Shown here: piece by piece, positions 1 through 64,000 of the stretch | Position numbering within the stretch: position 1 is the stretch's first letter | Layout: each line of letters starts with the position of its first letter | Source of the DNA: a virus | Taxonomy: Duplodnaviria > Heunggongvirae > Uroviricota > Caudoviricetes | IMG/VR virus record: IMGVR_UViG_3300038443_000660 | Location: 66,082 to 130,081 of that record | Reading direction: 5' to 3' (one strand) | Length of the DNA: 64,000 nucleotides | Translations under genes and position numbers: made by a program | The notes under the pieces: generated by a model | Told to the model about the DNA's origin: nothing | Seen by the model: the letters and a program-made list of their open reading frames with translations, nothing else | Database searches by the model: none

Positions 1-217
1 TGAGAGGGATATGTTCTATATGTTCGTTGTCATTCTCCATTCGAGAAATAATAAGATCGACTACACCTTTGGAATCAGGCCCACGGTCGATGTAGTCGCC
101 CACAAAGATAATTTTGGTGTCCTGTCCATGTGATTCGATATCTTTGTCAATAGCATCAAGCAAAGCCACCAATTCAGCTTTGCACCCATGCACGTCACCT
201 ATCGCATATAAAATCAT
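1..217 (-). CDS. Ser/Thr metallophosphatase (calcineurin-like), partial - C-terminus lies outside the window
   Basis: Minus-strand translation from ATG at 217 gives MILYAIGDVHGC...IFVGDYIDRGPDS, the GDxHG and GDxxDRG metallophosphoesterase motifs. The start overlaps the stop of the upstream gene (ATGA). Confidence 0.6.
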   Translation of the reverse strand, partial: MILYAIGDVHGCKAELVALLDAIDKDIESHGQDTKIIFVGDYIDRGPDSKGVVDLIISRMENDNEHIEHIPL

Positions 218-672
218 TCTGCTATTCCTTGCCCACAATCAAACACAAAAATATTCTTGTCATTGTAACAATTTTTTACAACATTGGGCCGGTCATCAAA
301 AGCCATGAAAATCGGACCATATTTTTCTTCAATTTCATCGACCAACTCTCTCTTGACTTCCCAATCTGGTCTGAAATCATTCTTCTTTCTCATATACATT
401 TCTGTATAATGCAAACCATTTTTTGCCAACCACGCTTCGGATTGTGGGCGTTCATTTTCTGAACGAGCGGTGACAATGAGATTGATTACATCTGGATTTG
501 CGGAAAGAAGTTTGTATAGCAACAATGTTTGCGGAATCGGATCGTCATTGACTGATTCCTGCATAAATTTTTTCCAGTTTTTTGGCTTTTCCTTGATTAA
601 GGGAAGCCGCCATGAACTGTCACTTAATGTTCCATCCAAATCATGGCAACAAATGAGTTTCTTCATTGACAA
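214..672 (-). CDS. HAD-superfamily phosphatase (polynucleotide 3'-phosphatase / nucleotidase-like)
   Basis: 152 aa; N-terminal CCHDLDGTL is the DxDGT HAD motif I; it sits next to a metallophosphatase. Confidence 0.55.
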   Translation of the reverse strand: MSMKKLICCHDLDGTLSDSSWRLPLIKEKPKNWKKFMQESVNDDPIPQTLLLYKLLSANPDVINLIVTARSENERPQSEAWLAKNGLHYTEMYMRKKNDFRPDWEVKRELVDEIEEKYGPIFMAFDDRPNVVKNCYNDKNIFVFDCGQGIAE

Positions 673-947
673 TTGTTTCCGTAAATTTGATTATTAAAAT
701 ATTCCACGATTTCAGGAGAAGCGGTTATCAGAACGAACTCGATATCAGTTAAACCCAATTCATCATCAGTCGATAGTTCTTCTTTGAGTAGTTCTTTTTC
801 TATCTCTATTTGGTTATCGTCCAAAACAACGTCATAGCCAACGAAATGCAAAATTTCAGTCAAAGCAATGTCATAGCCCACGAAATGCAAAATTTCAGCG
901 GTGTTATTTGGATTAACAGCAATTATTCCGGTTAAAAATTTATTCAT
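663..947 (-). CDS. hypothetical protein with internal tandem duplication
   Basis: 94 aa ORF; EILHFVGYD is repeated because of a ~39 bp direct DNA repeat at 841-900. Confidence 0.35.
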   Translation of the reverse strand: MNKFLTGIIAVNPNNTAEILHFVGYDIALTEILHFVGYDVVLDDNQIEIEKELLKEELSTDDELGLTDIEFVLITASPEIVEYFNNQIYGNNCQ

Positions 948-965
948 GTTTTCTAGTGTTTTAAA

Positions 966-1042
966 TGGTGCGACCGTTCGGACTCGAACCGAAATAGCAC
1001 CTGTTATGAGCAGGGGTCATTAACCAATTATGATACAGTCGC
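966..1042 (-). tRNA. tRNA-Met (anticodon CAU; elongator or Ile-lysidine type)
   Basis: Hand-folded cloverleaf: acceptor GCGACTG/CGGTCGC, T-loop TTCGAGT, anticodon loop CTCATAA, CCA encoded. Confidence 0.7.
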
Positions 1043-1331
1043 TTTATTTTAAAATGTAAGTGCAATACTCATGTGTGTCAAGAGATAATAAATCCAGTAT
1101 CCTACTGTTCCCATGCCAATAAAAGCAAATATCGACCCAAAAAACATAAGAGGATACAGAACATTTTCTAAATCTGTTTTAAACATTTACACTCTTTCAA
1201 ATTCATCTGGTTTCAAATCGATATATCGAATCGATTGAGTATAATCCTTGACGACAGCGAAGCCGGTTGGCAAGACAATGCTTGCCAACAACACACGTAA
1301 CCTATTTAGCACCATATTCATACTCTCTGTT

Positions 1332-2096
1332 TCACTTTTGCTTCTTTTTTGGAACCGGGCCTTTTCCCTCAATCCATAGTTCCAAATCTTCAACGGTAAA
1401 CCAACCGAAGTTATTGGTATCCTGTTCGTAAGGATTAAGCCAGTAAACTACCGGATACTTGGTGTCAATATCCGAAAATTTCGAAGACCAACGGGGAGAA
1501 CACGCAAAATACTTCTTACCCGCCGCATTCAGCTTATCATGAATTCCGGTCTTTTCCGACTCTGCCTTGAGCCGAATATTATCATCGATATCTTCATCGA
1601 ATTCCTTGATTTTGAATTCGGGAAGCTTATCGAGGTATACGAAATTCAGACCGGACTTTCCAGTCATTTTTGCGCTGATAAGAGGAACGACACGCTTTTT
1701 CATGATGTTGGTGTAAAGTTCCTCGACAACGGCCTTGTACGGTTCCTCGAAGGCCGCAAGAAGAAACCTGTTTTCATCCCAATAGGAAACAAAACCGTTT
1801 CGTGCGAAATAGTTATATTTTGGGCTAAGATTATACTGCTTAATCAAGGACGCTTCGTCATACCCATAGATACTCGTCATGGTTACGGCGGTGAGGGACT
1901 TCTTTTTGATAAATCGAATACTGTCTGTATTGCTGATTACTCGATCAGCGAAATAAGCGTCTTCACTGGCATTTACACCAAGTGAAGATTTCAACCTCTT
2001 GATGCCCCATTCGTGTTCCGATACATGGTCAAATCCCATCGAAAACCCGACTTCCGTAGGACCAACATCAGACAAACCCAACCGCATATCAATCAT
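1332..2096 (-). CDS. hypothetical protein
   Basis: 254 aa minus-strand ORF with no recognised motif; a TTGACA-type promoter lies just upstream (~2139-2144). Confidence 0.5.
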   Translation of the reverse strand: MIDMRLGLSDVGPTEVGFSMGFDHVSEHEWGIKRLKSSLGVNASEDAYFADRVISNTDSIRFIKKKSLTAVTMTSIYGYDEASLIKQYNLSPKYNYFARNGFVSYWDENRFLLAAFEEPYKAVVEELYTNIMKKRVVPLISAKMTGKSGLNFVYLDKLPEFKIKEFDEDIDDNIRLKAESEKTGIHDKLNAAGKKYFACSPRWSSKFSDIDTKYPVVYWLNPYEQDTNNFGWFTVEDLELWIEGKGPVPKKKQK

Positions 2097-2279
2097 CCTC
2101 TATTCAACTAATGTGTTTGTATTTCATAGATAATATATTGTCAAGACCTTTTATATAAAAAAGAGTAGTGGTTATCCACTACTCTTTCTTCATACGCTCT
2201 TGATGCGTCCATCGTTATCCCAATCTCATTGCAAGCGGTCGCCCCATGTATTGAGTGTGCCGAAGATTGAGCGTATTAT

Positions 2280-2480
2280 CTTTCAAAACCGTTTTCTAAT
2301 TCATACAATCTATCTAATTAACCTAAATGTTCTTAGCTAACCGAAACCGTTTACAAACATTTTAATCATCCTACCGTTTTCTAATTCATACAATCTATCT
2401 AATTAAAAACTAAATGTTCTTAGCTAAAGGAAATCATTCACGAACATTTATCTAATTCCTACTTTTCAAACATAATCTAT
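2280..2480. repeat. iteron-like direct repeats (2 full ~55 bp copies plus a partial third)
   Basis: accgttttctaattcatacaatctatctaatta..taaatgttcttagctaa occurs at ~2289-2340 and ~2374-2428; a related tctaattcctac...aatctatcaatctaa lies at ~2450-2478; the region has no long ORF. Confidence 0.6.
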
Positions 2481-2566
2481 CAATCTAACACACTAGAAAG
2501 AGGAACGGGTTACATGACTTTATCTCCTGTCTGTTTCACTCAATCTCAACTCAACCCTACATTTAT

Positions 2567-2595
2567 TAATATAATCGGATTCTATAGAATGTCAA
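2567..2595 (-). promoter_or_regulatory. sigma70-like promoter (TTGACA-N17-ATATTA) firing leftward into the repeat block
   Basis: Minus strand reads TTGACATTCTATAGAATCCGATTATATTA; it belongs to the conserved promoter family. Confidence 0.5.
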
Positions 2596-2605
2596 CACCT
2601 ATTTT

Positions 2606-3214
2606 TCAATAATATATAATTTTTTCGATGATATCCCACAATTCGGCTTCGTCCATTTTCTTGGAGAATGGGCATACATCGGGAGCAACTACAGGCTTGA
2701 TAATTCTGGCGTAATCTTTGATAATTTCGCCTCTTGTCAGATAAGTTATCGTTGGTTCATGGTATTTAATTCTATGGAATGCATCAGCAGACAAAGCATA
2801 TTCAGAACCTTCGGTCAGACTAAAGCTGCACACCATAGAAATATCAACCTCTTTTAGAAAATGCGGAGGCTTGCCTGCATCTTCCATAGAACACGACACT
2901 TCAAATAATCCCAAATCAGTAAATAACATGGAATCATAAACGAAAATTTCATTAGTCAACGAACCTTTTAGAATTCGACTTCTAAAAGTATATCGGTGGT
3001 CGTGAATTTCTTCATCATCCAGAATCGGCATCAACTCTGGATGATAGAAATGAATTCGTTCGTATTTATTCAGCTTCAATTGAATGAAACCAAGGCCAAA
3101 ATAGTGTGGAGTACCAAGAGTTTTTAGATACTCCACATTATTCTTATACAGCTTGTATTCTTGTAGTTCTATTTCCATCGTTATCATTATCCCTTTTTCT
3201 ATGCTTATCGACAA
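2606..3214 (-). CDS. hypothetical protein with His cluster (possible metal-binding / cupin-like)
   Basis: 202 aa; HFYHPELMP...EEIHDHRYTF; the true start is probably an internal Met (~3178-3187) because of a 70-nt overlap with the HNH gene. Confidence 0.45.
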   Translation of the reverse strand: MSISIEKGIMITMEIELQEYKLYKNNVEYLKTLGTPHYFGLGFIQLKLNKYERIHFYHPELMPILDDEEIHDHRYTFRSRILKGSLTNEIFVYDSMLFTDLGLFEVSCSMEDAGKPPHFLKEVDISMVCSFSLTEGSEYALSADAFHRIKYHEPTITYLTRGEIIKDYARIIKPVVAPDVCPFSKKMDEAELWDIIEKIIYY

Positions 3215-3779
3215 TCAGGTTATTGGTTGAGAATGCTGGCAAAAATTGTGCCCAATTAGGGTCATCAATCACCAATGGATATTTTGCCCGAATTTCAATC
3301 ATTTGAAAGAAAGACGGTTCGAAAATTTTCTTTTTCGGTTGCCACTTACCTACAGGCATGGATGCACCTTTCATCCGGTTACATTCCGGGCAGGATGCCA
3401 CCAGATTGGTCCATTCGGTCTTACCGCCTTTTGACAATGGCACAACGTGGTCATCCGTCATGGTGTTGCGTTGATGCTTTTGCTTTGTCAAAGGCATGTC
3501 ACACCAAAAACATCTTGTGTTATCTCTGTAATACAAGGCTTCTTTCGTCAATCTGACTTTGTTGATGAATTTTTTGGCATGTTTGGTCACAACCACAGAT
3601 GGCCAGTACAGGTCACGCCGAGAGGGCGTTAAAATTGGTCTATCATACCAATAAACGACATCAACTTTCCCTGATAGATATCCACAAATAGCGTCCCTTG
3701 CCAACACTGTTGACAATGGAAAAACTGAATGCGGCATAAATGATTGGTCCAGAACCAATGTCCTTAAATTGATTTCCAT
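3144..3779 (-). CDS. HNH endonuclease
   Basis: CFWCDMPL...DHVVPLSKGGKTEWTNLVASCPECNRMKG is a canonical HNH motif. Confidence 0.7.
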   Translation of the reverse strand: MEINLRTLVLDQSFMPHSVFPLSTVLARDAICGYLSGKVDVVYWYDRPILTPSRRDLYWPSVVVTKHAKKFINKVRLTKEALYYRDNTRCFWCDMPLTKQKHQRNTMTDDHVVPLSKGGKTEWTNLVASCPECNRMKGASMPVGKWQPKKKIFEPSFFQMIEIRAKYPLVIDDPNWAQFLPAFSTNNLIVDKHRKRDNDNDGNRTTRIQAV

Positions 3780-3848
3780 GGTTGCATCTTCATTTTTGAT
3801 AAATAAGACAGAGTATATAACATTTTCCTAGAAAGTTCAATAATAAAA

Positions 3849-5717
3849 ATGTCATTTAAGCATTTCATTACCGAAGCCTCTTTTAATTCCAAAGATGTTC
3901 CAGAAGTAATCAAAAAGGTTTCAAATATCGTATCAGATAAGCTTGGCAAGAAGTTGTATCCATACAATCAAACCGGTTATCAGGAATTGATGTCTGGTGG
4001 AAAAACATATCAATGTTATTTATTCTTCATGGACGACTGTAAAGCAGTAAGATTTAACACAATTAATGGAACTTTTGATTCTATTGAAATCTGGAATAAG
4101 TATAAAACGAATGGTATCGATGAACCGAAATCAGATTTCACTATCCGCCTAGATGGAATGAATATTCTAAAGGTTATTGATTCGCTTGTCAACGTGATTA
4201 AGAAGCCACGAGAAGGAACATATCGCATCAACGTAAACGAAGATTCTGACCAAAATAAGCAGATGATTTTTGAATCAAATGCTGCCGAAGAAGCCGCTAG
4301 ACTTGGATTGCAAAATCTTGGTTATGGTCGATATGGTCGTGAGATTGACGGCGAGATGGTTCAAACACATAGAGTTGATAAGTTGCGTGATCGATTGGTC
4401 GATTTTCAACCTACAGCACCAGAATCCAGAAAGAAGCAAGTCAAAGACCCTCATGACTGGCACATGATGGCAATTAAAACATTTGGTGATACCAAAAATC
4501 TTTCAAGATTATCGTGGTCCGATGTTGAAATCATTGCTGCCAAAAATGGCGTCACTATTCCCGGTTGGGTTAGAGCATCCGGTGTAGGCAAGGGGAAGAA
4601 CAAGACATTTTCTTCTGTTCCATCAGCGCATCTTACGCAACCCGCCGAAACCATGCAGCAGGCCGGTGAACATAAAGGCGTTCAATATTTTGCGAAAATA
4701 TCGCCTCGTGATCCTATCACCAATAAATTTACTTCTGTCAAAGATGATGAATACGCTCAACGCTTGACGAAAATGATGGATGCAGCCCTGAATGCCCCGT
4801 CACACGATGTGATTGAAAAAGAAATGGTCGATCCAGATACACTTTTTGGTAGAATGTCTGACCTAATTAAACTTATCGTCAAAGGCGTTTCTCCATCGTT
4901 GTTCATTTATGGTGGTCCCGGTATTGGTAAAACATTCATTGTTAACAAAACATTGAAAGAAGCTGGTTTGAAAAAGAATCAGGATTACTACATCGTTAAG
5001 GGTAAAATCACACCAACAGCCCTTTATCAAACTCTTTATACCCATAGAAATGGTAATACTATGTTGGTGTTTGACGATGCCGACTCCGCATTTAGAACAG
5101 AAGATTCAGCAAATATTTTGAAAGCCGCTCTTGATTCGTATGAAGAAAGAGAAATTTCATATTCATCCGCCAGAACCATTAACGTAGATAAGTGGTCTGA
5201 TGAAAAACGTGAAGCATATGAAGCTAAACTAGATAAGCATTTGTTGTCTATCGGTGATGACGATGACGATGACGATCTTGAAGACGATGACGATTTTGGT
5301 GCCGATGACAATGCGGCCTTTCCCGGCAATGGTCGTGGTATGAATAAAGGTGAAAAAAAGAAAAAGAAAAAAGAAGAAAAGATAACCAAACTTCCTTCAA
5401 AATTCAAATTCGATGGAAAAATCATCTTCATTTCAAACTTGGCTAGGGACCAAGTTGACGACGCTGTTCTTTCTCGTTCATATAAGATTGATATGGAAAT
5501 GACGGCTGAACAACGCTTCAAGCGCATGGAAAGCATTCTGCCGTATGTTGTACCAGAAGTTGAAGATACAGAGTTGAAAAAGCGTGTCATGGAAGCAATC
5601 AAAGTTAACCACAAGCTTGGTAAACTTGACCTTCCATCCATGAGAATGTTTGAATCTGGTATTAAAGTTGCAGCTTCTGGTTTACCTAACTGGAAGGAAC
5701 TATTAGATTATATCTAA
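3849..5717 (+). CDS. AAA+ ATPase with ~300-aa N-terminal domain of unknown function and poly-Asp/poly-Lys linker
   Basis: Walker A GGPGIGKT, Walker B MLVFDDAD and sensor region AVLSRSYKID; DDDDDDDLEDDDD then KKKKKKEEK; one of only two plus-strand genes. Confidence 0.75.
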   Translation: MSFKHFITEASFNSKDVPEVIKKVSNIVSDKLGKKLYPYNQTGYQELMSGGKTYQCYLFFMDDCKAVRFNTINGTFDSIEIWNKYKTNGIDEPKSDFTIRLDGMNILKVIDSLVNVIKKPREGTYRINVNEDSDQNKQMIFESNAAEEAARLGLQNLGYGRYGREIDGEMVQTHRVDKLRDRLVDFQPTAPESRKKQVKDPHDWHMMAIKTFGDTKNLSRLSWSDVEIIAAKNGVTIPGWVRASGVGKGKNKTFSSVPSAHLTQPAETMQQAGEHKGVQYFAKISPRDPITNKFTSVKDDEYAQRLTKMMDAALNAPSHDVIEKEMVDPDTLFGRMSDLIKLIVKGVSPSLFIYGGPGIGKTFIVNKTLKEAGLKKNQDYYIVKGKITPTALYQTLYTHRNGNTMLVFDDADSAFRTEDSANILKAALDSYEEREISYSSARTINVDKWSDEKREAYEAKLDKHLLSIGDDDDDDDLEDDDDFGADDNAAFPGNGRGMNKGEKKKKKKEEKITKLPSKFKFDGKIIFISNLARDQVDDAVLSRSYKIDMEMTAEQRFKRMESILPYVVPEVEDTELKKRVMEAIKVNHKLGKLDLPSMRMFESGIKVAASGLPNWKELLDYI

Positions 5718-5720
5718 TAC

Positions 5721-5752
5721 AAAAATAACCCCGGAATTTCCGGGGTTATTTG
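5721..5752. terminator. rho-independent terminator (palindromic hairpin)
   Basis: aaccccggaatttccggggtt followed by ttatttgatt, immediately after the plus-strand AAA+ gene. Confidence 0.6.
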
Positions 5753-5756
5753 ATTC

Positions 5757-5860
5757 TGGTAGGGGAAGTCAGACTCGAACTGACAATTGATATGCATATG
5801 CTTAACCGGAACATATCGGCGGCTCTACACCGCTGTGTCTACCAATTTCACCATTCCCCT
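5757..5860 (-). tRNA. class II tRNA, anticodon ambiguous (UAG-Leu or GUA-Tyr), unusually long (~104 nt)
   Basis: Acceptor AGGGGAA/TTCCCCT with CCA, 3-bp D stem, T-loop TTCGAGT; anticodon loop TGTAGAG has G at position 33; variable region ~35 nt. Confidence 0.45.
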
Positions 5861-5867
5861 AAGTTGG

Positions 5868-5949
5868 TATGGGCGACCGGACTCGAACCGGTACGGATAA
5901 ATCCGAGAGATTTTAAGTCTCTTGCGGCTACCAATTACGCCACGCCCAC
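5868..5949 (-). tRNA. tRNA-Leu (anticodon UAA), class II
   Basis: Acceptor GTGGGCG/CGCCCAT, anticodon stem AGAGA/TCTCT with loop CTTAAAA, variable arm CGGATTTATCCG, T-loop TTCGAGT. Confidence 0.65.
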
Positions 5950-5959
5950 ATATTTCTAT

Positions 5960-6241
5960 TTATATGATTTCATGACCGTCCATGAATGGTTTAACACACT
6001 CAATAGGGACCATGAACCATACTTTTGGCCTTGTATCTCGACAATCTTTGGCCATTTCGAATTCTTCCACACAGTAGCAAATCAAAGCAGCTTCAAACGC
6101 AACATTGTCTACAAGACAAACCGCTATCTTGTTATTGTATTTGTAACTAGGCGGTGCCATGCCAACCGGCTTGACCAAATCGCCATGGTCATTCAGGAAT
6201 TCACTCTTAGTTACATTCGCTGGATTTATATAGAAGCCCAT
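5960..6241 (-). CDS. hypothetical protein
   Basis: 93 aa minus-strand ORF that tiles with its neighbours. Confidence 0.4.
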   Translation of the reverse strand: MGFYINPANVTKSEFLNDHGDLVKPVGMAPPSYKYNNKIAVCLVDNVAFEAALICYCVEEFEMAKDCRDTRPKVWFMVPIECVKPFMDGHEII

Positions 6242-6543
6242 TACACGAACCTTTTCAAATCTTCAATATCGTCCATCCCATTAAGACGTTGTTCTTGCAA
6301 TTGCATCAAGATATCCATAAGCCATCCGTGCATTTTTGCAAGTTCGGTAATCATGGAATCATGCTGAATTCGAGCCATTTGGAACGTTTCAGGCTTCAAC
6401 TGATAGTCACGGCCATGCGGTCTAGCCTTTGCCATCATGTCGATAAGTTCTTTAGTTTTCTGGTACAATTCGTGATAGCGAATATAAAGTTCGTCACCAT
6501 CTGTACCATTGATATTAATCGTAGGAGCGATATTTTCACTCAT
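6241..6543 (-). CDS. hypothetical protein
   Basis: 100 aa ORF that tiles with its neighbours. Confidence 0.4.
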   Translation of the reverse strand: MSENIAPTININGTDGDELYIRYHELYQKTKELIDMMAKARPHGRDYQLKPETFQMARIQHDSMITELAKMHGWLMDILMQLQEQRLNGMDDIEDLKRFV

Positions 6544-6802
6544 GACAAATACCTCTTTTATTCAATCCCCGCTCCGCAAGCCTAAACCCAGAACGAATTT
6601 CAAGCAAGCGATTCGTGGACAACTCCGAATAGGTTTTCCACAACTTCATCCATTTCCACGGCGGAACATCGTCGGAAAAATCCATCAATTGCTGAATGAG
6701 ACGGCTTCGATCTATTTTCATGCTGCTAGTGCCTGCCCATAAACCGAATACCAACCCCGAAGCCATTCGAAGTAGAAACGGGTATTGACACGATACGGAC
6801 AA
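6536..6802 (-). CDS. hypothetical protein
   Basis: 88 aa ORF. Confidence 0.35.
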   Translation of the reverse strand: MSVSCQYPFLLRMASGLVFGLWAGTSSMKIDRSRLIQQLMDFSDDVPPWKWMKLWKTYSELSTNRLLEIRSGFRLAERGLNKRGICHE

Positions 6803-6899
6803 TTCGTCTGAAATCCATCAAGGGCGGCAGACCGGCCTTCACGAAAGAAAATTGATTCCATAATCAAACCCTCGTTTCGATTATTATGTATCACAGATT

Positions 6900-7136
6900 C
6901 TATCGAACGTCAAGTAGCGTTAGGTTAGAATCTATATCCTCGATTGTTACCATTCCAAGACGAATTGCGAATGTTTTGGCAGGAACCTTTTCTTTGCAAC
7001 GATATACCGCCAATTCTTTCGAACCATCTTCTTTTGTAACAATTTTGGTCCAATGATTAAACATTTCGAAATATTCAATCGCTCGATAAACAGACATTCG
7101 AATTTTCTTCGATTCATATGTGGAGTATTTTGCCAT
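6900..7136 (-). CDS. hypothetical protein
   Basis: 78 aa ORF. Confidence 0.35.
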   Translation of the reverse strand: MAKYSTYESKKIRMSVYRAIEYFEMFNHWTKIVTKEDGSKELAVYRCKEKVPAKTFAIRLGMVTIEDIDSNLTLLDVR

Positions 7137-7159
7137 GGCCTTACCAGTTATCAGAAAAT

Positions 7160-7417
7160 TTAAATTTCTGCTATTTCATTAAGATGCTTCTGGTTTTCTT
7201 CCGAAAACATGTGCCAGAATGAAGCTACCGAATTGATACCGATAACATCATGTGGTCCATTGTCTTCCTTGTCAACCTTGTCATAATGCTCGACACAATT
7301 CCATAGCTGTTCGTAGAGATTTCCGAAGTCGAACACACCATTCCAACATTCGGCAACCGTATCTGGCGTGATATATTTAAAGCGCTCGTGCGGTTTGATT
7401 TCAGTCATCATAGTCAA
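7160..7417 (-). CDS. hypothetical protein
   Basis: 85 aa ORF; its start overlaps the stop of the upstream gene. Confidence 0.4.
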   Translation of the reverse strand: MTMMTEIKPHERFKYITPDTVAECWNGVFDFGNLYEQLWNCVEHYDKVDKEDNGPHDVIGINSVASFWHMFSEENQKHLNEIAEI

Positions 7418-7767
7418 CCATTCACCGATTCCAGAAGTTCAACGATGGTATCAATTTCCTGCTGGCAATAGCCACCAGCCGAATTCTTGTCGTATGCATC
7501 CTTACCATGAATCATGTGCTTGACCATGTTCTTCTGCAAATCAACCGCCAATGCGGGAACTTTCTTGAAAATCTGTTCGTAAACAAAACTTTTCGGAAGC
7601 CGCCGCACGAAAGCAGTAAAATTAACCAGCGTGGTCGTTACAAATCCACCATTCATCAAATTTGCGGCCATAATCGCAGGCGCAATCGAAATGAACTGAA
7701 CGAACGGAAGCTTCTCGATTCGCATGGCGAGAGCAAGAACATCGTCAAACTTGGTGCTGTCGTACAT
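7414..7767 (-). CDS. hypothetical protein
   Basis: ORF-track start 7806 lies inside the promoter -10 element; internal Met at 7767 is preceded by AAAGAGGG. Confidence 0.45.
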   Translation of the reverse strand: MYDSTKFDDVLALAMRIEKLPFVQFISIAPAIMAANLMNGGFVTTTLVNFTAFVRRLPKSFVYEQIFKKVPALAVDLQKNMVKHMIHGKDAYDKNSAGGYCQQEIDTIVELLESVNG

Positions 7768-7799
7768 ATTCATTCCCTCTTTCACAAGTTCATTTATAT

Positions 7800-7827
7800 A
7801 ATACAAAAATGTAGGTGAATGTCAACG
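7800..7827 (-). promoter_or_regulatory. sigma70-like promoter TTGACA-N16-TATTAT (conserved family)
   Basis: Minus strand: TTGACATTCACCTACATTTTTGTATTAT. Confidence 0.6.
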
Positions 7828-7831
7828 GCTT

Positions 7832-8110
7832 TTAATGAACGCCATTGTTAAAATTGCGGCCATACAATTCATAATAATATTCAAGGAAAGTTCCGTATTT
7901 TCCGGTATCGTGGTTCAGAAACAGCTTGGCCTTTTCGATGGTATCGACTTCATGGTATTTGAGTTCACCCATGTTGTGAATCTTGTTATCGATAGTCATC
8001 ATCAGGTCAGCGGTTTTACGGTCACAGTCAACCGTCATCAGTGCTTTGACGTTGTTATACACACCCTTGACGGTGAACGAAGAAGCATAAATCATATCAA
8101 AATTCCTCAC
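7832..8110 (-). CDS. hypothetical protein
   Basis: 92 aa ORF. Confidence 0.4.
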   Translation of the reverse strand: MRNFDMIYASSFTVKGVYNNVKALMTVDCDRKTADLMMTIDNKIHNMGELKYHEVDTIEKAKLFLNHDTGKYGTFLEYYYELYGRNFNNGVH

Positions 8111-8125
8111 AATTTTAGTTATCTC

Positions 8126-8320
8126 TTAATCTTCGATTTCAGCCTGCCATGTCTTACCACCATCCATGCGGCTAAAAATAGATTCTCTTTCGGCTTCTGC
8201 CTTTGCAAACTTGATTGCTTCGGCTTTAGTTCTGGCCTCGACATAGGTTTCCCAAGAATGGTGATATACACTCGGATACTTCAATTTCGCAACCACTCGA
8301 TATTTGTGATATGCTTTCAT
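8126..8320 (-). CDS. hypothetical protein
   Basis: 64 aa ORF. Confidence 0.3.
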   Translation of the reverse strand: MKAYHKYRVVAKLKYPSVYHHSWETYVEARTKAEAIKFAKAEAERESIFSRMDGGKTWQAEIED

Positions 8321-8336
8321 ATCATAGTTTTCCTAA

Positions 8337-8567
8337 TTAATTCTGGTGAACCAAACGACCTTCATACCATCGAGGAAATATAACAACGTCGAGCATACCT
8401 TGCGTTTCGTAGTGACAGTATCCTTTATATTGATACCCAAAAAAATCACTTTTAGTTATATGCTTGCTTCCAACCGTTTCCATAATCCCGTCAATGATAA
8501 CTGTATCACCTATCCGAAGTTGCGAAATATGAACTTTTTTAGTAGTAAAACGAACCGGTAAATTCAT
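8337..8567 (-). CDS. hypothetical protein
   Basis: 76 aa ORF directly downstream of a promoter. Confidence 0.4.
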   Translation of the reverse strand: MNLPVRFTTKKVHISQLRIGDTVIIDGIMETVGSKHITKSDFFGYQYKGYCHYETQGMLDVVIFPRWYEGRLVHQN

Positions 8568-8597
8568 AAACTCAACTCCATCAGTAATCTATAATTT

Positions 8598-8625
8598 ATA
8601 TTATTGAAATTTGTAGAAATGTCAA
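8598..8625 (-). promoter_or_regulatory. sigma70-like promoter TTGACA-N16-TAATAT (conserved family)
   Basis: Minus strand: TTGACATTTCTACAAATTTCAATAATAT. Confidence 0.6.
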
Positions 8626-8630
8626 CACCA

Positions 8631-8660
8631 AAATAAAAAAGAAGGGGATTTCTCCCCTTC
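8631..8660 (-). terminator. rho-independent terminator
   Basis: Hairpin gaagggga-tttc-tccccttc followed on the minus strand by TTTTTTATTT, just downstream of the DUF932 gene. Confidence 0.65.
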
Positions 8661-8663
8661 CTG

Positions 8664-9641
8664 TTATGCAGCTTCGGCCATTTCCAAAGCAAGGTTCAGC
8701 GCTCGAACTTTCAGGTCACGAGTCGTACCATACCATGCGTTGTTGAGCCGGTTTTCTTGGGAACGGCCAAGCTGGTGGTCAGACATATAGGTGATGGTAT
8801 TGAAAAGCTGCCAATACGTCCCTTCACCAAGTTCAGCGCCGGGTTGCGTTTCCATGAATTCCAACGCCTTGATTGCGTTCCTAGAACCTTTCTCTTTCTT
8901 TTCTTCGTCCTTGGAATTGGAAGGAAATAGCTTCTGGAAGTATTCCTTGACCAAATCCTTCTTGTATTTCTTTGTAATCAGGAATTCAGCCCGCTCACGG
9001 TATTCAGTCAGATTTTCCTTGGCGGCGAACAGAGTTTCTTTGACCACTTCCGGGTCAAATTTCTGGTCATGGTTCATCTTGACAATTTTCGCTGATGCCT
9101 TGGAAAGGGCGAGGGTTAGTGTATTATTGCACACCACTCGCACGTCCGTCTGGTCAACGATGATTGCTCGACCAAATTCATGAGGATTAGAAAACAGAAG
9201 GTAATCCTCAATCACGTCTTCCTTGTTACCAAAGCGAAGCCGGAATTTTTCCTTCGTCTTCGCCAGTGCCCAAGTACGGCGTCCTTTGCAAATCGAACCG
9301 GCAGTGTTCATTTCCAATTCGCCAGCCCGAACGAATTCATCGAAAAATTCGAACGCCTTTTCATTCTGCAAAGGTTCCCAATTATCAGGAACAAAAGTCA
9401 GAATCGAATTGTCTGTGTCACGAACAAGCGCCGTCATGGTCGTCTGCCGCAGGTCATCTCCGTTCTTCATATACAGTGGCTGTTTAGAGACGGTCCAGTC
9501 CAATCCAGCAGCTACCAGCATTTCATGTGGTGTCAGGTCATTGGAAACCTTCGTACCCAAACCGTGCCAGCACGGTTCACCTGAATACGCCATGGATGCT
9601 TTTCCGCCAACCATTTCAAGATTATGAGACATTATGTTCAC
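8664..9641 (-). CDS. DUF932 / phage-plasmid-like protein (TIGR03299-type)
   Basis: 325 aa with the family's length and overall pattern (N-terminal MNIMSHNL...PCWHGLG); flanked by a promoter and a terminator; GC-richer than its surroundings. Confidence 0.5.
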   Translation of the reverse strand: MNIMSHNLEMVGGKASMAYSGEPCWHGLGTKVSNDLTPHEMLVAAGLDWTVSKQPLYMKNGDDLRQTTMTALVRDTDNSILTFVPDNWEPLQNEKAFEFFDEFVRAGELEMNTAGSICKGRRTWALAKTKEKFRLRFGNKEDVIEDYLLFSNPHEFGRAIIVDQTDVRVVCNNTLTLALSKASAKIVKMNHDQKFDPEVVKETLFAAKENLTEYRERAEFLITKKYKKDLVKEYFQKLFPSNSKDEEKKEKGSRNAIKALEFMETQPGAELGEGTYWQLFNTITYMSDHQLGRSQENRLNNAWYGTTRDLKVRALNLALEMAEAA

Positions 9642-9687
9642 CTTTCACGTTCACGTTCACGTTGCAATTTGAAATTTCAATAATGCA

Positions 9688-9716
9688 AATATCGTTTATT
9701 ATTATCCGTATGTCAA
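9688..9716 (-). promoter_or_regulatory. sigma70-like promoter TTGACA-N17-GATATT
   Basis: Minus strand: TTGACATACGGATAATAATAAACGATATT. Confidence 0.5.
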
Positions 9717-9750
9717 GCGAAATTTGATAATGAAATAAAAAAATTTGAAA

Positions 9751-9780
9751 AATAAAAAAAGCCGGGTAAAACCCCGGCCA
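9751..9780 (-). terminator. rho-independent terminator
   Basis: gccggg-taaaac-cccggc hairpin with TTTTTTTATTTTT on the minus strand. Confidence 0.6.
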
Positions 9781-9797
9781 TCAGAAGCATGTTTTTG

Positions 9798-10103
9798 CTA
9801 TGCCGACACATAAACCTTTTCGTTAGGATGCTCTACACAAGCCGCCATGATTCGGGCCATGAACAGAATACCACCAGCGGCAGACCCCCAACCGTTAGGC
9901 GCATTATACCTTTCATAATGACAACCTCGATGAATCGAATCGAACGCTGAACTTAGAATAGCAACCGCTTCCTTACCGGTTCGGTTATGCAGGCACTGAA
10001 TACCAGTATTTCCATGTTCATCATGAATATGTTCATGAAACATATTGGCTAGATTGCTCGTATAGTTTGCGTCGAAACTACCAACAGAAACGTCATAACT
10101 CAT
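9798..10103 (-). CDS. hypothetical protein
   Basis: 101 aa ORF. Confidence 0.4.
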   Translation of the reverse strand: MSYDVSVGSFDANYTSNLANMFHEHIHDEHGNTGIQCLHNRTGKEAVAILSSAFDSIHRGCHYERYNAPNGWGSAAGGILFMARIMAACVEHPNEKVYVSA

Positions 10104-10309
10104 TTCGAATTCTCCATAATTTCCATATTCAAAACCTTCATCGCATGAATAATATCATAAGCCTTGGCGATGCGGATTTCCCGAAGTCCCTTTCTTAGAC
10201 GATAAAATGATTTTTCAGTTGCTTCGTATTCAGCCATCCATATTGCTGCCGCCAGTTTCGTAGCAGCATTTCTACAATTTTCAGGAACTTCTTCTGCACG
10301 AGTTACCAT
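10100..10309 (-). CDS. hypothetical protein
   Basis: 69 aa ORF; start/stop overlap with neighbours. Confidence 0.4.
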   Translation of the reverse strand: MVTRAEEVPENCRNAATKLAAAIWMAEYEATEKSFYRLRKGLREIRIAKAYDIIHAMKVLNMEIMENSK

Positions 10310-10310
10310 G

Positions 10311-10514
10311 TTAACCCTTTCGCTTCTGTGCCTTCAAAATTCGCTTGGCGGCAGCAAGTCGGGCATTATCTTCGGGAGTGTTCAAAGCACCGCCAAAAAG
10401 CGACAGCGCCTTGACCATATTTCGAAGACTTGCACCCTGATTATTGCCGACCAATGCATAATCGGCAGCAAGTGCCGGATTGTTCTTGCGAAGGTCATCA
10501 AGCCAAGTACCCAT
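10311..10514 (-). CDS. hypothetical protein
   Basis: ORF-track start 10532 sits at the transcription start; internal Met at 10514 has an AGGAG SD 7 nt upstream. Confidence 0.45.
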   Translation of the reverse strand: MGTWLDDLRKNNPALAADYALVGNNQGASLRNMVKALSLFGGALNTPEDNARLAAAKRILKAQKRKG

Positions 10515-10542
10515 TCCGAATCTCCTATTCACTTCGATTTAT

Positions 10543-10570
10543 ATATTATCGAAATCTAGGAGAATGTCAA
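10543..10570 (-). promoter_or_regulatory. sigma70-like promoter TTGACA-N16-TAATAT (conserved family)
   Basis: Minus strand: TTGACATTCTCCTAGATTTCGATAATAT; divergent from the plus-strand gene at 10626. Confidence 0.6.
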
Positions 10571-10625
10571 CTGATAATTTTTAAACCCCCAAGATTCATA
10601 AATATGAGTAAATTAGGGAAATAAC

Positions 10626-11312
10626 ATGAAAACGTCTTTTAAAAAATATCTTCTGGAGTCTGTAGAAGTAGATGAAGAAAAGATTGAAAAGTATTATCAA
10701 AAACTTCTGCCGAAATTACAACAAATAGAACGAACGTTTGAACAAGTTTTACGTTCGTCTTTACCCAAACGGATACAGAAAGTTGATAAGTTTGGTAAAG
10801 CGTATTCAGCACAACCAATAATTATTACAAATATCAAACCGGCAGCTTCTGTAATTTCTAAAGTGAAACGTGGTAAAAAGATTGAACAAATTGGTGATAT
10901 GGTTCGTGGTGCAGTTTTGTTGCCAGATTCAAAATCAGTGGACGAATTTGCCAAAATGTTTGTTCGAAAAAATCAAGGAATAATCGACAAGTTAGATATA
11001 AAAAAATTTGGAGAGGATAAAACATATGGATATTACGGGTCACAACACATCGATTTGGTGATTAGCGGGTTGCGAGTGGAACTTCAAGTTATGACACAAA
11101 AGTTGTGGAAGATGAAACACTACGCACACCAAATTTATACTAAAACCAGAGATTCAGGTGTAACTACTGACAGCGACCGAATTCAATCCAAAAATATCTT
11201 CAAAATTGGAAATAAGCCTAAGTTTGTAAAAGAATGCGAAGTGCCAGATGATATCGATGCGCTCTATGAATTCATGTTAATCGATGACCGTTGGAAGTTA
11301 TATCTGGATTAA
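10626..11312 (+). CDS. RelA/SpoT-family nucleotidyltransferase (small alarmone synthetase-like, toxSAS-like)
   Basis: IGDMVRGAVLL (D-x-G-x-R), YGYYGSQHIDLV (G-Y-x-S-x-H) and LRVELQVMT...HYAHQIYTK (E-x-Q-x-x-T...A-H-x-x-Y-K) match the synthetase-domain signature; isolated plus-strand gene with stop codons convergent and overlapping with the gene at 11309. Confidence 0.5.
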   Translation: MKTSFKKYLLESVEVDEEKIEKYYQKLLPKLQQIERTFEQVLRSSLPKRIQKVDKFGKAYSAQPIIITNIKPAASVISKVKRGKKIEQIGDMVRGAVLLPDSKSVDEFAKMFVRKNQGIIDKLDIKKFGEDKTYGYYGSQHIDLVISGLRVELQVMTQKLWKMKHYAHQIYTKTRDSGVTTDSDRIQSKNIFKIGNKPKFVKECEVPDDIDALYEFMLIDDRWKLYLD

Positions 11313-11695
11313 CTCTTTTTGACGAAATAGAATACACCAGCCCACTCATAAAACATATAATCCGTAAGCTTAAGAGCAAACTTACTTGCGAGTTTATGAT
11401 AAATTCTTCTCTTTTTCTTTGTATTAGCAGAGAAATATAGTATGTATGGGTGATTAGTCGCTAGATACTCCATAATGATGTTCTCGACAATTCGGAACAC
11501 CTTTCTGGCATTCGTAAAATACCTTCTATCTCGCATACCAAACTCAACGAAGTCATCATTCCACTCTGGCACAAATTCGTTTATGTCGGTTCCACCACCG
11601 ATTAGATTAAAAGTGACTCGACCGGAAACACTAATATCCAGTCTGTAGTAAAGCCCACCTATATCAAATTTTCTAACAAACACAATTGCACACAT
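11309..11695 (-). CDS. hypothetical protein
   Basis: 128 aa ORF; very short leader after the promoter; stop overlaps the stop of the plus-strand SAS-like gene. Confidence 0.4.
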   Translation of the reverse strand: MCAIVFVRKFDIGGLYYRLDISVSGRVTFNLIGGGTDINEFVPEWNDDFVEFGMRDRRYFTNARKVFRIVENIIMEYLATNHPYILYFSANTKKKRRIYHKLASKFALKLTDYMFYEWAGVFYFVKKS

Positions 11696-11709
11696 TTCCT
11701 TTCATTTAT

Positions 11710-11737
11710 ATAATATCAAATTATAGGAGAATGTCAA
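11710..11737 (-). promoter_or_regulatory. sigma70-like promoter TTGACA-N16-TATTAT (conserved family)
   Basis: Minus strand: TTGACATTCTCCTATAATTTGATATTAT. Confidence 0.6.
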
Positions 11738-11743
11738 TAGGAA

Positions 11744-11911
11744 TTAGAACATAGTAAGAAGAAAAATATCAGTGAGAACAAACATAAAAAGTGGAATAAC
11801 CAGCGCTGATTTTCTCACACCTTTAATATTTCTGTTGACCAACGCAATAAAAATAACGAGGGTGCCAAAAAGAAAATATGTCAATGTAAAATAGTAAAAA
11901 AACTCGTTCAT
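11744..11911 (-). CDS. small membrane protein (55 aa), not in ORF track
   Basis: MNEFFYYFTLTYFLFGTLVIFIALVNRNIKGVRKSALVIPLFMFVLTDIFLLTMF preceded by AGGA-N8-ATG. Confidence 0.35.
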   Translation of the reverse strand: MNEFFYYFTLTYFLFGTLVIFIALVNRNIKGVRKSALVIPLFMFVLTDIFLLTMF

Positions 11912-12034
11912 TTTCAATATCCTAATCTTTCAATGCGACCTTGAATGCCACGCTTCTTGCAAGTTTTTGATGCGAATCTTGTTGTTCAAAAATCCAGAGC
12001 GAACAGAGTACATAGTTGGTTGATTTGCGTTCAT

Positions 12035-12346
12035 CTAAAACGTCCGTCCGTCGATGATTTCTTTAATGGCTTTGGTTGGTTGAATACCAAAATGCGTATC
12101 GAATTTTCCACGAGCCTTGTAGATTTGTTCAATGGTAGTTTTCGAATTTCTATCTTTAGTATCCTCATATAAAGCGTCAATAGCTTTATCAAGAATCTCG
12201 TTAAAATCTTTGGTTAGCTGTTCATATTCGTCCTCGGTCTGAACAGCATCGACCAATTGCCAATATCTCGTTTCCGCCGCTTCAATTTCAGGAAGCAGTT
12301 TTCGGGTATGATTGTATCTCGGCGTCTTTTCGATAATGTTCGTCAT
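12035..12346 (-). CDS. hypothetical protein
   Basis: 103 aa acidic ORF downstream of a promoter. Confidence 0.4.
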   Translation of the reverse strand: MTNIIEKTPRYNHTRKLLPEIEAAETRYWQLVDAVQTEDEYEQLTKDFNEILDKAIDALYEDTKDRNSKTTIEQIYKARGKFDTHFGIQPTKAIKEIIDGRTF

Positions 12347-12376
12347 GACCCTGTACTCCTATGTACACTCATAGAT

Positions 12377-12404
12377 AATATAGCATAACCTATTGGAATG
12401 TCAA
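12377..12404 (-). promoter_or_regulatory. sigma70-like promoter TTGACA-N16-TATATT
   Basis: Minus strand: TTGACATTCCAATAGGTTATGCTATATT. Confidence 0.55.
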
Positions 12405-12430
12405 GACTATTTAATTTGCTTACGTTTGGA

Positions 12431-12466
12431 TGCAAAAACGGGGCCTGCCATATTGACAAACCCCGT
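12431..12466 (-). terminator. rho-independent terminator
   Basis: acgggg...ccccgt hairpin followed on the minus strand by TTTTTGC, downstream of the GapR-like gene. Confidence 0.5.
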
Positions 12467-12489
12467 TCGATGAATTTCAAAATTATAAA

Positions 12490-12750
12490 TTAGACCATCC
12501 CTAGCGCCGCTTTATACAAATCCAAAATGGATTCTTCTTCCTGCCGTTCGGCAGCATCCTTCTTACGCATGGAGACAATCTGTCGGATGGCCTTGGTATC
12601 AAAACCAGTGCCCTTCGCCTCGGCATAGACTTCCTTGATGTCCGTGGAAATCGAATCCTTTTCTTCCGTCAACCGTTCAATTCGTTCGATGAATGCTCTT
12701 AGCTGGCCAGCCGCAACCGTCTGTGACGTTTCTGTAATTTCTTCGCTCAA
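12490..12750 (-). CDS. GapR-like DNA-binding protein (DUF2312/UPF0335)
   Basis: [49 protein letters not shown] matches the conserved GapR core. Confidence 0.65.
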
Positions 12751-13040
12751 TTTTTAACTTTCTCTAGCTACTCGATGAATGTCGGAGCGAGAAATTCCAA
12801 TGTCTGAAAGTTCTTTGTTCGACAATCTCGATAATTCTCTGACTGTATTGATGTATGTTCTTCTGTGATTGATGTAGTTTCTAATTCTGTTAAACACGGT
12901 TGTCTTTCCTTATGCAAATAGGTGTATCACCTATATTTATTGTGCATTGCACAAAGAATCAACCGCTATTTTTGCATTCCTCCTATGCTTAATCTATGAA
13001 TTCTAATGGATTGTAACCGATTGCTTCAATAAAAATAATT

Positions 13041-13277
13041 TTACATCCTCGGATACATTGATTGCATTGATACTGGCGCACCATAACTTCCTGAACATGT
13101 TTCACAATGAAAAAGATGTTCTTCTACAGAGTAACACGAATCTGGAATGGAAATAGAAGACGTTTTTTCTGTAACCCTCATGAATCGACCACAGCTAGAA
13201 CACTTGATAGAATTCGAACAAATAATTACTTTGCGCATGATTGATACTCCATTTGAGGTATAGAATATCAATATCAT
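13041..13277 (-). CDS. zinc-ribbon protein
   Basis: 78 aa with CSSCGRF...CETCSG Cys pairs. Confidence 0.4.
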   Translation of the reverse strand: MILIFYTSNGVSIMRKVIICSNSIKCSSCGRFMRVTEKTSSISIPDSCYSVEEHLFHCETCSGSYGAPVSMQSMYPRM

Positions 13278-13286
13278 TAACTAAAG

Positions 13287-13646
13287 TCAATGAATTTTGT
13301 TTTTATTTGCTGATAGATTCCACATAAATGAATCGAATTTATGATATTCTACTAGTGTCCTTTTGACAGATGTATAGTAATAATAAGAACATTGTCCATT
13401 AGACCATTGTATTCTTATTTTTGAATAATCATGAAATTTTGGTTTTTTCGGTTTCTTTAATGGTTTTCTAAAAATTTTTCTAAAGAAATTCGATACTTTG
13501 AATGTTTGTATACGTCTTATATTACATTCTTTGGAATGGCACCACGGTATAATAACACCGTAGTCTCTAACATGTTCGGCATTGATTTCGAGGGAACTAA
13601 ATTCTCTATCCTCCATTGTATTTTCGAATCGATACATATTAACCAT
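13287..13646 (-). CDS. hypothetical protein
   Basis: 119 aa ORF. Confidence 0.35.
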   Translation of the reverse strand: MVNMYRFENTMEDREFSSLEINAEHVRDYGVIIPWCHSKECNIRRIQTFKVSNFFRKIFRKPLKKPKKPKFHDYSKIRIQWSNGQCSYYYYTSVKRTLVEYHKFDSFMWNLSANKNKIH

Positions 13647-14067
13647 TTGTAAACATCCTCAATTCATTTCTCTTGGCCATCAGTAGTTTTCCAAGATGAT
13701 TGTGACCGACACCATCACAAACGCCCCAAAATTTATCTCCCCATGTGTTCCCCTCTACCAATTCTTCATCGCCCGTCGCTAGTAATTTGTCGGCTAATTC
13801 TCGATCTTCAAATTTGAAATTCAGCCACATGCACATGACCGGAATTTTTATTTTATCCCAATCTTTTCGCATATCGCAAAACTGGCCAAGTATCTTAGCT
13901 TTACCCGGCGTTGGTGCGTTTCTGATTTCTTCCCGTTGGGCTTTGTTTCTGGTCTTACATGCCTGATATCCATGTTCAACGGTAGGATATAATTTACCAC
14001 CAAACACGATTGGTGATTCGTAAAAATTTGATAAGAAGCGATATTCGCCGTGGAAATTGTCAATCAT
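13639..14067 (-). CDS. NADAR-domain protein (YbiA-like N-glycosidase / ADP-ribose processing)
   Basis: FLSNFYESPIVFGGKLYPTVEHGYQACK...GNTWGDKFWGV is the NADAR/DUF1768 signature. Confidence 0.65.
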   Translation of the reverse strand: MIDNFHGEYRFLSNFYESPIVFGGKLYPTVEHGYQACKTRNKAQREEIRNAPTPGKAKILGQFCDMRKDWDKIKIPVMCMWLNFKFEDRELADKLLATGDEELVEGNTWGDKFWGVCDGVGHNHLGKLLMAKRNELRMFTNG

Positions 14068-15088
14068 TTTTTAATTCGTTGATTTCTTTGGCGTTTCCGA
14101 AAAACCAATGGGTAGCGGTTTGAACATGGTTTTCCCTGACATATTTCCCGACATTATTACGAAAATCTCTCCACAAGAAATCCCCCGCTCGTCGGATGAC
14201 AAAGCCTTCCACGTTGGCGGATTTTCCGTTAACTTCTCGGATGATTCTTTCAAGTTCTTTTTCGTCATATTTTCCTCGATACAGAATAGGAACGTGAGTG
14301 ATTCCTAATAGATTGAACCATTCTACAGTTTCATCCCATGGCAGACATCTCAAACCATGCCAAATAGAGAACCCCATGAGATATGACGGTAGATTATCAT
14401 ATTTGATTGAGTGTTTGGCATATAAATTTTCCGCACAAATCCGCCAATCATCCGGCAAGTCATAGGCAAAATTTTGTGCGAAATTTTTTGTCCAATCTCT
14501 GGACCAGTGATTGCGACCATCCACGGAACGAGCATGGATATATCCGTCCGAATAAATTGTGGTATTTTCACCATCCATTTTTTCGGTAATGACAACATCT
14601 TGACCGTGGAAAAAGTCCATGGATTTCATCATGCGGTCATCATCATTCATGCCGGGAGACATAACGACATGATAAGTCCGTGGGTACTTCATTCTGGTAG
14701 TGTATAAATCAAGAACACCACCTTGTTTCAAAATCTTTTGGACAGATTCGTCATCAAACAATTCGCCACGAACACGCTGCCCATTTTCTAAAACAATATC
14801 TCCCCATTTTGTGTAGGAAACATCGGAATAAAAATGTTCTGGCAAAGCAGGTTTCAATATGCCTGCATATTCTCTGATTTGCTCGACAGATATTAATGTT
14901 TGTTCACATTCAATATGATGCTTTTCACAAACGGAAGCGCCGTTTTCGAGATAGTAGCCGCCATCAGAGAACAATCGCCTTTCCAATATATGGTGAGCGT
15001 CAACAGCATCTTCACCACAGACAACGCATTTATGGTTGTCTCTGGCAAACACACCTTCTCTAAAATCGTCTCTGGACAGTAGTTTCAT
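14060..15088 (-). CDS. HNH endonuclease domain fused to RNA-ligase (Rnl-family nucleotidyltransferase) domain
   Basis: N-term HKCVVCGEDAVDAHHILERR...CEKHH (HNH); then EKMDGEN (KxDG motif I), VEGFVIRR (motif IV) and NVGKYVRENH (motif V). Confidence 0.55.
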   Translation of the reverse strand: MKLLSRDDFREGVFARDNHKCVVCGEDAVDAHHILERRLFSDGGYYLENGASVCEKHHIECEQTLISVEQIREYAGILKPALPEHFYSDVSYTKWGDIVLENGQRVRGELFDDESVQKILKQGGVLDLYTTRMKYPRTYHVVMSPGMNDDDRMMKSMDFFHGQDVVITEKMDGENTTIYSDGYIHARSVDGRNHWSRDWTKNFAQNFAYDLPDDWRICAENLYAKHSIKYDNLPSYLMGFSIWHGLRCLPWDETVEWFNLLGITHVPILYRGKYDEKELERIIREVNGKSANVEGFVIRRAGDFLWRDFRNNVGKYVRENHVQTATHWFFGNAKEINELKND

Positions 15089-15266
15089 AAAAAGAATCCT
15101 TTAGCATAATCAATACACTAAAGGATTAAGTTTGTCAATGTTAAATCAATGAATAACCGATTAACGCTACGAGTACGATTATCCAGAACAAACCAATGAA
15201 AAATGAAAATTCACCGTTTGAATATCTAAACCATATCTTAAACCAGTCTGGCATTTGTCGCTCTAA

Positions 15267-15908
15267 TCACTGAATGTATAGAGTTGGGTAGGCAAGGAAG
15301 GCGGTCCATGCCGCCGTCCCATTCTTCTTCAAGTGACGGAGCCGCCCCTTGATTTCCGAAAGCTTGAACTTCGGCTTGATATCAGCCTCGATGTTAGCCA
15401 TATAGGTCCAAACAACATCCGTGTACCGACCCTTAGCATCCTTGGCATCACTCATGGCGATACCGACCTTCTGGACACGAGTCTTGCTCCACTCGGAATA
15501 TCCACCGTAAACTCGTTCAGGACCAACCCAGAACAGAACACCGGTAGTGCCGACCGGAACCTTGCGGCCCTTGACAACCGTAACAGTATCACCCTTTACA
15601 GGCTTACGGAGTGCAGCAAGATATCCGGCAAAAACATCACGGCGAAGCTTCTTATAAGCCCAAGCATCAGCCTTGGCCTTATTCTCGGCAGTAACATCAA
15701 GAGAGGCAGTACCACCACCAGCGAACCGAGTCGTTGCATACTCATACTTAGTGATTTTCTGGTTCTCGTCATCCCATGCAATTACATAGAAATCCGAGTC
15801 GTGATAGCCGTTATACTCACGCATGGCGATAACACCGTCCTGAAACAGAACCTTCTCACCACCGTCACGATTAGGCATATAAACAGGCATGACAATCTCC
15901 ATTTCCAA
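15267..15908 (-). CDS. hypothetical protein
   Basis: 213 aa, GC-richer ORF; promoter-like TTGACA at 15954-15959. Confidence 0.45.
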   Translation of the reverse strand: MEMEIVMPVYMPNRDGGEKVLFQDGVIAMREYNGYHDSDFYVIAWDDENQKITKYEYATTRFAGGGTASLDVTAENKAKADAWAYKKLRRDVFAGYLAALRKPVKGDTVTVVKGRKVPVGTTGVLFWVGPERVYGGYSEWSKTRVQKVGIAMSDAKDAKGRYTDVVWTYMANIEADIKPKFKLSEIKGRLRHLKKNGTAAWTAFLAYPTLYIQ

Positions 15909-15969
15909 CCTCGATTATTTACATAATCAAAATTTATAAGATTGTCAAGTTATTAAATTATCAAAATTC

Positions 15970-16521
15970 TTACATATCATCGGTAAAGAATTTTGCAGGA
16001 TTGTATAATTGATGAAGCCGCTTTAGAGATTCTTTTGCTGTTTTGTGAACGATAAATGTGCCACCAGAATTAACCCATAGGTCCATATATTTTGTTCTGT
16101 CATCAATTAGAATGTCGCCGGGAGAACAGTAAAAGTGTTTCTCTTTCGATTTACAAACAATCGTCGGAATGTTCGGAAAATGTTCTCTACCCCAACGAAA
16201 TTTTTGTAAATATCCCCATTCGGCTGGCGAACCGGTTAGAATAGCAACGTCAAAATTATTATCGATAGCCCATTCTGAAACACCAGATACCAATTCAAAA
16301 GCATCCGGCATAGGTTTGAGTCGTTCAAAGAAAAACGGGTCAATAGAATGTGTATGATTCCACATTTCTTCTTTGGTCATTCTTCGCCTAATTGTTTCAG
16401 CGTCAAATTCCCAAAATTCAAACCATCGCTGATTAAAATCTGCGAGTACCCCATCCATATCGATGTAAACTGTGTTGTCAGTCATAGGTTGTCTTTTATT
16501 TTGTGATGAACATATAATCAA
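15970..16521 (-). CDS. 5'(3')-deoxyribonucleotidase (NT5C/HAD family)
   Basis: VYIDMDGVLADFNQRWFEFW at the N-terminus is typical of NT5C-type deoxyribonucleotidases. Confidence 0.7.
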   Translation of the reverse strand: MIICSSQNKRQPMTDNTVYIDMDGVLADFNQRWFEFWEFDAETIRRRMTKEEMWNHTHSIDPFFFERLKPMPDAFELVSGVSEWAIDNNFDVAILTGSPAEWGYLQKFRWGREHFPNIPTIVCKSKEKHFYCSPGDILIDDRTKYMDLWVNSGGTFIVHKTAKESLKRLHQLYNPAKFFTDDM

Positions 16522-16703
16522 TTTTTTCGTTAAGAAAATTTAATACATTTTGTGCATTTTGTTTGGTGCTGTTTCGAAGAACCATACAAATAGATAAATC
16601 ACTATCTGAACAAATTATATAATAACTCGTATGTTTTTGGTTATTGTTGGTTGAATTGCGTTCGATTTCTTTAATTTCAAATTGCATTTCGAACCTTTGA
16701 AAT

Positions 16704-16780
16704 TTGGTGCCAGATTGTGGTTTCGATCCACATCCTATAGTTCTTCAAACTATCGCTTCTACCAAGTTAGCTTATCTGGC
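16704..16780 (-). tRNA. tRNA-Phe (GAA)
   Basis: Acceptor GCCAGAT/ATCTGGC, anticodon loop TTGAAGA, T-loop TTCGAAA-like (GGATCGAAACC), CCA encoded. Confidence 0.65.
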
Positions 16781-16782
16781 AT

Positions 16783-16865
16783 TGGTGCTGGTGGAGAGAC
16801 TCGAACTCCCGATGTTTGTATGACGCCTTACAAGAGCGTTGCAGTCGCCGCTGTGCCACACCAGC
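16783..16865 (-). tRNA. tRNA-Thr (UGU), atypically long (83 nt)
   Basis: Acceptor GCTGGTG/CACCAGC, anticodon stem ACGCT/GGCGT with loop CTTGTAA, T-loop TTCGAGT; 12-nt variable region. Confidence 0.5.
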
Positions 16866-16875
16866 ATTCTTACTA

Positions 16876-16904
16876 TATTTATAACAAAAACAATGGTTTG
16901 TCAA
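16876..16904 (-). promoter_or_regulatory. sigma70-like promoter upstream of the tRNA-Thr/Phe pair
   Basis: Minus strand: TTGACAAACCATTGTTTTTGTTATAAATA. Confidence 0.45.
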
Positions 16905-16957
16905 TAGATAAATGGGAGAAGTGTTTAATTTCTCCCATTTATCTTGGTTAGCAAAGG

Positions 16958-17494
16958 TTAACGGCGACCCTTGCCCTTATCGCCCTTATGCCCATTATTG
17001 GAATTATCCTTATCAACCTGTCCCGGAGGGCCGGAATGATGGTGATTTTTATCACCATAGCCGTTACCGGGCTTATCCCTATCGGGCGTGTTCGCATGAC
17101 CATGACCATGACCATGATTACCAGCGTGACCATGATTACCATGGTTTCCGTGATTGCCGTGGTTTCCATGATTACCATGATGGTCGTGATGACCGTGGCT
17201 GTGATGCCCATGATGGCCATGGTGGCCATGATGTCCGTGTCCATGTCCCGGATTTGTAGGCCCGTTTCCGTCATCACCGCCGCCAGAACCATCGTCACCA
17301 CCGGACGGGTCTGTTGGGCTAGTCGGACTGGCTACTGCATTACGAACGGCTGGATGGTCCCCAGAGCGAACGCAACGCATATCATGATACGGCTTGGCAA
17401 GACACTCGTAGCTGACATTCGGACCAGCGAACGCATATCCGGTAACGAACAGAGTTGCGACACAACTCATTACAAACACAAAAAACTTGTTCAT
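16958..17494 (-). CDS. secreted histidine-rich (HGH/GNH repeat) protein
   Basis: Signal peptide MNKFFVFVMSCVATLFVTGYAFA; then HGHGHHGHHGHHGHHSHGHHDHHGNHGNHGNHGNHGNHGH encoded by GC-rich 15-nt tandem DNA repeats. Confidence 0.6.
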   Translation of the reverse strand: MNKFFVFVMSCVATLFVTGYAFAGPNVSYECLAKPYHDMRCVRSGDHPAVRNAVASPTSPTDPSGGDDGSGGGDDGNGPTNPGHGHGHHGHHGHHGHHSHGHHDHHGNHGNHGNHGNHGNHGHAGNHGHGHGHANTPDRDKPGNGYGDKNHHHSGPPGQVDKDNSNNGHKGDKGKGRR

Positions 17495-17629
17495 ACTCAC
17501 TTCTCCATCATTTTCGTGTTTCAAAATGAAACACTAGTACATGACTCGTACCATTACGAGTCATTAGTTCACATATATACGAGAAATCTATAAATTACAA
17601 GTGTTCTCTTATAATATGGTAAATATTAT

Positions 17630-17941
17630 TTACCACAAATCATAGTTGGTTAAGTCGAATTTTTCACCGGATGAATGTTCGACAACATAGATAACCCCAA
17701 TTGAAGTAGGAGTCATCTGATAAGTAAACTCACCACCGATAGCGCCCAATTCCTCAATCGGAACTTCGACTTTCTTTTTCCAAGTTTGGAATTTTTTCAG
17801 AGTGGCTTTATCCACTTGAATCGTCAGACCGCAGAAGTCCATATCAACTTGATTGGCAATTTTCTTTTTTAATTTTTCCTTGCGGTCAGGGGAAAACAAC
17901 TCAACTAACTTGTTTAATTTTTTTGTCATAATTATCACCAA
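17630..17941 (-). CDS. hypothetical protein
   Basis: 103 aa ORF. Confidence 0.4.
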   Translation of the reverse strand: MVIIMTKKLNKLVELFSPDRKEKLKKKIANQVDMDFCGLTIQVDKATLKKFQTWKKKVEVPIEELGAIGGEFTYQMTPTSIGVIYVVEHSSGEKFDLTNYDLW

Positions 17942-17952
17942 TTCAATATTTT

Positions 17953-18027
17953 TGGAGCGGGCAACCGATACCGCCTCGGTCTTTCCAGTTTGGAAAACTG
18001 GCGCACATCTATCTATACCATACCCGC
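17953..18027 (-). tRNA. tRNA-Gly (UCC)-like with aberrant D arm and T-loop
   Basis: Acceptor GCGGGTA/TGCCCGC plus CCA, anticodon stem CCAGT/ACTGG with loop TTTCCAA; T-loop GGCGGTA is non-canonical and the D stem is poor. Confidence 0.4.
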
Positions 18028-18035
18028 TTATTTAA

Positions 18036-18236
18036 TCAATAATCCCAAATGACCAAATCGGCTTTGCCTCTAATAACCAGCCATAATGCTCTTAGCGTTC
18101 TTCGAACAGAGAATATTCTTTCTGGTCTGGCAAACCCAACCTTACCATCCTTTGTTTTATACATAGTCATATTAGACGGATATGTCAAATGATTAATATG
18201 GTAAATATTGGGGCTAGTAGGCATTTTACTGCGCAT
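18036..18236 (-). CDS. hypothetical protein
   Basis: 66 aa ORF. Confidence 0.3.
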   Translation of the reverse strand: MRSKMPTSPNIYHINHLTYPSNMTMYKTKDGKVGFARPERIFSVRRTLRALWLVIRGKADLVIWDY

Positions 18237-18237
18237 T

Positions 18238-18432
18238 TTACTGCTTTCCTACAAATTCTTTGGCTTCGGCCTCGGTATCACACACTTTGATAACCTGCCA
18301 CTTGAATTCAGGGTCATCGTCATCGAAATGTACCAACGTCATATTCCATACGTTGAATTTACCATCAAGACGACTGCCAATTTCAAACGGCAGACTATCG
18401 GTGAACCAATTAGAAGTTTCGATCTTGTTCAT
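18238..18432 (-). CDS. hypothetical protein
   Basis: 64 aa acidic ORF. Confidence 0.3.
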   Translation of the reverse strand: MNKIETSNWFTDSLPFEIGSRLDGKFNVWNMTLVHFDDDDPEFKWQVIKVCDTEAEAKEFVGKQ

Positions 18433-18460
18433 GTTTTATTTATGCCTTCTATTAAGAAAG

Positions 18461-19621
18461 TTACTGGAATTCCGTTAAATTTTTGCCCTTGCGGTTCAAA
18501 TAATCTTCGGAAACGAATTTGAGAATCACTCTGCCTAGTTCATCGTTTCGCTGTTCCCTAATTGGAGTAACAACTACACCCTCACGGATATTTTCACCAT
18601 TTCCAACTACAGTTTCACCATCAACATATTTTGATACTTCCTCTTGCGTATCTACAATGTCAAGAATAGGGACATGTTGAATATCAAGTTGTTTGAAGAA
18701 CTCGTATTTAAGATCGGCATCCATGTAACCGGTAATGTCCATGAAATCAAATGCTCTAAAGGTTGGTGTTTTTTGTGAATAGTGCAAATCTTGAACACCA
18801 ACACCAAATATTTCACCAAACAAGAAGTATGGACTAATTGACACGCCGATTTGTTTGATACTGTCAATAATACCAGTTTCTTTTAGAGTTTTAACATATA
18901 AATTCTTTGCATTGTTTTCATTATCTTTGAAAACTAGCCCAGATGCACCGAAACCCTTGGAAAATACAACAATCGAATTGCCCTTTCCATCAGAAATCAA
19001 ATCAGGATGTTCAAGATTTGGAATGAATCCAATTCCACAGAAAGTTCCATGCAACTTTTCAGTAATGTAGAACGGACCAATATCGTTTGTCAAAACATTT
19101 GGATATTTTTTGACGTTTTCGATGTCGTATTTTGGAATAGACACGTAAGAGCCGATGTATAAAATTTCACCGTCCATATATGCTGGAATTACTGGTTCAT
19201 ACTTGGTAATACCCAAGAACTCTGAAACGTCATCCCCGACTTGTAGGCAATGTGAAGAATCGCCTACAGAATTATAAAGGATGTTCCCGCCCATTTTCTT
19301 GATTACGGGTAGTAGAATACCTTCTGATAGGACGTTCCGAAGACGAATTGGTCTTACTCGATTACCATCGGGTCCACCAAGCATCCCCTTGTTATTTTTT
19401 TCATCCCAGAAGCCATCTTTCAAAATGTAATCTGGAACGATAGAATCAGCCTGTACATAGACAACCCAATCGCCGGGATTATATCTATGTGAACCATCTT
19501 CAAGCTTGCCAGAAACAATTTGATAACTGAAACCTTTAAGTTTGATAATCGATAACCTATCAGCATTCGGATGGTCGATTACATTCTCGACCACCATTAC
19601 TTTTGATTCAAAATTTGCCAT
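18461..19621 (-). CDS. RNA ligase (Rnl family) with N-terminal tRNA-binding OB domain
   Basis: N-term VIDHPNADRLSIIKLKGF...LRNVLSEGIL (CsaA/Trbp111-type tRNA-binding domain); ITEKLHGT (motif I Lys), REGVVVTP (IV), RVILKFVSEDY (V). Confidence 0.6.
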   Translation of the reverse strand: MANFESKVMVVENVIDHPNADRLSIIKLKGFSYQIVSGKLEDGSHRYNPGDWVVYVQADSIVPDYILKDGFWDEKNNKGMLGGPDGNRVRPIRLRNVLSEGILLPVIKKMGGNILYNSVGDSSHCLQVGDDVSEFLGITKYEPVIPAYMDGEILYIGSYVSIPKYDIENVKKYPNVLTNDIGPFYITEKLHGTFCGIGFIPNLEHPDLISDGKGNSIVVFSKGFGASGLVFKDNENNAKNLYVKTLKETGIIDSIKQIGVSISPYFLFGEIFGVGVQDLHYSQKTPTFRAFDFMDITGYMDADLKYEFFKQLDIQHVPILDIVDTQEEVSKYVDGETVVGNGENIREGVVVTPIREQRNDELGRVILKFVSEDYLNRKGKNLTEFQ

Positions 19622-19848
19622 AGTTTCTTTCGTTTTCTATTAATTTTTTTATTAAGCGTTTCAGAACCGAGAAATTCTTTTTTAGCAATCAAGCCATGTG
19701 CTTGACCTATCCAGTCAACTACATCTTCACGGCTTTTCGGATTACATTGTATAATAGGGTCAACACACAAATTTGTGTGTTTCAAAGCATCACGAACTTC
19801 TTTGGGAAAATTATCGTAATAAAGATTAAGATAGCGTATCTTGTTCAT
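19597..19848 (-). CDS. hypothetical protein
   Basis: 83 aa ORF. Confidence 0.35.
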   Translation of the reverse strand: MNKIRYLNLYYDNFPKEVRDALKHTNLCVDPIIQCNPKSREDVVDWIGQAHGLIAKKEFLGSETLNKKINRKRKKLWQILNQK

Positions 19849-19864
19849 GTAGTCAATTACATTT

Positions 19865-20413
19865 TTATTCGTCTTGAAAGAAATCTACAATATTTTTAAG
19901 AACATTCTTGTTCATGAGAATTTCGAAATGATTAGACTCAACTGGAATATAGTTGGCATCTTCGATACTCATTTGACTGGCTATAGAGACGACGCCATCG
20001 TTCCTTGAAAATAACCATGGATTATTACCGGAACATGTTACGTAAAGTTGATGCTGGACCGATATCGATTGTGTGTGTTTAATCAGTTTCTTTAATTCAT
20101 GACCAATTGTTTTTGGTGGCCAAAACGAGCCTATACCACCAATTGGTGCGGCCAAAGTTGCGATTTTGTTGACATTCAATCCAGTATTAGACAGAGCGAT
20201 TGCAAGAACACCACCTAGAGAATGTCCGACAATGTTTACAGGTTCTTGACTTTTGTTTAAAATTTCATTTCGAATCGTATCCAAAACCTTTAACAAACGT
20301 TCCGATGAATCATATTTTACAACGATTTCATTCTTCCATTTGTGAATTTCTCGAAAATAATTAAAAGTAGATGGGGCAGAGAATGCCCCATGTATGAATA
20401 CCGTTGGATGCAT
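19865..20413 (-). CDS. alpha/beta-hydrolase (lipase/esterase-like)
   Basis: Nucleophile elbow VGHSLGG; 182 aa. Confidence 0.55.
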   Translation of the reverse strand: MHPTVFIHGAFSAPSTFNYFREIHKWKNEIVVKYDSSERLLKVLDTIRNEILNKSQEPVNIVGHSLGGVLAIALSNTGLNVNKIATLAAPIGGIGSFWPPKTIGHELKKLIKHTQSISVQHQLYVTCSGNNPWLFSRNDGVVSIASQMSIEDANYIPVESNHFEILMNKNVLKNIVDFFQDE

Positions 20414-20414
20414 A

Positions 20415-21455
20415 CTAGTATTTAGGTGTCGGTATCATATCCTCGATGATAGTTTTGACTTGTTCGGTTCTTTCTTCAAAATCAGAAGATGAAATAATTT
20501 CAAACGGTTTCTGCCATGCCTCCAATTGAGCCATGATTGAATGATAAAAATTCCAGCGCTTGGATTCGTTATCGGAAATTCGAAAACCGTCTTGCACCCA
20601 TGGAACAGTAGGAGCCAACAAAATATATTTGTCAATTTGTTGGTTTTCGGCAAACTTATATAATTCAGAGTTGTCATCATTTGGAAGCCAGATATCAGCA
20701 TACAGTGCGGTAATGAGTGCTTCCGTATCGGTAACGACAATTGGACACAACTCGTTCGAACGGGCCGAATCAATCATCATTTTTTGAGTTTTTTGAATTA
20801 TACGGAAATCCGTATAATCCAATTCATTTTTGCGATTGACGGCAAGAAAGCGCCCATATTCAGGAACCGGCCATGCAGTCAGGTCGCTTCCAAGTTCTTT
20901 GACAAGAGTCGATTTACCGGTTGATTCTGGACCAACAACAGCTACGACTTTCGACAAATCATGTCGAACATAAGACGGAAGCATGCTGAAGTTCACTTCA
21001 AAATTGTTTCTGATATCAGTAGCAGAGATTGGAACAGTTTCCCTGTCAGGGTCTACCGGCACCCAAACACAATTCAATTCCTTGGCGATTCGTTCACCAT
21101 ACAAATCAGAAGTGAATACATGTGATGGATGAATTGAAATGAAATTGAGAATGCGTTTTGTATCATCTAACCATCTAATCCAGTATGATTCATCAGTAAT
21201 CGTACCGAATGCATCCTTCTGAACGCTCTTATCGAATTCTTCTTGTTCGACAATAACAACATCACCACGACGATTATAATCGAAATTTGACACACATTTC
21301 CGAATCCAGCGCTTTCGAGCATCAAATGAATATGGGTCATTGTCATCAACACCAACAAGGACAATGAGATAATCACAATTTACCATTGCTGTGTTGATAA
21401 GGAACTCATGTCCCTTGGTGAACGGAAGAAATTTACCTAGAGTAAGACCAATCAT
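20415..21455 (-). CDS. nadR: NadR-like bifunctional NMN adenylyltransferase / ribosylnicotinamide kinase
   Basis: N-term GKFLPFTKGHEFLI (nucleotidyltransferase H-x-G-H-type motif); C-terminal P-loop VGPESTGKST. Confidence 0.65.
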   Translation of the reverse strand: MIGLTLGKFLPFTKGHEFLINTAMVNCDYLIVLVGVDDNDPYSFDARKRWIRKCVSNFDYNRRGDVVIVEQEEFDKSVQKDAFGTITDESYWIRWLDDTKRILNFISIHPSHVFTSDLYGERIAKELNCVWVPVDPDRETVPISATDIRNNFEVNFSMLPSYVRHDLSKVVAVVGPESTGKSTLVKELGSDLTAWPVPEYGRFLAVNRKNELDYTDFRIIQKTQKMMIDSARSNELCPIVVTDTEALITALYADIWLPNDDNSELYKFAENQQIDKYILLAPTVPWVQDGFRISDNESKRWNFYHSIMAQLEAWQKPFEIISSSDFEERTEQVKTIIEDMIPTPKY

Positions 21456-21931
21456 AGTTTCTCTCGTTCTATCATATTCTTTATAGCTTTCAGAAGAAAA
21501 TCATCCACTGTAATGTTCTCTTTCAGTGCCGTTTCTTCTATAATGTTCATTGTACCTTCGTCAATATCAAAATTCATTACGACATCGGTATCAAATTTAC
21601 GATTAGTTAGGATCGCTTTCACCTTATCCAAGATATCAGTTTCATCATCCGTAATTGCCGCATCGGATACAATATTTTTATTTTTATTGTATTCATATCT
21701 CGCTTCCTTGATACCGGGTTGCAACCATCTATATTGGTGCTGGCGGCTTAATTTATCAGAAACAAAAACTTCATAGATTTCTAAAGTTTTTGGGTCAAAA
21801 TAAGCCCACGCAAAACCAGCTTTAGTTTCAGCATCGATAACTCTGGTATCCTTCGGATAGCAATCCAGTTCTGCTAGATTGCCTTCCACAACCATGTAAT
21901 CAACAGCCTTCATAAAATCGATGAATTTCAT
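21452..21931 (-). CDS. hypothetical protein
   Basis: 159 aa acidic ORF between nadR and pnuC. Confidence 0.4.
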   Translation of the reverse strand: MKFIDFMKAVDYMVVEGNLAELDCYPKDTRVIDAETKAGFAWAYFDPKTLEIYEVFVSDKLSRQHQYRWLQPGIKEARYEYNKNKNIVSDAAITDDETDILDKVKAILTNRKFDTDVVMNFDIDEGTMNIIEETALKENITVDDFLLKAIKNMIEREKL

Positions 21932-21944
21932 ACTCTAATTTCCT

Positions 21945-22652
21945 TTAAGATATGTTATGTGACCTGTAGAGTTTCCATGAATAGAACCACTGGTATAGCC
22001 CATAGAATGCATTACCAAGAAATAGCATATACTGGAACGCCAGAAGATACAATTCAGAAGTTGAAAATACATAGATTGAAATTACGTTAACAGCAATCCA
22101 CACAAGCCAGCATTCAAGTTTCTTGAAATTCATGAACCATTGGGCAATGACTGAAAACACCAGAATCGCACCATCAAACCCGGCAAGATTTCCACCATAA
22201 TATTCTGTTACTGTCTTTGCCCCATACCAAATAATAGGAACAAAAATGATTGCAGAAATTATTTGTGAAAAAGACAGATTTGATACATGAAGGTTATCAC
22301 GTTCACTCGGTCCATTACCACGCCACCAAACAAACCATCCAAGAATTTGAGCGGCGACGAAAAACACGGATTGTAGAAAAAAACTTGCCAGCAAGTTTTG
22401 TTGTAGACACAGTAGACCGATTAGCATTGATGCCGCAATACCGATTGGCCATTGCACAATACTTTGACGTGTAGCGAGATATACACAGGAAAAATTAAGA
22501 AGAACACAAGTGGCTTCGAATGATAAACTCGTATAATTTACATCATCACCAAACCAATTGAGATAATATCCAAGAAAATAGGAAATGCTAGTAAGACCAA
22601 GCCCTACTAGCATCCCTTCGATGAAATCACGATAATAAGAAGGTGTAAACAT
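21945..22652 (-). CDS. pnuC: PnuC-like nicotinamide riboside transporter
   Basis: 235 aa Trp-rich multi-TM protein of PnuC size, adjacent to NadR. Confidence 0.55.
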   Translation of the reverse strand: MFTPSYYRDFIEGMLVGLGLTSISYFLGYYLNWFGDDVNYTSLSFEATCVLLNFSCVYLATRQSIVQWPIGIAASMLIGLLCLQQNLLASFFLQSVFFVAAQILGWFVWWRGNGPSERDNLHVSNLSFSQIISAIIFVPIIWYGAKTVTEYYGGNLAGFDGAILVFSVIAQWFMNFKKLECWLVWIAVNVISIYVFSTSELYLLAFQYMLFLGNAFYGLYQWFYSWKLYRSHNIS

Positions 22653-22743
22653 TCTAAATCCTATTCAGAATCAATAAGTTCTTTCCAACGTTCAGTAGAA
22701 CACGTTATTTCTGTTGTCAATCTGTTTTTCACTATATGTGGTT

Positions 22744-23298
22744 TCATTCATTCTCTTCTTTTTCGTAATATGCAAATGAAGCGTTTAGTTCGTTCCAAGT
22801 TTGTTCATCGACCAGTTCAATCATTGCCAAGAACGTATGGTATTCATGAGAAGAAAACCATTGTCCATCTTTATGGTGCTTCCATTTATTATCTTTTGCC
22901 CATGCCACAGCACAGTCAGAAGGTTCGAAGCCCATTTCGTAATATTCTTGACATATAGAACAAAAATTAATCCAAACTTCTTTATCATTTTTGCAAAGAA
23001 CGTGAATCATGTTCCAAAGAACAACAGACCACTTAGTATCGACATTTTTACGCATATCGGTATGAAATGCCATACCAAAAGATACGTTTTTGCGATATTC
23101 CTTGTTGATGTTTTTGATCGCTTTAATAAAATCATTGCGGTATGATGTCATTAAATTATATTCAACAGCACCAAGACGTTGATACCGCAGCGCTTTGACG
23201 TGATTGCCAGTATCTAACGCTTCTATCATTTTTTCATGATAGTGTGCATGGTTGGCCATGGATACAGAATAATACTTATATGCTTCATATGCGCTCAT
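22744..23298 (-). CDS. hypothetical protein
   Basis: 184 aa ORF. Confidence 0.4.
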   Translation of the reverse strand: MSAYEAYKYYSVSMANHAHYHEKMIEALDTGNHVKALRYQRLGAVEYNLMTSYRNDFIKAIKNINKEYRKNVSFGMAFHTDMRKNVDTKWSVVLWNMIHVLCKNDKEVWINFCSICQEYYEMGFEPSDCAVAWAKDNKWKHHKDGQWFSSHEYHTFLAMIELVDEQTWNELNASFAYYEKEENE

Positions 23299-23346
23299 AA
23301 TATATCCTTTCGTATATAAATCGTTAATATATACGAACGTACATCA

Positions 23347-23799
23347 TTATGGATAAAGTTTCAAGAGGCTGGTCACTGAATTTACATCAAATGTATCTTT
23401 GTCACCAAACACATAAGCGCCCGTCAATAGAGGAACCAAATGTACGACAGAGCCATCAGATACAGGATAAGATGGGTCAAAAATAGAACCAAATATGATG
23501 GGTCGATTGTCTTCCCAATTCCACGCCAATTCATCGTTGTATCCTACCGTGCATTGATTGTGAATAGCTTCAATTGTTTTGATGGAAGTTTCCAAAACGA
23601 TTGTTGTACCAAATCCTCTTAAACTGGCCCATTCCAGCCATAACGTCTTTAGCGTAGCTTCCCTCTTGTTTTTGGAGGAAAACATTCGCTCAATAATGGT
23701 TTGAACGGCATTTGCGCCGTGGCAGGCTTGTGCTGCTAACTTTCCAGAATTCAGAGAATTAAGGTCATTTCGCATTAGCAAATAAAGACAAGGATTCAT
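23347..23799 (-). CDS. peptidyl-tRNA hydrolase, PTH2 family-like
   Basis: LMRNDLNSLNSGKLAAQACHGANAV matches the PTH2 N-terminal signature (R-x-D-L-x-M-x-x-G-K-x-A-A-Q-x-x-H-A). Confidence 0.55.
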   Translation of the reverse strand: MNPCLYLLMRNDLNSLNSGKLAAQACHGANAVQTIIERMFSSKNKREATLKTLWLEWASLRGFGTTIVLETSIKTIEAIHNQCTVGYNDELAWNWEDNRPIIFGSIFDPSYPVSDGSVVHLVPLLTGAYVFGDKDTFDVNSVTSLLKLYP

Positions 23800-23833
23800 A
23801 ATATACTCGTATTGTTTTGTTCAATCTTTTCCA

Positions 23834-25009
23834 TTAGATAAATCCTACTTTCTGTTTACCCTTATTGTAATTAGATTCCTCGGCGTACAGTGGGTTGGTG
23901 ATTTTAGCAAGAGAAATCGTATCAGTTTTCTTCATATCGATTGAAGAAATACCGAACTTTTTGGCCACTACATGTGCTTCGTCATAATCCAGTTCACGGA
24001 AATTAATAACATCAAAGCACCGTCCCGGTCTAACCAAGGCATGGTCCGTCTGATTGAAATCGCTATAATCAAGGTTGGCCGTGAATATAATCTTCTTGTT
24101 TGATTGTATCAGGCCATCAGAAATATTCAGCAACTTCGACATAATTTTATTGTTAGTCTGTTCACGAGATTGAATTAAAACGTCAGCGTCTTCCATCACA
24201 AGAATATTGGAATCGCCTTGAATAAAATCCATGTACATTTCGTCTGAATTCATTAGGAATTCATCATAGGTAATTGTTACTTCCAAATTATTGGTGGTAA
24301 TCAACTCACGCAAAAGCGATGACTTTCCCGTACCGGGCGGGCCGAGCATGATAAGAACATTAGCAGATGCTGAAATATACTTATCAAAAAAATCAGATAC
24401 CGAACCATATTTTTCGATAAGCCATGGATAAGCTTCGTCATAAAAAATCTTATTCGGCTTGATATCCATCGTCTTATAGGTAAATCGTCCACCAGATGTA
24501 TAGCACCACTTTACATTAGCAGACTTTGCCTTTTCGGGAATTGTCAAGAACAATGTATGTACAGCATCGGAAGCACCGCACACCATAATTTCCATATTTT
24601 CATCAGTTTGCTTGGAGAAAATATTCTTTTGATTTTTCTTTGGATATTCCTTGGACATGAGTTTGAGAATAAGAGTGTCGTTCTCAAAAACGTCAATGTA
24701 GAAATTCGGTCCACAATAAAAATGGTTGATTCTGGTGTGAATGGTTCTGTCAGCGAATGCGTTTTCCACCATACTAACAAGTTCTTTAACGGCTTCAAAA
24801 ATTGAAGTTGAATAGTCAAAGATAAATTGCGAGATTAGAAAATCATCTTGTACAGTTTTAGAAAATGTTAAGTAATGATACAGAAAATGTGCGTTATCAT
24901 CCTCAACAAGTGAATAATTAAAAGATATATTCGAGTCAGGCATAGAAAGCTTTCTGCTGTTAAGTTTTGCGGCTTTTGTTTTTAGATAATATGAAAGTGG
25001 TGGACCCAT
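23834..25009 (-). CDS. AAA+ ATPase with ~200-aa N-terminal domain
   Basis: Walker A GPPGTGKS, Walker B ILVMEDAD, ALVRPGRCFD (classic AAA sensor-2/Arg region). Confidence 0.7.
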   Translation of the reverse strand: MGPPLSYYLKTKAAKLNSRKLSMPDSNISFNYSLVEDDNAHFLYHYLTFSKTVQDDFLISQFIFDYSTSIFEAVKELVSMVENAFADRTIHTRINHFYCGPNFYIDVFENDTLILKLMSKEYPKKNQKNIFSKQTDENMEIMVCGASDAVHTLFLTIPEKAKSANVKWCYTSGGRFTYKTMDIKPNKIFYDEAYPWLIEKYGSVSDFFDKYISASANVLIMLGPPGTGKSSLLRELITTNNLEVTITYDEFLMNSDEMYMDFIQGDSNILVMEDADVLIQSREQTNNKIMSKLLNISDGLIQSNKKIIFTANLDYSDFNQTDHALVRPGRCFDVINFRELDYDEAHVVAKKFGISSIDMKKTDTISLAKITNPLYAEESNYNKGKQKVGFI

Positions 25010-25432
25010 TCAAATACTGATACTTTTCCAAGGTGTACTTGTTCCGCCCATTATTACAGATTCAAGATACTCGCCAATCTGTTGAGGCGTCATATCAGTG
25101 AGGTCGTTCAAATCAACTAAACACACTATAGGTTCTTGTTCTGTATTGATAATATCAAAACCATTGCCCGTTCTTCCAAAACTATCGAACATACCTAATT
25201 TTGATATTAGAGTATCGGGAGCGGTTCCGTCAAATGTTCCTTCAAAATAAATGCCGCCATTTGTTTTTACTTCTTTAGGGATTGCTAAAGCATTACACAT
25301 ATGACCAAAACAACAACATGAACCGTCAGGTCGTTCTAAAACACCACTTGCTTTTCGCAGATGCGGTTGCTTTAAATACGCAACAGCCTTTAATCTATTA
25401 GCATAAATTTCTTTATCAGATAGTGTAGACAT
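25010..25432 (-). CDS. hypothetical protein
   Basis: ORF-track start 25477 overlaps a tRNA; internal Met at 25432 is more plausible. Confidence 0.35.
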   Translation of the reverse strand: MSTLSDKEIYANRLKAVAYLKQPHLRKASGVLERPDGSCCCFGHMCNALAIPKEVKTNGGIYFEGTFDGTAPDTLISKLGMFDSFGRTGNGFDIINTEQEPIVCLVDLNDLTDMTPQQIGEYLESVIMGGTSTPWKSISI

Positions 25433-25466
25433 TGTTATATCTGTTTCTTTATGAAAGGGAAGATTT

Positions 25467-25541
25467 TGGTCCGGCATCGGAGAATCGAACTCCGCACTTT
25501 GGGGTGAAGGTCCAAGATTTTGACCACTAAACTAATGCCGG
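25467..25541 (-). tRNA. tRNA-Glu (UUC)-like, C at position 33
   Basis: Acceptor CCGGCAT/ATGCCGG plus CCA, T arm CGGAG-TTCGATT-CTCCG, anticodon loop CCTTCAC (E. coli Glu has CUUUCAC). Confidence 0.5.
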
Positions 25542-25543
25542 TC

Positions 25544-25636
25544 TGGTGTGGGAAATGGAAAGACTCGAACTTCTTGCCGCAAGGGAACTGGTTTACAGCC
25601 AGCCGACAGCACCCGCTATCCTTACTTGCATTTCCC
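25544..25636 (-). tRNA. tRNA-Tyr (GUA), class II
   Basis: Acceptor GGGAAAT(G)/(C)ATTTCCC, anticodon stem GCTGG/CCAGT with loop CTGTAAA, variable hairpin CTTG-CGG-CAAG, T-loop TTCGAGT; 3' tail CACCA. Confidence 0.55.
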
Positions 25637-25649
25637 ATATAATCTATAT

Positions 25650-25943
25650 TTAGTCTACCTTCATGCCTTTTGCAACCTTTTTGTAGGTGTTTTTTGCAGA
25701 TTTCGTTAATTCTTTTGTAGCATTATTAACTGTTTCTGCCAATTCTTTTTGCGAAGGAATATTTTCTACAATAGTTTCCTTCGCAGACATAGCAGTTTCT
25801 ACAGCAATGTCCTTTGCCGACGATACTTTATCAGAAACCTTTTCCAATGCAGGCTCAACAGCATCAATGCCTTCTGAAATAGTTTCGGCGGTCTTGCTAA
25901 CCAGATTTTTGGTCTTGTTCAGCACAGATTTGATAAATGACAT
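25650..25943 (-). CDS. Ala/Lys-rich amphipathic helical protein (phasin/LEA-like)
   Basis: 97 aa, low-complexity A/K/E/T repeats. Confidence 0.4.
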   Translation of the reverse strand: MSFIKSVLNKTKNLVSKTAETISEGIDAVEPALEKVSDKVSSAKDIAVETAMSAKETIVENIPSQKELAETVNNATKELTKSAKNTYKKVAKGMKVD

Positions 25944-25955
25944 GACACAATCCTT

Positions 25956-26219
25956 TTAGATGTTTCGACCAACATAAATTAAAAACTTGGCTGGTGCATA
26001 TACCGGCCATGCTATTCCTATTAATGCCGCATAATAGGCATTGGATTGAAAGCACAACCCACGTTCGATTCCCGGTTCGGCAGGACAACCTTGGGATATA
26101 TATTCCATTTTGGAAAAATGCCCAAAAATAACAAAGCCGAATATGATGTATGCAGCAAGAACAGAAAAGAATGTTATATTTTTCTTCCGCTGTGTGTGCT
26201 TCCAATCATCGTCTTTCAT
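25956..26219 (-). CDS. small membrane protein
   Basis: Internal Met start avoids an 88-nt overlap with the upstream ORF; hydrophobic helices. Confidence 0.3.
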   Translation of the reverse strand: MKDDDWKHTQRKKNITFFSVLAAYIIFGFVIFGHFSKMEYISQGCPAEPGIERGLCFQSNAYYAALIGIAWPVYAPAKFLIYVGRNI

Positions 26220-26266
26220 ATCATCTCCAATATGGTTGTCAACTGAAAATTCAATTGTTTTTATAA

Positions 26267-26545
26267 TCAGTGCAACGAAAACACAGTTTGAAAATGTTCT
26301 GTTTTCCAAACTTGTCTTATTACATTTTTCTTTGTAAAATACAGAACTAACCAATCTCCAACATTTATTTCGTGTTCTGCGTCATCAAAATAAAATTGAA
26401 CAATTCTTTCCGAAGGCGGAAGTTTTGTTCCTCGAATTGAACCATTACAATACTTCGAAATTAAATCATGATTATCTTCCGTCAATTGCATGGCGTGAAT
26501 AGTTATATCGTTGTTTACGAATGCATGTGTCTGTGTCTGTGTCAT
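26267..26545 (-). CDS. hypothetical protein
   Basis: 92 aa ORF; (TGTGTC)3 microsatellite at the 5' end. Confidence 0.35.
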   Translation of the reverse strand: MTQTQTHAFVNNDITIHAMQLTEDNHDLISKYCNGSIRGTKLPPSERIVQFYFDDAEHEINVGDWLVLYFTKKNVIRQVWKTEHFQTVFSLH

Positions 26546-26777
26546 AGAAGCGTGTGTTTTTCTGGAATTTCGTAATATTTCATTGAATTATTATATTCCA
26601 ATATCAGCCAACGTTAAAATGGGCGTCGAACCCATGTTTCCAGTTATCCAACCGGTGTCCTATCCACCTAGACGATTTAACTCAATGCAATCTTAGATCG
26701 GCAAATCCATTTCATGCATCGTGGCGACTGAACTATTTAAACATTGCCGTGTAGAAATAGTTCAATTCTGTTGTTGT

Positions 26778-27083
26778 TTATTCACTTGACTTTATTAGGC
26801 CAACTTTTGATTGTTCTTTTTCTATTAAAGCTTGAATTTCTTCTAAACTTTCAGATACATTAAACGATGACTTATTGTTCATATAGACGGCATAAGGTAT
26901 CTTCGTCTCATGGTGGTTTACACCTTTGTTAATCGTAACAAGTGAAATATTATTTGCGATAACCAACACCGGTTCAGTAGGTTCATCATAGTTAATATAA
27001 CCGGCTATTTCTCGATACATATGCAATGTAATTGTCGTTAACATTGTTTGAAAATTTCCTTGTATCTCGCCTTTGGTATCCAC
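26778..27083 (-). CDS. hypothetical protein
   Basis: 101 aa ORF. Confidence 0.35.
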   Translation of the reverse strand: MDTKGEIQGNFQTMLTTITLHMYREIAGYINYDEPTEPVLVIANNISLVTINKGVNHHETKIPYAVYMNNKSSFNVSESLEEIQALIEKEQSKVGLIKSSE

Positions 27084-27547
27084 TCACCAATCATGGCATT
27101 TATTCTGTGTTCTTGTAATATACGTTTTTCTTCTTTTCTTATATCGTTGTGAAATATATAATGTTCGATTTTATATCGCCGTAGTGGATCGCAAGTCTGA
27201 TATGTGTTTAATCTAGTTTTTACATTACGAGTTATTCCAATTTTATAAAAATCTGGAAATGCTTCGTTACTGATTACATAAACAAAACCACTTTTACTTG
27301 TGGGGTTTTTCTTAATAGGAACTTCAACAATTTCCCTACGTTTTTCGTTTAATTTTATAAGAGATAATGCAGCAAGTTTCTTTGCGTATCTAATATTATT
27401 TGATTTTATCTTTTTAGTAGTTCTAGCGTACTGATGACCATATTCATCATAGAATGCATCTATAATATCGTGCGTCACTTCAAATGTGCCAAATTCCGGT
27501 ATAAAACCATGTTTTATTAAATTCTCAATGACAGCTTGGTCTTTCAT
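27038..27547 (-). CDS. T5orf172-domain (GIY-YIG-like) protein
   Basis: GFVYVISNEAFPDFYKIGITRNVKTRLNTYQTCDP...EWIPKAR fits the T5orf172/MUG113 pattern. Confidence 0.55.
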   Translation of the reverse strand: MKDQAVIENLIKHGFIPEFGTFEVTHDIIDAFYDEYGHQYARTTKKIKSNNIRYAKKLAALSLIKLNEKRREIVEVPIKKNPTSKSGFVYVISNEAFPDFYKIGITRNVKTRLNTYQTCDPLRRYKIEHYIFHNDIRKEEKRILQEHRINAMIGEWIPKARYKEIFKQC

Positions 27548-27568
27548 TTCGCTTTTCGTATATAAGAA

Positions 27569-27644
27569 TGGCTCTGGCCGCTGGGATCGAACCAGCCTAT
27601 ACAGGGTAACAACCTGTCGCCTCCGCCGAGTTGGCTTGACCAGA
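27569..27644 (-). tRNA. tRNA-Asn (GUU)
   Basis: Acceptor TCTGGTC/GGCCAGA, anticodon stem ACAGG/CCTGT with loop TTGTTAC, T arm GCTGG-TTCGATC-CCAGC, CCA encoded. Confidence 0.65.
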
Positions 27645-27679
27645 ATATTTCTTGATACTATTCTATTTATATCGTTCTG

Positions 27680-27925
27680 TCAATAACTTTTTTCTTTGTA
27701 TCCAGAACTTTCAAACTCAACAATCAAATCAAACCAGTTCTTAAATGGAGTTTCGTTCATTCGATTTGCAAGCTTTTCCAATTTGTATCTGGCATTGATT
27801 TTTGTGTAGATGAAATCTGGTGGAGTATAATAGAGAATGCCTTTTTCCAAAATTCTAATATACAATCTTTTCTCGAATTTTTTGACTTCGGCTGTGTAAT
27901 ACAATTCTGGAAACACTACGGTCAT
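27680..27925 (-). CDS. hypothetical protein
   Basis: 81 aa ORF. Confidence 0.35.
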   Translation of the reverse strand: MTVVFPELYYTAEVKKFEKRLYIRILEKGILYYTPPDFIYTKINARYKLEKLANRMNETPFKNWFDLIVEFESSGYKEKSY

Positions 27926-28161
27926 TTGTCTATTTCTTCATATCCATATTCAAGACCACAGGAAGTCCCCAACAGTTCATTAATATTGAATATGTTAGGC
28001 GCTTTCTGGTGATATGGTTCATCCACACCAACGGCATATTGATCGCCATTCAGGCAATCCGTGCAAATATGTTTCAACAATTCTAATCGTGCTTGATTGA
28101 CAGAATCAAACTCTTTTGTCCATCCCGGAATAGAATATTTGTGAAGAAGAATTTTACACAT
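27922..28161 (-). CDS. hypothetical protein
   Basis: 79 aa ORF. Confidence 0.35.
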   Translation of the reverse strand: MCKILLHKYSIPGWTKEFDSVNQARLELLKHICTDCLNGDQYAVGVDEPYHQKAPNIFNINELLGTSCGLEYGYEEIDK

Positions 28162-28357
28162 TTTCTAAATATTCAGAAATTTTTGTTCGCAACGCCGAGT
28201 CACAATTGGAGTCAAATCCATATCGAAGCCCTTCAATGAAGGCTTTCTTGGCGATGTCGGTTTTCAATGCTTCTCGAAAAATGCCTGACATATGTCCAAA
28301 ATTTTCTTTTGGAAAGGTTGTGTCGAACCATTCATCAAAAATTTCATCCATGTTCAT
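28154..28357 (-). CDS. hypothetical protein
   Basis: ORF-track N-terminus runs through two tRNAs; truncated to the internal Met. Confidence 0.3.
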   Translation of the reverse strand: MNMDEIFDEWFDTTFPKENFGHMSGIFREALKTDIAKKAFIEGLRYGFDSNCDSALRTKISEYLENV

Positions 28358-28365
28358 TCTTTCTT

Positions 28366-28443
28366 TGGAGATTCCGGCAGGATTCGAACCTGCAACTTCA
28401 TGATTCGTATTCATGGGCTTTATTCCAGTTAAGCTACGGAACC
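28366..28443 (-). tRNA. tRNA-Arg (ACG)
   Basis: Acceptor GGTTCCG/CGGAATC, D stem GCTT/AAGC, anticodon stem CATGA/TCATG with loop ATACGAA, T arm GCAGG-TTCGAAT-CCTGC, CCA. Confidence 0.7.
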
Positions 28444-28449
28444 AAATGG

Positions 28450-28523
28450 TGGTAGGCAATGAGAGAATCGAACTCCCGACTATTGGGTGTAGACCAAGTG
28501 TTTTCCCGCTAAACTAATCGCCC
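28450..28523 (-). tRNA. tRNA-Val (UAC)-like, C at position 33
   Basis: Acceptor GGGCGAT/ATTGCCT (G-U wobbles), T arm GGGAG-TTCGATT-CTCTC, anticodon loop TCTACAC, CCA. Confidence 0.5.
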
Positions 28524-28558
28524 ATACAATGTATTTATACTTCAAATATGACTAATTG

Positions 28559-28819
28559 TCAAACTTTATCAATCATTTCTGACAACATAATGAGAGTGCG
28601 GTTTGCGTGGTCCAATGCTTTATTGCGGCCAGTTTCGTCCACTACAACCCATTTACCTTCAATAATATTGGAGCATATGCAGTGACCAGCATTGCATGGG
28701 ACAAAACATCGAAGGCCATGAGCGGCAGGAACGACATATAATTTTCCGGTCACGCCTTGGAGACGTAACAGTTCCGCCGCCGTTTTCAGTTGGTTTTTCA
28801 AATCATCAAAAGCAGTCAT
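28559..28819 (-). CDS. hypothetical protein
   Basis: 86 aa ORF. Confidence 0.35.
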   Translation of the reverse strand: MTAFDDLKNQLKTAAELLRLQGVTGKLYVVPAAHGLRCFVPCNAGHCICSNIIEGKWVVVDETGRNKALDHANRTLIMLSEMIDKV

Positions 28820-29369
28820 ATTTTATACCGAATCAATCAATGTAAGATATAAATGCAACGAAGCAAGCTAAACCAGCAAATCCAGCCATAACTAATAGTG
28901 CAAATACCAATCCAGTTGAAATATAGCTGGCTAATACGACGCACACTGCTGTAAGAACGTAAAGCCAAATAATGCATTTCAAATTCACAGACATAATAAA
29001 ATTTCCTTTTTTATGGTGCCAACAAAGTCAAAGCCACAATAAAAATAGCCAATGAGGTATTGAAGAAATCGATGTAAGCTTTCTTGCGTTCGCCCTTCTT
29101 AAATTTTATCAAGCCTGTCGCAAAACACATGCCAGCGCTAAACGTTAGAACATATGTTGCGATAAATAGTATCGGAGTCATCATATTTGTCATCCTTTTA
29201 CAAAAGATATGAAGTTAGTGCTGCTAGAAGAAATGCCGCCGAAAATATCAAGCAAAACACGGAATCTCGTGTTTGATGTATCACATTAAAATGTATAGCC
29301 AAAGAGAAATACATTCCTGAACAAAACATCAAGGTAAAGACGGAAATTACGGTTAAAATACTTGTAAAT

Positions 29370-29756
29370 TCATTCGGTGTCAACATAAAATTCCTTCATC
29401 TTTTTCGTTTCGGCATTTTCATGGAAACGTGTTCTGCTTCGAACAAATTTCTTTGCTCCACGAACAGCCTTGGCCATGCCACGATGGCCATTGGTAAAAT
29501 CGTTGCTGATAGATGCACCAATTTGTTTATCAGCAAGTTTTGATAAATTTCCCCAACCATGTAGAGATTTATCGAGATAGCGGGTTCGTCCCACACGCTG
29601 ATAAGATTCAGTAGGATCAGTGTTTTCGATTTCATGCATAGTTGGACGGGCTTCATCCGCAATGCGTGAGGCTGGAATTGAATAGCCATTACGATACGTA
29701 TTGTGGCGCAAAGCAACCGGCTTCCGATTCTTTCGTCTATGATTGATATCAGTCAT
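29370..29756 (-). CDS. basic hypothetical protein
   Basis: 128 aa, Arg/Lys-rich. Confidence 0.35.
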   Translation of the reverse strand: MTDINHRRKNRKPVALRHNTYRNGYSIPASRIADEARPTMHEIENTDPTESYQRVGRTRYLDKSLHGWGNLSKLADKQIGASISNDFTNGHRGMAKAVRGAKKFVRSRTRFHENAETKKMKEFYVDTE

Positions 29757-29983
29757 TTCAAAGATTCCTGAATAATGTTCTTGATATAATAATCTGTCTC
29801 TATTTCGGTGTCAAATTCTTTTATTTCCACTGAACAATTGTGGAAATCAGAATAAATTATGTTCATCAGGTCATTTACAGAAATATTTTCGCTCAAATAC
29901 CCGAAATTCTCTTGGTATTGAGAATACGAACCAAGAAAAATTTCTCCATATTCTCCAATACTTATGACAAGATGACGGGTCAT
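29753..29983 (-). CDS. hypothetical protein
   Basis: Internal Met start abuts the stop of the upstream gene. Confidence 0.3.
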   Translation of the reverse strand: MTRHLVISIGEYGEIFLGSYSQYQENFGYLSENISVNDLMNIIYSDFHNCSVEIKEFDTEIETDYYIKNIIQESLK

Positions 29984-30591
29984 ACCGTCACCGTATAGTC
30001 TTCTGGTGCATAGTTCTTTAGATTGATTCGGCAATAACCAATCTTCTGGTTCCAATAAACATTCATCTTTCGATTCCGCCTATAAAGCGTGGTTCGCTTG
30101 AATTCATCTGCCGGAACACCAGAGAATGTAATTGGTTTCTTGAACTTGACTGTCGCACCTTCTGGAATAGCTGCCGCTACCAACTTCTTCTGATTGCGGC
30201 AACCGTCACGCCACTTCTTGGCGTGTTCACCACCGTATTCATCAGTGACGATTTCAGACAGAAGGCCCAGAATCTTTGCAGGGCAATCCCAATAATAGGG
30301 TCCAGCATCTTCGCTCATATCCTTCCAAAGAAACTCTCCCTTGGAACGCTTGGTGAGAACTACTGCACCATAGACGAAGGCATTTTTGTCATCGGTCTTC
30401 CAACACTTGTATGTGTCAACCCGCTCACCCTTCACGACAACACGAATTGCCGCATAGACCGTAGTTCCGACCATTCGTGTCATGAGAACGGAAGAAACAA
30501 TCTTGTCATTCTCATAATTGTAATCATCGGTAACAAACTTGGAAGGATTCGTTACCTTCTGATAAACACCATTCCAACCCATTTCGAACAC
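29980..30591 (-). CDS. hypothetical protein
   Basis: 203 aa ORF downstream of a TTGACT/TATAAT promoter-like site (~30615-30640). Confidence 0.45.
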   Translation of the reverse strand: MFEMGWNGVYQKVTNPSKFVTDDYNYENDKIVSSVLMTRMVGTTVYAAIRVVVKGERVDTYKCWKTDDKNAFVYGAVVLTKRSKGEFLWKDMSEDAGPYYWDCPAKILGLLSEIVTDEYGGEHAKKWRDGCRNQKKLVAAAIPEGATVKFKKPITFSGVPADEFKRTTLYRRNRKMNVYWNQKIGYCRINLKNYAPEDYTVTV

Positions 30592-30645
30592 CTTTCTATC
30601 AATCTCGAATCTATATTATACAAGATTGTAGAAAAGTCAAGTATG

Positions 30646-31338
30646 TTATTTTAGAGTTTCCAGAATTTTCATGACTTTCGCCGCATCAATTTTTCCTTTA
30701 TAATGTTTCATCGCCTGTCCGACAAACCAGTTATAAAGTTGTGGGTTGAGTTTCGCTTTCTCCCACTGCTTATCATTTTCATTGATGACGTTTTTCAAAA
30801 ATATTTCAATTTCTTCGTTTGAAATATCTTCAAAAACATGTCGCTTACGAGCAACATCATATTCCAAGTTCTCATTCAAAATATCCGTCAGGATATTCAA
30901 TTTCTGCTTAAATTTCAATTCTGTATCGGATAGTAGAAAAACCAAATCATGAAATTTTACAGCGTTAATCAATGCTTTTCCGTGTAGCTTGTGGTCTTTA
31001 CCATAAACAGACACTGGACCAAGATACAACTTTATCGTTTCTGATACATAATCTATTGAATTTTCAAAAATAATTTGTAAATTAGCCAAGAGAATATGAA
31101 AATCAGGATGAAATCCATCGAAAATATTTTCGATATCATCTGAAATTAATGACTCAATATCGATTCCATGCTTCTCTTTGATATGTTTTTTGGGAGAATC
31201 AACAACCCAAGAAAATTTTTTGAACCAAGCTTCGTCATTCAATTTGGTCCAAACAGAAGAATATTCTTTAGTTTCATCGTCAAATGTTCGACCGGTTATC
31301 CAATCTCTATCTGTGCTGATAATCTGAATATGCTTCAT
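30646..31338 (-). CDS. protein with C-terminal GatB/YqeY-like domain
   Basis: C-terminus LYNWFVGQAMKHYKGKIDAAKVMKILETLK resembles the YqeY/GatB C-terminal motif. Confidence 0.4.
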   Translation of the reverse strand: MKHIQIISTDRDWITGRTFDDETKEYSSVWTKLNDEAWFKKFSWVVDSPKKHIKEKHGIDIESLISDDIENIFDGFHPDFHILLANLQIIFENSIDYVSETIKLYLGPVSVYGKDHKLHGKALINAVKFHDLVFLLSDTELKFKQKLNILTDILNENLEYDVARKRHVFEDISNEEIEIFLKNVINENDKQWEKAKLNPQLYNWFVGQAMKHYKGKIDAAKVMKILETLK

Positions 31339-31541
31339 TTTTCATCTTCCGGTAATTCAAATAATCCAAAGAATTCAACTTCCACCGGGTCAATCATAAC
31401 CCAAACTTTTGGTCCTGCTTTGCGACGGACACAACCAAATGATTTATTACAGGAATTGCAATGCCAGATCGCACCAGCTTGCATATCTTCCTCTTTACAT
31501 TCAGTTTCTTCACCACAAATGCAGGACCAAATATATTTCAT
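31335..31541 (-). CDS. zinc-ribbon protein
   Basis: CICGEETEC...CNSCNKSFGC; 68 aa. Confidence 0.4.
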   Translation of the reverse strand: MKYIWSCICGEETECKEEDMQAGAIWHCNSCNKSFGCVRRKAGPKVWVMIDPVEVEFFGLFELPEDEK

Positions 31542-31544
31542 CGA

Positions 31545-32447
31545 TTACTTCAATTCATCCTTGATACCGGGCTTGTCTACATTTTTCAATGTATCATCGT
31601 TCATGTTCAGCATGAAATTGGAATCCGCACCCATAATCTTTGGCAGGATGCCATCCCACTTCTGAATCATCATGTATCGAACCAATGTAGTGGTCAACGA
31701 TTCGGTAAGAAGCTTATTGGCCTTCGCCTGTGCATCAGCTTCAAGAATGATAGATTCTGCCGTTCCTCTAGCTTCCTCAATCTTCTTTTGCGCTTCCGCC
31801 TTAGTCTGTTCGATTTCATTTTGACGCTGTTGTGTCTTTTGGGTTGCTTCAATCTTGGCATTGATAGAAGCGACAACATTATCAGGAAGCCTTAGCGTTC
31901 CTACCCAATAAACACGTTCGATAACGATACCGATTGGTGAAACCTGTTGACGGACTCGATCTTCAACGGAACGAATCAAATCTTCCTTACCCGCACCATA
32001 GACGGATTCAATCCTAAGCCTAGATGCTTCGGCCACCATCGCATCACGAACCATGTTACGGAGATAAATTGACGTGATTTCCTCAACACCACGGCGATAC
32101 TTCTGGAAAATGACCGGAACCATGTCAGGCTTGATTGAATACGAAATGCCAACATCGGCATTCACGTTCATACCTTCGACAGTTTGGAAAGTCAGAGATT
32201 CATCTTCTGTACCAGTTTCGTCAGGTTCACGAGTCCACACATAGTTCTGTGTAAACGTTGGGAAAACGTGAAGTTCCTGATTCCAGCCAACCCAATATCG
32301 TCCCGGCCCAAGGGCTTCCGCATCAACACCCTTGTCAGAACCATAAAGGTTGATACGAACGCCGACATTACCAGCCGGAACTTTTCCACATGCAGCAAGC
32401 ATGAGTGAAGCACCGATAATCGCTAAAACAGAATGCGCTTTCTTCAT
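31545..32447 (-). CDS. SPFH/Band-7 (prohibitin/HflK-like) lipoprotein
   Basis: Lipoprotein signal MKKAHSVLAIIGASLMLAACG; SPFH-type core followed by a coiled-coil Q/E/K-rich tail. Confidence 0.55.
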   Translation of the reverse strand: MKKAHSVLAIIGASLMLAACGKVPAGNVGVRINLYGSDKGVDAEALGPGRYWVGWNQELHVFPTFTQNYVWTREPDETGTEDESLTFQTVEGMNVNADVGISYSIKPDMVPVIFQKYRRGVEEITSIYLRNMVRDAMVAEASRLRIESVYGAGKEDLIRSVEDRVRQQVSPIGIVIERVYWVGTLRLPDNVVASINAKIEATQKTQQRQNEIEQTKAEAQKKIEEARGTAESIILEADAQAKANKLLTESLTTTLVRYMMIQKWDGILPKIMGADSNFMLNMNDDTLKNVDKPGIKDELK

Positions 32448-32453
32448 TGTATT

Positions 32454-32669
32454 TTACATACCCTTGATTTTGTTAATAATATACTTGCCTTCATCGGACA
32501 TATACCAAATCCTGATAAGATATCCGATTGCAACTAGTGTTGACGGAATTGAAATAAATCCGAGAATCACCAATACATTTGACGGCGCTGAAATTAGTTC
32601 GGGCGCTACCACACCAAAGCATGTGATAATTAAGAAAATTATCGTGCTTGCCACAAAAACCGTTACCAT
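32454..32669 (-). CDS. small membrane protein
   Basis: 71 aa, two TM helices. Confidence 0.35.
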   Translation of the reverse strand: MVTVFVASTIIFLIITCFGVVAPELISAPSNVLVILGFISIPSTLVAIGYLIRIWYMSDEGKYIINKIKGM

Positions 32670-32885
32670 CTAATTCGCTCCATAAAAAATTGCTATCATA
32701 ACTGCAATGAACACGCAGATTACAAAGAAACCGATAACCATTTGATTACTAGTTGAAGTTGACGTTGAGGAAATCAACCAATCATCGTCTTTCCAGTCCG
32801 AAAACAAAGGTTTCACTTCTTTTTCGGAAGGTTTCTTGGTGAGAATGTCATCAAGAAATTTGGAAAGTTTATCAAGCATACCCAT
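32670..32885 (-). CDS. small membrane protein
   Basis: 71 aa with a C-terminal TM helix. Confidence 0.35.
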   Translation of the reverse strand: MGMLDKLSKFLDDILTKKPSEKEVKPLFSDWKDDDWLISSTSTSTSNQMVIGFFVICVFIAVMIAIFYGAN

Positions 32886-33999
32886 TTTTTATCTTCTCGT
32901 CAATCCATTTTGTTCTAATTCGTTTCAATTCTTTACCTAATTCTGGTCCCGGTTCAAAACCTTGTTGAATAAGTAACAAAGAACTACCAACCGGCCACGA
33001 ATCCAGATTTGGATAATCGTTAAAAAATTTGTTCCAAGCATCTGAATTTCGCATTACACCGACAGAAGCCAGATATTGCACCCATGCTCGTTTCTCGATG
33101 TTATTCAACGTGTAATCCAGAATATGATAATTGTCGGTTCTGGAATTGTTGAGAACAAAATATTGCTTGACAAAATCTTGTTCAACAGAAGACGCTTTAT
33201 AACGAGATTTCAGTACATGTAAGACATCTTCGTTGAAGTTAAAGAGCGCTATCAACCGCAACAGATAACTTTTATTGCGAAAATCATTGTAATGAAGACA
33301 CGAATGAGGAATATCGATATATGGTCCGATAGACCTTGACATAGCCTGAATGACAGGGAAATTTCCTATTTCCAAAATTTTTGTTAGTTCTGCCCAGATG
33401 CGTTCACCAGAGATAGATTTAAGACCATCGCCAAGCTTTTCGATGATAGCCAAATTGTCTCTAAGAGTCTGGTCATAAACAATAGTTTTCATCTTACCCA
33501 AGAACCTGAAATATCTCAAAATTCTTAAATAATCTTCCCGAATGCGATCTTCTGCATTACCCACAAATTGTAGATGGCATTGCTTCAAATCTCTCTTGCC
33601 ATCAAAATAATCATAAATTTCACCAAATCGGTCCATGAACATAGCATTGATTGTGAAATCACGGCGGGAAGCGTCCAACCTCCAATCATCGGTAAATTCC
33701 ACGACCGCATGGCGACCATCGGTTTCCTTGTCGATTCGTAATGTAGTTACTTCAAACGGAATTTTATCGACAACAATCGTTACCGTACCATGCTTAAGAC
33801 CGGTAGGAATGACTTCTTTATCAAGTCTAGTGAATATCTCGACAATTTGTTCTGGCAATGCCGTAGTAGCAATGTCGATATCATGCGGCTGGATACCGGA
33901 AAGAAAATCACGCACTGCACCACCGGCAATTCTGGCCTGAAAGCCAGAATTTTCAATCGTTTGCATAATCCATTCGGCAATGGGATTCAGAGATTTCAT
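32872..33999 (-). CDS. cca: tRNA nucleotidyltransferase (CCA-adding enzyme)
   Basis: ARIAGGAVRDFL...PHDIDIAT...TLRID...RRDFTINAM are class II CCA-adding head-domain motifs. Confidence 0.75.
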   Translation of the reverse strand: MKSLNPIAEWIMQTIENSGFQARIAGGAVRDFLSGIQPHDIDIATTALPEQIVEIFTRLDKEVIPTGLKHGTVTIVVDKIPFEVTTLRIDKETDGRHAVVEFTDDWRLDASRRDFTINAMFMDRFGEIYDYFDGKRDLKQCHLQFVGNAEDRIREDYLRILRYFRFLGKMKTIVYDQTLRDNLAIIEKLGDGLKSISGERIWAELTKILEIGNFPVIQAMSRSIGPYIDIPHSCLHYNDFRNKSYLLRLIALFNFNEDVLHVLKSRYKASSVEQDFVKQYFVLNNSRTDNYHILDYTLNNIEKRAWVQYLASVGVMRNSDAWNKFFNDYPNLDSWPVGSSLLLIQQGFEPGPELGKELKRIRTKWIDEKIKNGYA

Positions 34000-34455
34000 T
34001 CAATCCGCCATTTTATCTATAAATTTCTTTAGATAATCAATACCCGAAACTTCAAGAATAATTCTCTCGCCTCTCCGACGCTTCTTTAAAATAGACAGAA
34101 TCTTATCTAAGCCATGAAAATTATTTGTAGTAAATAGACCAAATACTTTTGACACGATAACAAACTTGATTTTTTCATTAATATAGATGGTAAACGAATA
34201 CGCAGACATAAACTTTGAATATTCGAATGTTAAACTAACATTGTTTGGAAAACGATATTTTATATCGCAATTGATGTCGTTTAAATTATAGGAATAAGTC
34301 CATTGAATTGGTATCGAGGAATCCGAAATGTACTTTATGATAGCATCGACTAATGGGTCATTTTTCTCGGCCACATAACGAAATTCGTTTTCAGATGCGT
34401 AGACAAACTTTGATACAAATTCGGCGTTATTCATTGTTTGAATTTTCTTTAACAA
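34000..34455 (-). CDS. hypothetical protein, paralog A of tandem pair
   Basis: Shares DPL[VI]..I.[KR]YI...S..W.Y..NL..I.CDI.Y with the next gene. Confidence 0.45.
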   Translation of the reverse strand: MLKKIQTMNNAEFVSKFVYASENEFRYVAEKNDPLVDAIIKYISDSSIPIQWTYSYNLNDINCDIKYRFPNNVSLTFEYSKFMSAYSFTIYINEKIKFVIVSKVFGLFTTNNFHGLDKILSILKKRRRGERIILEVSGIDYLKKFIDKMAD

Positions 34456-34870
34456 ATTTGATTAGTGTGCTGATAGCCGCATTTCCAGATTTTTTCAAAA
34501 CATCATTTCTTTTGGAATGAAGAATACGCTTAATTTCAGAAAATCCATGAAATTTTGGACTTGAAATCCAACCACGAAATTTTTTTGATATTGGAAATAC
34601 GTTAATCTTATTCACAGAAATGACGAATACTTCATTCATAAGATTATAATACGATATTGTCATGGAATGATAACCAACAGCTTTATAATAAATGTCACAA
34701 TCAATTTTATCTAGATTATTGTTGTACACCCAATCGATAGATGTGCCATCCTTGGCAATATATCTTACAATAGAATTAATGAGCGGATCGTGTTCATCAT
34801 CTACCTTATACCAATAGGTATTATTACCTTTATAGGTAAATTTTGAATCTGATAATGATAACTTAATCAT
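34427..34870 (-). CDS. hypothetical protein, paralog B of tandem pair
   Basis: Same motif pattern as 34000-34455. Confidence 0.4.
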   Translation of the reverse strand: MIKLSLSDSKFTYKGNNTYWYKVDDEHDPLINSIVRYIAKDGTSIDWVYNNNLDKIDCDIYYKAVGYHSMTISYYNLMNEVFVISVNKINVFPISKKFRGWISSPKFHGFSEIKRILHSKRNDVLKKSGNAAISTLIKFVKENSNNE

Positions 34871-35187
34871 TACTTGAAACCTTCCAATGAACCACATTCT
34901 TGTTTGGCAAATTCTATTAACTTGTCAAATGTGGATGCATAAATTTTATAGGAACCTATTGGTGTATCTGGATACCATTGTAAAGACCACAACTCATTCG
35001 TTAAACAAGCTTGCGTGTAATCTGCTTCATCAATCCATTCATCGGAATGATACCTGTCACTAGAATTAAAATATTGTTCGACAGTTTCATAGGATGACAA
35101 ATGATCGTTGTGTTCTATGTAACATGAAATTTTGTGCGGTGGTAATTCTATTGGCAATTTTCTACTCTTATGATGTTGCGATACCAC
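34870..35187 (-). CDS. hypothetical protein
   Basis: 105 aa ORF. Confidence 0.35.
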   Translation of the reverse strand: MVSQHHKSRKLPIELPPHKISCYIEHNDHLSSYETVEQYFNSSDRYHSDEWIDEADYTQACLTNELWSLQWYPDTPIGSYKIYASTFDKLIEFAKQECGSLEGFK

Positions 35188-35483
35188 GACATGAATGGAA
35201 TACGAATACCGGAAACCAGTACCGAATCACATGTCAAGTCCTTGCGAATCATGCGATGAACATCAGCCGAATTGAACTTCATGAACGACCATTCATCAGT
35301 ATTTTCAAAAGTTTCATCAGTCGAATATTCAAGAAACTTACATTCATTATCAGAAGAACAGACTCGTTCTCCATCTTTGACAAATGTAACGTTCGTCAAA
35401 GTTTCCGACCACGTAATCCGGTAGGCGACATAACCGCCTACCAAAACGCCGATTGCCAGAGCGCCGATAAAAATCTTTCTCAT
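35148..35483 (-). CDS. membrane-anchored/secreted hypothetical protein
   Basis: N-term MRKIFIGALAIGVLVGGYVAY. Confidence 0.4.
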   Translation of the reverse strand: MRKIFIGALAIGVLVGGYVAYRITWSETLTNVTFVKDGERVCSSDNECKFLEYSTDETFENTDEWSFMKFNSADVHRMIRKDLTCDSVLVSGIRIPFMSWYRNIIRVENCQ

Positions 35484-35494
35484 TGATTCAAACC

Positions 35495-35749
35495 TTACTG
35501 AATAACGACATAAGAATTACGGTTGCGAGGATCACCGAACAGAGACTTCATTTCAACCCGAATGAAACGCTTATTGGTTTCCTTGTCGTTGGGATTAGGA
35601 ATGGTGATATACGCCTTCTTACCATGAGAATATGCTTCCCACTTGTTCAGCAGTTTATCGAAATACGATACGTCCAACTTCTTACCAGAAGTGAACTTGC
35701 CACCCAAACCGCCCTTAGACGTATACTTCGGCCTCGACTTAATTGCCAT
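35495..35749 (-). CDS. hypothetical protein
   Basis: 84 aa basic ORF. Confidence 0.35.
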   Translation of the reverse strand: MAIKSRPKYTSKGGLGGKFTSGKKLDVSYFDKLLNKWEAYSHGKKAYITIPNPNDKETNKRFIRVEMKSLFGDPRNRNSYVVIQ

Positions 35750-35936
35750 AACATATTCTCCTATTCAATCAATGTTGTTCATTTGTTTAAGTTTCTGTTC
35801 TAATACATCTGGTGACATATCAATGTCAAGAACTTTAGGTAAATTATTCCAGATTTCTTCAATCTTATGAGAACCATACATAGTTCCCGGTCTGTCTTGT
35901 TTCAACCAAAACAGAAAGTACATCAGGTTAGATTTT

Positions 35937-36455
35937 TCATTCAAATTTTCCATGATTGATTTCCAAAATTAAATCTACCAATCTATTCTTGTCCAATCCA
36001 TTGTACAGATTGTATACAGGAATTTCTCTCTCATATGCCAGTCTGATAGCAGTTGCGGTTCCACCAGAAGGAAAACCATCTTCTGTATAACATATGAGAA
36101 ATTTGGATGGAGTTTTTAAATCTTTTCCTAGAACTTGGTGAACATTTCTAGCATGAAGTTTTTTATGCGAATCCTTTAATTTGTTCCATGCCGGATGAAT
36201 TGTTGCGGCTATATCAAAAGATTCGGGCGATGGCAATAGCAATGAAGTAGAATTGTTGAATCCAATCCATGGCACCCAAATTTCTTTTTCTCCATTGCGT
36301 CTGTCCGTGCCAGTTTCAAATGCTAAATCTGCACCATCTGCACCACCAGAACGAAGAATAAAGTTAGAAACCGCAAGATATCCAGAAAGAACCATCATTA
36401 GGTTTTGGATGTTTTGTGGGGTTTTTCTTGACCCCACACCAGTAAAATAATTCAT
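35937..36455 (-). CDS. DprA/Smf-like (SLOG/Rossmann) protein
   Basis: GVGSRKTP...LRSGGADGADLAFETG...GGTATAIRLAYEREIPVY resembles the DprA-like Rossmann fold. Confidence 0.45.
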   Translation of the reverse strand: MNYFTGVGSRKTPQNIQNLMMVLSGYLAVSNFILRSGGADGADLAFETGTDRRNGEKEIWVPWIGFNNSTSLLLPSPESFDIAATIHPAWNKLKDSHKKLHARNVHQVLGKDLKTPSKFLICYTEDGFPSGGTATAIRLAYEREIPVYNLYNGLDKNRLVDLILEINHGKFE

Positions 36456-36958
36456 TCATATATTTCCATGGTGTTAGCGTCTTTTAGTTTTACCCAAAAG
36501 CGGCGTTTTCTGCCCTTTTTCATTGTTCCACCATCTCTTTGTGATGTTAAAAATGAAATATCTGTTTTGGAAATATTAAAAGTAATTGATGAATAATCCG
36601 ATGCACCCTTCCTGATAAAAACACGGTCAACCTTTAATTCTGTGTTTTTTGGTAATGTTATAGGATAAGCTACCGGTTCAAGATGATAACGTACATGATG
36701 CTGAATATATTCGCTCCAAAGAAAATCTATCGTTTCTTGTGGTTTTCCACTATGAACAGCATCAAAATATTCGATATGGGCATGTTCATATTTTAGCCTG
36801 CGAATTTCACGTTCTTCATCATAGAATTTATTCATATTGGAATTCAAATCAGCAAATGAATCCCAAACATCATCATTTCTATATTCTTTATAGAGCGGAA
36901 AACTCCAATCGGCAGCTAACGTGATAGTATCACCGATATCAGGAATATGTAATCTCAA
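36452..36958 (-). CDS. hypothetical protein
   Basis: 168 aa ORF. Confidence 0.4.
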   Translation of the reverse strand: MRLHIPDIGDTITLAADWSFPLYKEYRNDDVWDSFADLNSNMNKFYDEEREIRRLKYEHAHIEYFDAVHSGKPQETIDFLWSEYIQHHVRYHLEPVAYPITLPKNTELKVDRVFIRKGASDYSSITFNISKTDISFLTSQRDGGTMKKGRKRRFWVKLKDANTMEIYE

Positions 36959-37241
36959 TATAATGCCTCGCTACAGTTGAATCGTGAACATTCTGTCGAA
37001 TGATATTCGTTTTGATATATTTTCCATACCTGATTGCATTCGAGACAACGATAGGCATAAATTGTGTGATCAAGTTGTCTTAGATATGCTCGATTCTTCT
37101 TTCCATCAATGTATCTGTTACCATGTTCATCTACAGATGAATTTTTCCATCGTTTCCAAATGCGCTCTTGTGCTTTGTTGTAACGATAGTTTTCCCGTCG
37201 CCGTATATTTACGGGATCATATGAAAGTTGTCTAGGCATGT
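36955..37241 (-). CDS. zinc-finger hypothetical protein
   Basis: Truncated to the internal Met to avoid tRNA overlap; CLECN...CSRFNC. Confidence 0.35.
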
Positions 37242-37253
37242 AAAATCCTATAA

Positions 37254-37344
37254 TGGCGGAAAGTATCCGATTTGAACGGATGGAACGTATGAGGTTCGGC
37301 GACTTAGCAAGCCGCTGCAATAAGCCAGACTCTGCCAACTTTCC
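37254..37344 (-). tRNA. tRNA-Ser (GCU), class II
   Basis: Acceptor GGAAAGT/ACTTTCC, disc G, CCA; anticodon stem GCGGC/GTCGC with loop TTGCTAA; T arm ATCCG-TTCAAAT-CGGAT; long variable arm. Confidence 0.65.
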
Positions 37345-37352
37345 GCTAATAT

Positions 37353-37763
37353 TTATTCAGCAGCAACGCTCATTTCAGCTTCAAGAGCGTTTTCGATTTC
37401 GGTATTGAACTTATCCCGAAGGAATTCATCAGCCGATACACGGCGACGATAATCCTTGGCGCACTGGCGAGCGTTCAACATGGTATTTGCCAAAATACAG
37501 GTCAACGCAATCGTGCGCTGGTGAGCGCCCATATCAATACCCTTCTTGGCGAGTTGCTTGGATTCACGGCTCAATTCGCTGATATTGTCATAGGTGCGCT
37601 TCCAAAGATCAGTCCACTTAAGGTATGTGGTCTTGTCCATGTCTTCAAAACGAACATCTAGGAAACGAAAAACCGGTTGAATCAGTGCTTCCAAATCATT
37701 GTATGCCCAGATTTCCTTGAGAGAATAGGCGTTCTGGCGAAACTTAGAATTTGCCTTGTTCAT
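37353..37763 (-). CDS. hypothetical protein
   Basis: 136 aa ORF. Confidence 0.4.
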   Translation of the reverse strand: MNKANSKFRQNAYSLKEIWAYNDLEALIQPVFRFLDVRFEDMDKTTYLKWTDLWKRTYDNISELSRESKQLAKKGIDMGAHQRTIALTCILANTMLNARQCAKDYRRRVSADEFLRDKFNTEIENALEAEMSVAAE

Positions 37764-37944
37764 GAATACATTCCTCTTTCTGTCTATTATCGCATGATAG
37801 TTTAAGTTTTAAAATTTCAGTCACTTCTAACCAAGGATTATGATTGAGAGGTTTGGAAATTATTAAACCTTGGCATGATACTAAGATAAATGAAGAACAG
37901 ATTAAAAGCAAGGGGAAAAATAGTTTCTTCATGTTTATACGCAA
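37744..37944 (-). CDS. small lipoprotein
   Basis: MRINMKKLFFPLLLICSSFILVSC lipobox. Confidence 0.4.
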   Translation of the reverse strand: MRINMKKLFFPLLLICSSFILVSCQGLIISKPLNHNPWLEVTEILKLKLSCDNRQKEECIHEQGKF

Positions 37945-37958
37945 GTTTTTAGAGTTTT

Positions 37959-38043
37959 TGGTGCGGAATCCCGGACTCGAACCGGGACGCCTTACGGCAT
38001 GACGTTTTGAGTGTCACATGGCTACCAATTACATCAATCCCGC
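37959..38043 (-). tRNA. tRNA-Leu (CAA), class II
   Basis: Acceptor GCGGGAT/ATTCCGC plus A plus CCA, anticodon loop CTCAAAA, variable hairpin GCC-GTAA-GGC, T arm CCCGG-TTCGAGT-CCGGG. Confidence 0.6.
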
Positions 38044-38047
38044 CCAA

Positions 38048-38130
38048 TGGTGCGCCGGGGGAGATTCGAACTCCCAAAAGCACGGTTTCTAAGACCGTTA
38101 GCTGTACCGATTTGCATATGCCACCAGCGC
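38048..38130 (-). tRNA. tRNA-Leu (UAG)-like with enlarged D region
   Basis: Acceptor GCGCTGG/CCGGCGC plus A plus CCA, anticodon stem ACGGT/ACCGT with loop CTTAGAA, T arm GGGAG-TTCGAAT-CTCCC; D region ~23 nt. Confidence 0.5.
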
Positions 38131-38139
38131 ATTTCTTTA

Positions 38140-38168
38140 TTTATAATCTATGAGACAAAACTTGTCAA
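38140..38168 (-). promoter_or_regulatory. sigma70-like promoter driving the tRNA-Leu pair
   Basis: Minus strand: TTGACAAGTTTTGTCTCATAGATTATAAA; predicted start ~3 nt before the tRNA 5' end. Confidence 0.5.
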
Positions 38169-38173
38169 CAGTT

Positions 38174-38389
38174 TTAAGCATTGACATACATTGTAGATGA
38201 TTCACGCTGCGTCTTGGCATTCTTTCGGCACTTCTTGTAAAGTTCAGCATTCTTCTTGGTAGAGAAATTCTGAACTTCATTATCAGGGCCAATGACTGTC
38301 CATTTCAGCATCGGATCATGCCAATCACCATCATGATAAGGCTTATCAAGCTTACAAACAACGATACCCTTCACTTCCGCCTCCATCAA
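38174..38389 (-). CDS. hypothetical protein
   Basis: 71 aa ORF. Confidence 0.35.
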   Translation of the reverse strand: MMEAEVKGIVVCKLDKPYHDGDWHDPMLKWTVIGPDNEVQNFSTKKNAELYKKCRKNAKTQRESSTMYVNA

Positions 38390-38688
38390 TAATAAATCAT
38401 CTGCAATCCGAGATTGTCACAACGAGTCGGAATGCCCCGTACACTTGGATAATTATTCAACTCACACACAATATCATAGGCGGTTGCTTCACCATCGTTT
38501 TCTTCTGCTTCGGTAGCAATAGCGACGGCATAGGCATAACCGATTTTCGCCGCATCGCCACTTCCACAAACAATACCAGTGGTAGTTCGACCGAACATAC
38601 CACGGCCCGAATAATCCTCGTAAACCTCTGCCTCAACGTCCATTTCACCCAGAACATCGACAACACGCTTTGCAACAGCAAGTTCCAT
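38386..38688 (-). CDS. hypothetical protein
   Basis: 100 aa ORF, GC-richer. Confidence 0.4.
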   Translation of the reverse strand: MELAVAKRVVDVLGEMDVEAEVYEDYSGRGMFGRTTTGIVCGSGDAAKIGYAYAVAIATEAEENDGEATAYDIVCELNNYPSVRGIPTRCDNLGLQMIYY

Positions 38689-38700
38689 TTCAAAACCCTT

Positions 38701-38985
38701 TCAATAATAAACCTTCATCTCACCGTAACCAGCCCAAATGTTGGTGTGAAGCTTCCCATCAGAGCCTTGAGCAAGGCCCTCTTTATCGTGAGGAGTCATT
38801 TGAGTTTCATCACGAAACGCCGCAATCTTGGCGAAGCCATCGTAATGCTTGGCAATCATCGCATAGGCAACCTTCCGACCAAGGTTTGTCTTCACATGCT
38901 CCCACTTGGTGGCACCATCAGGAAGGAGAATATCAGCAAAGTAGTTCGCTTCCGGCTTTCTGGTCTGGTATCCATAGACAGTCAT
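38701..38985 (-). CDS. hypothetical protein
   Basis: 94 aa ORF downstream of a promoter. Confidence 0.4.
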   Translation of the reverse strand: MTVYGYQTRKPEANYFADILLPDGATKWEHVKTNLGRKVAYAMIAKHYDGFAKIAAFRDETQMTPHDKEGLAQGSDGKLHTNIWAGYGEMKVYY

Positions 38986-39014
38986 TTCGAAACCCTCTTT
39001 CTTCCTACATTTTT

Positions 39015-39042
39015 ATAATATAGAAATAATCGAGAATGTCAA
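39015..39042 (-). promoter_or_regulatory. sigma70-like promoter TTGACA-N16-TATTAT (conserved family)
   Basis: Minus strand: TTGACATTCTCGATTATTTCTATATTAT. Confidence 0.6.
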
Positions 39043-39050
39043 TCGTGTTT

Positions 39051-39347
39051 TTATCTAATAATCAAAGAAAATTTTCTGAATTTTTCACCAGTAAATTCCA
39101 GCAATTCTGTGATCGCCGCTATTGTGGTTTTGCCCCAACCACGATTACCAGATTCTTCGTCTCCATCAAAAAAAGCACACCATATCTTATCGTCATGTTC
39201 TGCTTTTTGAATTACTATATTTTTTCGTATCGGATACCACCTAACGGCGGCTATTGGTGTGATGATACCATCTACAGGACGCCAAATAAATTCCATGATT
39301 TTACTCCAAAATATTACAAATTTCTGGGTCAGCTTCCATTTCTTCAA
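39051..39347 (-). CDS. hypothetical protein
   Basis: 98 aa ORF. Confidence 0.35.
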   Translation of the reverse strand: MKKWKLTQKFVIFWSKIMEFIWRPVDGIITPIAAVRWYPIRKNIVIQKAEHDDKIWCAFFDGDEESGNRGWGKTTIAAITELLEFTGEKFRKFSLIIR

Positions 39348-39507
39348 TCAAACGTGATAAAATTACTCTATTGGCGTTCGGATAATTAATGGTATCGTGC
39401 AACACTCTGATTGCTGCATCATAAGCGGCTTGTAAAACATCTTTTGGAGGAAGTTCATCCGACTGGAAATGGTCTTTAAGCCATCTGTTCATTGTCGTTT
39501 CCCTTTT

Positions 39508-39831
39508 TTACAGCTTGGTATAAAGGCCAGTCTGTTCGGTGAAAATATCCTGTAGCTGGTCCCAATAGACATTGGCAACCGTGTAAACAAGTCGGTTTTC
39601 CAGCTTCTTTGCATTCCACTTGTTGAACGTCATGCGATACGTATCGTTAACGTCAAGAGTAATGTTGATATTGTTGATTCCGTTCTTCAACGGAATCCAG
39701 AAATTCAGACATTCATCGCCAGCAGTAAACTTTTTGGCACCAGTCATGGCGATAAATCGCTGCCCGCCAAGCTGGTTCAGGATAGTGTGAGCAACCTCTT
39801 GATTATAGGACATTTTAATTCCCGTTAGCAT
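39508..39831 (-). CDS. hypothetical protein
   Basis: 107 aa ORF. Confidence 0.4.
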   Translation of the reverse strand: MLTGIKMSYNQEVAHTILNQLGGQRFIAMTGAKKFTAGDECLNFWIPLKNGINNINITLDVNDTYRMTFNKWNAKKLENRLVYTVANVYWDQLQDIFTEQTGLYTKL

Positions 39832-40024
39832 AGATTTTCAGAAGAACCAAATCACCACCAAGAGCGGCGATGACAGCTTCGGCAAGCTTTCGTTCTGCCC
39901 TAGCCCGACTCTGCATCGCCACAATCTGTGGATTCTGGTCCTTGATAGCTTCCACTTCTTCCGAAGAATCGACAACCTCTTTCAGAAGCTTCTTAATCAG
40001 CAGTTGTTCTTTCACATTAACCAT
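39815..40024 (-). CDS. hypothetical protein
   Basis: 69 aa ORF downstream of a promoter. Confidence 0.35.
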   Translation of the reverse strand: MVNVKEQLLIKKLLKEVVDSSEEVEAIKDQNPQIVAMQSRARAERKLAEAVIAALGGDLVLLKIYANGN

Positions 40025-40052
40025 GTCGGAACCTCAATTCATCTTCATTTAT

Positions 40053-40080
40053 ATAATACGAAAATGTAGACGAATGTCAA
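40053..40080 (-). promoter_or_regulatory. sigma70-like promoter TTGACA-N16-TATTAT (conserved family)
   Basis: Minus strand: TTGACATTCGTCTACATTTTCGTATTAT. Confidence 0.6.
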
Positions 40081-40550
40081 GCGTTTTTATTTTCCAGAGC
40101 ATTTTTAAGAAAATGATAAGTTTTCACATACTTATTCATCCTCTCCAAATCTTTTTCACGAATGCCTTTCAGCCGTCGCAAATCCATGTTGTGGCGAAGA
40201 TCGCACATTTTTACTTTAGTTGCATCATGGTTCGACATCAAATTGGCGATATACGAATCATACGAATCTTCGTCTTTGTGGGTAAGCAATCGAACAGCCG
40301 CAACAACCCTATCGGTCATACCGATGTATTTCAAGGCTTCGAAACCAGCTTCATGATCGTTTGAGTAGGCGTCTTCAACAACATCATGCAGAACGGCGAT
40401 AGCCATCAGTTCTTCATCATCAGTTTTCAGGAAACTCATTACCCGGAGCGGATGCAGAATGTACGGAAGTCCACCACGATCAAACTGTCCGTCATGCTTC
40501 TGTGTCGCAAATGTAATTGCCTTTGAAAGAATGTGTTTATTGTTCATCAC
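40077..40550 (-). CDS. small alarmone hydrolase (HD domain, SpoT/Mesh1-like (p)ppGpp hydrolase)
   Basis: AITFATQKHDGQFDRGGLPYILHPLRVMSFL...AIAVLHDVVEDAYS is the RelA/SpoT HD hydrolase signature; 157 aa, no synthetase domain. Confidence 0.65.
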   Translation of the reverse strand: MMNNKHILSKAITFATQKHDGQFDRGGLPYILHPLRVMSFLKTDDEELMAIAVLHDVVEDAYSNDHEAGFEALKYIGMTDRVVAAVRLLTHKDEDSYDSYIANLMSNHDATKVKMCDLRHNMDLRRLKGIREKDLERMNKYVKTYHFLKNALENKNA

Positions 40551-40801
40551 TTGCCTTCTTTATTGATATAGTAATCCTCTTTATGCCAACCAGTTTCGTA
40601 TGCTTCATAAGGATCAGGTTCTACATCAGAATCATACGGATTGTCGTACTGACCCTTTGACCGGTCATGTATTCCACCAAGCATTGTGTACCATGCTGGT
40701 GTAAACATTGGATATTCTTTAAAATCTGTATTCATGTCATTACACCCTTTCCATATTTTCATTTTATAGAAGTAATAATGGTTGTCAAGAAATTTCTTCA
40801 A
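40547..40801 (-). CDS. hypothetical protein
   Basis: 84 aa ORF. Confidence 0.35.
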   Translation of the reverse strand: MKKFLDNHYYFYKMKIWKGCNDMNTDFKEYPMFTPAWYTMLGGIHDRSKGQYDNPYDSDVEPDPYEAYETGWHKEDYYINKEGK

Positions 40802-41009
40802 TCAACCAAATCATGTCGTTTCTAACACGGCGGTCTTTCGACCAACTTGCCAAGCCGCCTCTTTTGGTCAACACAATGGGTTGGAATGCACCTTCGTAAC
40901 GCCCAACAAAATAATTATTATTTTCGTCGGACCACAAAATTTCACACACATTTCCCAGATTATTTTTGTATCTTTTACCGACTTCTAACGCAATCATAGA
41001 ATTCTCCAA
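40785..41009 (-). CDS. hypothetical protein
   Basis: 74 aa ORF. Confidence 0.35.
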   Translation of the reverse strand: MENSMIALEVGKRYKNNLGNVCEILWSDENNNYFVGRYEGAFQPIVLTKRGGLASWSKDRRVRNDMIWLIEEIS

Positions 41010-41045
41010 AAAAAGAAGGCGACTCCCGAAAGAGCCGCCTTTAAG
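41006..41045 (-). terminator. rho-independent terminator
   Basis: AAGGCG...CGCCTT hairpin followed by TTTTTTTGG on the minus strand, downstream of the solute-binding protein gene. Confidence 0.55.
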
Positions 41046-41068
41046 TTGCTCCCTACTAAGAAGCTGTA

Positions 41069-41980
41069 TTAATTACCGTATTCCGACACGATAGAAGCCT
41101 TGGCACGGTTCATGTACTTAATGAAATCACCCAAAGCCTTTTCATTCTGAAACTTTTCGGGGTTGATGTATACACCAGCCAACCACGATACAGTTTCACG
41201 CTTTCCACCAAAGAAACCCTGCAAATTTTTGTAGGTGCGGGGAATGTCAATGAACTCATAGAGCGGCTTGCCCCGAATATCCTTGGCGTCGTTGAAGTCC
41301 CAATCGGTGGCTTCCGCCATGACAACAGAGTCGGAAAGGTTGTCGTTAGCTTCCTGCATGGTCGAATTATTCAAGCCAGCAGCGATAATCATACAAGTGG
41401 TTTCACCCGATGAAACCGAACCAAGAGCAATATTATCCGGTTCGTTCATCGTTGGAACGTCCTTATACGAAGCATCCTCGGCAATGAAGTTCTGCCAAAT
41501 AGCCCATGCACCAGAGCCTTCCTTACCGATATTGACCGTGAACGGATTACCGGCAGAATCCTTGCCACCGGGCAAATCCTCGATATCGTCAACACCGGAT
41601 TCCTTGTTGCAAAGCACCTGTAGATATTCACGGTGCAACTGGCCGACTTGCTTGACCGGCAGCGACTTATTAGCCCGCTTTGCCAGAACTACGGCGTCGG
41701 GCTGGCCAATGAAGGCATCGCAAGAATCAGGTTCACCGGCAACAACATCGACCGAGCGGCGGATATTATCGAGAGAACCGGCTGATTCGACAACATTAAT
41801 ACGAACGTTGGCCGAACCATTTGCCTGCGAAGCAATCATCTTGCCTGCCTGATTATACGGAAATCCGCTAGAACCAGTGCAGAGAGTGACCGAAGTCGGT
41901 TCGGCGGCGGCAACAGACGCAAAACCAATTGTTGCCGCCAGTGCTGCCGAAACAGCAAAAATCATAGTCTTAATCTTCAT
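41069..41980 (-). CDS. periplasmic solute-binding protein (TAXI/TRAP- or phosphonate/phosphate-binding-like), GC-rich island
   Basis: Signal peptide MKIKTMIFAVSAALAATIGFASVAAA; 303 aa; local GC ~50 percent versus the ~35 percent backbone. Confidence 0.45.
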   Translation of the reverse strand: MKIKTMIFAVSAALAATIGFASVAAAEPTSVTLCTGSSGFPYNQAGKMIASQANGSANVRINVVESAGSLDNIRRSVDVVAGEPDSCDAFIGQPDAVVLAKRANKSLPVKQVGQLHREYLQVLCNKESGVDDIEDLPGGKDSAGNPFTVNIGKEGSGAWAIWQNFIAEDASYKDVPTMNEPDNIALGSVSSGETTCMIIAAGLNNSTMQEANDNLSDSVVMAEATDWDFNDAKDIRGKPLYEFIDIPRTYKNLQGFFGGKRETVSWLAGVYINPEKFQNEKALGDFIKYMNRAKASIVSEYGN

Positions 41981-41991
41981 GATATATAATC

Positions 41992-42411
41992 CTATTCTTT
42001 CTTCAAGAGTTTGTTTACAAGTTGGGAAGCAAGTTTACCATCGTATTGGTTTGCATAATTGGCCTTTAAATGACCCATTAATGCCCCAATATTCGCCTTT
42101 CCATCATCGATAGCATTCTGAATAATATCTGTCAACTCTTTTTCAGAAAGATTTTGAGGAAGATATGTCAAAAGAATATTCTTTTCAGTGAGTAACGCCT
42201 TGTCTTCCTTGATTTTCAGTGTGTCATCGATATTTTTGACAAACTTCTTAACAGTAGATACAGCAAGGTCGTCGGAAATACACTTTTTTCCATCTTCAAT
42301 GACAGATTTGGTTTCCATCTCCCCGATTAAGGTAGACAGAAGCAAAGATTTCTCTGTTTCTCTGTGCTTTCGAGCCTCAACGAAGTCTCTCTTGATAATA
42401 TCAATCAGCAT
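41992..42411 (-). CDS. GatB/YqeY-domain protein
   Basis: 139 aa; LLTYLPQNLSEKELTDII...GALMGHLKANYANQYDGKLASQLVNKLL matches the YqeY pattern. Confidence 0.55.
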   Translation of the reverse strand: MLIDIIKRDFVEARKHRETEKSLLLSTLIGEMETKSVIEDGKKCISDDLAVSTVKKFVKNIDDTLKIKEDKALLTEKNILLTYLPQNLSEKELTDIIQNAIDDGKANIGALMGHLKANYANQYDGKLASQLVNKLLKKE

Positions 42412-42412
42412 T

Positions 42413-42874
42413 TTAAGGTTCCAATACTTCTTTCAACATTTCGATTGTGTCATTTAACTTGATATTGTTATATGATTCCCCAGAAGCATGATGTTCATAC
42501 CCGTCTAATTCGTCTCTGACATTTTCTAAAACTGGCAAAGTTTCTTTGACTAGTTTAAATAGACTACAAACAACATCAGCCAAGTCAGCAGAAGCTTTCG
42601 CTTCTCTATGTAACCATTGGGCGAGATATACGGGCGTCGATTCATCTACATGGCCGTCCAATTGATTGGCCACTTCATATACGTCACGTCCATTGATTGT
42701 CAACGATGTAATATCACCACCATAATTTTTTTCTTCAATTTTATTCACAATCTGGCTCTCAATATTTGATGAATGGAGTGACAGGAAGCCGCCGTTTATG
42801 TATAGTTGCGAAATATCTGTCCACAATCTTATTGTGGGCTTCAATCCCCACGTCCTTACCTTCAAGAAAATCAT
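42413..42874 (-). CDS. hypothetical protein (start uncertain)
   Basis: 153 aa ORF overlapping the nadE 3' end by ~115 nt; the true start may be downstream. Confidence 0.3.
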   Translation of the reverse strand: MIFLKVRTWGLKPTIRLWTDISQLYINGGFLSLHSSNIESQIVNKIEEKNYGGDITSLTINGRDVYEVANQLDGHVDESTPVYLAQWLHREAKASADLADVVCSLFKLVKETLPVLENVRDELDGYEHHASGESYNNIKLNDTIEMLKEVLEP

Positions 42875-43598
42875 CGATTTGGGAATAAGTCAGTCCAAAT
42901 GCAACTTCATCTGGTAATCCCGGCTTATTCGTTTCCAAATCGGCAGTCGGCACCTTATTGACCAGTTCATCTGGAATGTTCAACGCTTTACCAATTTTCA
43001 TGATTTGACGTTTATTTAAACCAGCGAGAGGCATAATATCAGCAGCGCCGTCACCAAATTTCGTAAAGAAACCCATTACAGCTTCGGCAGCATGGTCCGT
43101 TCCTACAACTAAGCCATTGGTTTCACTAGCAACGGCGTATTGTACAACCATACGTTGCCTTGCTTTGATATTACCCAAATTAAAATCGGATAGCATCTTA
43201 GAAGTACCCTCAAACAAGGTATTATCGACCGATGATGCTAAATCGTCAGTGCATGACTTGATATTGATTTCCAGTGTTCTATCCGGTTGGATAATTGATA
43301 AGGCATTACGAGCATCTTCTTTATCAATTTGCATACCATATGGCAAGCGGACGCCAATCATTGTAGCATCGTATTGATAGCATCGTAGAATGGTAACAGC
43401 ATTTCTAACCAGCACACCGGCGACCGTGGAATCCACACCACCAGAAATACCGATGACATATGTGTTGTGACCGGAATTTTGCAAAGTATCTACCAAAAAT
43501 CTTGTTCTAAGGCAAATTTCCTTCGACATGACGATTGATGGCCTGACACCGAAATGATTAATTATCAAGGTTTGTTCACTAGAAAGCATAATACACAT
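42759..43598 (-). CDS. nadE: NH3-dependent NAD+ synthetase
   Basis: PP-loop YVIGISGGVDS; NadE-like architecture; ~275 aa. Confidence 0.65.
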   Translation of the reverse strand: MCIMLSSEQTLIINHFGVRPSIVMSKEICLRTRFLVDTLQNSGHNTYVIGISGGVDSTVAGVLVRNAVTILRCYQYDATMIGVRLPYGMQIDKEDARNALSIIQPDRTLEINIKSCTDDLASSVDNTLFEGTSKMLSDFNLGNIKARQRMVVQYAVASETNGLVVGTDHAAEAVMGFFTKFGDGAADIMPLAGLNKRQIMKIGKALNIPDELVNKVPTADLETNKPGLPDEVAFGLTYSQIDDFLEGKDVGIEAHNKIVDRYFATIHKRRLPVTPFIKY

Positions 43599-43606
43599 CC
43601 TTTATA

Positions 43607-43682
43607 TGGCCGGGACACCGATATTTGAAATCGGCCTAACTCTTAGACAGAGAGTCGTGCTAAGCCACTACACTATGCCCCG
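43607..43682 (-). tRNA. tRNA-Asp (GUC)
   Basis: Acceptor CGGGGCA/TGTCCCG, disc G, CCA; D stem GTGT/GCAC; anticodon stem ACTCT/AGAGT with loop CTGTCTA; T arm CCGAT-TTCAAAT-ATCGG. Confidence 0.65.
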
Positions 43683-43949
43683 GTTTGTTTCAACCGTAAT
43701 CTTAATTTCCAACGGTTGTGCGTAAATTACCTTTATCACATCATTATGATGAAATCTAAGATAATTGTCAAGTTCTTCTTTGGTTTCAAAAACCAAATAG
43801 TCGATAGAGGTTATGGTTTCTGTGTATGCCGGATAACCATGGCCCGGATTTGTTCGACTTCTTTCATCGCCTTCATGATGTATGGTTCGAACATTATTTC
43901 GTAGGACAGCATAATGTTCAGTTTTTGGAATGTTTTTCAATTCGGTCAT
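43668..43949 (-). CDS. hypothetical protein
   Basis: 93 aa ORF; 3' end overlaps the tRNA-Asp 5' end by ~15 nt. Confidence 0.3.
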   Translation of the reverse strand: MTELKNIPKTEHYAVLRNNVRTIHHEGDERSRTNPGHGYPAYTETITSIDYLVFETKEELDNYLRFHHNDVIKVIYAQPLEIKITVETNRGIV

Positions 43950-43962
43950 ATCTCACCTGTAT

Positions 43963-44199
43963 TTATACGATTTCTGGAGTCCAGTCTCTTTTATGTTGAT
44001 AGCATTTTTTGCAAATTGGTCTAATTGGATTTCCCGTATTTCTATCGAATTGTGGCTTCCAATCGTGTTCTTCACGTTGTTTGTGTCCATCTGGTGTGGA
44101 CGAATAGGTTGTTCCACATTCTTCGCAACCCTGACAATCCTGCGGCCAATCAGAGCCGAACCAATTGCTTTTTCCACACTTGCATCTTAGATAAATCAT
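43963..44199 (-). CDS. zinc-ribbon protein
   Basis: CKCGKSNWF...CQGCEECG...CKKC. Confidence 0.4.
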   Translation of the reverse strand: MIYLRCKCGKSNWFGSDWPQDCQGCEECGTTYSSTPDGHKQREEHDWKPQFDRNTGNPIRPICKKCYQHKRDWTPEIV

Positions 44200-44465
44200 A
44201 TAAGTTCAACTCGGTTTAATTTAGTAAAACGAGCATTCCAGTCGTCAATCATCCCATTTCCATCTAATCGTGGAATATCAAGTTCTAAATATATTCCCCA
44301 ATAATCAGGACCATATGCATCTTTAATGATTGCTTCTCGATTCTTCCTACGATACTTTATCATGACCTTTCGACCAACCAAGACGGATTTCAAATAATCC
44401 AAATATTCTTTTTCGGTTTCTCGGAATTCAAAATATTTCTCATTGAATTCTTCATCCAGCGCCAT
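44196..44465 (-). CDS. hypothetical protein
   Basis: 89 aa ORF. Confidence 0.35.
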   Translation of the reverse strand: MALDEEFNEKYFEFRETEKEYLDYLKSVLVGRKVMIKYRRKNREAIIKDAYGPDYWGIYLELDIPRLDGNGMIDDWNARFTKLNRVELI

Positions 44466-44467
44466 GA

Positions 44468-46675
44468 TTATGTTCCCGGTTCTATTTCTAGAATATCGTA
44501 AATTACCTGAACATCTGTATTCGTTACATCATAAATGATGTCTGCTTCCTCTGGTGAATCCACAATAATATCGTTAGCAGAATGATACAAATGTAGAACT
44601 TTAGCAAATGTCGGCTTCTTGTTTGGAAGATTGACGATATTCTTTGCCATGCTTTTTACTTTACTGGTCATCGAAATCATGTTGGAATACATTCTCCTAG
44701 ACCCATAAAGGTCAATCAAAATGACTTCTCTGGTCTTAAGGTCAAAAGCGAAGGCCATGAAAGTGTTCGTTTTTCCGGTCAATTTGACTTTAGTTTTTAC
44801 TGACTTTGGTTCAAATAGTTCACCAGAACTAACATCCTTTCTTTCCATAAAGCCAGCATAACATTCAAATGTATCAAAAGGATCGCCACGATATGAAATA
44901 ATATTCGACACCACATATCGAGTATTATTGCCTACATGCTCAACACATTTCTTGATATCAATATCGATGAATTCGGTAGCACCATCGGGAGCCGATTGAA
45001 TATCACCAGAGTGAATGGAATAACTTTCGTTCGATCTAAGGCGTGTATAGGCAACATGGTCAAGAAAATCCCAATTTTCGTCATAAAATGCCGCCGACAA
45101 ATCAACGTCAACATGCCCCTTCCACCATGTATACAAACGAATCACGTCACCCTTAAAGGCAACTCGTGACCCTTTCGACAATATATTTTCTGACTTATCA
45201 GAATCACCACGGCGATTAAATGGAACGACAATACCGTGCAAGGTACGGTCGATAAATACCTTGCGCTCATCACCCGGAGCATTACCAGTCCGAAACCGGT
45301 CAATTAATACTTCGTCAATTGATTCAACAATCTGAATAGCATGAAGCGTATCAACATTCTTCCGATTTTCTGGACGCATAAAATATTTGTTTTGATTTCC
45401 CTTGATGAAGAAAATGCGAGTGTCGGCATCCGCATTGTTTCGATCACCAAAATGTGAACTCAACTCAAACAAGACTTTGGTGGAGATATTTTTGGCAACT
45501 TCCCTGAACTTAGGGAGAAATTCTTTCCAGAACTTTTCTTCATCATTATTCAGATTGCGAACGATGAAATCAACCCGGCGCACGAATTCACCCGGCCTCG
45601 ATGCCAGAAAATCGATCAAGCCAGTGATATCATTGCATTTTGTATAAATTTCAGCCTTTCGATTAAACGTCATAATACCCTTCGGATAATTCCTAAGAGT
45701 ATTGAACGCATTTGCCAATTTTGGATATTTATTGGTATTCTTGGCAGAATTAGGGTGCGCAATCTCACCAAAACGAAGCCAGCGCTCACGGTTACGCATG
45801 AAATCTTCTTCCAAATTAGGAAGCGTTTCCAGCATCACCATGAAGTTCCTGATATCGGCACCCTTCAATGAAAACTTCACATTATCCTTTAGTGACAAAT
45901 CGGCATTTTCATCTGACATGTAGTAAGCCAGTCGAAGAACATCTGTCGCACCAGAAAGTTGCGATGTCACATACTTAATATTCTTGGAATATTTGTAGAT
46001 GAACGGGAGCGTTTCCTTAAAACATTTTTCAGGAAAATTGCGAAAATCTGTATACTTGATATATTCAGCAAGAAAGTCCTTCTCTAGTTCAGATAGCGAA
46101 GAATGACGAGAAAGAAGCTGATTAGCTTTTTCCGCAATTTCTTCCCTACCGATAACGTACAAAGGCTTCAACGGGGTCACGCATTCGAATTTCATATTCG
46201 AACGAGTTGGTGTATCTAGTTCGTTCACCTGAAACTGACAAATTGGGCATACACCAAAATCATTGATATTAAACAAATTTTCGTCAATGACATGACCACA
46301 TGACAAAAACTTGCCCTTGGCATCAGGGAACATATTTCCGATAGCACCAAGGATACGATTGATATTGTACTCAAATGGGTCAGGAGTATCATAAGGAAAA
46401 TTATTGAATAGAACATTCACATTAGGAATGTTTGAAAATTGCGACAAATCGGCAAGAATGTATTTGCGGACCAGCGAAAAATTCGCTTTGGAAATAGATT
46501 TGGGGAAGTTGACGATTGAATATCCGGTAGCGGATATTTCTTTCCGAAAGATATTCAAATCATCGTTGCTAACATTCTCAATCCAAGCGACATTATTTGG
46601 GCCGGGCATATAAACGCAAGAATATAGGGGAATCAAGTACCTATTGAAGTTCAACATAATAAAATCCTTTAACAA
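44468..46675 (-). CDS. large multidomain protein with C-terminal TerD-like domain
   Basis: 735 aa; the C-terminal region VDVDLSAAFYDENWDFLDHVAYTRLRS...IHSGDIQSAPDGATEFIDIDI...YVVSNIISY follows the TerD pattern (DhDLSA ... HSGD ... G..E.I.hDL). Confidence 0.45.
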   Translation of the reverse strand: MLKDFIMLNFNRYLIPLYSCVYMPGPNNVAWIENVSNDDLNIFRKEISATGYSIVNFPKSISKANFSLVRKYILADLSQFSNIPNVNVLFNNFPYDTPDPFEYNINRILGAIGNMFPDAKGKFLSCGHVIDENLFNINDFGVCPICQFQVNELDTPTRSNMKFECVTPLKPLYVIGREEIAEKANQLLSRHSSLSELEKDFLAEYIKYTDFRNFPEKCFKETLPFIYKYSKNIKYVTSQLSGATDVLRLAYYMSDENADLSLKDNVKFSLKGADIRNFMVMLETLPNLEEDFMRNRERWLRFGEIAHPNSAKNTNKYPKLANAFNTLRNYPKGIMTFNRKAEIYTKCNDITGLIDFLASRPGEFVRRVDFIVRNLNNDEEKFWKEFLPKFREVAKNISTKVLFELSSHFGDRNNADADTRIFFIKGNQNKYFMRPENRKNVDTLHAIQIVESIDEVLIDRFRTGNAPGDERKVFIDRTLHGIVVPFNRRGDSDKSENILSKGSRVAFKGDVIRLYTWWKGHVDVDLSAAFYDENWDFLDHVAYTRLRSNESYSIHSGDIQSAPDGATEFIDIDIKKCVEHVGNNTRYVVSNIISYRGDPFDTFECYAGFMERKDVSSGELFEPKSVKTKVKLTGKTNTFMAFAFDLKTREVILIDLYGSRRMYSNMISMTSKVKSMAKNIVNLPNKKPTFAKVLHLYHSANDIIVDSPEEADIIYDVTNTDVQVIYDILEIEPGT

Positions 46676-46860
46676 ATCTGGCTACTAAAAGGTTGCGTTG
46701 GTGAATCTATATAGAAGGAAGCACACCAATGGGTTAAAGATTTTTAATGAAACGAATCGGATAGCTAATTATTCAGCCAAAAGAAATTGTAGAAGGAAGC
46801 ATTTCCATAGGTTTCATGTTCACGAATATATAATCTATTTATCTGTCTGTCAAGGAAAAT

Positions 46861-47319
46861 TTACATTTTCTTCAACTCTTTTTTGTTAGAATTGTAAAAA
46901 AACTCGGCAAGAATGCCGATTGTGATATGGAATTTGTTGAAATCAGGTAATCCAAGTTCAGCACGAATTTTTCTGATATCATCAGAATAGACATCAATAA
47001 AATAGTAACGGCCAATCTTCTCAATATCAACCGGGCCATTGTCGCCAGAATATCGAACGATTGGCTCATAGGAGAAAGAAATTTCTTTCTTGTCCCAATT
47101 CATGGCAATATCATATTTTTCTTCAAAATTTATTTTTGAAATCGTGATATGCGAATTCCATGATGGTCTGAACAGTTTGATATGTTCATGGCGGTATAAT
47201 TCCTCACGATAATATCGTGACAATTCTTCGCATGTTGATGCAGTAATCAAAAAATTTGTTGTGTGATTAATCTTTTTTGGATTCTTGACAACATGTACGG
47301 TAGCCGTGGAGGAAAACAT
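46861..47319 (-). CDS. 2H phosphoesterase (LigT/2'-5' RNA ligase/cyclic phosphodiesterase-like)
   Basis: Two H-x-T-x motifs, NSHITISKI and KFHITIGIL, at typical spacing; 152 aa. Confidence 0.55.
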   Translation of the reverse strand: MFSSTATVHVVKNPKKINHTTNFLITASTCEELSRYYREELYRHEHIKLFRPSWNSHITISKINFEEKYDIAMNWDKKEISFSYEPIVRYSGDNGPVDIEKIGRYYFIDVYSDDIRKIRAELGLPDFNKFHITIGILAEFFYNSNKKELKKM

Positions 47320-47492
47320 TAGTCAACTTGTTTCAACTTCTTCTTTCAATTTATTTTACTCATCAATATATTTGAAGATAACATAGTACTCTGGATACAT
47401 TTTTCTGACAATTCGTTTTAAAAGAACATTATGACTGAAATTTAAGTCTCGTTCAGTTTTACCAGAAATTTCCATTATTAACACTTCTTTCA

Positions 47493-47696
47493 TTATGGAT
47501 TCCTTGAGAAAATTTGAGAGTCTAACAGACCGTCTTTCGAAATATTGGCCCGAATTAACTTGTCTTTTAATTGAAACTGAATATATTCGTCATTACGTTG
47601 AATGAGACTTCCGTCCATTTCCTGTAGACGAATCAAGAAATCATCAACTGGAATAAAATCCGGGTCTGTAGACATATTGATTTCATTCATATTCAT
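47493..47696 (-). CDS. hypothetical protein
   Basis: 67 aa ORF. Confidence 0.3.
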   Translation of the reverse strand: MNMNEINMSTDPDFIPVDDFLIRLQEMDGSLIQRNDEYIQFQLKDKLIRANISKDGLLDSQIFSRNP

Positions 47697-47864
47697 CTTT
47701 GTTTGGTATCCTTAACTTTAATTGAAAAATCATCTTCTGGATGCTTTTCTTTTAACGCATCTTTCAGTAGTTTTTTGAAACTAACGCCCCAAATCTTTTT
47801 ACTTTCTTCATCTAATTCTTTATCAATTTCGATGGTTTTTTTCATTGGAGTTTCTTTCTAAGAT

Positions 47865-47941
47865 TGGTTGACGGGGATGGATTTGAACCATCGATCTTTC
47901 GATTATCAGTCGAATGCATTAGACCGCTATGCTACCCGTCA
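47865..47941 (-). tRNA. tRNA-Ile (GAU)
   Basis: Acceptor TGACGGG/CCCGTCA plus A plus CCA, D stem GCAT/ATGC, anticodon stem TTCGA/TCGAA with loop CTGATAA, T arm GATGG-TTCAAAT-CCATC. Confidence 0.7.
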
Positions 47942-48430
47942 AAACTATTACCTATTATCCCTGTATTCTGACCAATTTACCATCAACAATCTTGAACGTA
48001 TTTGGGAAGAAATGTTGAAGTACGGCAGTTTCAGCCGAAAACGTATCTTCGAATTTCATGACTTGTTGTTTAAGGCCGGTATCGAGGGAATTCGATAGTG
48101 TTTTCATATCAGTTACTCTTTAGTTTCAATTTGGTTGGAATGCCACTCCCATTCCTAGATAATACTTCGTCCTTATGACGTGACCTTATCTCTGGTGCCA
48201 GCATGGACTCGAATACCTTCCGGTATACCTGATATTTATACACCATGGAGCGTAAGCATGGTGTTTATATGGACACGGAACCGCTTTTTGTAGAATTCTA
48301 CCTATCAACCACGACCTTGTTGCAACTAAAGGCTAGTCCATATTCTCGATTAAAACCAGATTAGCCGTATCGAACGGCTTTTTGGCCGATCAACCAAACG
48401 CAATCACACTCATCGAGGTTTAATCAATTG
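47942..48430. other. ORF-poor structured region (candidate ncRNA) ending in a plus-strand hairpin plus T-run
   Basis: No ORF over 76 aa; local hairpins (ccatgg-agcgtaag-catgg); agccgt-atcga-acggct plus ttttt at 48363-48383. Confidence 0.3.
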
Positions 48431-48664
48431 TCATCGTTGTAATTTAAAATCGTTTGCTTTCGTTATAACACCACCGTACACACTAAAATAGTCATTTGCG
48501 ACTTTGTATTCATTCTTATTCAACCATGCTAGAAACACAGGATAAAATGTATTATTTCGAATATGGTCAACTGTCCACAAATCTATATCGTAATTGTCGG
48601 AAAATGCTGATGCTCTCCCAAGTGTTATTTCTGATATAACATACATTTTTTTGTGTTTGTTCAT
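48431..48664 (-). CDS. hypothetical protein
   Basis: 77 aa ORF. Confidence 0.35.
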   Translation of the reverse strand: MNKHKKMYVISEITLGRASAFSDNYDIDLWTVDHIRNNTFYPVFLAWLNKNEYKVANDYFSVYGGVITKANDFKLQR

Positions 48665-48682
48665 AACAATATGTCCAAAATG

Positions 48683-48775
48683 TGGCGGTAACGGTAGGAT
48701 TCGAACCCACGGAACGCTATTAACGTCCTCTAGTTTTCAAGACTAGCGCCATAAACCAGACTCGGCCACGTTACC
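48683..48775 (-). tRNA. tRNA-Ser (UGA), class II
   Basis: Acceptor GGTAACG/CGTTACC, disc G, CCA; anticodon stem CTAGT/ACTAG with loop CTTGAAA; long variable arm; T arm GTGGG-TTCGAAT-CCTAC. Confidence 0.7.
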
Positions 48776-48784
48776 ATTGTTATA

Positions 48785-48814
48785 TTTATACAATCTAACA
48801 CAAAACTTGTCAAT
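48785..48814 (-). promoter_or_regulatory. sigma70-like promoter driving tRNA-Ser
   Basis: Minus strand: TTGACAAGTTTTGTGTTAGATTGTATAAA. Confidence 0.5.
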
Positions 48815-48823
48815 ACTTTTTTA

Positions 48824-48934
48824 TCAATTTCCTCGCAATGCCATCCAAAACACCCAAAAGGCATGGCCAGTTTCGTGTGGATACCAAAGTATCATTATCA
48901 ACAAAAGTAACCAAAAGATTCCAGACACACGCAT
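48824..48934 (-). CDS. small hydrophobic peptide (36 aa), not in ORF track
   Basis: MRVSGIFWLLLLIMILWYPHETGHAFWVFWMALRGN between a TTGACA promoter (48983-48988) and the tRNA-Ser promoter. Confidence 0.25.
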   Translation of the reverse strand: MRVSGIFWLLLLIMILWYPHETGHAFWVFWMALRGN

Positions 48935-48984
48935 AATATCATTCCCTATCTTTTAGGTCTATATATTATGGTTTTATATAAATG

Positions 48985-49668
48985 TCAATCACTAATTGGC
49001 ACAGTGAACGTTTTTATTTCAAGATACTTATTCAACTCGTTAGGATAGCCCCACTGATTAGCAAGTACCCTGCAATTACCAATCATGAAATCCATATCAA
49101 CATGAGAATGTCCACAAATCCAAAATTTCTTGTTCGAATCAAAAATTTTTGTGTCCAGATTATTGTTGAAATATGTATTGAGCGGGTCGCCAGCATGTTT
49201 TTGAGCGATGCATTGGAAAGATGGTGTGAAATGTGTCAATACAATTTCAGAAGGACTATTAAAGATTTTATCGACATGCTCTTTGTTCATGTTGATACAT
49301 TTTTCAGTATTCCAATCAGGAATGTATTTGAAATCCCAAATACGGCGGGATGCATACCATGCATCATTCGGATTATTGTTAAAATTTGTCCAGAGACACC
49401 CACCGACAATGCCATCCTCGTCAAATGAATCATCGAAAACTTCTGTTTTGAAATAATCGTGATTGCCCATTACATACTTAAATGGGATAGTGATTTTTTC
49501 GAGAAATTGTTCTCGCTTCCTTCGGGACGAATGAATGTCACCGCCAATCAACAACATATCTAAATGCGTATGCGAGTTGATAAAATCGATGGTATTGGCG
49601 ATGAAATCCGAGTCCCGAAATTCCAGATGCGAATCGGAAAAATATCCTATCACTTTGACATTGTTCAT
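48985..49668 (-). CDS. calcineurin-like metallophosphoesterase
   Basis: GYFSDSH, LLIGGDIH, VMGNHD and ICGHSH motifs. Confidence 0.65.
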   Translation of the reverse strand: MNNVKVIGYFSDSHLEFRDSDFIANTIDFINSHTHLDMLLIGGDIHSSRRKREQFLEKITIPFKYVMGNHDYFKTEVFDDSFDEDGIVGGCLWTNFNNNPNDAWYASRRIWDFKYIPDWNTEKCINMNKEHVDKIFNSPSEIVLTHFTPSFQCIAQKHAGDPLNTYFNNNLDTKIFDSNKKFWICGHSHVDMDFMIGNCRVLANQWGYPNELNKYLEIKTFTVPISD

Positions 49669-49671
49669 TAA

Positions 49672-50106
49672 TTAACCCTTGAATGACACAGAAAACGCAA
49701 TCAACGGGTCCAATGTTTTCACACTCACCATTCTGCGAATCTGAATAGGATTATCAAATTTGAGTGAATTTTTGAATTCATACTTTTTAGTTATAAAAAT
49801 TTCTCTATGAATGTTGTATGCATGAATTGCCGCTTCTTTGCTATTAAAATCTAGGGCTGAAATTTTATATTCCAGTATTTTACTTTTGAACTCATCGTGC
49901 GACTCGTCGCCAGATGCAACATGTATTAGTGGTGTTATTACCTCAACAAGTGTGTTAAAATATTCATTAAGAACAACTTCATATTCGGCAAGTTCTTGTT
50001 CAAAAGTGGTTTTCGGCATATTCGGGATAGCCATCGCCGTGGTTGGTAAAAGACCACCAACTGTCACGGCACCCAAACACTTCAACAAATTTCTTTTATT
50101 AACCAT
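49672..50106 (-). CDS. secreted hypothetical protein
   Basis: N-terminal signal MVNKRNLLKCLGAVTVGGLLPTTAMA. Confidence 0.4.
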   Translation of the reverse strand: MVNKRNLLKCLGAVTVGGLLPTTAMAIPNMPKTTFEQELAEYEVVLNEYFNTLVEVITPLIHVASGDESHDEFKSKILEYKISALDFNSKEAAIHAYNIHREIFITKKYEFKNSLKFDNPIQIRRMVSVKTLDPLIAFSVSFKG

Positions 50107-50109
50107 GAT

Positions 50110-50544
50110 TTAATCCTTCGGTTTCCATTGCGTCTTACGCTGCGATTTCCAGTTACGTTCAATGCTCCTAGTACGGTCATCCCAAGAATTAGGAAGCAAA
50201 TTCCTCTTAGGGCGAGTAGGAAATTCCTGCGAACGTTCTTGCTTGGTTCTGACATTCTTGCAATAGGGTCCACCGTTGTAATTACGAATGCCGGGAACCG
50301 GCCCACGACGATGGACATATTTCTTTCGACCGTACCAGTGTTCCAGTTGCGCCTTGCGCATTTTCCAGAAAACATCATAGAGTTTTACGATGTCAATCGG
50401 CTGGTGGTCGTAAGAATCAAGAATACTGATTTCAAGTTCATGTTCATTATGACGATAATGATAAAATTCTCCCCAATAAGCACTGACAACTTCTTCAAGA
50501 GTCTCAAACTTACGGTAAGTAAGAAACGTTTTGACAATATACAT
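50110..50544 (-). CDS. hypothetical protein
   Basis: 144 aa basic ORF. Confidence 0.4.
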   Translation of the reverse strand: MYIVKTFLTYRKFETLEEVVSAYWGEFYHYRHNEHELEISILDSYDHQPIDIVKLYDVFWKMRKAQLEHWYGRKKYVHRRGPVPGIRNYNGGPYCKNVRTKQERSQEFPTRPKRNLLPNSWDDRTRSIERNWKSQRKTQWKPKD

Positions 50545-50645
50545 TTTGTTCTCCTAAGTTAAACTAACTTAGAAAAACTGGTCCTGTGCAAAAGAATAGG
50601 CAAACATCATTTTAATCCTTACTGCCAATCAACGGTATTACCGTA

Positions 50646-50981
50646 TCATGTATTTATGTCGTTGTCAAATTCTTTTTTACATTCTACAACTGTAGAACGT
50701 TTAATCATTTTATCGTTTTCAGACACAATTTCCCATTCGGTATCAGAATCATATTCTGTCACTCGAATGTATTTTCCAAGCAATTCGAATTTGCATTTTT
50801 CACACAAATCCAATTCGAGACTATCCATATCCTGAAACCAATTTGCCCCATATCCGGCAGTATCCTTGTATTGAAGGAACTCCTGATAGTCCAAGGGGTT
50901 ATCATATGTTTTCTTACATACGTCACATGTGATTGAATCGAGGATATCGACAACATGTGTTTCTTGTCGGTAATTTTTCAT
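50646..50981 (-). CDS. zinc-finger hypothetical protein
   Basis: CDVCKK...CEKCK. Confidence 0.4.
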   Translation of the reverse strand: MKNYRQETHVVDILDSITCDVCKKTYDNPLDYQEFLQYKDTAGYGANWFQDMDSLELDLCEKCKFELLGKYIRVTEYDSDTEWEIVSENDKMIKRSTVVECKKEFDNDINT

Positions 50982-50984
50982 TGT

Positions 50985-51242
50985 TTATTCCTTATCTATT
51001 GTTTCGGCGATTGCCTGTTTAGCATATTCTAAATATTCTTGACGTTCATCACTGTCAAAAATGCCATCGCCCTTTGGATTTGCGGCATAGATAAGATTGC
51101 CGTCCTTATCATCCACGGTAAAACGACCGTGGCGAAGGCGAAGATAGCCAACATATTCACCATTATAGTACGCATCGTATTGTTCTGGACATGCACCGCA
51201 CGTTTCTTCCAATTTGATATCATCGGCATTAATCATATTCAA
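50985..51242 (-). CDS. hypothetical protein
   Basis: 85 aa; CGACPEQ. Confidence 0.35.
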   Translation of the reverse strand: MNMINADDIKLEETCGACPEQYDAYYNGEYVGYLRLRHGRFTVDDKDGNLIYAANPKGDGIFDSDERQEYLEYAKQAIAETIDKE

Positions 51243-51442
51243 TCTCCATAATAATCCATCATTTTATGACCTGATCTTAGAATATACACGAAACTACCAA
51301 CATATACAATAGGCCAACCGATAATAAACCAATCATATCGCCATGTCAGAATCAAATAGAAAAACAGCAAGGGACAACATATAGCCAATGACAGAATGAA
51401 GTTGATTGTTGGTTTGTTGATGTAACGCTTAATTTTTACCAT
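51239..51442 (-). CDS. small membrane protein
   Basis: 67 aa with two TM helices. Confidence 0.35.
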   Translation of the reverse strand: MVKIKRYINKPTINFILSLAICCPLLFFYLILTWRYDWFIIGWPIVYVGSFVYILRSGHKMMDYYGD

Positions 51443-51993
51443 TTCCCTTCCTGCTTCATTTTCAAAATATGTGCAGTATAAACATTATTGGAAAATATCA
51501 ATAATTCTAAACGAGCATACAATGTATATCGAAATTTGTCAATCGTGGAAACAGGGCTGCGAACTTTACTATGCAACCAAGTTCTGAACTTTTTGACGTG
51601 AGGATAAAATTTCAAACGGGTCATCAATTTGAAAAAAGTGTAATTCGTTGTGTGCCTAGTCGAATTACATTCAGCGCAAGTCAGAATGAGATTTTTAACC
51701 AGATGTTCGCCGCCCCTGCTAACTGCTTTGATATGTTCAAACGTAGCATATCGTGGTGATGTTGCTTTAGAGAATTTCATCTGTTGTTGGCAGCAATCGC
51801 AAAGGCCATTCTGATTTTTGAACATTTGCGCCTTCAAAATATCAATATGAAGGATGAAGCCTCTGCCTAATTTAAGCGGAGTATTGGTGGAAATGTTCTG
51901 AATAAGCGTATTTTTTGATGATTTAAACGTGTTTGCTATGATACGATATTTCACAATCTTTCGGAATTCGGAAACGTTTAAATCAATTTTCAT
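51436..51993 (-). CDS. HNH endonuclease
   Basis: CDCCQQ...FEHIKAVSRGGEHLVKNLILTCAECN. Confidence 0.6.
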   Translation of the reverse strand: MKIDLNVSEFRKIVKYRIIANTFKSSKNTLIQNISTNTPLKLGRGFILHIDILKAQMFKNQNGLCDCCQQQMKFSKATSPRYATFEHIKAVSRGGEHLVKNLILTCAECNSTRHTTNYTFFKLMTRLKFYPHVKKFRTWLHSKVRSPVSTIDKFRYTLYARLELLIFSNNVYTAHILKMKQEGKW

Positions 51994-52013
51994 GTGGGAA
52001 CTACTTAAGAAAA

Positions 52014-52090
52014 TGGTGATTCCAGTAGGACTCGAACCTACAACCTACAGATTAGAAGTCTGTCGCTCTGTCCAGTTGCGCTATGGAACC
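52014..52090 (-). tRNA. tRNA-Arg (UCU)
   Basis: Acceptor GGTTCCA/TGGAATC plus A plus CCA, D stem GCGC/GAGC, anticodon stem ACAGA/TCTGT with loop CTTCTAA, T arm GTAGG-TTCGAGT-CCTAC. Confidence 0.7.
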
Positions 52091-52105
52091 ATATTTCTAT
52101 TTATG

Positions 52106-52588
52106 TTACTTGCTCATGACATTCTTGAATTTCACAGGTGGCTTTTCGACCAACGCAATAAACTGTAATGGAAATATTCCATAAACCAATTCTGGGTCAT
52201 TTTCAAGCTGTTGACGACAATAATCTTGTGCCTCTTTGATAGAATTAAATAGGGCTGAATATTCTGGCCCCGTACCCTCGTATTCGGCAACCAAATCCAT
52301 TCTACAAACAATAACGAACTGTTTCGTATTAGTTGTGTCTTTCTTTTTCGTTGAATTAGAATAATGATATCTAAAATTTTTTGCCTTGTACCAAATCGTT
52401 TCATTCTCATAGTACGTAGAATTGCCGCCCTCGGCAGAAATTCTTATTAACTGCCCAGAACCTTTCATAGTATCCGTGACTACATATGGCTTTCCCCGTT
52501 CAGCGCTCATATAATATGCAGTAGGCGTTACAACATCCCCAACAACGTAATCTTGCATTATTTTAATTCCTTTGGTGTATACGGGCAA
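52106..52588 (-). CDS. hypothetical protein
   Basis: 160 aa ORF. Confidence 0.4.
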   Translation of the reverse strand: MPVYTKGIKIMQDYVVGDVVTPTAYYMSAERGKPYVVTDTMKGSGQLIRISAEGGNSTYYENETIWYKAKNFRYHYSNSTKKKDTTNTKQFVIVCRMDLVAEYEGTGPEYSALFNSIKEAQDYCRQQLENDPELVYGIFPLQFIALVEKPPVKFKNVMSK

Positions 52589-52742
52589 AATATTTTGGTT
52601 CTTTCTCCGTCTTTTATGTAATCGATGTCAACAGCTTCATACCAGATACATTCAAAATCATGGGTCATTGTTCCGTTTTCGTCTCTCTGAACACCACAAC
52701 AAATACAATAACCACGTTTAACCTTAATTGCCTTGCCTATGT

Positions 52743-53468
52743 TCATTTTTTAAAAATCATGTATGACGAATTGGATATCGTTGAAAGCTGATTTTCGTTC
52801 TCTGCATTCTGAACTACTGTAAAAATTTCGGTTCTTCTCGAATCTACTTTTGCTGTGAATTCCTTGATGGTCCCATGGCACAATTCAAAACCAGAACCAT
52901 ATCTGGCGTTGATATACAGGACTTTATCGCCAATATTTAGCATATTTCCATCAATATCATGTTGTTCAGGATTGGCCAGAACATCAGTCTTGGCCGTTTT
53001 TGCGTCGAATTTTTCCCAAACGGTAGGCCCGTTATAATTCAGAAGTGCGACAACTTCTCGATTGTAGAGAGAAGTTTTTACGGAATTTTTTCGGCCATCC
53101 CAATGACAAATCCCGTACATAGAATCGTTTATGATTCCATACTGACATTCTGGTCTATAACTATACCCACGGCGATAATCGATTGTGATTTCTTTTTGAG
53201 AAAAATTATAATCTTTTGTGTTGGGTTTTACCTTGGCGATAGAACCTTTTCGATCACCAGAAATGAACTTAATGTATAATGTTCCTTCCCATAGCTTACG
53301 AGAAACTTCATTCAGGACTCGTACAATTTCAACGGCTGTAGGATCGTCTTTATCCTCGAAACCGTTACAGTATGGAAATGGAATTGAACAAGGAAATTCG
53401 TCTGGAAACATGATAATCTTTCTGTATTTTTTCAATATATATATGCATTTTTTCTTAGAGTCAACCAA
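52743..53468 (-). CDS. hypothetical protein
   Basis: 241 aa ORF. Confidence 0.45.
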   Translation of the reverse strand: MVDSKKKCIYILKKYRKIIMFPDEFPCSIPFPYCNGFEDKDDPTAVEIVRVLNEVSRKLWEGTLYIKFISGDRKGSIAKVKPNTKDYNFSQKEITIDYRRGYSYRPECQYGIINDSMYGICHWDGRKNSVKTSLYNREVVALLNYNGPTVWEKFDAKTAKTDVLANPEQHDIDGNMLNIGDKVLYINARYGSGFELCHGTIKEFTAKVDSRRTEIFTVVQNAENENQLSTISNSSYMIFKK

Positions 53469-53539
53469 AGAGAAGTTGGAATATCTGATAATGCCATAAG
53501 AAAAGATTCAAATGTAGAAATCTTATATAAACAAGCAAC

Positions 53540-53565
53540 CACACCCAATTGGGTGTGGTTTTATT
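53540..53565. terminator. palindromic hairpin (possible bidirectional terminator)
   Basis: ccacaccc-aatt-gggtgtgg with T-rich flanks on both strands. Confidence 0.4.
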
Positions 53566-53566
53566 T

Positions 53567-53653
53567 TGGAGGATCGGGTGAGGCTCGAACTCACACGGGC
53601 TTTACGCCGCCAAATTAAAAGTTTGGTCGCTTCACCAATTTGCATACCGATCC
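53567..53653 (-). tRNA. class II (long variable arm) tRNA with anticodon UUU and U73 - unusual
   Basis: Acceptor GGATCGG/CCGATCC plus T plus CCA, 3-bp D stem, clean anticodon stem CCAAA/TTTGG with loop CTTTTAA, 15-nt variable arm, T arm GTGAG-TTCGAGC-CTCAC. Confidence 0.5.
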
Positions 53654-53698
53654 ATTATTTATACTTTATTCAGCAAAACTATCTTTGTCAAGCTTTAA

Positions 53699-53938
53699 TT
53701 AAACCCAAACAGTCCATACTTCTACTTGGTCTTCTGAAAATGAACGCCATTCTGAAATATCAACATCAAACACTTTGATAATATCAGGATTCACATAGCC
53801 ACCAGAACCGGTAGGATGTTTGTCCGCTGGAATCAAATCGAAATTCTTGGTGCAATTCATGTGCCTGATTGTACCATCTTTCTTGGTAAATGTTACATAA
53901 ACCGTACCGTTTTTCAAAGCATCTTTCAAATTATGCAT
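53699..53938 (-). CDS. hypothetical protein
   Basis: 79 aa ORF. Confidence 0.35.
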   Translation of the reverse strand: MHNLKDALKNGTVYVTFTKKDGTIRHMNCTKNFDLIPADKHPTGSGGYVNPDIIKVFDVDISEWRSFSEDQVEVWTVWV

Positions 53939-53951
53939 AGTTACTTTTCTC

Positions 53952-54236
53952 CTAATGTGTGTTTGCTATCAAAAGGTCGCCAATTTCATAAAGGGCTTCC
54001 TCATTATATTCCATATCCATCACCTGATTATATTCACATACCCATTCTGCCGAAAGCATTCTCGCCTTTGCTCTAACAACGACTTTTTCAACGACAATTT
54101 TCATTTCCTCGAAACTGGTTTCAGAAGTTACAGGACTGAAAATAGTTCCATTAGATGTTGCTGGTGCGCTTGTCGTGACCACAATGCCAGCAACAGCAAC
54201 AGAACCGACACCAGAGATAAATTCACGTCGATTCAT
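53952..54236 (-). CDS. small Tat-signal secreted protein
   Basis: MNRREFISGVGSVAVAGIVVTTSA twin-arginine motif plus h-region. Confidence 0.45.
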   Translation of the reverse strand: MNRREFISGVGSVAVAGIVVTTSAPATSNGTIFSPVTSETSFEEMKIVVEKVVVRAKARMLSAEWVCEYNQVMDMEYNEEALYEIGDLLIANTH

Positions 54237-54478
54237 TTAATACGCCTAATACACGCATCAGTAATCGAAACACAAGAATAATTATATCCCATGCTTCGAA
54301 TTTTGTTGGTATAGTCGTCATCAACTCGAATAATGTATGCGCCCCAACCCGGAGGATAATTTGAATCATCAGCATGTGCTACACCAGCCGATGGACCACG
54401 ACCACAAATTGTTCCGGTGATTCCATTCATCGATGGAATATTATAAAGTTCTACTCTATCACCTTCAAGAAACTTCAT
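54233..54478 (-). CDS. hypothetical protein
   Basis: 81 aa ORF. Confidence 0.35.
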   Translation of the reverse strand: MKFLEGDRVELYNIPSMNGITGTICGRGPSAGVAHADDSNYPPGWGAYIIRVDDDYTNKIRSMGYNYSCVSITDACIRRIK

Positions 54479-54647
54479 CGACGTTCTCCCTTAGTTGCTA
54501 TCCACAATACTCCATATCCAGCTAAAAGCATAGCAATACCTATCAACGGAAAATAAACTGGTATGTAAAAATCATAGCCTCTCGATAAGAGAATGAAGGC
54601 TATGATTCCGACACACCAGACAGAAAACAAAATATATGGAAGATTCT

Positions 54648-55049
54648 TCATTTCTCTGGATACCGCCAGTAGAATTGTTCACGATACCCTTCCGCAATCT
54701 TGCTGTCAACAGTTTCATTCCAAACTCGTTTTGCCATTCCATCAGGAAGTTCTTTGGCGGCTTCACGAATATTCATAAGTTGTTCACGACCACGCCGATA
54801 TACCGAACCATCATCGGAATACATATGGGTCAAATCATGGCTAACGCACATATTTCGAAAAAGTTCTTCCAATACAGAGTCATACAGTTTCATATATGCA
54901 ATTGGATGGTCTGAACCGGTTCGTTGCCAAGAAAAAATATTCTGTGCTGGAATAACTCGGCCATCCGACATCTTGGCCAGATAGAAACGAGGGAATTTCA
55001 TCGGCTTGTCGTTCGAAGTATGTTCAATCCAATTTTCAGCTTCATCCAT
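54648..55049 (-). CDS. hypothetical protein
   Basis: 133 aa ORF downstream of a promoter. Confidence 0.4.
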   Translation of the reverse strand: MDEAENWIEHTSNDKPMKFPRFYLAKMSDGRVIPAQNIFSWQRTGSDHPIAYMKLYDSVLEELFRNMCVSHDLTHMYSDDGSVYRRGREQLMNIREAAKELPDGMAKRVWNETVDSKIAEGYREQFYWRYPEK

Positions 55050-55085
55050 AATACTTCACCATATCCATGCGATAATCTTTATTAT

Positions 55086-55113
55086 AGAATATAGGTTCTA
55101 TCGAAAATGTCAA
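55086..55113 (-). promoter_or_regulatory. sigma70-like promoter TTGACA-N16-TATTCT
   Basis: Minus strand: TTGACATTTTCGATAGAACCTATATTCT. Confidence 0.45.
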
Positions 55114-55340
55114 GCCCCGTTTAGAACTTTGCACCAGCACTGATTGGGCGACAAAATCCATCCTTCCATAATCAAATTTTGACCGATATCGGACTGAATA
55201 TCAATTTCACTAACAGAAACATCAGAATAAACAGTACAGTATCGGAATTCTACATTGATAGGACGGCCAATGTATTGCTCGATTTCCTGTATTACCTTGG
55301 TCCAGTTCATCATCTTCACTCCATCACCAGAACTAGCCAA
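55110..55340 (-). CDS. hypothetical protein
   Basis: 76 aa ORF. Confidence 0.3.
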   Translation of the reverse strand: MASSGDGVKMMNWTKVIQEIEQYIGRPINVEFRYCTVYSDVSVSEIDIQSDIGQNLIMEGWILSPNQCWCKVLNGA

Positions 55341-55367
55341 CCATACTCGAAAAATCTTAACAAATGG

Positions 55368-55799
55368 TTAAGCGGCCTTGATAATTCGGTAAATTGCAAT
55401 AGTATTGAAAGTTTGAATGACCGTCGCAAAAATCACGAATTGGGCGAATGTATGCATCCAATATATTGCGTTAAACGAAAAAATAAACATGATTGCAACA
55501 GATAGAGCAACATCGCTTAGGGGCTTCAAAAACCAAAGCTTTTCTAATTTATGACGAATAAATTTTTCTGGTTCATTTACAACCGCTGATTTAATAAATG
55601 GCTTCAAGAAAATGAAAGCGAATGAACAGAGTATCACCATTAGAATATAGATGATAGACATTGCAGCATAAGGAACCACGGAAACACTATATGAAGACAA
55701 GAAAACCATTAAGTAAACCGAAAGCATATATCCCGCTCTGGTCAAAATAAATTTATAAGTTTCAGTAGCGTTAACGGCTTTCATTTCTAGTTCAGTCAT
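55368..55799 (-). CDS. membrane protein
   Basis: 143 aa with 4 predicted TM helices. Confidence 0.4.
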   Translation of the reverse strand: MTELEMKAVNATETYKFILTRAGYMLSVYLMVFLSSYSVSVVPYAAMSIIYILMVILCSFAFIFLKPFIKSAVVNEPEKFIRHKLEKLWFLKPLSDVALSVAIMFIFSFNAIYWMHTFAQFVIFATVIQTFNTIAIYRIIKAA

Positions 55800-55839
55800 A
55801 TAATGTTTCCGTGATTGTATTGTACGTTATTTGTGAGAA

Positions 55840-56529
55840 TTACGAATTAATAGCAGTCTTTTCTTCATCAGTCATGTATGAGGCCGAAGCTGATGCAGTA
55901 GCTGCATATCTTATGCTTGAGCCTACCAAGGAACGAGCCGTATCCATAAAGTTTACCGGATTATAGGCATTAAGTGTTCCTAGATTTGAAACGATTTTTG
56001 CACCACCATTGAATGCTTCAAGCGTAGCACCAAGATATGTTACCGGCCAATTCTTCTTTTCATACTTAGCCAGAAGTTTCTTGGTATCTTCTAAAGAATG
56101 TTCGGTGGAAACATTTTCGTCACCATCCGTAATGATAACAAACTGAACCAAATCAGTTTTCTTCAAACCATTCTTCTTAGGAGTAGAGCCAAATTCACAA
56201 ATTGCATCGTACAGCGGCGTCATACCCCTTGGTGCAATTGACTTGTCATTGGCGGAAAATTCCGTCCAGTTTGAAGCATTCATGTATTTGTATTGAAGAA
56301 TCGGTTCAAGCCTAGACGAACCGTCATTGTAGAGGCGGTTGAAGTTCGGATAGGCTTCCTTGTCAAAGAATGCCAGTGTCAACAAAACATTGACATCATT
56401 ATTGCTTTTTAGTGTATTTAAATACTCATTCAAAGTTGCAATAGTCTTAGACCAATGAGTAGACATAGAACCAGTACGGTCAACCAAAACATATAGATTA
56501 AGAGTCTTCTTTTCAGTGTTAGTAGTCAA
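55840..56529 (-). CDS. von Willebrand factor A (vWA) domain protein
   Basis: MIDAS motif LVDRTGSMS; later VIITDGDEN. Confidence 0.6.
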   Translation of the reverse strand: MTTNTEKKTLNLYVLVDRTGSMSTHWSKTIATLNEYLNTLKSNNDVNVLLTLAFFDKEAYPNFNRLYNDGSSRLEPILQYKYMNASNWTEFSANDKSIAPRGMTPLYDAICEFGSTPKKNGLKKTDLVQFVIITDGDENVSTEHSLEDTKKLLAKYEKKNWPVTYLGATLEAFNGGAKIVSNLGTLNAYNPVNFMDTARSLVGSSIRYAATASASASYMTDEEKTAINS

Positions 56530-56560
56530 AATTTTCCTCGAATTGTTTGAGTTGTAGATA

Positions 56561-56583
56561 AAATAAAAGGGCCATTCAGGCCC
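56561..56583 (-). terminator. rho-independent terminator closing the ORF-free region
   Basis: gggcc-attca-ggccc with TTTTATTTT on the minus strand. Confidence 0.55.
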
Positions 56584-56585
56584 AT

Positions 56586-57425
56586 ATTATAAATTTCAAA
56601 GATATAAGTGAAACGTTGAGATTTAAGTTTCGCCACGGCCTTTCAGGACATTATAGGTTTGTTGCGCAAACCCTTCTTCCCTTATCCACCACCTTTTGAG
56701 TGGTATCCGCTAGGAATTTTTTGTATTCGACATCCACGATTTACTCGGCAACTTCTACATTAAATAGACCGGCCAAAGTCCACCTAATATTTCCCTTACC
56801 AAATTCCAACTACCTTGCGGGTAATCAGAACACCATATTCTGTTTCCAGTATGGTATTAATTCCCTTCATCGTGAACCGGAACAGACTTTGCTTTTTTAT
56901 AATAGACATTGGAATTGAACCAATATTCTATCGCTCCAAATGCGATTGCCTTACCATTCGGCTAGTCTGTAACCCACCAAGACGTGCTGTTCCAGTTGTT
57001 CCATAAACTTTTGGTCTACAGAATGCAACACGCCTCATATTTTCGACTTGCGGTCTACTCATGATCTTTCAAGAATCAGTTACCTTGCGGTCCCAAATCC
57101 TATCAGAATGACATTCGCCCTTGTCTGCTAAACTCGGACTAAAAATGCCCCAAAACGTTAGCTATCAACCATGGATAAGTTTTGCGTGGTATAAGATGCT
57201 TGCGGCATCGATTTCGGTCCAGTGTTACCCAACCTAATCTTTTTCTACCCTTATCGTCCGATCTATTTCCAACCTTGCGATTGAAACCATGCCTAAGTCT
57301 ATCAAACTCGTGCATGAAGCCCGTTCGCCGTATGCAACCTCTATTTCTAGAGTCGATAGAAACATGGGATTTCTATCTGTCAGAGTGTTACCACTCCTAT
57401 CATCACACGGAAAAATTCCTTGGTA
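56586..57425 (-). ncRNA. candidate large structured non-coding RNA (~0.85 kb, unclassified)
   Basis: No ORF over 85 aa; GC-richer than the backbone; at least five CCGCAAGG-type hairpins with GCAA (GNRA) loops on the minus strand; terminator at the 3' side. Confidence 0.35.
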
Positions 57426-57956
57426 TTAGTTACCATTGACTAATACAATTTTCTCCACAAATGTAATAGCTTTAGATATTTCTATCTTAAACCATTCTCC
57501 GTTGTTTTCGTAGCCAACCAATTCTTTTATTAGTAATTGTTCAGCCAATTTTCTATCATTAACTTGTCTTAAGTGACATAAGTTATATGATCTTGTTGGA
57601 TCACCAGTTTGATAAACTGATAGTCTTCGTTTTATGTTTAAAGCACATCCAATTTTAACCCAACCGGGCCATGCCTTATTTTCTATAACATAAACTGAAC
57701 CACTTTTTTGTGAATTTTGCGTTCCTACTACTCTATTCGCATCTTCACAAACAGATTCAACGTTTATTTTTACTTCTTTTAAGATTCTCTCTTTTTTTCG
57801 AGTTTCTTTCTGTAAGGCGATGTTCTGCTTTCTCTTATTACGCCTACCATTCAATGTCAAGTTTTTGTTTCTTGTTGTTATTTGGCAGGCGACACATGTT
57901 TTTTCATAACTATCATGCTTTGAACATGTCCATTTATAATTGTTTATGAAGGACAT
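57426..57956 (-). CDS. T5orf172-domain (GIY-YIG-like) protein with N-terminal Cys cluster
   Basis: GSVYVIENKAWPGWVKIGCALNIKRRLSVYQTGDP...EWFKI; N-term CSKHDSYEKTCVAC. Confidence 0.55.
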   Translation of the reverse strand: MSFINNYKWTCSKHDSYEKTCVACQITTRNKNLTLNGRRNKRKQNIALQKETRKKERILKEVKINVESVCEDANRVVGTQNSQKSGSVYVIENKAWPGWVKIGCALNIKRRLSVYQTGDPTRSYNLCHLRQVNDRKLAEQLLIKELVGYENNGEWFKIEISKAITFVEKIVLVNGN

Positions 57957-58152
57957 TTCATTATCTTTTTCATATCTAGGAGTGGTGTCTTAAAAAGCTG
58001 ACAGACTCTCTTATTAGACGACTGCATAAGCAGAATGGACTTTACACCATCATTGCCACTTATTTCTTTAACGATTGTTCAAGAAAACAGTTTATTTTGA
58101 ACTATTTGCTTCAACAATCAGTATTCATTTAATATAGTTTATTTAGTTCCCT

Positions 58153-58450
58153 TTGTCAACAAGAAAATTTAAAATTTTCCAACTATTTTCATTTTTTTCA
58201 ACTTTTTTCGTTGGTATTGGGAGAATGGACAGGCTCTAGAAACCCATGCTTTCGACTTCCCATATTGTGCAAGTTTTTTAACCTTTTCCATTTAGATGGT
58301 TAGCAGGCCATCTATCGAAAGAAAAGCTGTGAATTGCTAGTCCACCACTTGCACCCAAGTTATGTTGTTGTTGACACTACCCTATTCTTTTTCGTGTGTC
58401 AACAAGGAAATTCAAAATTTTCTAACTATTTTCACTTTTTCTCTAGAATT
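58153..58450. repeat. two ~53 bp direct repeats (tgtcaacaag-aaaattyaaaattttcyaactattttcay-ttttt)
   Basis: Copies at ~58153-58205 and ~58388-58440; related ttttcactttttctctagaa again at 58751-58770. Confidence 0.55.
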
Positions 58451-58671
58451 TCGATTTCAGCGAAAGAAAGACGAACAATCGGCTTTCCATAGTCATTTGT
58501 CTCACGCTTCTTGAAGGTAACTTTGTAACGATTACCCTCCATCTTTTCCATGGAAGCGTAAATGGTCCTCGTGCCAGCAGTCATGGACTTATTGTCCACC
58601 ATCCACTGAATGATTTCACGCTGTCTAGCAGTCACATGACGGGCAGCTACAATCTTGTACGAAGCAGACAT
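58432..58671 (-). CDS. hypothetical protein
   Basis: 79 aa ORF. Confidence 0.35.
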   Translation of the reverse strand: MSASYKIVAARHVTARQREIIQWMVDNKSMTAGTRTIYASMEKMEGNRYKVTFKKRETNDYGKPIVRLSFAEIEILEKK

Positions 58672-58747
58672 TTATCCCTCCAACCAATCTACAATCAAAA
58701 CGTACTATAGATTAGAAAGAATGTCAACTCATAAAAAAAATGTATTT

Positions 58748-58939
58748 TCACTTTTTCTCTAGAAATCTATTTTCAGTTTCACGAATGAACAGACATGTCG
58801 TGGAATGTATTCCACAATATTCACGTTCTATCATTTCAATCAATTTCCATCCAAAATCGCCTTGTTCATTCAGCCATTCTATGGATATCTGGGTCTTTTT
58901 ACCCGGATTGATATGTTTCTTATATTCGTATTGTTTCAT
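58748..58939 (-). CDS. hypothetical protein
   Basis: 63 aa ORF. Confidence 0.3.
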   Translation of the reverse strand: MKQYEYKKHINPGKKTQISIEWLNEQGDFGWKLIEMIEREYCGIHSTTCLFIRETENRFLEKK

Positions 58940-58941
58940 GG

Positions 58942-59364
58942 TTAATCCATCCTGCTACCCGGATAGGCGTTGATACCAGCTTCCCGAAGGACATTGGCAA
59001 AGGCACGAGCGTAAGCTTCCTTTCGCTGCATCGACTGCCCGCCTTCCGAAACCCAAATCTCATAGCCGCCATAGTATCCGGCATGGCCACGAACGCCGTT
59101 CTTCTTGCACCACGTCACAAACGGGCCTCGACCGGGCGCAATCGTCACCCACGCAAAACCACAAACCCCGCCTTCCTCGTAATAGGTCGGCTTCGAATAA
59201 TCGATCTTGTCAGACAGGCCGATGGCCGAACCGACAATCATTGGGACAGGGCGAGTCGCCTCAAGGGCAGCAAGACCAGCCGCACGAGCCTTCTCATAAA
59301 GAATGCCCGCCTGCTTAGGCGTCATCTTGACCGACTTCTTAACCGAATTCTCCATTTCTCTCAT
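58942..59364 (-). CDS. hypothetical protein (GC-rich)
   Basis: 140 aa, Gly/Ala-rich, ~55 percent GC. Confidence 0.45.
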   Translation of the reverse strand: MREMENSVKKSVKMTPKQAGILYEKARAAGLAALEATRPVPMIVGSAIGLSDKIDYSKPTYYEEGGVCGFAWVTIAPGRGPFVTWCKKNGVRGHAGYYGGYEIWVSEGGQSMQRKEAYARAFANVLREAGINAYPGSRMD

Positions 59365-59398
59365 TCTCCTAAAAAGAGGAAACCAACGATGTATCTTT

Positions 59399-59427
59399 TA
59401 TATAGAATGAAATTGTAGAAGTGTCAA
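59399..59427 (-). promoter_or_regulatory. sigma70-like promoter TTGACA-N17-TATATA
   Basis: Minus strand: TTGACACTTCTACAATTTCATTCTATATA. Confidence 0.55.
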
Positions 59428-59447
59428 GCGGTCATTTTCAAAATGTT

Positions 59448-59539
59448 TGGTAGGGGACCAAGGATTTGAACCTTGTCGAGAACGATAATCTGTCGCTGAA
59501 AGGTTTATAAAACCTCCCTGTGTACCAACACCATCCCCC
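59448..59539 (-). tRNA. tRNA-like gene, 92 nt, anticodon possibly UAU, very long variable region
   Basis: Acceptor GGGGGAT/GTCCCCT (two G-U) plus A plus CCA, T arm CAAGG-TTCAAAT-CCTTG, anticodon stem GAGGT/ACCTT with loop TTTATAA, ~24-nt variable region. Confidence 0.4.
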
Positions 59540-59545
59540 AATTTC

Positions 59546-59878
59546 TCACGTATCCGAACTCTCAAAATATTTTTGAGGCAGGAAGGAAACCACAGAATTC
59601 CTTTGGTTGTCATAGGCAATAGGGACATTAGTTCCTGCCAAATTCATGGCAAAAATAGAAATTCTGTTGGTCTTATGTTCAAGAAACATAGCTTCGCCGT
59701 TCTGAATCTGATTCTTGATATGATAGATATCGGATTCAGAAAAATTCAAATCATATCGCTCTTTAGCCCTAGTCTGTGCGTGTTTGGTTTGAGCGTTGAT
59801 TTTGTTCTTATACTTTCTTGACTTCTTTCTCGGATTTCCCGTTTTCTTCATTTTTTGCTCCATTAATTTCGTCATCAA
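59546..59878 (-). CDS. hypothetical protein
   Basis: 110 aa basic ORF. Confidence 0.35.
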   Translation of the reverse strand: MMTKLMEQKMKKTGNPRKKSRKYKNKINAQTKHAQTRAKERYDLNFSESDIYHIKNQIQNGEAMFLEHKTNRISIFAMNLAGTNVPIAYDNQRNSVVSFLPQKYFESSDT

Positions 59879-60146
59879 AATAATGCGAGATTTTCAGATA
59901 TTCTTCCTCGGAAAGCAGAACATCATGATAGTAATATCCGTTATTTTCGATACCAAGAATATACTTAATGCCTAACCACAGACGCTTGGTGAACCTAAAC
60001 TTCGCCAAGGTTGCGTGAATTGTATATTCTATCGAGTCGGGATAGTCATCACCCCAATCATGTCGTTCTATAAGAATATGATGTTCAACATCAGGACATG
60101 TACAGGGAATAAATTTTACATTTCGCTTAGGTTGCAGATTGTTCAT
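59808..60146 (-). CDS. hypothetical protein
   Basis: 112 aa ORF. Confidence 0.35.
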   Translation of the reverse strand: MNNLQPKRNVKFIPCTCPDVEHHILIERHDWGDDYPDSIEYTIHATLAKFRFTKRLWLGIKYILGIENNGYYYHDVLLSEEEYLKISHYFDDEINGAKNEENGKSEKEVKKV

Positions 60147-60576
60147 TATATTTCTTTCCAGATGTATCTTTCAGGTTCGTCATAAAATCATTGCAGGCTT
60201 CAATGATGATATCGACCGGAAGATTGAATTTTTCAGTCATATATGACAAAAACGATACCGTGTCAAATGTTCCGTGACGATGTTTCCAATATTCGTATTC
60301 GATAAAACATTTCAACGGTAACGGGTCCGACGAAAAATAAAAAAATTTTTTTTGGTTCGTCTCTGTGATTTTCATGAAATCGATGAACGGGAACCACACC
60401 CATTTGATATGGGTTTTTCTGGAAATCCTACCGTCTAATTCATATTCCCACTTGGTTTTTTTTCTGATGCCAATCAAAGGCAAAATTTTGTATTTCATCC
60501 GCTTTTTGAATGCGGTGCCGAGTAGAATATACCTAGTCGTATTGTCGTCAAATAACTTGAATTTAATAGTTCTCAT
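60127..60576 (-). CDS. hypothetical protein
   Basis: 149 aa ORF. Confidence 0.4.
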   Translation of the reverse strand: MRTIKFKLFDDNTTRYILLGTAFKKRMKYKILPLIGIRKKTKWEYELDGRISRKTHIKWVWFPFIDFMKITETNQKKFFYFSSDPLPLKCFIEYEYWKHRHGTFDTVSFLSYMTEKFNLPVDIIIEACNDFMTNLKDTSGKKYNEQSAT

Positions 60577-60867
60577 TTACGATATTTTAGAATATTTATT
60601 CAAGAATTCGTCATTTTTTAGGATTTCTATATTATCGGTTTCAGGATTATGGACAATCCAATCCAATTCATAGATGTGATAATGCACATTATTTTTGTAA
60701 TACAGCGATATATAATTGGGACCATAGTCTGTGCAAACAGAAAAAATTGAACTTAAATCAATCCAATTGGGTAATTTGACTTTTGCTACGTTAAATTCGA
60801 CTTGACTACCTTCTATATGAACACATTGGATTGCGGTAAATTCGACCGGTTTCTTCGTATAAATCAC
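60577..60867 (-). CDS. hypothetical protein
   Basis: 96 aa ORF. Confidence 0.35.
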   Translation of the reverse strand: MIYTKKPVEFTAIQCVHIEGSQVEFNVAKVKLPNWIDLSSIFSVCTDYGPNYISLYYKNNVHYHIYELDWIVHNPETDNIEILKNDEFLNKYSKIS

Positions 60868-60987
60868 TTCGAACCACCAGAAAATTTATCTGCCAAGAAC
60901 GCCATGACAAAAGCAAAACCAACCATGACGCTAATCAAAAGACCTGTAGCAAGCAATGCTTGTGCAATTTCTGTACCAGTACCCATG

Positions 60988-61392
60988 TTATTTCCTTTCT
61001 AAAATTTCTTTTGTTCCATCTGGAAAAACTATGTCAATTGGGGATTTTAAACGAAGCATATCGTTAGCTTCGATAATCATTCTATCTGTGAAATATCCTT
61101 CGATAGTGAATGGGAGTGCATCTGTATTTTCTACTGTAACTATCTCATATGCAACAATTTCGCATTCCATATACGGAAGAAATGCTCCAAATAAGCGAAC
61201 AGTTTCCCGTTTGCTATCAGAATAACATCTATATCCATAATCTCTATGGATAGCTTGGTTCAAATGATTTTTTAGAGCGCCAAGAGAAGCCCATGATTTT
61301 CCAGATTTGGTAAATGTTGGACTTGTTCCACCGGTAGAGAATAATCCATCAGATTTACGGCGAATCTTGTAGACGTATTTCTTGTTTGTCAT
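60988..61392 (-). CDS. hypothetical protein
   Basis: 134 aa ORF. Confidence 0.4.
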   Translation of the reverse strand: MTNKKYVYKIRRKSDGLFSTGGTSPTFTKSGKSWASLGALKNHLNQAIHRDYGYRCYSDSKRETVRLFGAFLPYMECEIVAYEIVTVENTDALPFTIEGYFTDRMIIEANDMLRLKSPIDIVFPDGTKEILERK

Positions 61393-61469
61393 ACGGGACT
61401 TTCTGAAAGAAATTTCAGAAGAACCGACGATTGTTTCCTGTAGTCGGATTTACAATCGTCGGTTCTTGA

Positions 61470-61546
<77 letters not shown>

Positions 61547-61573
61547 TATTCGTTATATATTTATGTTATCCTA

Positions 61574-62110
61574 CTATACTTTCCAATAATCGTCAAGCTT
61601 TTTATTCACATATTCGTTTCGCAACTCTCGATACACATATTGCCACTGAATACCATGATATTTTCTTTCTCTTTCATAGTCGGATGGTATCAAATCCGGC
61701 GAATATGCGTGATACGTAACCGGCACAGGCACTTTCAATTTCTTGTAGATATTGTGCATCATCACAACGGCATGTGCCATTTCATGGCATAAAACCACCT
61801 GCAATGAGTGTTTCCATGTTACTGGATGCTCGATAGAACCGATTTCTTCATCTGCTTCTATATGGGCATATTCATAGTACCCACAAATAGTATAATCGGT
61901 TATATAGAGAACCGAAATCTGAATATACGGTTCGTATCGTTTTCGAACCTTTTTTACTCCCCCTAAACATCCCTCATTTTTGTCGGTCACATTTAAAATT
62001 ACGTCTGGGAAACTTCGATAAATTGCAGTTTCGTTTAAGTAGCCCCTCATGTTGTTTATTGTTTCTGTCGCAAATTCCTTCATCGCCGCTAAATTATCTG
62101 GTTTCAACAT
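61574..62110 (-). CDS. SprT-like zinc metalloprotease domain protein
   Basis: HExxH motif LCHEMAHAV; 178 aa. Confidence 0.45.
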   Translation of the reverse strand: MLKPDNLAAMKEFATETINNMRGYLNETAIYRSFPDVILNVTDKNEGCLGGVKKVRKRYEPYIQISVLYITDYTICGYYEYAHIEADEEIGSIEHPVTWKHSLQVVLCHEMAHAVVMMHNIYKKLKVPVPVTYHAYSPDLIPSDYERERKYHGIQWQYVYRELRNEYVNKKLDDYWKV

Positions 62111-62240
62111 GTTGCCTCATCAACAAATTGTTAAACTTGATTCTTTCAACTTAAACGTTCAAACGAGGCAGGTCAAGCCAAAATTACACGTTGAAATGAA
62201 TCTTTATCTCGGAAACTGTGGATAACCTACAAAATAGTGT

Positions 62241-62435
62241 TTAGAAACTAGACCTTCCCCGCAGTTCTTCATATTCCGATTCGGTCATTTTCATTATCGT
62301 CATTGACCCCTTCATACTCAAATATTGTGAATTAAACTTCATCCTATGTTTTATAGATGGTTTTTCCATAGAATAAAACACAATATAATTATCATCCTTC
62401 GGGTCAGACTTGAAAACTATAAACTTGTTCATCAA
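62241..62435 (-). CDS. hypothetical protein
   Basis: 64 aa ORF. Confidence 0.3.
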   Translation of the reverse strand: MMNKFIVFKSDPKDDNYIVFYSMEKPSIKHRMKFNSQYLSMKGSMTIMKMTESEYEELRGRSSF

Positions 62436-62644
62436 CTAAAATTTGCCTTTGCGCACAATTCTTCATATTCTTGGTCGGTTAATAATCCACTCTTATTGAG
62501 ATATTTTTGTGCCACATATTTTTTCACCCATTTCTTTTTACCCATAGAAATCAATTTTGCTGTGGAATGCATCATATATTTCCCCTCCAAGAAACTGATA
62601 AAATCTGATTCTCCAAAATTCAGGATAAAAAACACTTGCTTCAT
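62432..62644 (-). CDS. hypothetical protein
   Basis: 70 aa ORF. Confidence 0.3.
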   Translation of the reverse strand: MKQVFFILNFGESDFISFLEGKYMMHSTAKLISMGKKKWVKKYVAQKYLNKSGLLTDQEYEELCAKANFS

Positions 62645-63009
62645 TCAATATCTTTCCAAAGTACAGGATTTAGTGGATACTCTGAATCTTCATCATCATG
62701 CTTGAACCACCAATCGGGCATAGACACTATTGGACCCCAACCTTCTCCCGACAAATCTTCATCAAAGCCACCACCAAAATCGGCCAAATACAACCCGTTT
62801 GGAGAATGGCCATTCCCTTCTACCCATGCAGCATAGGTCGTGATGCACTTTCCAGTAGGGTCGTCCAAATCTTGGTATGTATCGGCATCATGGTCATGAT
62901 AAACGAGAATTACACGGTCCTTCGGTGCAGAATCCATCGTTTTCATTTTGGATTTGATTAATTCCAAATTTTTAAAATTTCTTAGTGAGTACAAAATTTC
63001 GTTTGACAT
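62641..63009 (-). CDS. hypothetical protein
   Basis: 122 aa acidic ORF. Confidence 0.4.
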   Translation of the reverse strand: MSNEILYSLRNFKNLELIKSKMKTMDSAPKDRVILVYHDHDADTYQDLDDPTGKCITTYAAWVEGNGHSPNGLYLADFGGGFDEDLSGEGWGPIVSMPDWWFKHDDEDSEYPLNPVLWKDIE

Positions 63010-63010
63010 T

Positions 63011-63460
63011 TTAACCCTTTGGTAAGATTACAAGCCCGTCCAACCATGGAACAACCAAAACCGGAATGGAATAATATCTTCCCGTATAACCATTTCGCAA
63101 TGAAGTTGTCACGTCGAATCGATACAATGATTTTGACGAATCCAAGTTCATCAAATTTGCAAATTGTTCTTGTCCAATGTATATTATTAGCTGTTCTGGA
63201 TTGTACATGGAACAAATGTCATTAATGTTTTTGACATTTTTGAATATGAAATCATCCAGACGTTTTTGTTCTAATTCAGTAAATTTGAATACTTCATATG
63301 TTTCCCCATATAAATGTGTTTTTATTGCAGAAATTTTATGGAGAATTTTCCAGCAAATATCAGCCAACCACTTGTATTTTTGTGGCTTATATTCATATTT
63401 CGGTTCGTCAAGAATTTTTCTGTGTTTTCTAGAAGTGATAACAAAAGTTTTTATTTGCAA
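63011..63460 (-). CDS. hypothetical protein
   Basis: 149 aa ORF. Confidence 0.4.
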   Translation of the reverse strand: MQIKTFVITSRKHRKILDEPKYEYKPQKYKWLADICWKILHKISAIKTHLYGETYEVFKFTELEQKRLDDFIFKNVKNINDICSMYNPEQLIIYIGQEQFANLMNLDSSKSLYRFDVTTSLRNGYTGRYYSIPVLVVPWLDGLVILPKG

Positions 63461-63747
63461 ATCTTAAATCCTTCCGTGAAAGTTCCAGCAAATCTTGATG
63501 CCAAACTCTCATGTGTATCTGCTTTCAATAATTTTACAATATATGCAGAATTTCGCCATTTCAAAACAGAAACCAACCAATCTTTGGGGCGTGCCATCGC
63601 ATATTCATAGGCAGCTTTCCTTGCGGCTCTATAGTCATCTTGCCTTTTTTGCAGCTTTGGATTTTTTCGTAATCGCTCACGTAAGGCCCATTCATACATC
63701 AACGCATCCATGCGATAATCGAATGGGTGATAAATTTCATGTGGCAT
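63451..63747 (-). CDS. hypothetical protein
   Basis: 98 aa ORF. Confidence 0.35.
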   Translation of the reverse strand: MPHEIYHPFDYRMDALMYEWALRERLRKNPKLQKRQDDYRAARKAAYEYAMARPKDWLVSVLKWRNSAYIVKLLKADTHESLASRFAGTFTEGFKICK

Positions 63748-63985
63748 GAAGTGACGAACTCCAATAGCTTATGTAATCAATTGTAGAGCCTTCGTCATAT
63801 ATCCGATTACCTTGAAAAATTTCAGGGCAATCGTGCGTCACTGGCGCTCCACACGCCATTGTTGATAAATGCTCTGGTGTGCAAACAAATGTTGGGTTGT
63901 TGGGAACACCAACAACCCAACCACATTTACGGCAAAGCATTTCCTCTTTACCATATGGTTTGAAATCGTGTTTACGATATTTCAT
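63737..63985 (-). CDS. Cys-rich hypothetical protein
   Basis: 82 aa; CRKCGW...CTPEH...CGAP...C. Confidence 0.35.
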   Translation of the reverse strand: MKYRKHDFKPYGKEEMLCRKCGWVVGVPNNPTFVCTPEHLSTMACGAPVTHDCPEIFQGNRIYDEGSTIDYISYWSSSLHAT

Positions 63986-64000
63986 TTTCCGTGCATAATC

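Follow-up and report, generated by a model that had tools for sequence, protein, structure and literature searches.

What could a repeat-bearing, apparently ORF-free block contribute to the genome of a large phage? The block in question lies at about positions 2100–2600 of the 64-kb stretch of phage DNA analysed here (the window). The initial annotation described direct repeats of about 55 bp, fed by a leftward consensus promoter, and interpreted them as an iteron-type origin, a partition site, a repeated operator or the template of a small RNA. Here we report that the block hides a translated-looking element below gene-caller size, which is recognisable only through comparison of lineages.

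The observation behind the initial annotation is partly confirmed: a tandem direct repeat exists, with a longer unit than proposed.

2288–2489, no strand assigned: tandem repeat array (unit 1, 2288–2372; unit 2, 2373–2459; partial unit 3, 2462–2489)

Tandem Repeats Finder (TRF) detected the array at 2288–2449 with a period of 87, 1.9 copies, 88% matches and a score of 259. An exact 34-nt block (2288–2321) recurs at 2373–2406 and an exact 18-nt block (2323–2340) at 2410–2427; neither occurs again in the 64-kb window, with 0 occurrences expected by chance. The supposed spacer between the 34-nt blocks is also duplicated (84% identity), and the unit measures 85–87 bp rather than 55 bp. A CRISPR array or a solitary CRISPR repeat unit was rejected, since what lies between the 34-nt blocks is part of the repeat rather than a unique spacer. 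The presumed third copy is a gapped partial match at 2462–2489 rather than a full copy, and 26 of 2000 shuffles score equally. The repeat core, previously called internally symmetric, contains no true palindrome; it has the direct 7-mer TCTAATT twice and, in just one of the copies, an imperfect inverted repeat.

Judged from its signals, the block appears to be a free-standing minus-strand transcription unit that extends from a promoter (P1) to a hairpin followed by six U residues, and which is probably transcribed early by the host RNA polymerase.

2595–2568, minus strand: promoter P1, TTGACA (2595–2590), 16-nt spacer, TATATT (2573–2568), 11/12 consensus positions (promoter scan)
2579–2590, no strand assigned: perfect 12-bp palindrome ATTCTATAGAAT within the P1 spacer
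2191–2287, minus strand: 3' RNA segment, richer in G+C, with no significant predicted structure (fold z = −0.88)
2190–2151, minus strand: intrinsic-terminator-like hairpin GAGUAGUGG-AUAA-CCACUACUC followed by UUUUUU (inverted-repeat search and folding)
2144–2116, minus strand: possible second promoter P2, TTGACA (2144–2139), 17 nt, TACAAA (2121–2116), read from the sequence

P1, which is the leftward promoter of the initial annotation, belongs to the window's family of minus-strand TTGACA-16-TAWTAT promoters, and transcription would start near 2561, within a conserved TGTAGG motif. Equivalents of P1 were found in 11/11 lineages of related phages (designated here by L numbers). P1 and the first 13 transcribed nucleotides are identical to those of L004 at 55/60 positions, as compared with 47–67% identity at the third codon positions of the flanking genes. 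The palindrome ATTCTATAGAAT looks like a candidate operator: the motif TTCYATRGAA occurs five times in the window (0.61 expected), with three of the five copies at 2580–2891, and the copy in the P1 spacer is retained in L004.

The predicted RNA is about 410 nt long and poor in C (6.5–7.7% in the 5' part and the repeats, 11.2% in the whole transcript, as compared with 17.4% for that strand of the window). Between 2133 and 2592 the minus strand has no ORF of at least 25 codons; the block is thus ORF-free for ORFs of that size, but not with respect to the conserved micro-ORFs described below. The 3' segment (2191–2287) is not conserved, with nhmmer matches only within identical contigs. The terminator-like hairpin has 12 bp and a U6 tract (−21.6 kcal/mol, z = −7.59); it was not called by the consensus terminator scan, probably because an upstream A-run can pair with the U-run. 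This hairpin separates P1 from the next gene. Equivalents of the unit-end hairpin are present in L007, L179, L181, L182, L184, L188, L189 and L191. The −10 element of P2 is weak in the window and P2 was not listed by the promoter scan; it is followed by the Shine-Dalgarno sequence (SD) GAGGA and by the ATG at 2096, where the next long minus-strand ORF begins, as initially annotated. P2 is strong in L007, L179, L181, L184, L188 and L189; L004 and L183 lack it. These two lineages also have no U-run after the hairpin, so that transcription of their downstream gene probably starts at P1 and passes through the RNA.

The minus strand of the block carries micro-ORFs preceded by an SD.

2528–2510, minus strand: SD AGGAG (2528–2524) and start-stop ATG-TAA (2515–2510)
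2505–2495, minus strand: pyrimidine stretch UUCCUCUUUCU, 5 nt after the start-stop
2460–2424, minus strand: cassette A, SD AGGAAT (2460–2455), ATG TTC GTG AAT GAT TTC CTT TAG, encoding MFVNDFL and a stop (2447–2424)
2372–2337, minus strand: cassette B, SD AGGAT (2372–2368), ATG TTT GTA AAC GGT TTC GGT TAG, encoding MFVNGFG and a stop (2360–2337)
2449–2412, minus strand: hairpin A, AAAUGUUC (2449–2442) paired with GAACAUUU (2419–2412), predicted fold
2362–2325, minus strand: hairpin B, AAAUGUUU (2362–2355) paired with GAACAUUU (2332–2325), predicted fold

What had been taken for 55-bp iterons is a cassette consisting of an SD and seven codons, duplicated in tandem in units of 85–87 nt, so that the RNA carries two copies. 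Each full unit appears in the transcript as an SD and a micro-ORF hairpin followed by an AU-rich hairpin. In the predicted fold, hairpin A surrounds the ORF of cassette A and sequesters its AUG, and a C-to-U difference in hairpin B relative to hairpin A retains the pair as G-U. The first 17 nt of cassette B are identical to the single copy of L004. The SD with ATG-TAA is also present in L004 and L183; L007 and L182 carry SD-preceded two-codon ORFs instead (ATG-CTC-TAA and ATG-GAC-TAA). In the minimum-energy fold predicted for 2457–2561, UUCCUCUUUCU pairs with ...GAAAAGUAGGA, the SD region of the first micro-ORF, and in the predicted fold of L004 the equivalent AUCGCUU pairs with AAGGUGAU; UUCCUCUUUCU could be a putative anti-SD. 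Downstream of an 11/12 promoter, the window thus has an SD with ATG-TAA and two SD-preceded seven-codon ORFs, as in minigenes, and if these ORFs (2447–2424 and 2360–2337) are translated, their position before the hairpin with U6 (2190–2151) and the gene at 2096 is that of leader peptides. The 32-aa plus-strand ORF of the initial annotation (2514–2612) exists but is not conserved in frame and start; it was rejected because its counterpart in the closest relative starts with GTG and the conserved nucleotides lie in another frame.

The same unit, from promoter to hairpin, directly follows the gene for a 190-aa protein in 11 lineages, and sequence comparison indicates that a clade of large phages has retained the element. 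A seven-codon-type ORF occupies the same syntenic position in 10/11 related lineages, amid flanking RNA that is not alignable. The peptides of the relatives, each followed by a stop, are MFVNGFL (L004), MFVNGFT and MFVNGFD (L179), MFVNGFT (L181, L184 and L189), MFVNRFT (L182), MFVNGFD (L183), MFSNWFALN (L007) and MFVNWFGLN (L191); the exception is L188 with a different 7-codon ORF (MFRVIKI). ATG and TAG are invariant in the ten seven-codon cassettes, and codons 2, 3, 4 and 6 vary only at the third position (chance 1/495), statistics that rest on seven distinct sequences because four lineages share an identical ORF sequence, and on an ORF that offers few informative sites. In the flanks of the ten cassettes, 30/30 columns upstream and 34/36 columns downstream are variable. 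An 18-nt pattern arises in 1–20 of 20,000 shuffles per transcript, yet it is present in 10/11 lineages, and it occurs in the 64-kb window only at the two repeat copies. Across the whole of IMG/VR, a stricter 26-nt version (Val and Gly fixed, TAGCT added) matched no more than 4 contigs, each of them syntenic. Each of the five alternative reading frames is interrupted by stops in several lineages; antisense coding was therefore rejected as the source of the conservation.

The number of repeats across relatives, which had been proposed as a check of the repeat element, is not conserved. Most relatives have a single copy, more than one cassette being found in the window, L179 and L191, and the ORF alone is conserved. 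Very probably, the repeat is the duplication of a micro-ORF cassette that is selected at the level of the peptide and lies in a transcribed unit. Among the four initial interpretations, the small-RNA template is the one that holds up: promoter, ORF-poor stretch and hairpin with U-run form a separate minus-strand unit in the window, and the arrangement from promoter to hairpin recurs in 11 lineages.

RNA structure is less uniform. The AUGUUC around the start is predicted to pair with a GAACAU located downstream of it in the window but upstream in L181, L184 and L189; in L004 and L183 the hairpin that would sequester the AUG is weak or missing. Covariation is seen in the inner stems of the hairpin after the stop (CAGGC/GCCUG vs CUC/GAG). 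In relatives with a longer form of the RNA, the 3' domain is structured and includes one stem that covaries, GCYG/CRGC (CG in 4 sequences, UA in 3). Neither the repeat units nor the 5' part surpass shuffled sequences in folding (z from −0.8 to +0.8); most of the z of −2.2 for the whole transcript is due to the terminator, and the opposite strand reaches an equal score. Past the promoter and the first 13 nt, the RNA bodies of the window and L004 are only about 50–65% identical, and the L007 RNA is not alignable at all. Searches with nhmmer using the intergenic RNAs of the window, L004 and L007 against 167 loci recovered identical or nearest relatives only. The best cultured relatives are Caulobacter phages of the genus Bertelyvirus (190-aa protein 37% identical), which have no intergenic unit at that place. 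More distant relatives in IMG/VR (≤40% identity) have neither the promoter nor the micro-ORF and pack their genes tightly, whereas the long intergenic unit is kept in 11/11 lineages.

Database searches yielded no described counterpart. Neither the block nor the 10 related loci matched a family of Rfam 15 at the gathering score, and matches at E values up to 10 were noise. DNA similarity searches in near and distant modes gave no match among 50,697 phage records, and none was obtained in IMG/VR with the exact core of the repeat or with the RNA's conserved 5' end. A degenerate 19-mer had 11 matches in IMG/VR, which lie in unrelated contexts without an SD and were judged to be due to chance, and a 34-nt pattern (ORF plus GTAAC) was absent from 185,579 bacterial and archaeal genomes. 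The literature searched contained neither MFVNGF nor a paper matching the RNA, and to our knowledge the heptapeptide resembles no described arrest motif. A search for base-pairing targets within the window gave nothing beyond chance matches of 12–15 nt, and GGA motifs of the CsrA type, inspected by eye, are not in excess of the expectation from base composition.

The neighbouring genes were also considered. The 254-aa and 190-aa neighbour proteins have no Pfam, NCBIfam or PADLOC family; the 190/202-aa protein alone matches PHROGs, in families without a replication function, and no PDB fold matched the confident structural model of the 254-aa protein (pLDDT 91) at E ≤ 0.001. The 254-aa family is widespread and typically lacks a long upstream gap (median gap 0 in 113 loci), for which reason a functional link of the unit to this gene was rejected. 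Because the gene after the unit varies between lineages (the 254–273-aa family, or genes of about 105 or about 123 aa), no single regulated target is evident. A 622-aa divergent AAA+ protein has a faint match to Orc1/Cdc6 (E = 0.002, far below the family cut-off). The window contains 19 tRNA genes, and some relatives have an aminoacyl-tRNA-synthetase-like gene adjoining the unit.

The likeliest interpretation is a translated leader or minigene RNA in which the nascent peptide matters. On balance, we favour as the explanation of the whole a translated regulatory RNA with nascent-peptide action that controls read-through and/or RNA lifetime. Its conserved core would be the ribosome-binding site and M-F-V-N-x-F-x-UAG, with the start in one hairpin and another hairpin directly after the stop. 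Beyond the computed anatomy, synteny, peptide-level conservation and variable copy number, the proposed course from transcription and translation to SD unmasking, ribosome pausing and regulatory output would be as follows. A ribosome would load on the exposed 5' SD with its AUG-UAA start-stop, and its footprint would mask the pyrimidine anti-SD and free the SD of the first cassette, so that the heptapeptide is synthesised. The nascent peptide and the invariant UAG-C stop context would then hold or slow the ribosome, whereby the downstream RNA structure is remodelled, and the output would be control of terminator read-through into the downstream gene, of RNA lifetime, or of both. That the RNA acts in cis as a regulatory leader has, in our estimate, somewhat less than an even chance. 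The distance from micro-ORF to terminator is long and variable (about 50–500 nt) and no convincing conserved antiterminator pairing was found; a 19-nt complementarity of 74% between 2495–2513 and a terminator arm lies in low-complexity sequence. The good second promoter that follows the terminator in most lineages is no less compatible with an independent RNA than with a leader. More tentatively, the element may represent an undescribed family of early RNAs of jumbo phages, in which the nascent chain of M-F-V-N-x-F-x-UAG brings the ribosome to a halt, or slows it, at a stop dependent on release factor 1.

It is also possible, albeit doubtful in our view, that the unit produces an independent early RNA whose strongly translated mini-ORFs act in trans on the host translation apparatus, or whose free heptapeptide is the effector. 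Through peptidyl-tRNA drop-off, such mini-ORFs could occupy ribosomes, release factor 1 or certain tRNAs, and duplication of the cassette would raise the dose, which agrees with the multiple cassettes in the window, L179 and L191. The unit's own promoter and terminator, the separate promoter of the next gene in most lineages, the inconstancy of that gene and the SD with AUG-UAA or two-codon ORFs, an anatomy as in the bar minigenes of phage lambda, point in the same direction, as does the invariant UAG of all seven-codon cassettes, UAG being the stop read only by release factor 1. However, a start codon buried in a predicted hairpin would be odd for maximal translation, simple tRNA sequestration needs no conservation at the peptide level, and the next gene of L004 and L183 would have this RNA as its physical leader. 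For minigenes of 2–8 codons, drop-off of peptidyl-tRNA and sequestration of tRNAs are documented, but the drop-off weakens with length from 2 to 8 codons (PMC2490762), which disfavours a minigene of seven.

The remaining explanations dispense with translation altogether. If the RNA were a purely noncoding sRNA, the conserved 24 nt would serve as an RNA motif, either a seed or the binding site of a protein, with an incidental ATG, stop and SD-like purines. We consider this improbable, since variation with a 3-nt period at synonymous third positions is unexpected of an RNA motif, the start and stop are invariant and eight codons apart, the SD is correctly spaced in every lineage, the change from TAA to TGA between L007 and L191 still leaves a stop, and no Rfam family matches; the promoter-to-terminator unit without a long ORF, the longer forms with their covarying stem and the partial base-pairing predicted for the conserved stretch would suit such an RNA. 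We give little credence to a neutral spacer, namely a decayed gene remnant kept for its promoter, with the repeat as a functionless recent duplication by replication slippage. Here the similarity of the window and L004 RNA bodies, which is close to that of flanking third codon positions, the unalignable L007, a promoter class that normally lies about 25–30 nt before a gene, and the identity of the 34-nt blocks, which makes that part of the repeat recent, are set against a seven-codon ORF that forms an island of conservation in 10 lineages, a stop at the same codon in every seven-codon cassette, and hence not a random truncation, and an intergenic unit kept in lineages whose distant relatives are tightly packed. 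A repeat element acting at the DNA level, be it an iteron-type origin, a partition site or an array of operators to which a phage protein binds, is very improbable. Iteron-type origins have at least three regularly spaced direct repeats of about 17–22 bp and an adjacent Rep gene. The block resembles them in having AT-rich intergenic direct repeats next to a strong promoter, with TCTAATT five times within 2295–2457, one DnaA-box-like 9-mer (2172–2180) and the 622-aa AAA+ protein as further points in favour; however, its unit is four times too long, its copies are too few (about 2.4) and their number is not conserved, most relatives being single-copy, no Rep-like neighbour is apparent among the proteins described above, and conservation is codon-periodic, on the transcribed strand. 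TCTAATT is not enriched window-wide (21 vs 17.8 expected) and is irregularly spaced (18, 67, 18 and 53 bp), DnaA-like boxes are not enriched either (31 vs 23.7), the only one here being the terminator loop, and the cumulative GC skew is featureless except for the change of gene orientation near 3800. Least probable of all is a type III toxin-antitoxin-like system with tandem RNA repeats as antitoxin, a terminator and a toxin gene. Systems of this type (ToxIN-like) have tandem RNA repeats of about 34–45 nt upstream of a gene for a ToxN/AbiQ-type endoribonuclease, and the order of promoter, repeats, terminator and gene is superficially similar; the unit of 85–87 nt, the single copy of the relatives, the lack of an RNA family match even at E up to 10, the 254-aa protein without a family or fold match and without a long upstream gap in its family, and the change of downstream gene among lineages all disagree.

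The translated regulatory RNA that we favour can be compared with three groups of known systems. Dual-function sRNAs (SgrS/SgrT, RNAIII/delta-haemolysin, SR1/SR1P) encode peptides of 26–43 aa and have defined base-pairing seeds. The RNA described here is likewise a stand-alone RNA with its own promoter, terminator and small ORF, but this ORF has only 7 codons and neither a seed nor a target is evident.

With leader peptides (TnaC and the leaders of cat, cmlA and erm) the RNA shares a short SD-preceded ORF upstream of a terminator and a gene, conservation of the peptide over the nucleotides, a conserved stop with its context, and RNA hairpins that overlap the start and follow the stop. In the case of TnaC, the ribosome stalls at the TnaC stop codon and thereby controls downstream transcription (PMC8429421). 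Differences are the variable distance to the terminator, the second promoter in most lineages and the lack of a detectable conserved terminator/antiterminator alternative overlapping the ORF. If the nascent chain indeed acts, the phage would possess a regulatory or arrest peptide of a new and very short kind; with stalling at the stop dependent on release factor 1, this peptide would be a hitherto undescribed arrest peptide or sensor of translation. The phage could then employ it to gate early expression by the translation state of the host, or to disable host ribosomes, release factor 1 or tRNAs, with repeated duplication of the cassette tuning the dose. A link to translation control is plausible because the carriers are rich in tRNA genes and in some relatives have the aminoacyl-tRNA-synthetase-like gene.

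The bar minigenes of phage lambda consist of an SD and AUG-AUA-stop behind a strong early promoter. The ORF described here differs from them in its seven codons, its conservation at the amino-acid level, which bar action does not need, and its embedding in hairpins. Both are encoded by phages on "untranslated" early transcripts with an SD and an ORF of few codons, and the window also has an SD with an AUG-UAA start-stop, of which its relatives carry two-codon versions. If the RNA acts in trans, it would provide a natural, conserved case of the use of phage mini-ORFs against the host translation machinery that lambda bar has hinted at.

We interpret the longest gap in the window as a translated regulatory RNA. 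The gap (509 bp) lies between a 190/202-aa gene, whose stop is at 2606, and a 254-aa gene that starts at 2096, and is the longest by the criterion that no ORF of at least 60 codons lies on either strand. The window comes from a phage-like metagenomic contig of 242 kb (identical locus, L001); its 19 tRNA genes and one GOLLD RNA all lie on the minus strand.

Features of the block and its surroundings (strand in brackets)
3849-5717 (+), 622-aa AAA+ protein (PHROG 1250), in divergent orientation, with an acidic, lysine-rich low-complexity insert
2595-2568 (-), first promoter, P1, TTGACA-16-TATATT, 11/12 consensus, directly after the upstream gene
2447-2424 (-), micro-ORF of cassette A, AGGAAU-N7-AUG UUC GUG AAU GAU UUC CUU UAG, MFVNDFL
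2360-2337 (-), micro-ORF of cassette B, AGGAU-N7-AUG UUU GUA AAC GGU UUC GGU UAG, MFVNGFG
2190-2151 (-), hairpin GAGUAGUGG-AUAA-CCACUACUC followed by U6, -21.6 kcal/mol, z = -7.6
2144-2139 (-), second TTGACA (possible promoter P2), with a weak -10 element, TACAAA
2096 (-), ATG of the 254-aa gene, preceded by the SD GAGGA, downstream of P2

The leftward promoter that the initial annotation had placed at 2567-2595 was recovered as P1, which is followed on the minus strand by about 410 nt without an ORF of at least 25 codons. Near-identical promoters recur on the minus strand of the window, and P1 is a member of this family; their usual place is ~25-30 nt before a start codon. The hairpin at 2190-2151 was not called by a consensus terminator scan, probably because an upstream A-run can pair with the U-run and so defeats the scan rule. 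Without this terminator, the RNA folds no better than shuffled sequence. Its C content is strikingly low, 6.5-7.7% in the 5' part and the repeats versus 17.4% for this strand across the window, which, given the nature of Rho-loading sites, would fit Rho avoidance on a mostly untranslated RNA. The palindrome TTCYATRGAA occurs five times in the window (2580-2589, 2770-2779, 2882-2891, 58546 and 62364; 0.61 expected), with three copies within 312 bp, and may be an operator for some regulator; the copy in the P1 spacer is kept in the nearest relative, L004, and the two inside the upstream gene are not.

No DNA-level match to cultured phages was found; related metagenomic contigs were retrieved via the two flanking proteins and one DNA pattern. 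Eleven distinct lineages (the window, L004, L183, L179, L182, L181, L184, L189, L007, L191 and L188) share the order AAA+ gene (opposite strand), HNH, 180-200-aa gene and long intergenic unit; the unit is absent where either flanking protein is more distantly related. All eleven units begin with promoters of one kind and a TGTAGG start region; most end with a GC-rich hairpin, and a second promoter often comes next. The RNA body (220-880 nt) is mostly unalignable between lineages. Alignment of the window with L004 gives 55 identical positions of 60 for the promoter plus the first 13 nt and ~50-65% identity for the remaining RNA, close to the 47% and 67% at third codon positions of the flanking genes. 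Longer forms in relatives have a common 3' domain, AAUCCGAGYGCYGA...AGCRGCUWCGUGGC-NNN-GCCAGAAAGGG, immediately before the terminator (L007 4840-4965, L191 3485-3612, L188 3262-3388, L182 3940-4100, L181 4290-4500, L184 and L189). Its stem GCYG/CRGC covaries (CG in four, UA in three), and insertions of up to ~65 nt are spanned; the domain is missing from the window's RNA. In L191, a class I aminoacyl-tRNA-synthetase-like gene (tRNA-synt_1e, 1555-2499) lies directly upstream of the 178-aa gene preceding the micro-ORF unit.

Listing of small ORFs on the transcribed strand revealed the micro-ORFs; those of the relatives each follow an SD-like purine run at a distance of 5-12 nt.

Micro-ORFs of related lineages (stop codon omitted)
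L004, MFVNGFL, one copy
L179, MFVNGFT and MFVNGFD, separated by 123 nt
L181, L184 and L189, MFVNGFT
L182, MFVNRFT
L183, MFVNGFD
L007, MFSNWFALN
L191, MFVNWFGLN, with a further small ORF 107 nt upstream
L188, MFRVIKI, a different seven-codon ORF

The ten seven-codon cassettes used for codon statistics comprise seven distinct sequences, in which ATG and TAG are invariant. Changes in codons 2, 3, 4 and 6 are confined to third positions and are all synonymous (chance 1/495), codons 5 and 7 show no constraint, and the flanks vary at 30/30 upstream and 34/36 downstream columns. The 18-nt pattern ATGTTY-NNN-AAY-NNN-TTY, present in 10 of the 11 lineages, was found in 1-20 of 20,000 shuffles per transcript and has only two sites in the window, both in the repeats; a stricter 26-nt pattern (Val and Gly fixed, TAGCT appended) retrieved four contigs across IMG/VR, all four syntenic. 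None of the five alternative reading frames is open throughout the lineages. Taken together, these results mark a peptide, and not a DNA site or RNA motif, as the target of selection.

The direct repeats of ~55 bp described initially do form a tandem repeat (2288-2449; period 87, 1.9 copies, 88% matches in TRF), with a different unit: exact 34-nt and 18-nt blocks recur at 85 and 87 bp, and nowhere else in the 64-kb window, so that the unit is 85-87 bp. The diverged third copy proposed there corresponds to a gapped partial match at 2462-2489, equalled by 26 of 2000 shuffles. The repeat is a tandem duplication of a cassette comprising SD, micro-ORF hairpin and AU-rich hairpin. Repeat number, for which conservation among related phages had been suggested as a check, is labile, since L179 and L191 also have second cassettes at other spacings and L004 has just one; the repeat itself is not what has been conserved. 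The window's copies (2337-2360 and 2424-2447) differ at 6/18 positions in codons 2-7, three of the six synonymous, versus 2/55 in the flanks (Fisher p = 0.002). The cassette B ORF is identical to that of L004 over the first 17 nt; cassette A, not B, occupies the position aligning with L004's single copy. Partial gene conversion between the copies could be the source of these ORF-concentrated differences.

In the predicted fold of both window copies, the AUG lies within AAAUGUUC, which pairs with GAACAUUU just 3' of the stop, a C-to-U change being kept as G-U. The partner in L181, L184 and L189 is GAACAU upstream instead, so the start codon is seemingly masked by differing means per lineage. 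A two-tier hairpin follows the stop in L179, L181 and L182, its inner stem covarying (CAGGC/GCCUG versus CUC/GAG); L184 and L189 have the CUC/GAG arms, yet the hairpin is absent from their minimum-energy folds. An AU-rich hairpin occupies this position in the window. Upstream of the cassette are an SD and an AUG-UAA start-stop (window, L004, L183) or two-codon ORFs (L007, L182). In the window and L004, folding predicts that the first cassette's SD pairs with a pyrimidine stretch just 3' of the start-stop, with differing sequences in the two, which suggests that a ribosome on the start-stop could unmask the cassette.

An iteron-type origin, partition site or repeated operator, which were among the readings offered initially, was rejected because the copies are too few, the unit too long and the copy number unconserved, no Rep-like neighbour is present, DnaA boxes are not enriched (31 versus 23.7 expected) and GC skew tracks gene orientation. 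The 622-aa AAA+ protein resembles Orc1/Cdc6 only faintly (E = 0.002, 17 bits versus a cut-off of 181). For a type III toxin-antitoxin system the unit has the wrong length, and no ToxN-like protein was found; against a CRISPR-like array, the 'spacer' here is itself repeated. The 32-aa plus-strand ORF, pointed out initially, is not conserved in the comparison with the closest relative.

As a translated regulatory RNA, the transcript would work through its nascent M-F-V-N-x-F-x peptide, which, with the invariant UAG-C stop, would engage the ribosome and so affect either what becomes of the RNA or read-through to the following gene. L004 and L183 have neither second promoter nor U-run, so their RNA is probably the leader of the next gene; this arrangement and the weak P2 of the window speak for a role in cis. 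Against it stand the strong P2 of most lineages and the varying downstream gene, and no conserved antiterminator was found. The chief competing explanation is a minigene RNA that acts in trans, in the manner of the lambda bar minigenes (PMC2490762).

Other features were noted in the window. The GOLLD RNA (56613-57036, minus strand; 168.5 bits, gathering score 150) embeds a tRNA-Gln (56899-56972). The 19 tRNA genes (ARAGORN) are scattered singly or in pairs, several right behind their own TTGACA promoters (e.g. promoter 1081-1053 before tRNA-Met 966-1042); the Rfam list at gathering score has 15 tRNA matches, lacking several ARAGORN calls (e.g. tRNA-Met 966-1042) and adding 5760-5860. An odd 'tRNA-???' (26610-26683) has a two-base anticodon. 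A second long block without an ORF of at least 60 codons (57957-58431, minus strand) contains a pair of orphan TTGACA promoters (58402, 58159), both with a copy of the ~40-nt repeat GAAAATAGTTrGAAAATTTTrAATTTyCTTGTTGACA in front, and may be another small RNA unit. The 332-nt ORF-free stretch between tRNA-Ile and tRNA-Ser (48099-48430, minus strand) is richer in G+C and looks structured, with no Rfam match. A 94-aa ORF (663-947) has an internal 39-bp tandem repeat (822-898, minus strand; 2.0 copies, 92%) doubling the peptide ...EILHFVGYD....

No Rfam family matches the block or the ten related loci, and a search of ~8 million papers found the peptide string in none. All the evidence presented is computational and draws on seven distinct ORF sequences. 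Leader peptides and minigenes are already known as kinds of element. What appears to be new is this micro-ORF family, together with its setting in phages and its repeated duplication.

Follow-up and report, generated by a model that had tools for sequence, protein, structure and literature searches.

A sequence of about 45 bp recurs along the minus strand of an uncultured 242-kb metagenomic jumbo phage, well beyond chance, and its copies are probably promoters for the primary sigma70 (RpoD) holoenzyme of the host, directed leftward into small, mostly orphan genes of an accessory and probably early region. We analysed a 64,000-nt stretch of this genome, hereafter the window, in which the original prediction had recognized promoters of the sigma70 type preceding tRNAs and leftward operons; this core reading was backed by every computational test run. 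Phage T4 and related phages already offer well-known examples of such promoter families. The host is likely an alphaproteobacterium, judged solely from GapR homologs. Under the explanation that we favor, the host holoenzyme would read these promoters and expression from them would be early. The similarity that reaches beyond the hexamers may have two non-exclusive causes, namely selection for very strong promoters that out-compete those of the host, as in the T4 early promoters, and recombination that copies promoters or promoter-plus-leader cassettes between variable islands, as in PeSLs.

A repeated element on the gene strand

All copies lie on the minus strand, nearly all of them between genes; this strand also carries 112 of the 116 crude gene calls and all 19 tRNAs. 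The window has 66 TTGACA hexamers on the minus strand and 27 on the plus strand, of which 28 and 3, respectively, fall within intergenic DNA, which makes up 19.5% of the window. Scored with a generic sigma70 measure, 11 minus-strand sites and no plus-strand site reach 14 or more (shuffles, 0.67 +/- 0.70), and 28 and 3 sites, respectively, reach 13 or more (shuffles, 6.6 +/- 2.5). With at most one mismatch, TTGACA-N16-TATTAT is found at seven sites, all seven on the minus strand, against 1.16 expected. Motif discovery, proposed in the original prediction as a check, returned the same motif when an unseeded Gibbs sampler was run on the intergenic regions of the window. The contrast between coding and intergenic DNA also went the predicted way: when sites are selected on their hexamers only (TTGACA-N16-TAnnnT), nine of ten are intergenic (binomial probability ~3e-6 by hand calculation, for an intergenic share of 19.5%) and all ten are on the gene strand. 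The generic hexamer score, the hexamer-only selection and the unseeded sampler replaced a 65-position weight matrix built from nine seed sites, which was overfitted and returned its own seeds.

The repeat had been described as at least ten nearly identical sites. It is real, but near-identity is limited to four copies, 7825, 40080, 11737 and 10570 (named, like all sites here, by the first base of the -35 hexamer), which have 29-34 of 37 positions in common by direct comparison; about eight others have diverged (Table 1). The first site had been placed at 7800-7827 and is actually at 7798-7825 on the minus strand, a shift of 2 nt; the coordinates 8598-8625, 10543-10570, 11710-11737, 12377-12404, 39015-39042, 40053-40080 and 59399-59427 were exact. 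Single coordinates given for variants were 4-6 nt off, and TTGACA in the variant sites begins at 2595, 9716, 15948, 16904, 38168, 48813, 48988 and 55113.

Table 1. Promoters and terminators located in the window (coordinates are window positions; R1 is the model trained on the window copies)
Feature	Start	End	Strand	Remarks
Class-A promoter	7781	7825	-	TTGACA 7825-7820, 16-bp spacer TTCACCTACATTTTTG, TATTAT 7803-7798, then ATAAATGAA; R1 35.3 bits
Class-A promoter	40036	40080	-	34/37 positions same as the 7825 copy; gene ATG 40024, offset 56
Class-A promoter	11693	11737	-	TTGACATTCTCCTATAATTTGATATTATATAAATGAA; first ATG 11695, offset 42
Class-A promoter	10526	10570	-	-10 TAATAT; likely ATG 10514 after GGAG
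Class-A promoter	38998	39042	-	Promoter + leader AAAAATGTAGGAAGAAAGAGG; second occurrence outside the window, L039 18517
Class-A promoter	8581	8625	-	TTGACATTTCTACAAATTTCAATAATAT; directly 3' of terminator 8639-8662
Diverged class-A promoter	12360	12404	-	TTGACATTCCAATAGG...TATATT; directly 3' of terminator 12438-12466
Diverged class-A promoter	2551	2595	-	TTGACATTCTATAGAATCCGATTATATTAATAAATGTAGGG; same place kept in L033, L034, L036
Diverged member	59383	59427	-	CTTGACA-N16-CTATAT; adjoins tRNA-Ile 59448-59539, just after the tRNA
Diverged member	55069	55113	-	TTGACATTTTCGATAG...TATTCT; gene ATG 55049
Member, -35 TTGACT	30596	30640	-	Precedes DUF6927 gene; spacer + leader form a 16-bp hairpin
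Member	15904	15948	-	TTGACAATCTTATAAATTTTGATTATGTAAATAAT; kept in L036; hairpin around -10
tRNA-type promoter	53654	53691	-	TTGACA 38 nt 5' of tRNA-Lys
tRNA-type promoter	48776	48813	-	TTGACA-N17-TATAAATA; 38 nt 5' of tRNA-Ser(tga)
tRNA-type promoter	38131	38168	-	TTGACA-N17-TATAAATA; 38 nt 5' of tRNA-like sequence 38047-38130
tRNA-type promoter	28524	28562	-	TTGACA-N17-TATAAATA; 39 nt 5' of tRNA-Val
tRNA-type promoter	27645	27683	-	TTGACA-N17-TAGTAT; 39 nt 5' of tRNA-Asn
tRNA-type promoter	16866	16904	-	TTGACA...TATAAATA; 39 nt 5' of tRNA-Thr/Phe pair
tRNA-type promoter	1043	1081	-	TTGACA-N17-TACATT; 39 nt 5' of tRNA-Met
Generic sigma70-like promoter, DUF932 gene	9672	9716	-	TTGACA-N17-GATATT; after terminator 9760-9779
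Generic sigma70-like promoter	2100	2144	-	TTGACA-N17-TACAAA; after terminator 2160-2187; gene ATG 2087
Intrinsic terminator	8639	8662	-	AGGAAGGGGAGAAATCCCCTTCTT + T-run; 14 nt 5' of promoter 8625
Intrinsic terminator	12438	12466	-	ACGGGG...CCCCGT + TTTTT; 5' of promoter 12404
Intrinsic terminator	9760	9779	-	GGCCGGGGTTTTACCCGGCT + TTTTTTT; 5' of promoter 9716

Sequence anatomy and conservation beyond the hexamers

Of the 12 members, 11 have a perfect -35 element, TTGACA, and one has TTGACT. Ten of the 12 have TATTAT, TAATAT, TATATT or TATTCT at 16 bp; in 59427 the -10 lies one base further, so that CTATAT at 16 bp is the same as TATATA at 17 bp, and in 15948 the 16-bp position holds TTATGT, which is no such -10 hexamer, with TATGTA at 17 bp. 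The family core comprises a 16-bp spacer, where 17 bp is canonical for sigma70, followed by a -10 of the form TA(T/A)TAT. Ahead of TTGACA, at ~-45 to -38, is an A-rich stretch with the consensus AAAAAA, and the -35 TTGACA is itself extended as TTGACATTC(T)C(C)TAnA. Past the -10, an AT-rich discriminator with an AAAT end leads to a purine at the predicted start, and the ribosome-binding site, GGAG or GAGG, is 7 nt ahead of the ATG in a leader of ~21-23 nt. Two finer points of the original prediction apply to part of the family: CTACA, which every copy was said to contain, is present in five of the 12 members, and the -10 is embedded in TATATAAAT in a minority of copies.

Conservation outside the -35 and -10, on the other hand, had been correctly anticipated, with strong similarity in the flank upstream, across the spacer and over the 12 bp past the -10 (z of 4 to 9). 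This was measured on the ten sites selected by their hexamers only, scoring only the unselected positions. Mean pairwise identity among them is 0.370 over the 12 bp on the upstream side, 0.446 within the spacer and 0.474 over the 12 bp past the -10, against 0.27 +/- 0.02 in random intergenic windows, where the observed values were reached in 0 of 2000 draws. The similarity is limited to the stretch between ~-45 and ~+10 and is therefore promoter-sized.

Within this stretch, the spacer block TTCTC-TA-A occupies a position at which sigma70 is not known to read bases, and a protein bound there would give the same sequence picture. The family could be a distinct temporal class that needs, besides host sigma70, a phage-encoded factor bound to the TTCTCCTAnA block or the discriminator, which might activate, repress or, like Alt or MotA/AsiA, modify the polymerase. 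We regard this as unlikely, even if several observations point to it: of the TTGACA hexamers in the window, 9 of the 66 on the minus strand continue with TTC, compared with 0 of the 27 on the plus strand; the block just past the -35 is also conserved in four related phages; and two promoter classes are indicated because generic promoters of the same genomes, e.g., that of the DUF932 gene, retain the hexamers only. Against it, ~50 scanned window proteins yield no Pfam match to a sigma factor, AsiA, MotA or an ADP-ribosyltransferase, the conserved block is without dyad symmetry, and the perfect host-type -35 is unlike that of MotA-dependent promoters. A narrower form of the proposal, which we find rather improbable, would make the class-A copies a regulatory class timed by a phage-encoded or phage-modified component that reads the post -35 block and the discriminator, with hairpins in a subset; the TTCTC-TA-A block is common to at least five related soil jumbo phages. 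If true, the class would amount to a new jumbo-phage takeover of an alphaproteobacterial host polymerase, and it is only if the spacer block is read by a phage factor that a new question is opened. From the extra conservation, the original prediction had concluded that a phage factor co-recognizes the sites or that they have a dual sigma70/late role, an inference that is not supported. No extra factor is needed because the T4 early promoters, which lack a DNA-binding co-factor, already show a comparable consensus beyond the hexamers (PMC2988021), and the conservation is also explained by recombinational spread of promoter copies, as in PeSLs (PMC2839356).

Two other roles for the conserved segment were rejected. 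Inspection of the alignment revealed no consistent dyad symmetry in the spacer, which speaks against an operator there, and the reverse complement has TATAAT but no -35 at a usable distance, which speaks against a divergent plus-strand promoter.

A separate tRNA promoter subfamily and the question of late transcription

The tRNA sites had been included in the 45-bp family. Promoter-like elements do lie there, but 16904, 38168, 48813 and others constitute a separate subfamily, TTGACA-N17-TATAAATA, in which TTGACA precedes the mature 5' end of seven tRNAs by 38-39 nt. This placement would put the predicted transcription start only ~2-4 nt 5' of the mature tRNA end. One of the seven, the tRNA-like sequence at 38047-38130, received no call by ARAGORN or Rfam. 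In full, TATAAATA occurs nine times on the minus strand of the window and never on the plus strand, and seven of these nine sites are the -10 of a tRNA promoter or lie just 5' of tRNAs, most with a -35 at 17 bp.

This strand bias, together with a TATAAAT past the -10 in five class-A copies, might suggest a dual element in which an early sigma70 promoter (TTGACA-16-TATTAT) overlaps a T4-type late TATAAAT for a gp55-like sigma. It would also fit that L037, which has DUF932 but is more distantly related, is T4-like, with gp32, gp59 and a gp33-type co-activator. Nevertheless, we consider the dual element highly improbable. The class-A copies read TATAAATG, TATAAATC or TATAAATT, never TATAAATA, and the full TATAAATA sites belong, as stated, mostly to tRNA promoters or tRNA upstream DNA. 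The TATAAA offset shifts between 27 (four copies) and 25 (three), is 10, inside the spacer, in 15948, and the segment is absent in four, so that five of the 12 members lack it in the -10 region; across the window, the distance of TATAAAT from TTGACA varies from 19 to 21 bp, whereas the TAWTAT hexamer is constant at 16 bp. The idea is further disfavored because relatives do not keep TATAAAT. Finally, the genes downstream are orphan accessory genes rather than virion genes, and the 84 kb read of the 242 kb contain no gp55 or gp33 gene and no late-transcription or virion genes.

Start codons, terminators and gene islands

Two start codons of the ORF track had been noted to fall within promoters, and they do: TTG 7806 is inside the spacer and GTG 10532 just past the -10. 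The likely true starts are ATG 7767 and ATG 10514, each 7 nt past GAGGG or GGAG, and in 10 of the 14 genes next to a promoter, 56-58 nt separate TTGACA from the start codon downstream. The diverged promoter 2595 is followed by ~450 nt without an ORF, in which a search for known RNA families gave nothing above noise.

A strong GGGG..CCCC terminator precedes six promoters (8625, 12404, 9716, 2144, 46853 and position 3299 of L038), and an upstream stem-loop is absent at 7825, 40080, 11737, 10570, 39042 and 2595; overall, stem-loops accompany ~6 of ~33 promoters, including 2-3 class-A copies. The genes 3' of the promoters have no Pfam match above threshold and match only three PHROG families, all of unknown function. 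Around 7825, 8625, 10570 and 11737, relatives lack homologs of 13 of the 14 small ORFs, and these orphan-gene islands are flanked by conserved anchors, viz., GapR with its neighboring 103-aa gene (12035-12346), DUF932 and a 622-aa NTPase. The gene orthologous to that behind 12404 is also preceded by promoters in L033, L034 and L035, and the place of the DUF932 promoter holds a TTGAC promoter in L033, L035 and L036 and TTGCAA in L034, the hexamers being conserved across relatives but not the spacer.

Copies in related phages and a possible role for recombination

Relatives were reached via DUF932 and via RNA ligase alignment, and R1 was scanned on four related phage contigs, L033-L036, with 58-68% identity in DUF932. 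It recovered 13 further copies, all on the gene strand and none on the other, nearly all directly 5' of called genes. The upstream half of the motif, TTGACATTCTCTAnA, is common to the different phages. Their -10 is TATAT(T/A) or CTATAT, followed by variable sequence, and the downstream half is genome-specific, reading ...TATTATATAAATGAA in the window phage versus ...TATATTCGTAAATGTAGG in L033 and L034. The family appears to be restricted to the near clade because R1 gave only seven weak matches in 673 kb of more distant jumbo phages. An exact-pattern scan gave no match in IMG/VR and, among metagenome contigs, one match each in 26 contigs, a chance-like result in a set from which the source contig and its relatives were absent; the 735-aa protein used as an IMG/VR probe found nothing, with no exact-product record, and megablast against the INPHARED phages gave no match.

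These comparisons bear on whether the similarity is mainly due to recent copying, with the elements marking boundaries of shuffled cassettes, as PeSL-like sites of homologous recombination, and promoter activity being secondary. We hold this to be possible, if distinctly less than probable. In its favor, the islands that hold the copies are hypervariable, made up of orphan genes and bounded by conserved anchors, some copies are paired with GGGG..CCCC terminators, and a downstream half that is specific to each genome fits homogenization within genomes. Moreover, ~60 nt of promoter and leader (39042 and L039 18517) are duplicated ~45 kb apart in front of genes that are seemingly unrelated, judged on their first residues only. 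Yet the similarity ends at the promoter edges instead of continuing into the flanks, a terminator is absent at most copies, and phages that are down to 58-68% protein identity still have the upstream half in common, which points to selection rather than to recent copying alone. Copying is, furthermore, compatible with promoter function and indeed presupposes it, so that it can stand beside host sigma70 recognition.

Predicted RNA hairpins in a subset of promoters

In T4, the lysozyme and soc genes have a known arrangement in which hairpins silence read-through transcripts. By analogy, the promoters could lie within RNA hairpins in which the spacer pairs with the leader and the ribosome-binding site, leaving read-through RNA silent and only local transcripts translated. 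We find this quite improbable as an account of the family, but it has some quantitative backing. Of 60 promoters, 11 have a spacer-leader duplex that beats shuffles, 8 of them among the 23 promoters of the window; of 60 control positions, 5 do (Fisher 1e-4 at promoters versus 0.23 at controls). On read-through RNA, the median unpaired probability of the ribosome-binding site is 0.18 for promoter-proximal versus 0.50 for internal genes (p = 0.01), and the mean accessibility of the promoter-proximal site rises from 0.28 to 0.52 in its own transcript. Some ortholog pairs differ in sequence and both fold: 15138 and L036 4914; 30640 and L033 19910, where the hairpin differs; and 15948 with its counterparts in L036 and L034. 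However, a stricter test with a fixed -14 to -6 window and upstream dinucleotide shuffles gave a Fisher p of 0.12 and singled out 2 of 18 sites as significant. No significant duplex is found at the core members 7825, 40080, 11737, 8625 and 12404, and the hairpin is hence a feature of a promoter subset rather than of the family. In the 10570 copy, the leader TAGGAGA is complementary to the spacer TCTCCTA; an anti-Shine-Dalgarno role for the TTCTCCTA spacer against this leader, suggestive in the other tests but non-significant in the stricter one and absent in the core copies, would likewise apply to a subset at most.

Comparison with known promoter systems

For this uncultured phage from soil and for its relatives, the analysis provides a usable map of >30 promoter sites that also marks operon boundaries and corrects start codons. 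The elements might also serve as strong, compact expression parts in the hosts, probably members of the rhizobia or of another alphaproteobacterial group.

Among the T4 promoter classes, the late one is echoed by TATAAAT in five class-A copies and by TATAAATA before several tRNAs. The differences are the perfect -35 found here, the lack of conservation of the segment in relatives and the accessory genes downstream; T4 late promoters have TATAAATA at the -10 with no need of a -35, while the class-A copies carry a related segment at a variable offset. T4 middle promoters have the MotA box (a/t)(a/t)TGCTT(t/c)a at -30 in place of a -35 (PMC2988021); the family has no TGCTT block and a perfect -35 instead.

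The rhizobial sigma70 consensus is CTTGAC-N17-CTATAT (PMC2873474). Copy 59427 matches it exactly, the host being likely alphaproteobacterial by the GapR argument only. A C precedes TTGAC in six of 12 copies, and the relatives' -10 sequences, TATAT(T/A) or CTATAT, are also like the consensus; in contrast, most window copies have TATTAT or TAATAT, one base closer.

According to Gentz and Bujard (1985), the early promoters of T5 are reportedly very strong, used by host polymerase and endowed with conserved blocks outside the -35 and -10, including the initially transcribed region. This genome region of T5 also has tRNAs interleaved with small ORFs, as here, but its phage lineage is unrelated and its conserved blocks differ.

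PeSLs are promoter and terminator cassettes flanking orphan genes (PMC2839356). Those of RB49/phi1 and other T4-like phages resemble the present family in their repeated sigma70-like promoters, AT-rich upstream sequence and hyperplastic orphan regions (PMC2839356, PMC4122927), and a GGGG..CCCC terminator stem-loop lies directly ahead of some of our copies. Unlike PeSLs, the family as a whole does not carry the stem-loop, which is confined to a minority. For the recombination trait of PeSLs, the duplicated promoter and leader at 39042 and L039 18517 offer one indirect hint.

[quoted passage not shown] In both cases, dozens of copies with near-perfect host-type hexamers stand before early or accessory genes and tRNAs, the region upstream is rich in A, and consensus positions are also found outside the hexamers (PMC2988021). 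The present family differs in the sequence of that extra consensus, the lack of a consistent TGn, the 16-bp spacer and the probably alphaproteobacterial host. The architecture known from T4-like coliphages, in which families of very strong host-type promoters flank shuffled orphan genes, sometimes with terminators, is thus also present in a distant jumbo-phage lineage.

A promoter-sized repeat on the gene strand

The minus strand of the window, which holds 112 of the 116 ORFs of a crude gene call and all 19 tRNAs called by ARAGORN, carries 66 occurrences of TTGACA against 27 on the plus strand; in intergenic DNA, 19.5% of the window, the counts are 28 and three. Generic sigma70 scores of at least 14 are reached by 11 minus-strand sites and none on the plus strand (shuffles, 0.67), and scores of at least 13 by 28 and three, respectively (shuffles, 6.6). 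A Gibbs sampler given no seed and only the intergenic regions recovered the same motif. The strand and intergenic bias, the scores relative to shuffles and this unseeded discovery establish that the repeated promoter-like element of the original prediction exists. Its first site is present, with the sequence TTGACATTCACCTACATTTTTGTATTATATAAATGAA, at 7825-7789 on the minus strand, two bases away from its predicted coordinates; the other seven main sites lie where they had been placed, and the supposed variants are within 4-6 nt of their predicted positions. The description of the copies as nearly identical holds for 7825, 40080, 11737 and 10570 (29-34 of 37 positions), but only for these four.

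The claim that conservation extends past the hexamers was upheld by a non-circular test, in which sites were chosen by TTGACA-N16-TAnnnT alone (n=10, nine of them intergenic) and compared with random intergenic windows (0.27 +/- 0.02). At positions outside the selection, mean pairwise identity was 0.446 (z = 8.7) for the spacer, 0.474 (z = 9.0) for the 12 bp that follow the -10 and 0.370 (z = 4.1) for the 12 bp that precede the -35. Beyond about -45 and +10 the similarity is lost, and the unit is therefore promoter-sized.

Alignment of the family gives the consensus AAAAAA-n-C-n-C-TTGACATTCT-n-ATA-n-ATTT-nn-A-TATTAT-ATAAATGA. Two motifs originally taken as general are not: CTACA occurs in just five of the 12 members, and TATAAA lies at offset 27 in four copies, at offset 25 in three and is absent from four others, with copy 15948 having it at offset 10, within the spacer. 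As TA(T/A)TAT keeps a constant 16 bp from TTGACA, with TATAAAT drifting from 19 to 21 bp away, the -10 element is TAWTAT. Transcription is predicted to start at the G or A of ...AAATGAA. Of 14 promoter-proximal genes, 10 have TTGACA 56-58 nt ahead of the start codon; the leader would then be 21-23 nt long, with GGAG or GAGG 7 nt ahead of the ATG. This geometry supports the view that 7806 and 10532 are artefactual ORF starts and that the genes really begin at 7767 and 10514. In several copies a start codon followed immediately by a stop (ATGTAG) stands at the predicted transcription start, and in the near-identical copies the ATG there opens mini-ORFs of 3-10 codons; the conserved ATGTAG is probably just start-site context.

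Positions of promoter-associated, tRNA-like and anchoring features
Feature	Position	Strand	Remark
TTGACA of tRNA units	53691, 48813, 38168, 28562, 27683, 16904, 1081	-	38-39 nt before mature 5' end
Leu(UAG)-like tRNA-like sequence	38047-38130	-	behind promoter 38168; no ARAGORN call
tRNA-like sequence	~25545-25620	-	just upstream of tRNA-Glu; no ARAGORN call
tRNA-like sequence	5760-5860	-	Rfam only; no ARAGORN call
Promoters with hairpin	15096-15138, 15904-15948, 30596-30640, 10526-10570, 38998-39042, 13244-13290, 58683-58727	-	
ATGTAG at predicted start	39005-39010, 2556-2561	-	also L033 18313, L034 16986, L039 18517
ORF-free stretch behind promoter 2595	2100-2560	-	L033 18340-18920; L034 17010-17550; L036 17834-18366
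GapR anchor	12490-12750		conserved in relatives
103-aa gene neighbouring GapR, anchor	12035-12346		conserved in relatives
DUF932 anchor	8664-9641		conserved in relatives
622-aa NTPase anchor	3849-5717		conserved in relatives
Duplicate of promoter-plus-leader 39042	L039 18517-18576		
tRNA-repair and NAD-salvage genes	13639-23298, 32872-33999, 41069-43598, 46861-47319		densely packed
Loci with RNA-ligase hairpin	L049, L056-L058, L071, L073, L075, L077, L100 and others		

Relatives and the tRNA promoters

Homologs of DUF932 led to syntenic loci in the contigs of four related large phages (L033-L036; 58-68% identity) and to a more distant, T4-like phage (L037; 52%). A model of sequence alone, derived from the 12 copies in the window, found 13 copies in L033-L036, all on the gene strand and almost all immediately ahead of called genes, with none on the opposite strand and none in L037. 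Four further copies lie just outside the window in the same phage, and only seven weak matches came from 80 jumbo phages that are more distant and carry an RNA ligase (673 kb in all). The family is specific to the near clade. Copies in the relatives have the upstream half TTGACATTCTCTAnA in common, and their -10 is TATAT(T/A) at 16-17 bp; of generic promoters, such as that ahead of DUF932, only the hexamers are kept between phages. A phage factor, as originally suggested, may act here by binding the conserved spacer block, though this is less likely; no candidate for it turned up in the ~84 kb that was read.

The sites upstream of tRNAs, first counted as family members, form a separate subfamily. 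Seven tRNAs are preceded by TTGACA-N17-TATAAA(TA), or a weaker -10, with TTGACA at exactly 38-39 nt from the mature 5' end; the predicted leaders would be about 2-4 nt, which makes the units near-leaderless. The relatives have a similar geometry, the distance being 38-41 nt (L033 2295, L035 1444, L036 2357). All nine occurrences of the motif TATAAATA are on the minus strand. At tRNA-Leu(taa) (5964) and tRNA-Arg(tct) (~52105), both on the minus strand, ATAAATAGAAATAT directly precedes the mature 5' end; these are TATAAATA-only sites with no recognisable -35. The CCA end is gene-encoded in many of the tRNA genes.

These data bear on the suggestion that the promoters are dual, with TATAAAT serving as a late element. 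We disfavour it: TATAAAT floats in position, is not shared by the relatives' copies and stands ahead of accessory genes, the class-A copies never carry the full TATAAATA, and most full TATAAATA sites are tRNA promoters that also bear a proper -35. The best-supported reading is that the family consists of host sigma70/RpoD-type promoters, probably early, serving the accessory region, as supported in silico by strand, intergenic location, spacing, geometry and relatives. The observation is confirmed with corrections, and the speculative additions to it are unsupported.

Predicted hairpins at promoters and start codons

In a subset of promoters the spacer could base-pair with the leader and ribosome-binding site, which would keep read-through transcripts silent, an arrangement known from T4 lysozyme; one arm of the hairpin is the -35/-10 spacer, the other the leader or ribosome-binding site, and the -10 lies in the loop. 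Spacer-leader duplex energies are better than those of shuffles in 11 of 60 promoters versus five of 60 controls, in the read-through context the genes next to a promoter have less accessible ribosome-binding sites, and three orthologous promoter pairs retain a hairpin of differing sequence (counterparts at L036 4914, where the 12-bp stem is perfect, at L033 19910 and in L034). A stricter test of accessibility, however, did not reach significance, and no hairpin signal is seen at the core copies; the hairpin is a feature of a promoter subset, not of the family.

For the RNA ligase gene at 14060-15088, 54 distinct jumbo-phage orthologs were compared, and 13 of them have a strong hairpin (z < -2) directly upstream of or over the start codon, ~45 nt before the start. 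The stem sequences vary between phages, and the pattern suggests that the RNA ligase may be under conserved translational control.

Phage, host and module

The window lies in a 242,456-bp JGI metagenome contig, Ga0395904_0000039 (record 24037-88036), and no close relative was found for it among sequenced phages. GapR homologs occur almost exclusively in phages of Alphaproteobacteria (top match, a Mesorhizobium phage, 73% identity), and the RNA ligase is nearest to jumbo-phage enzymes, e.g., of Salicola SCTP-2, Ralstonia RsoM2USA and Caulobacter CcrBL9. We therefore regard the source as an uncultured jumbo phage whose host is probably an alphaproteobacterium. Its accessory-type genes include RNA ligases, a CCA-adding enzyme and a 2H phosphoesterase, alongside NadR-like, PnuC, NAD synthase, NADAR, GapR, DUF932 and homing-endonuclease-like ORFs. 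The tRNA-repair components (three RNA ligases, one just outside the window, PNKP-like phosphoesterases and the CCA-adding enzyme) and those of NAD salvage (NadR-like protein, PnuC transporter, NAD synthase and NADAR) together look like a counter-defence or metabolic module.

Predicted structured RNAs

At 56613-57036 on the minus strand, Rfam matches the GOLLD RNA (RF02032) with 168.5 bits, above the gathering score of 150 (E = 1.6e-45). The matched segment contains tRNA-Gln (56899-56972); a T5orf172-like ORF (57426-57956) lies just upstream, and a GGGCC..GGCCC terminator has its end at 56569. The match predicts that this soil jumbo phage carries a giant ornate RNA. Four phages conserve promoter 2595 together with its start region (TATATT-n-TAAATGTAGG), and in each of them 450-600 nt with conserved patches and no ORF follow. 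This stretch, which in the window has an internal direct repeat of ~50 nt, is a candidate non-coding RNA with no Rfam match. The GOLLD RNA, the near-leaderless tRNA units and the RNA-ligase start-codon hairpins may outrank the promoter family in interest.

Genomic setting and known systems

Between the conserved anchors the small ORFs are wholly different among phages, 13 of 14 lacking a homolog. Copies 7825, 8625, 10570 and 11737 are situated in these variable islands; for the genes that follow them, no Pfam family scores above threshold and the only PHROG matches are unnamed. Strong GGGG..CCCC-stem terminators lie directly upstream of 8625, 12404, 9716, 2144, 46853 and L038 3299. Promoter 39042 is repeated with its complete leader (…AAAAATGTAGGAAGAAAGAGG…ATG; ~60 nt, 38985-39042, minus strand) ~45 kb away, ahead of a seemingly unrelated gene, judged by first residues rather than alignment. 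A gene end plus -35, GAAAAAGTGAAAATAGTTAGAAAATTTTGAATTTCCTTGTTGACA, also occurs in two minus-strand copies (58397-58445 and 58154-58205); because the stretch after the second has no ORF, the region may be a decayed duplicated cassette.

This setting matches that of the promoter-early stem-loop cassettes (PeSLs) of T4-like phages. PeSLs are copies of a sigma70 promoter with an AT-rich stretch upstream and a terminator stem-loop; in hyperplastic regions they border orphan genes, and they mediate shuffling (PMC2839356, PMC4122927). Membership is only partial, since most copies lack the stem-loop. For the extra consensus, the direct precedent is the T4 early promoters, very effective competitors for host polymerase that have 'additional regions of consensus' besides UP, -35, TGn and -10 (PMC2988021). 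Finally, the rhizobial consensus CTTGAC-N17-CTATAT (PMC2873474) fits copy 59427 and the -10 elements of the relatives, consistent with the inferred host group.
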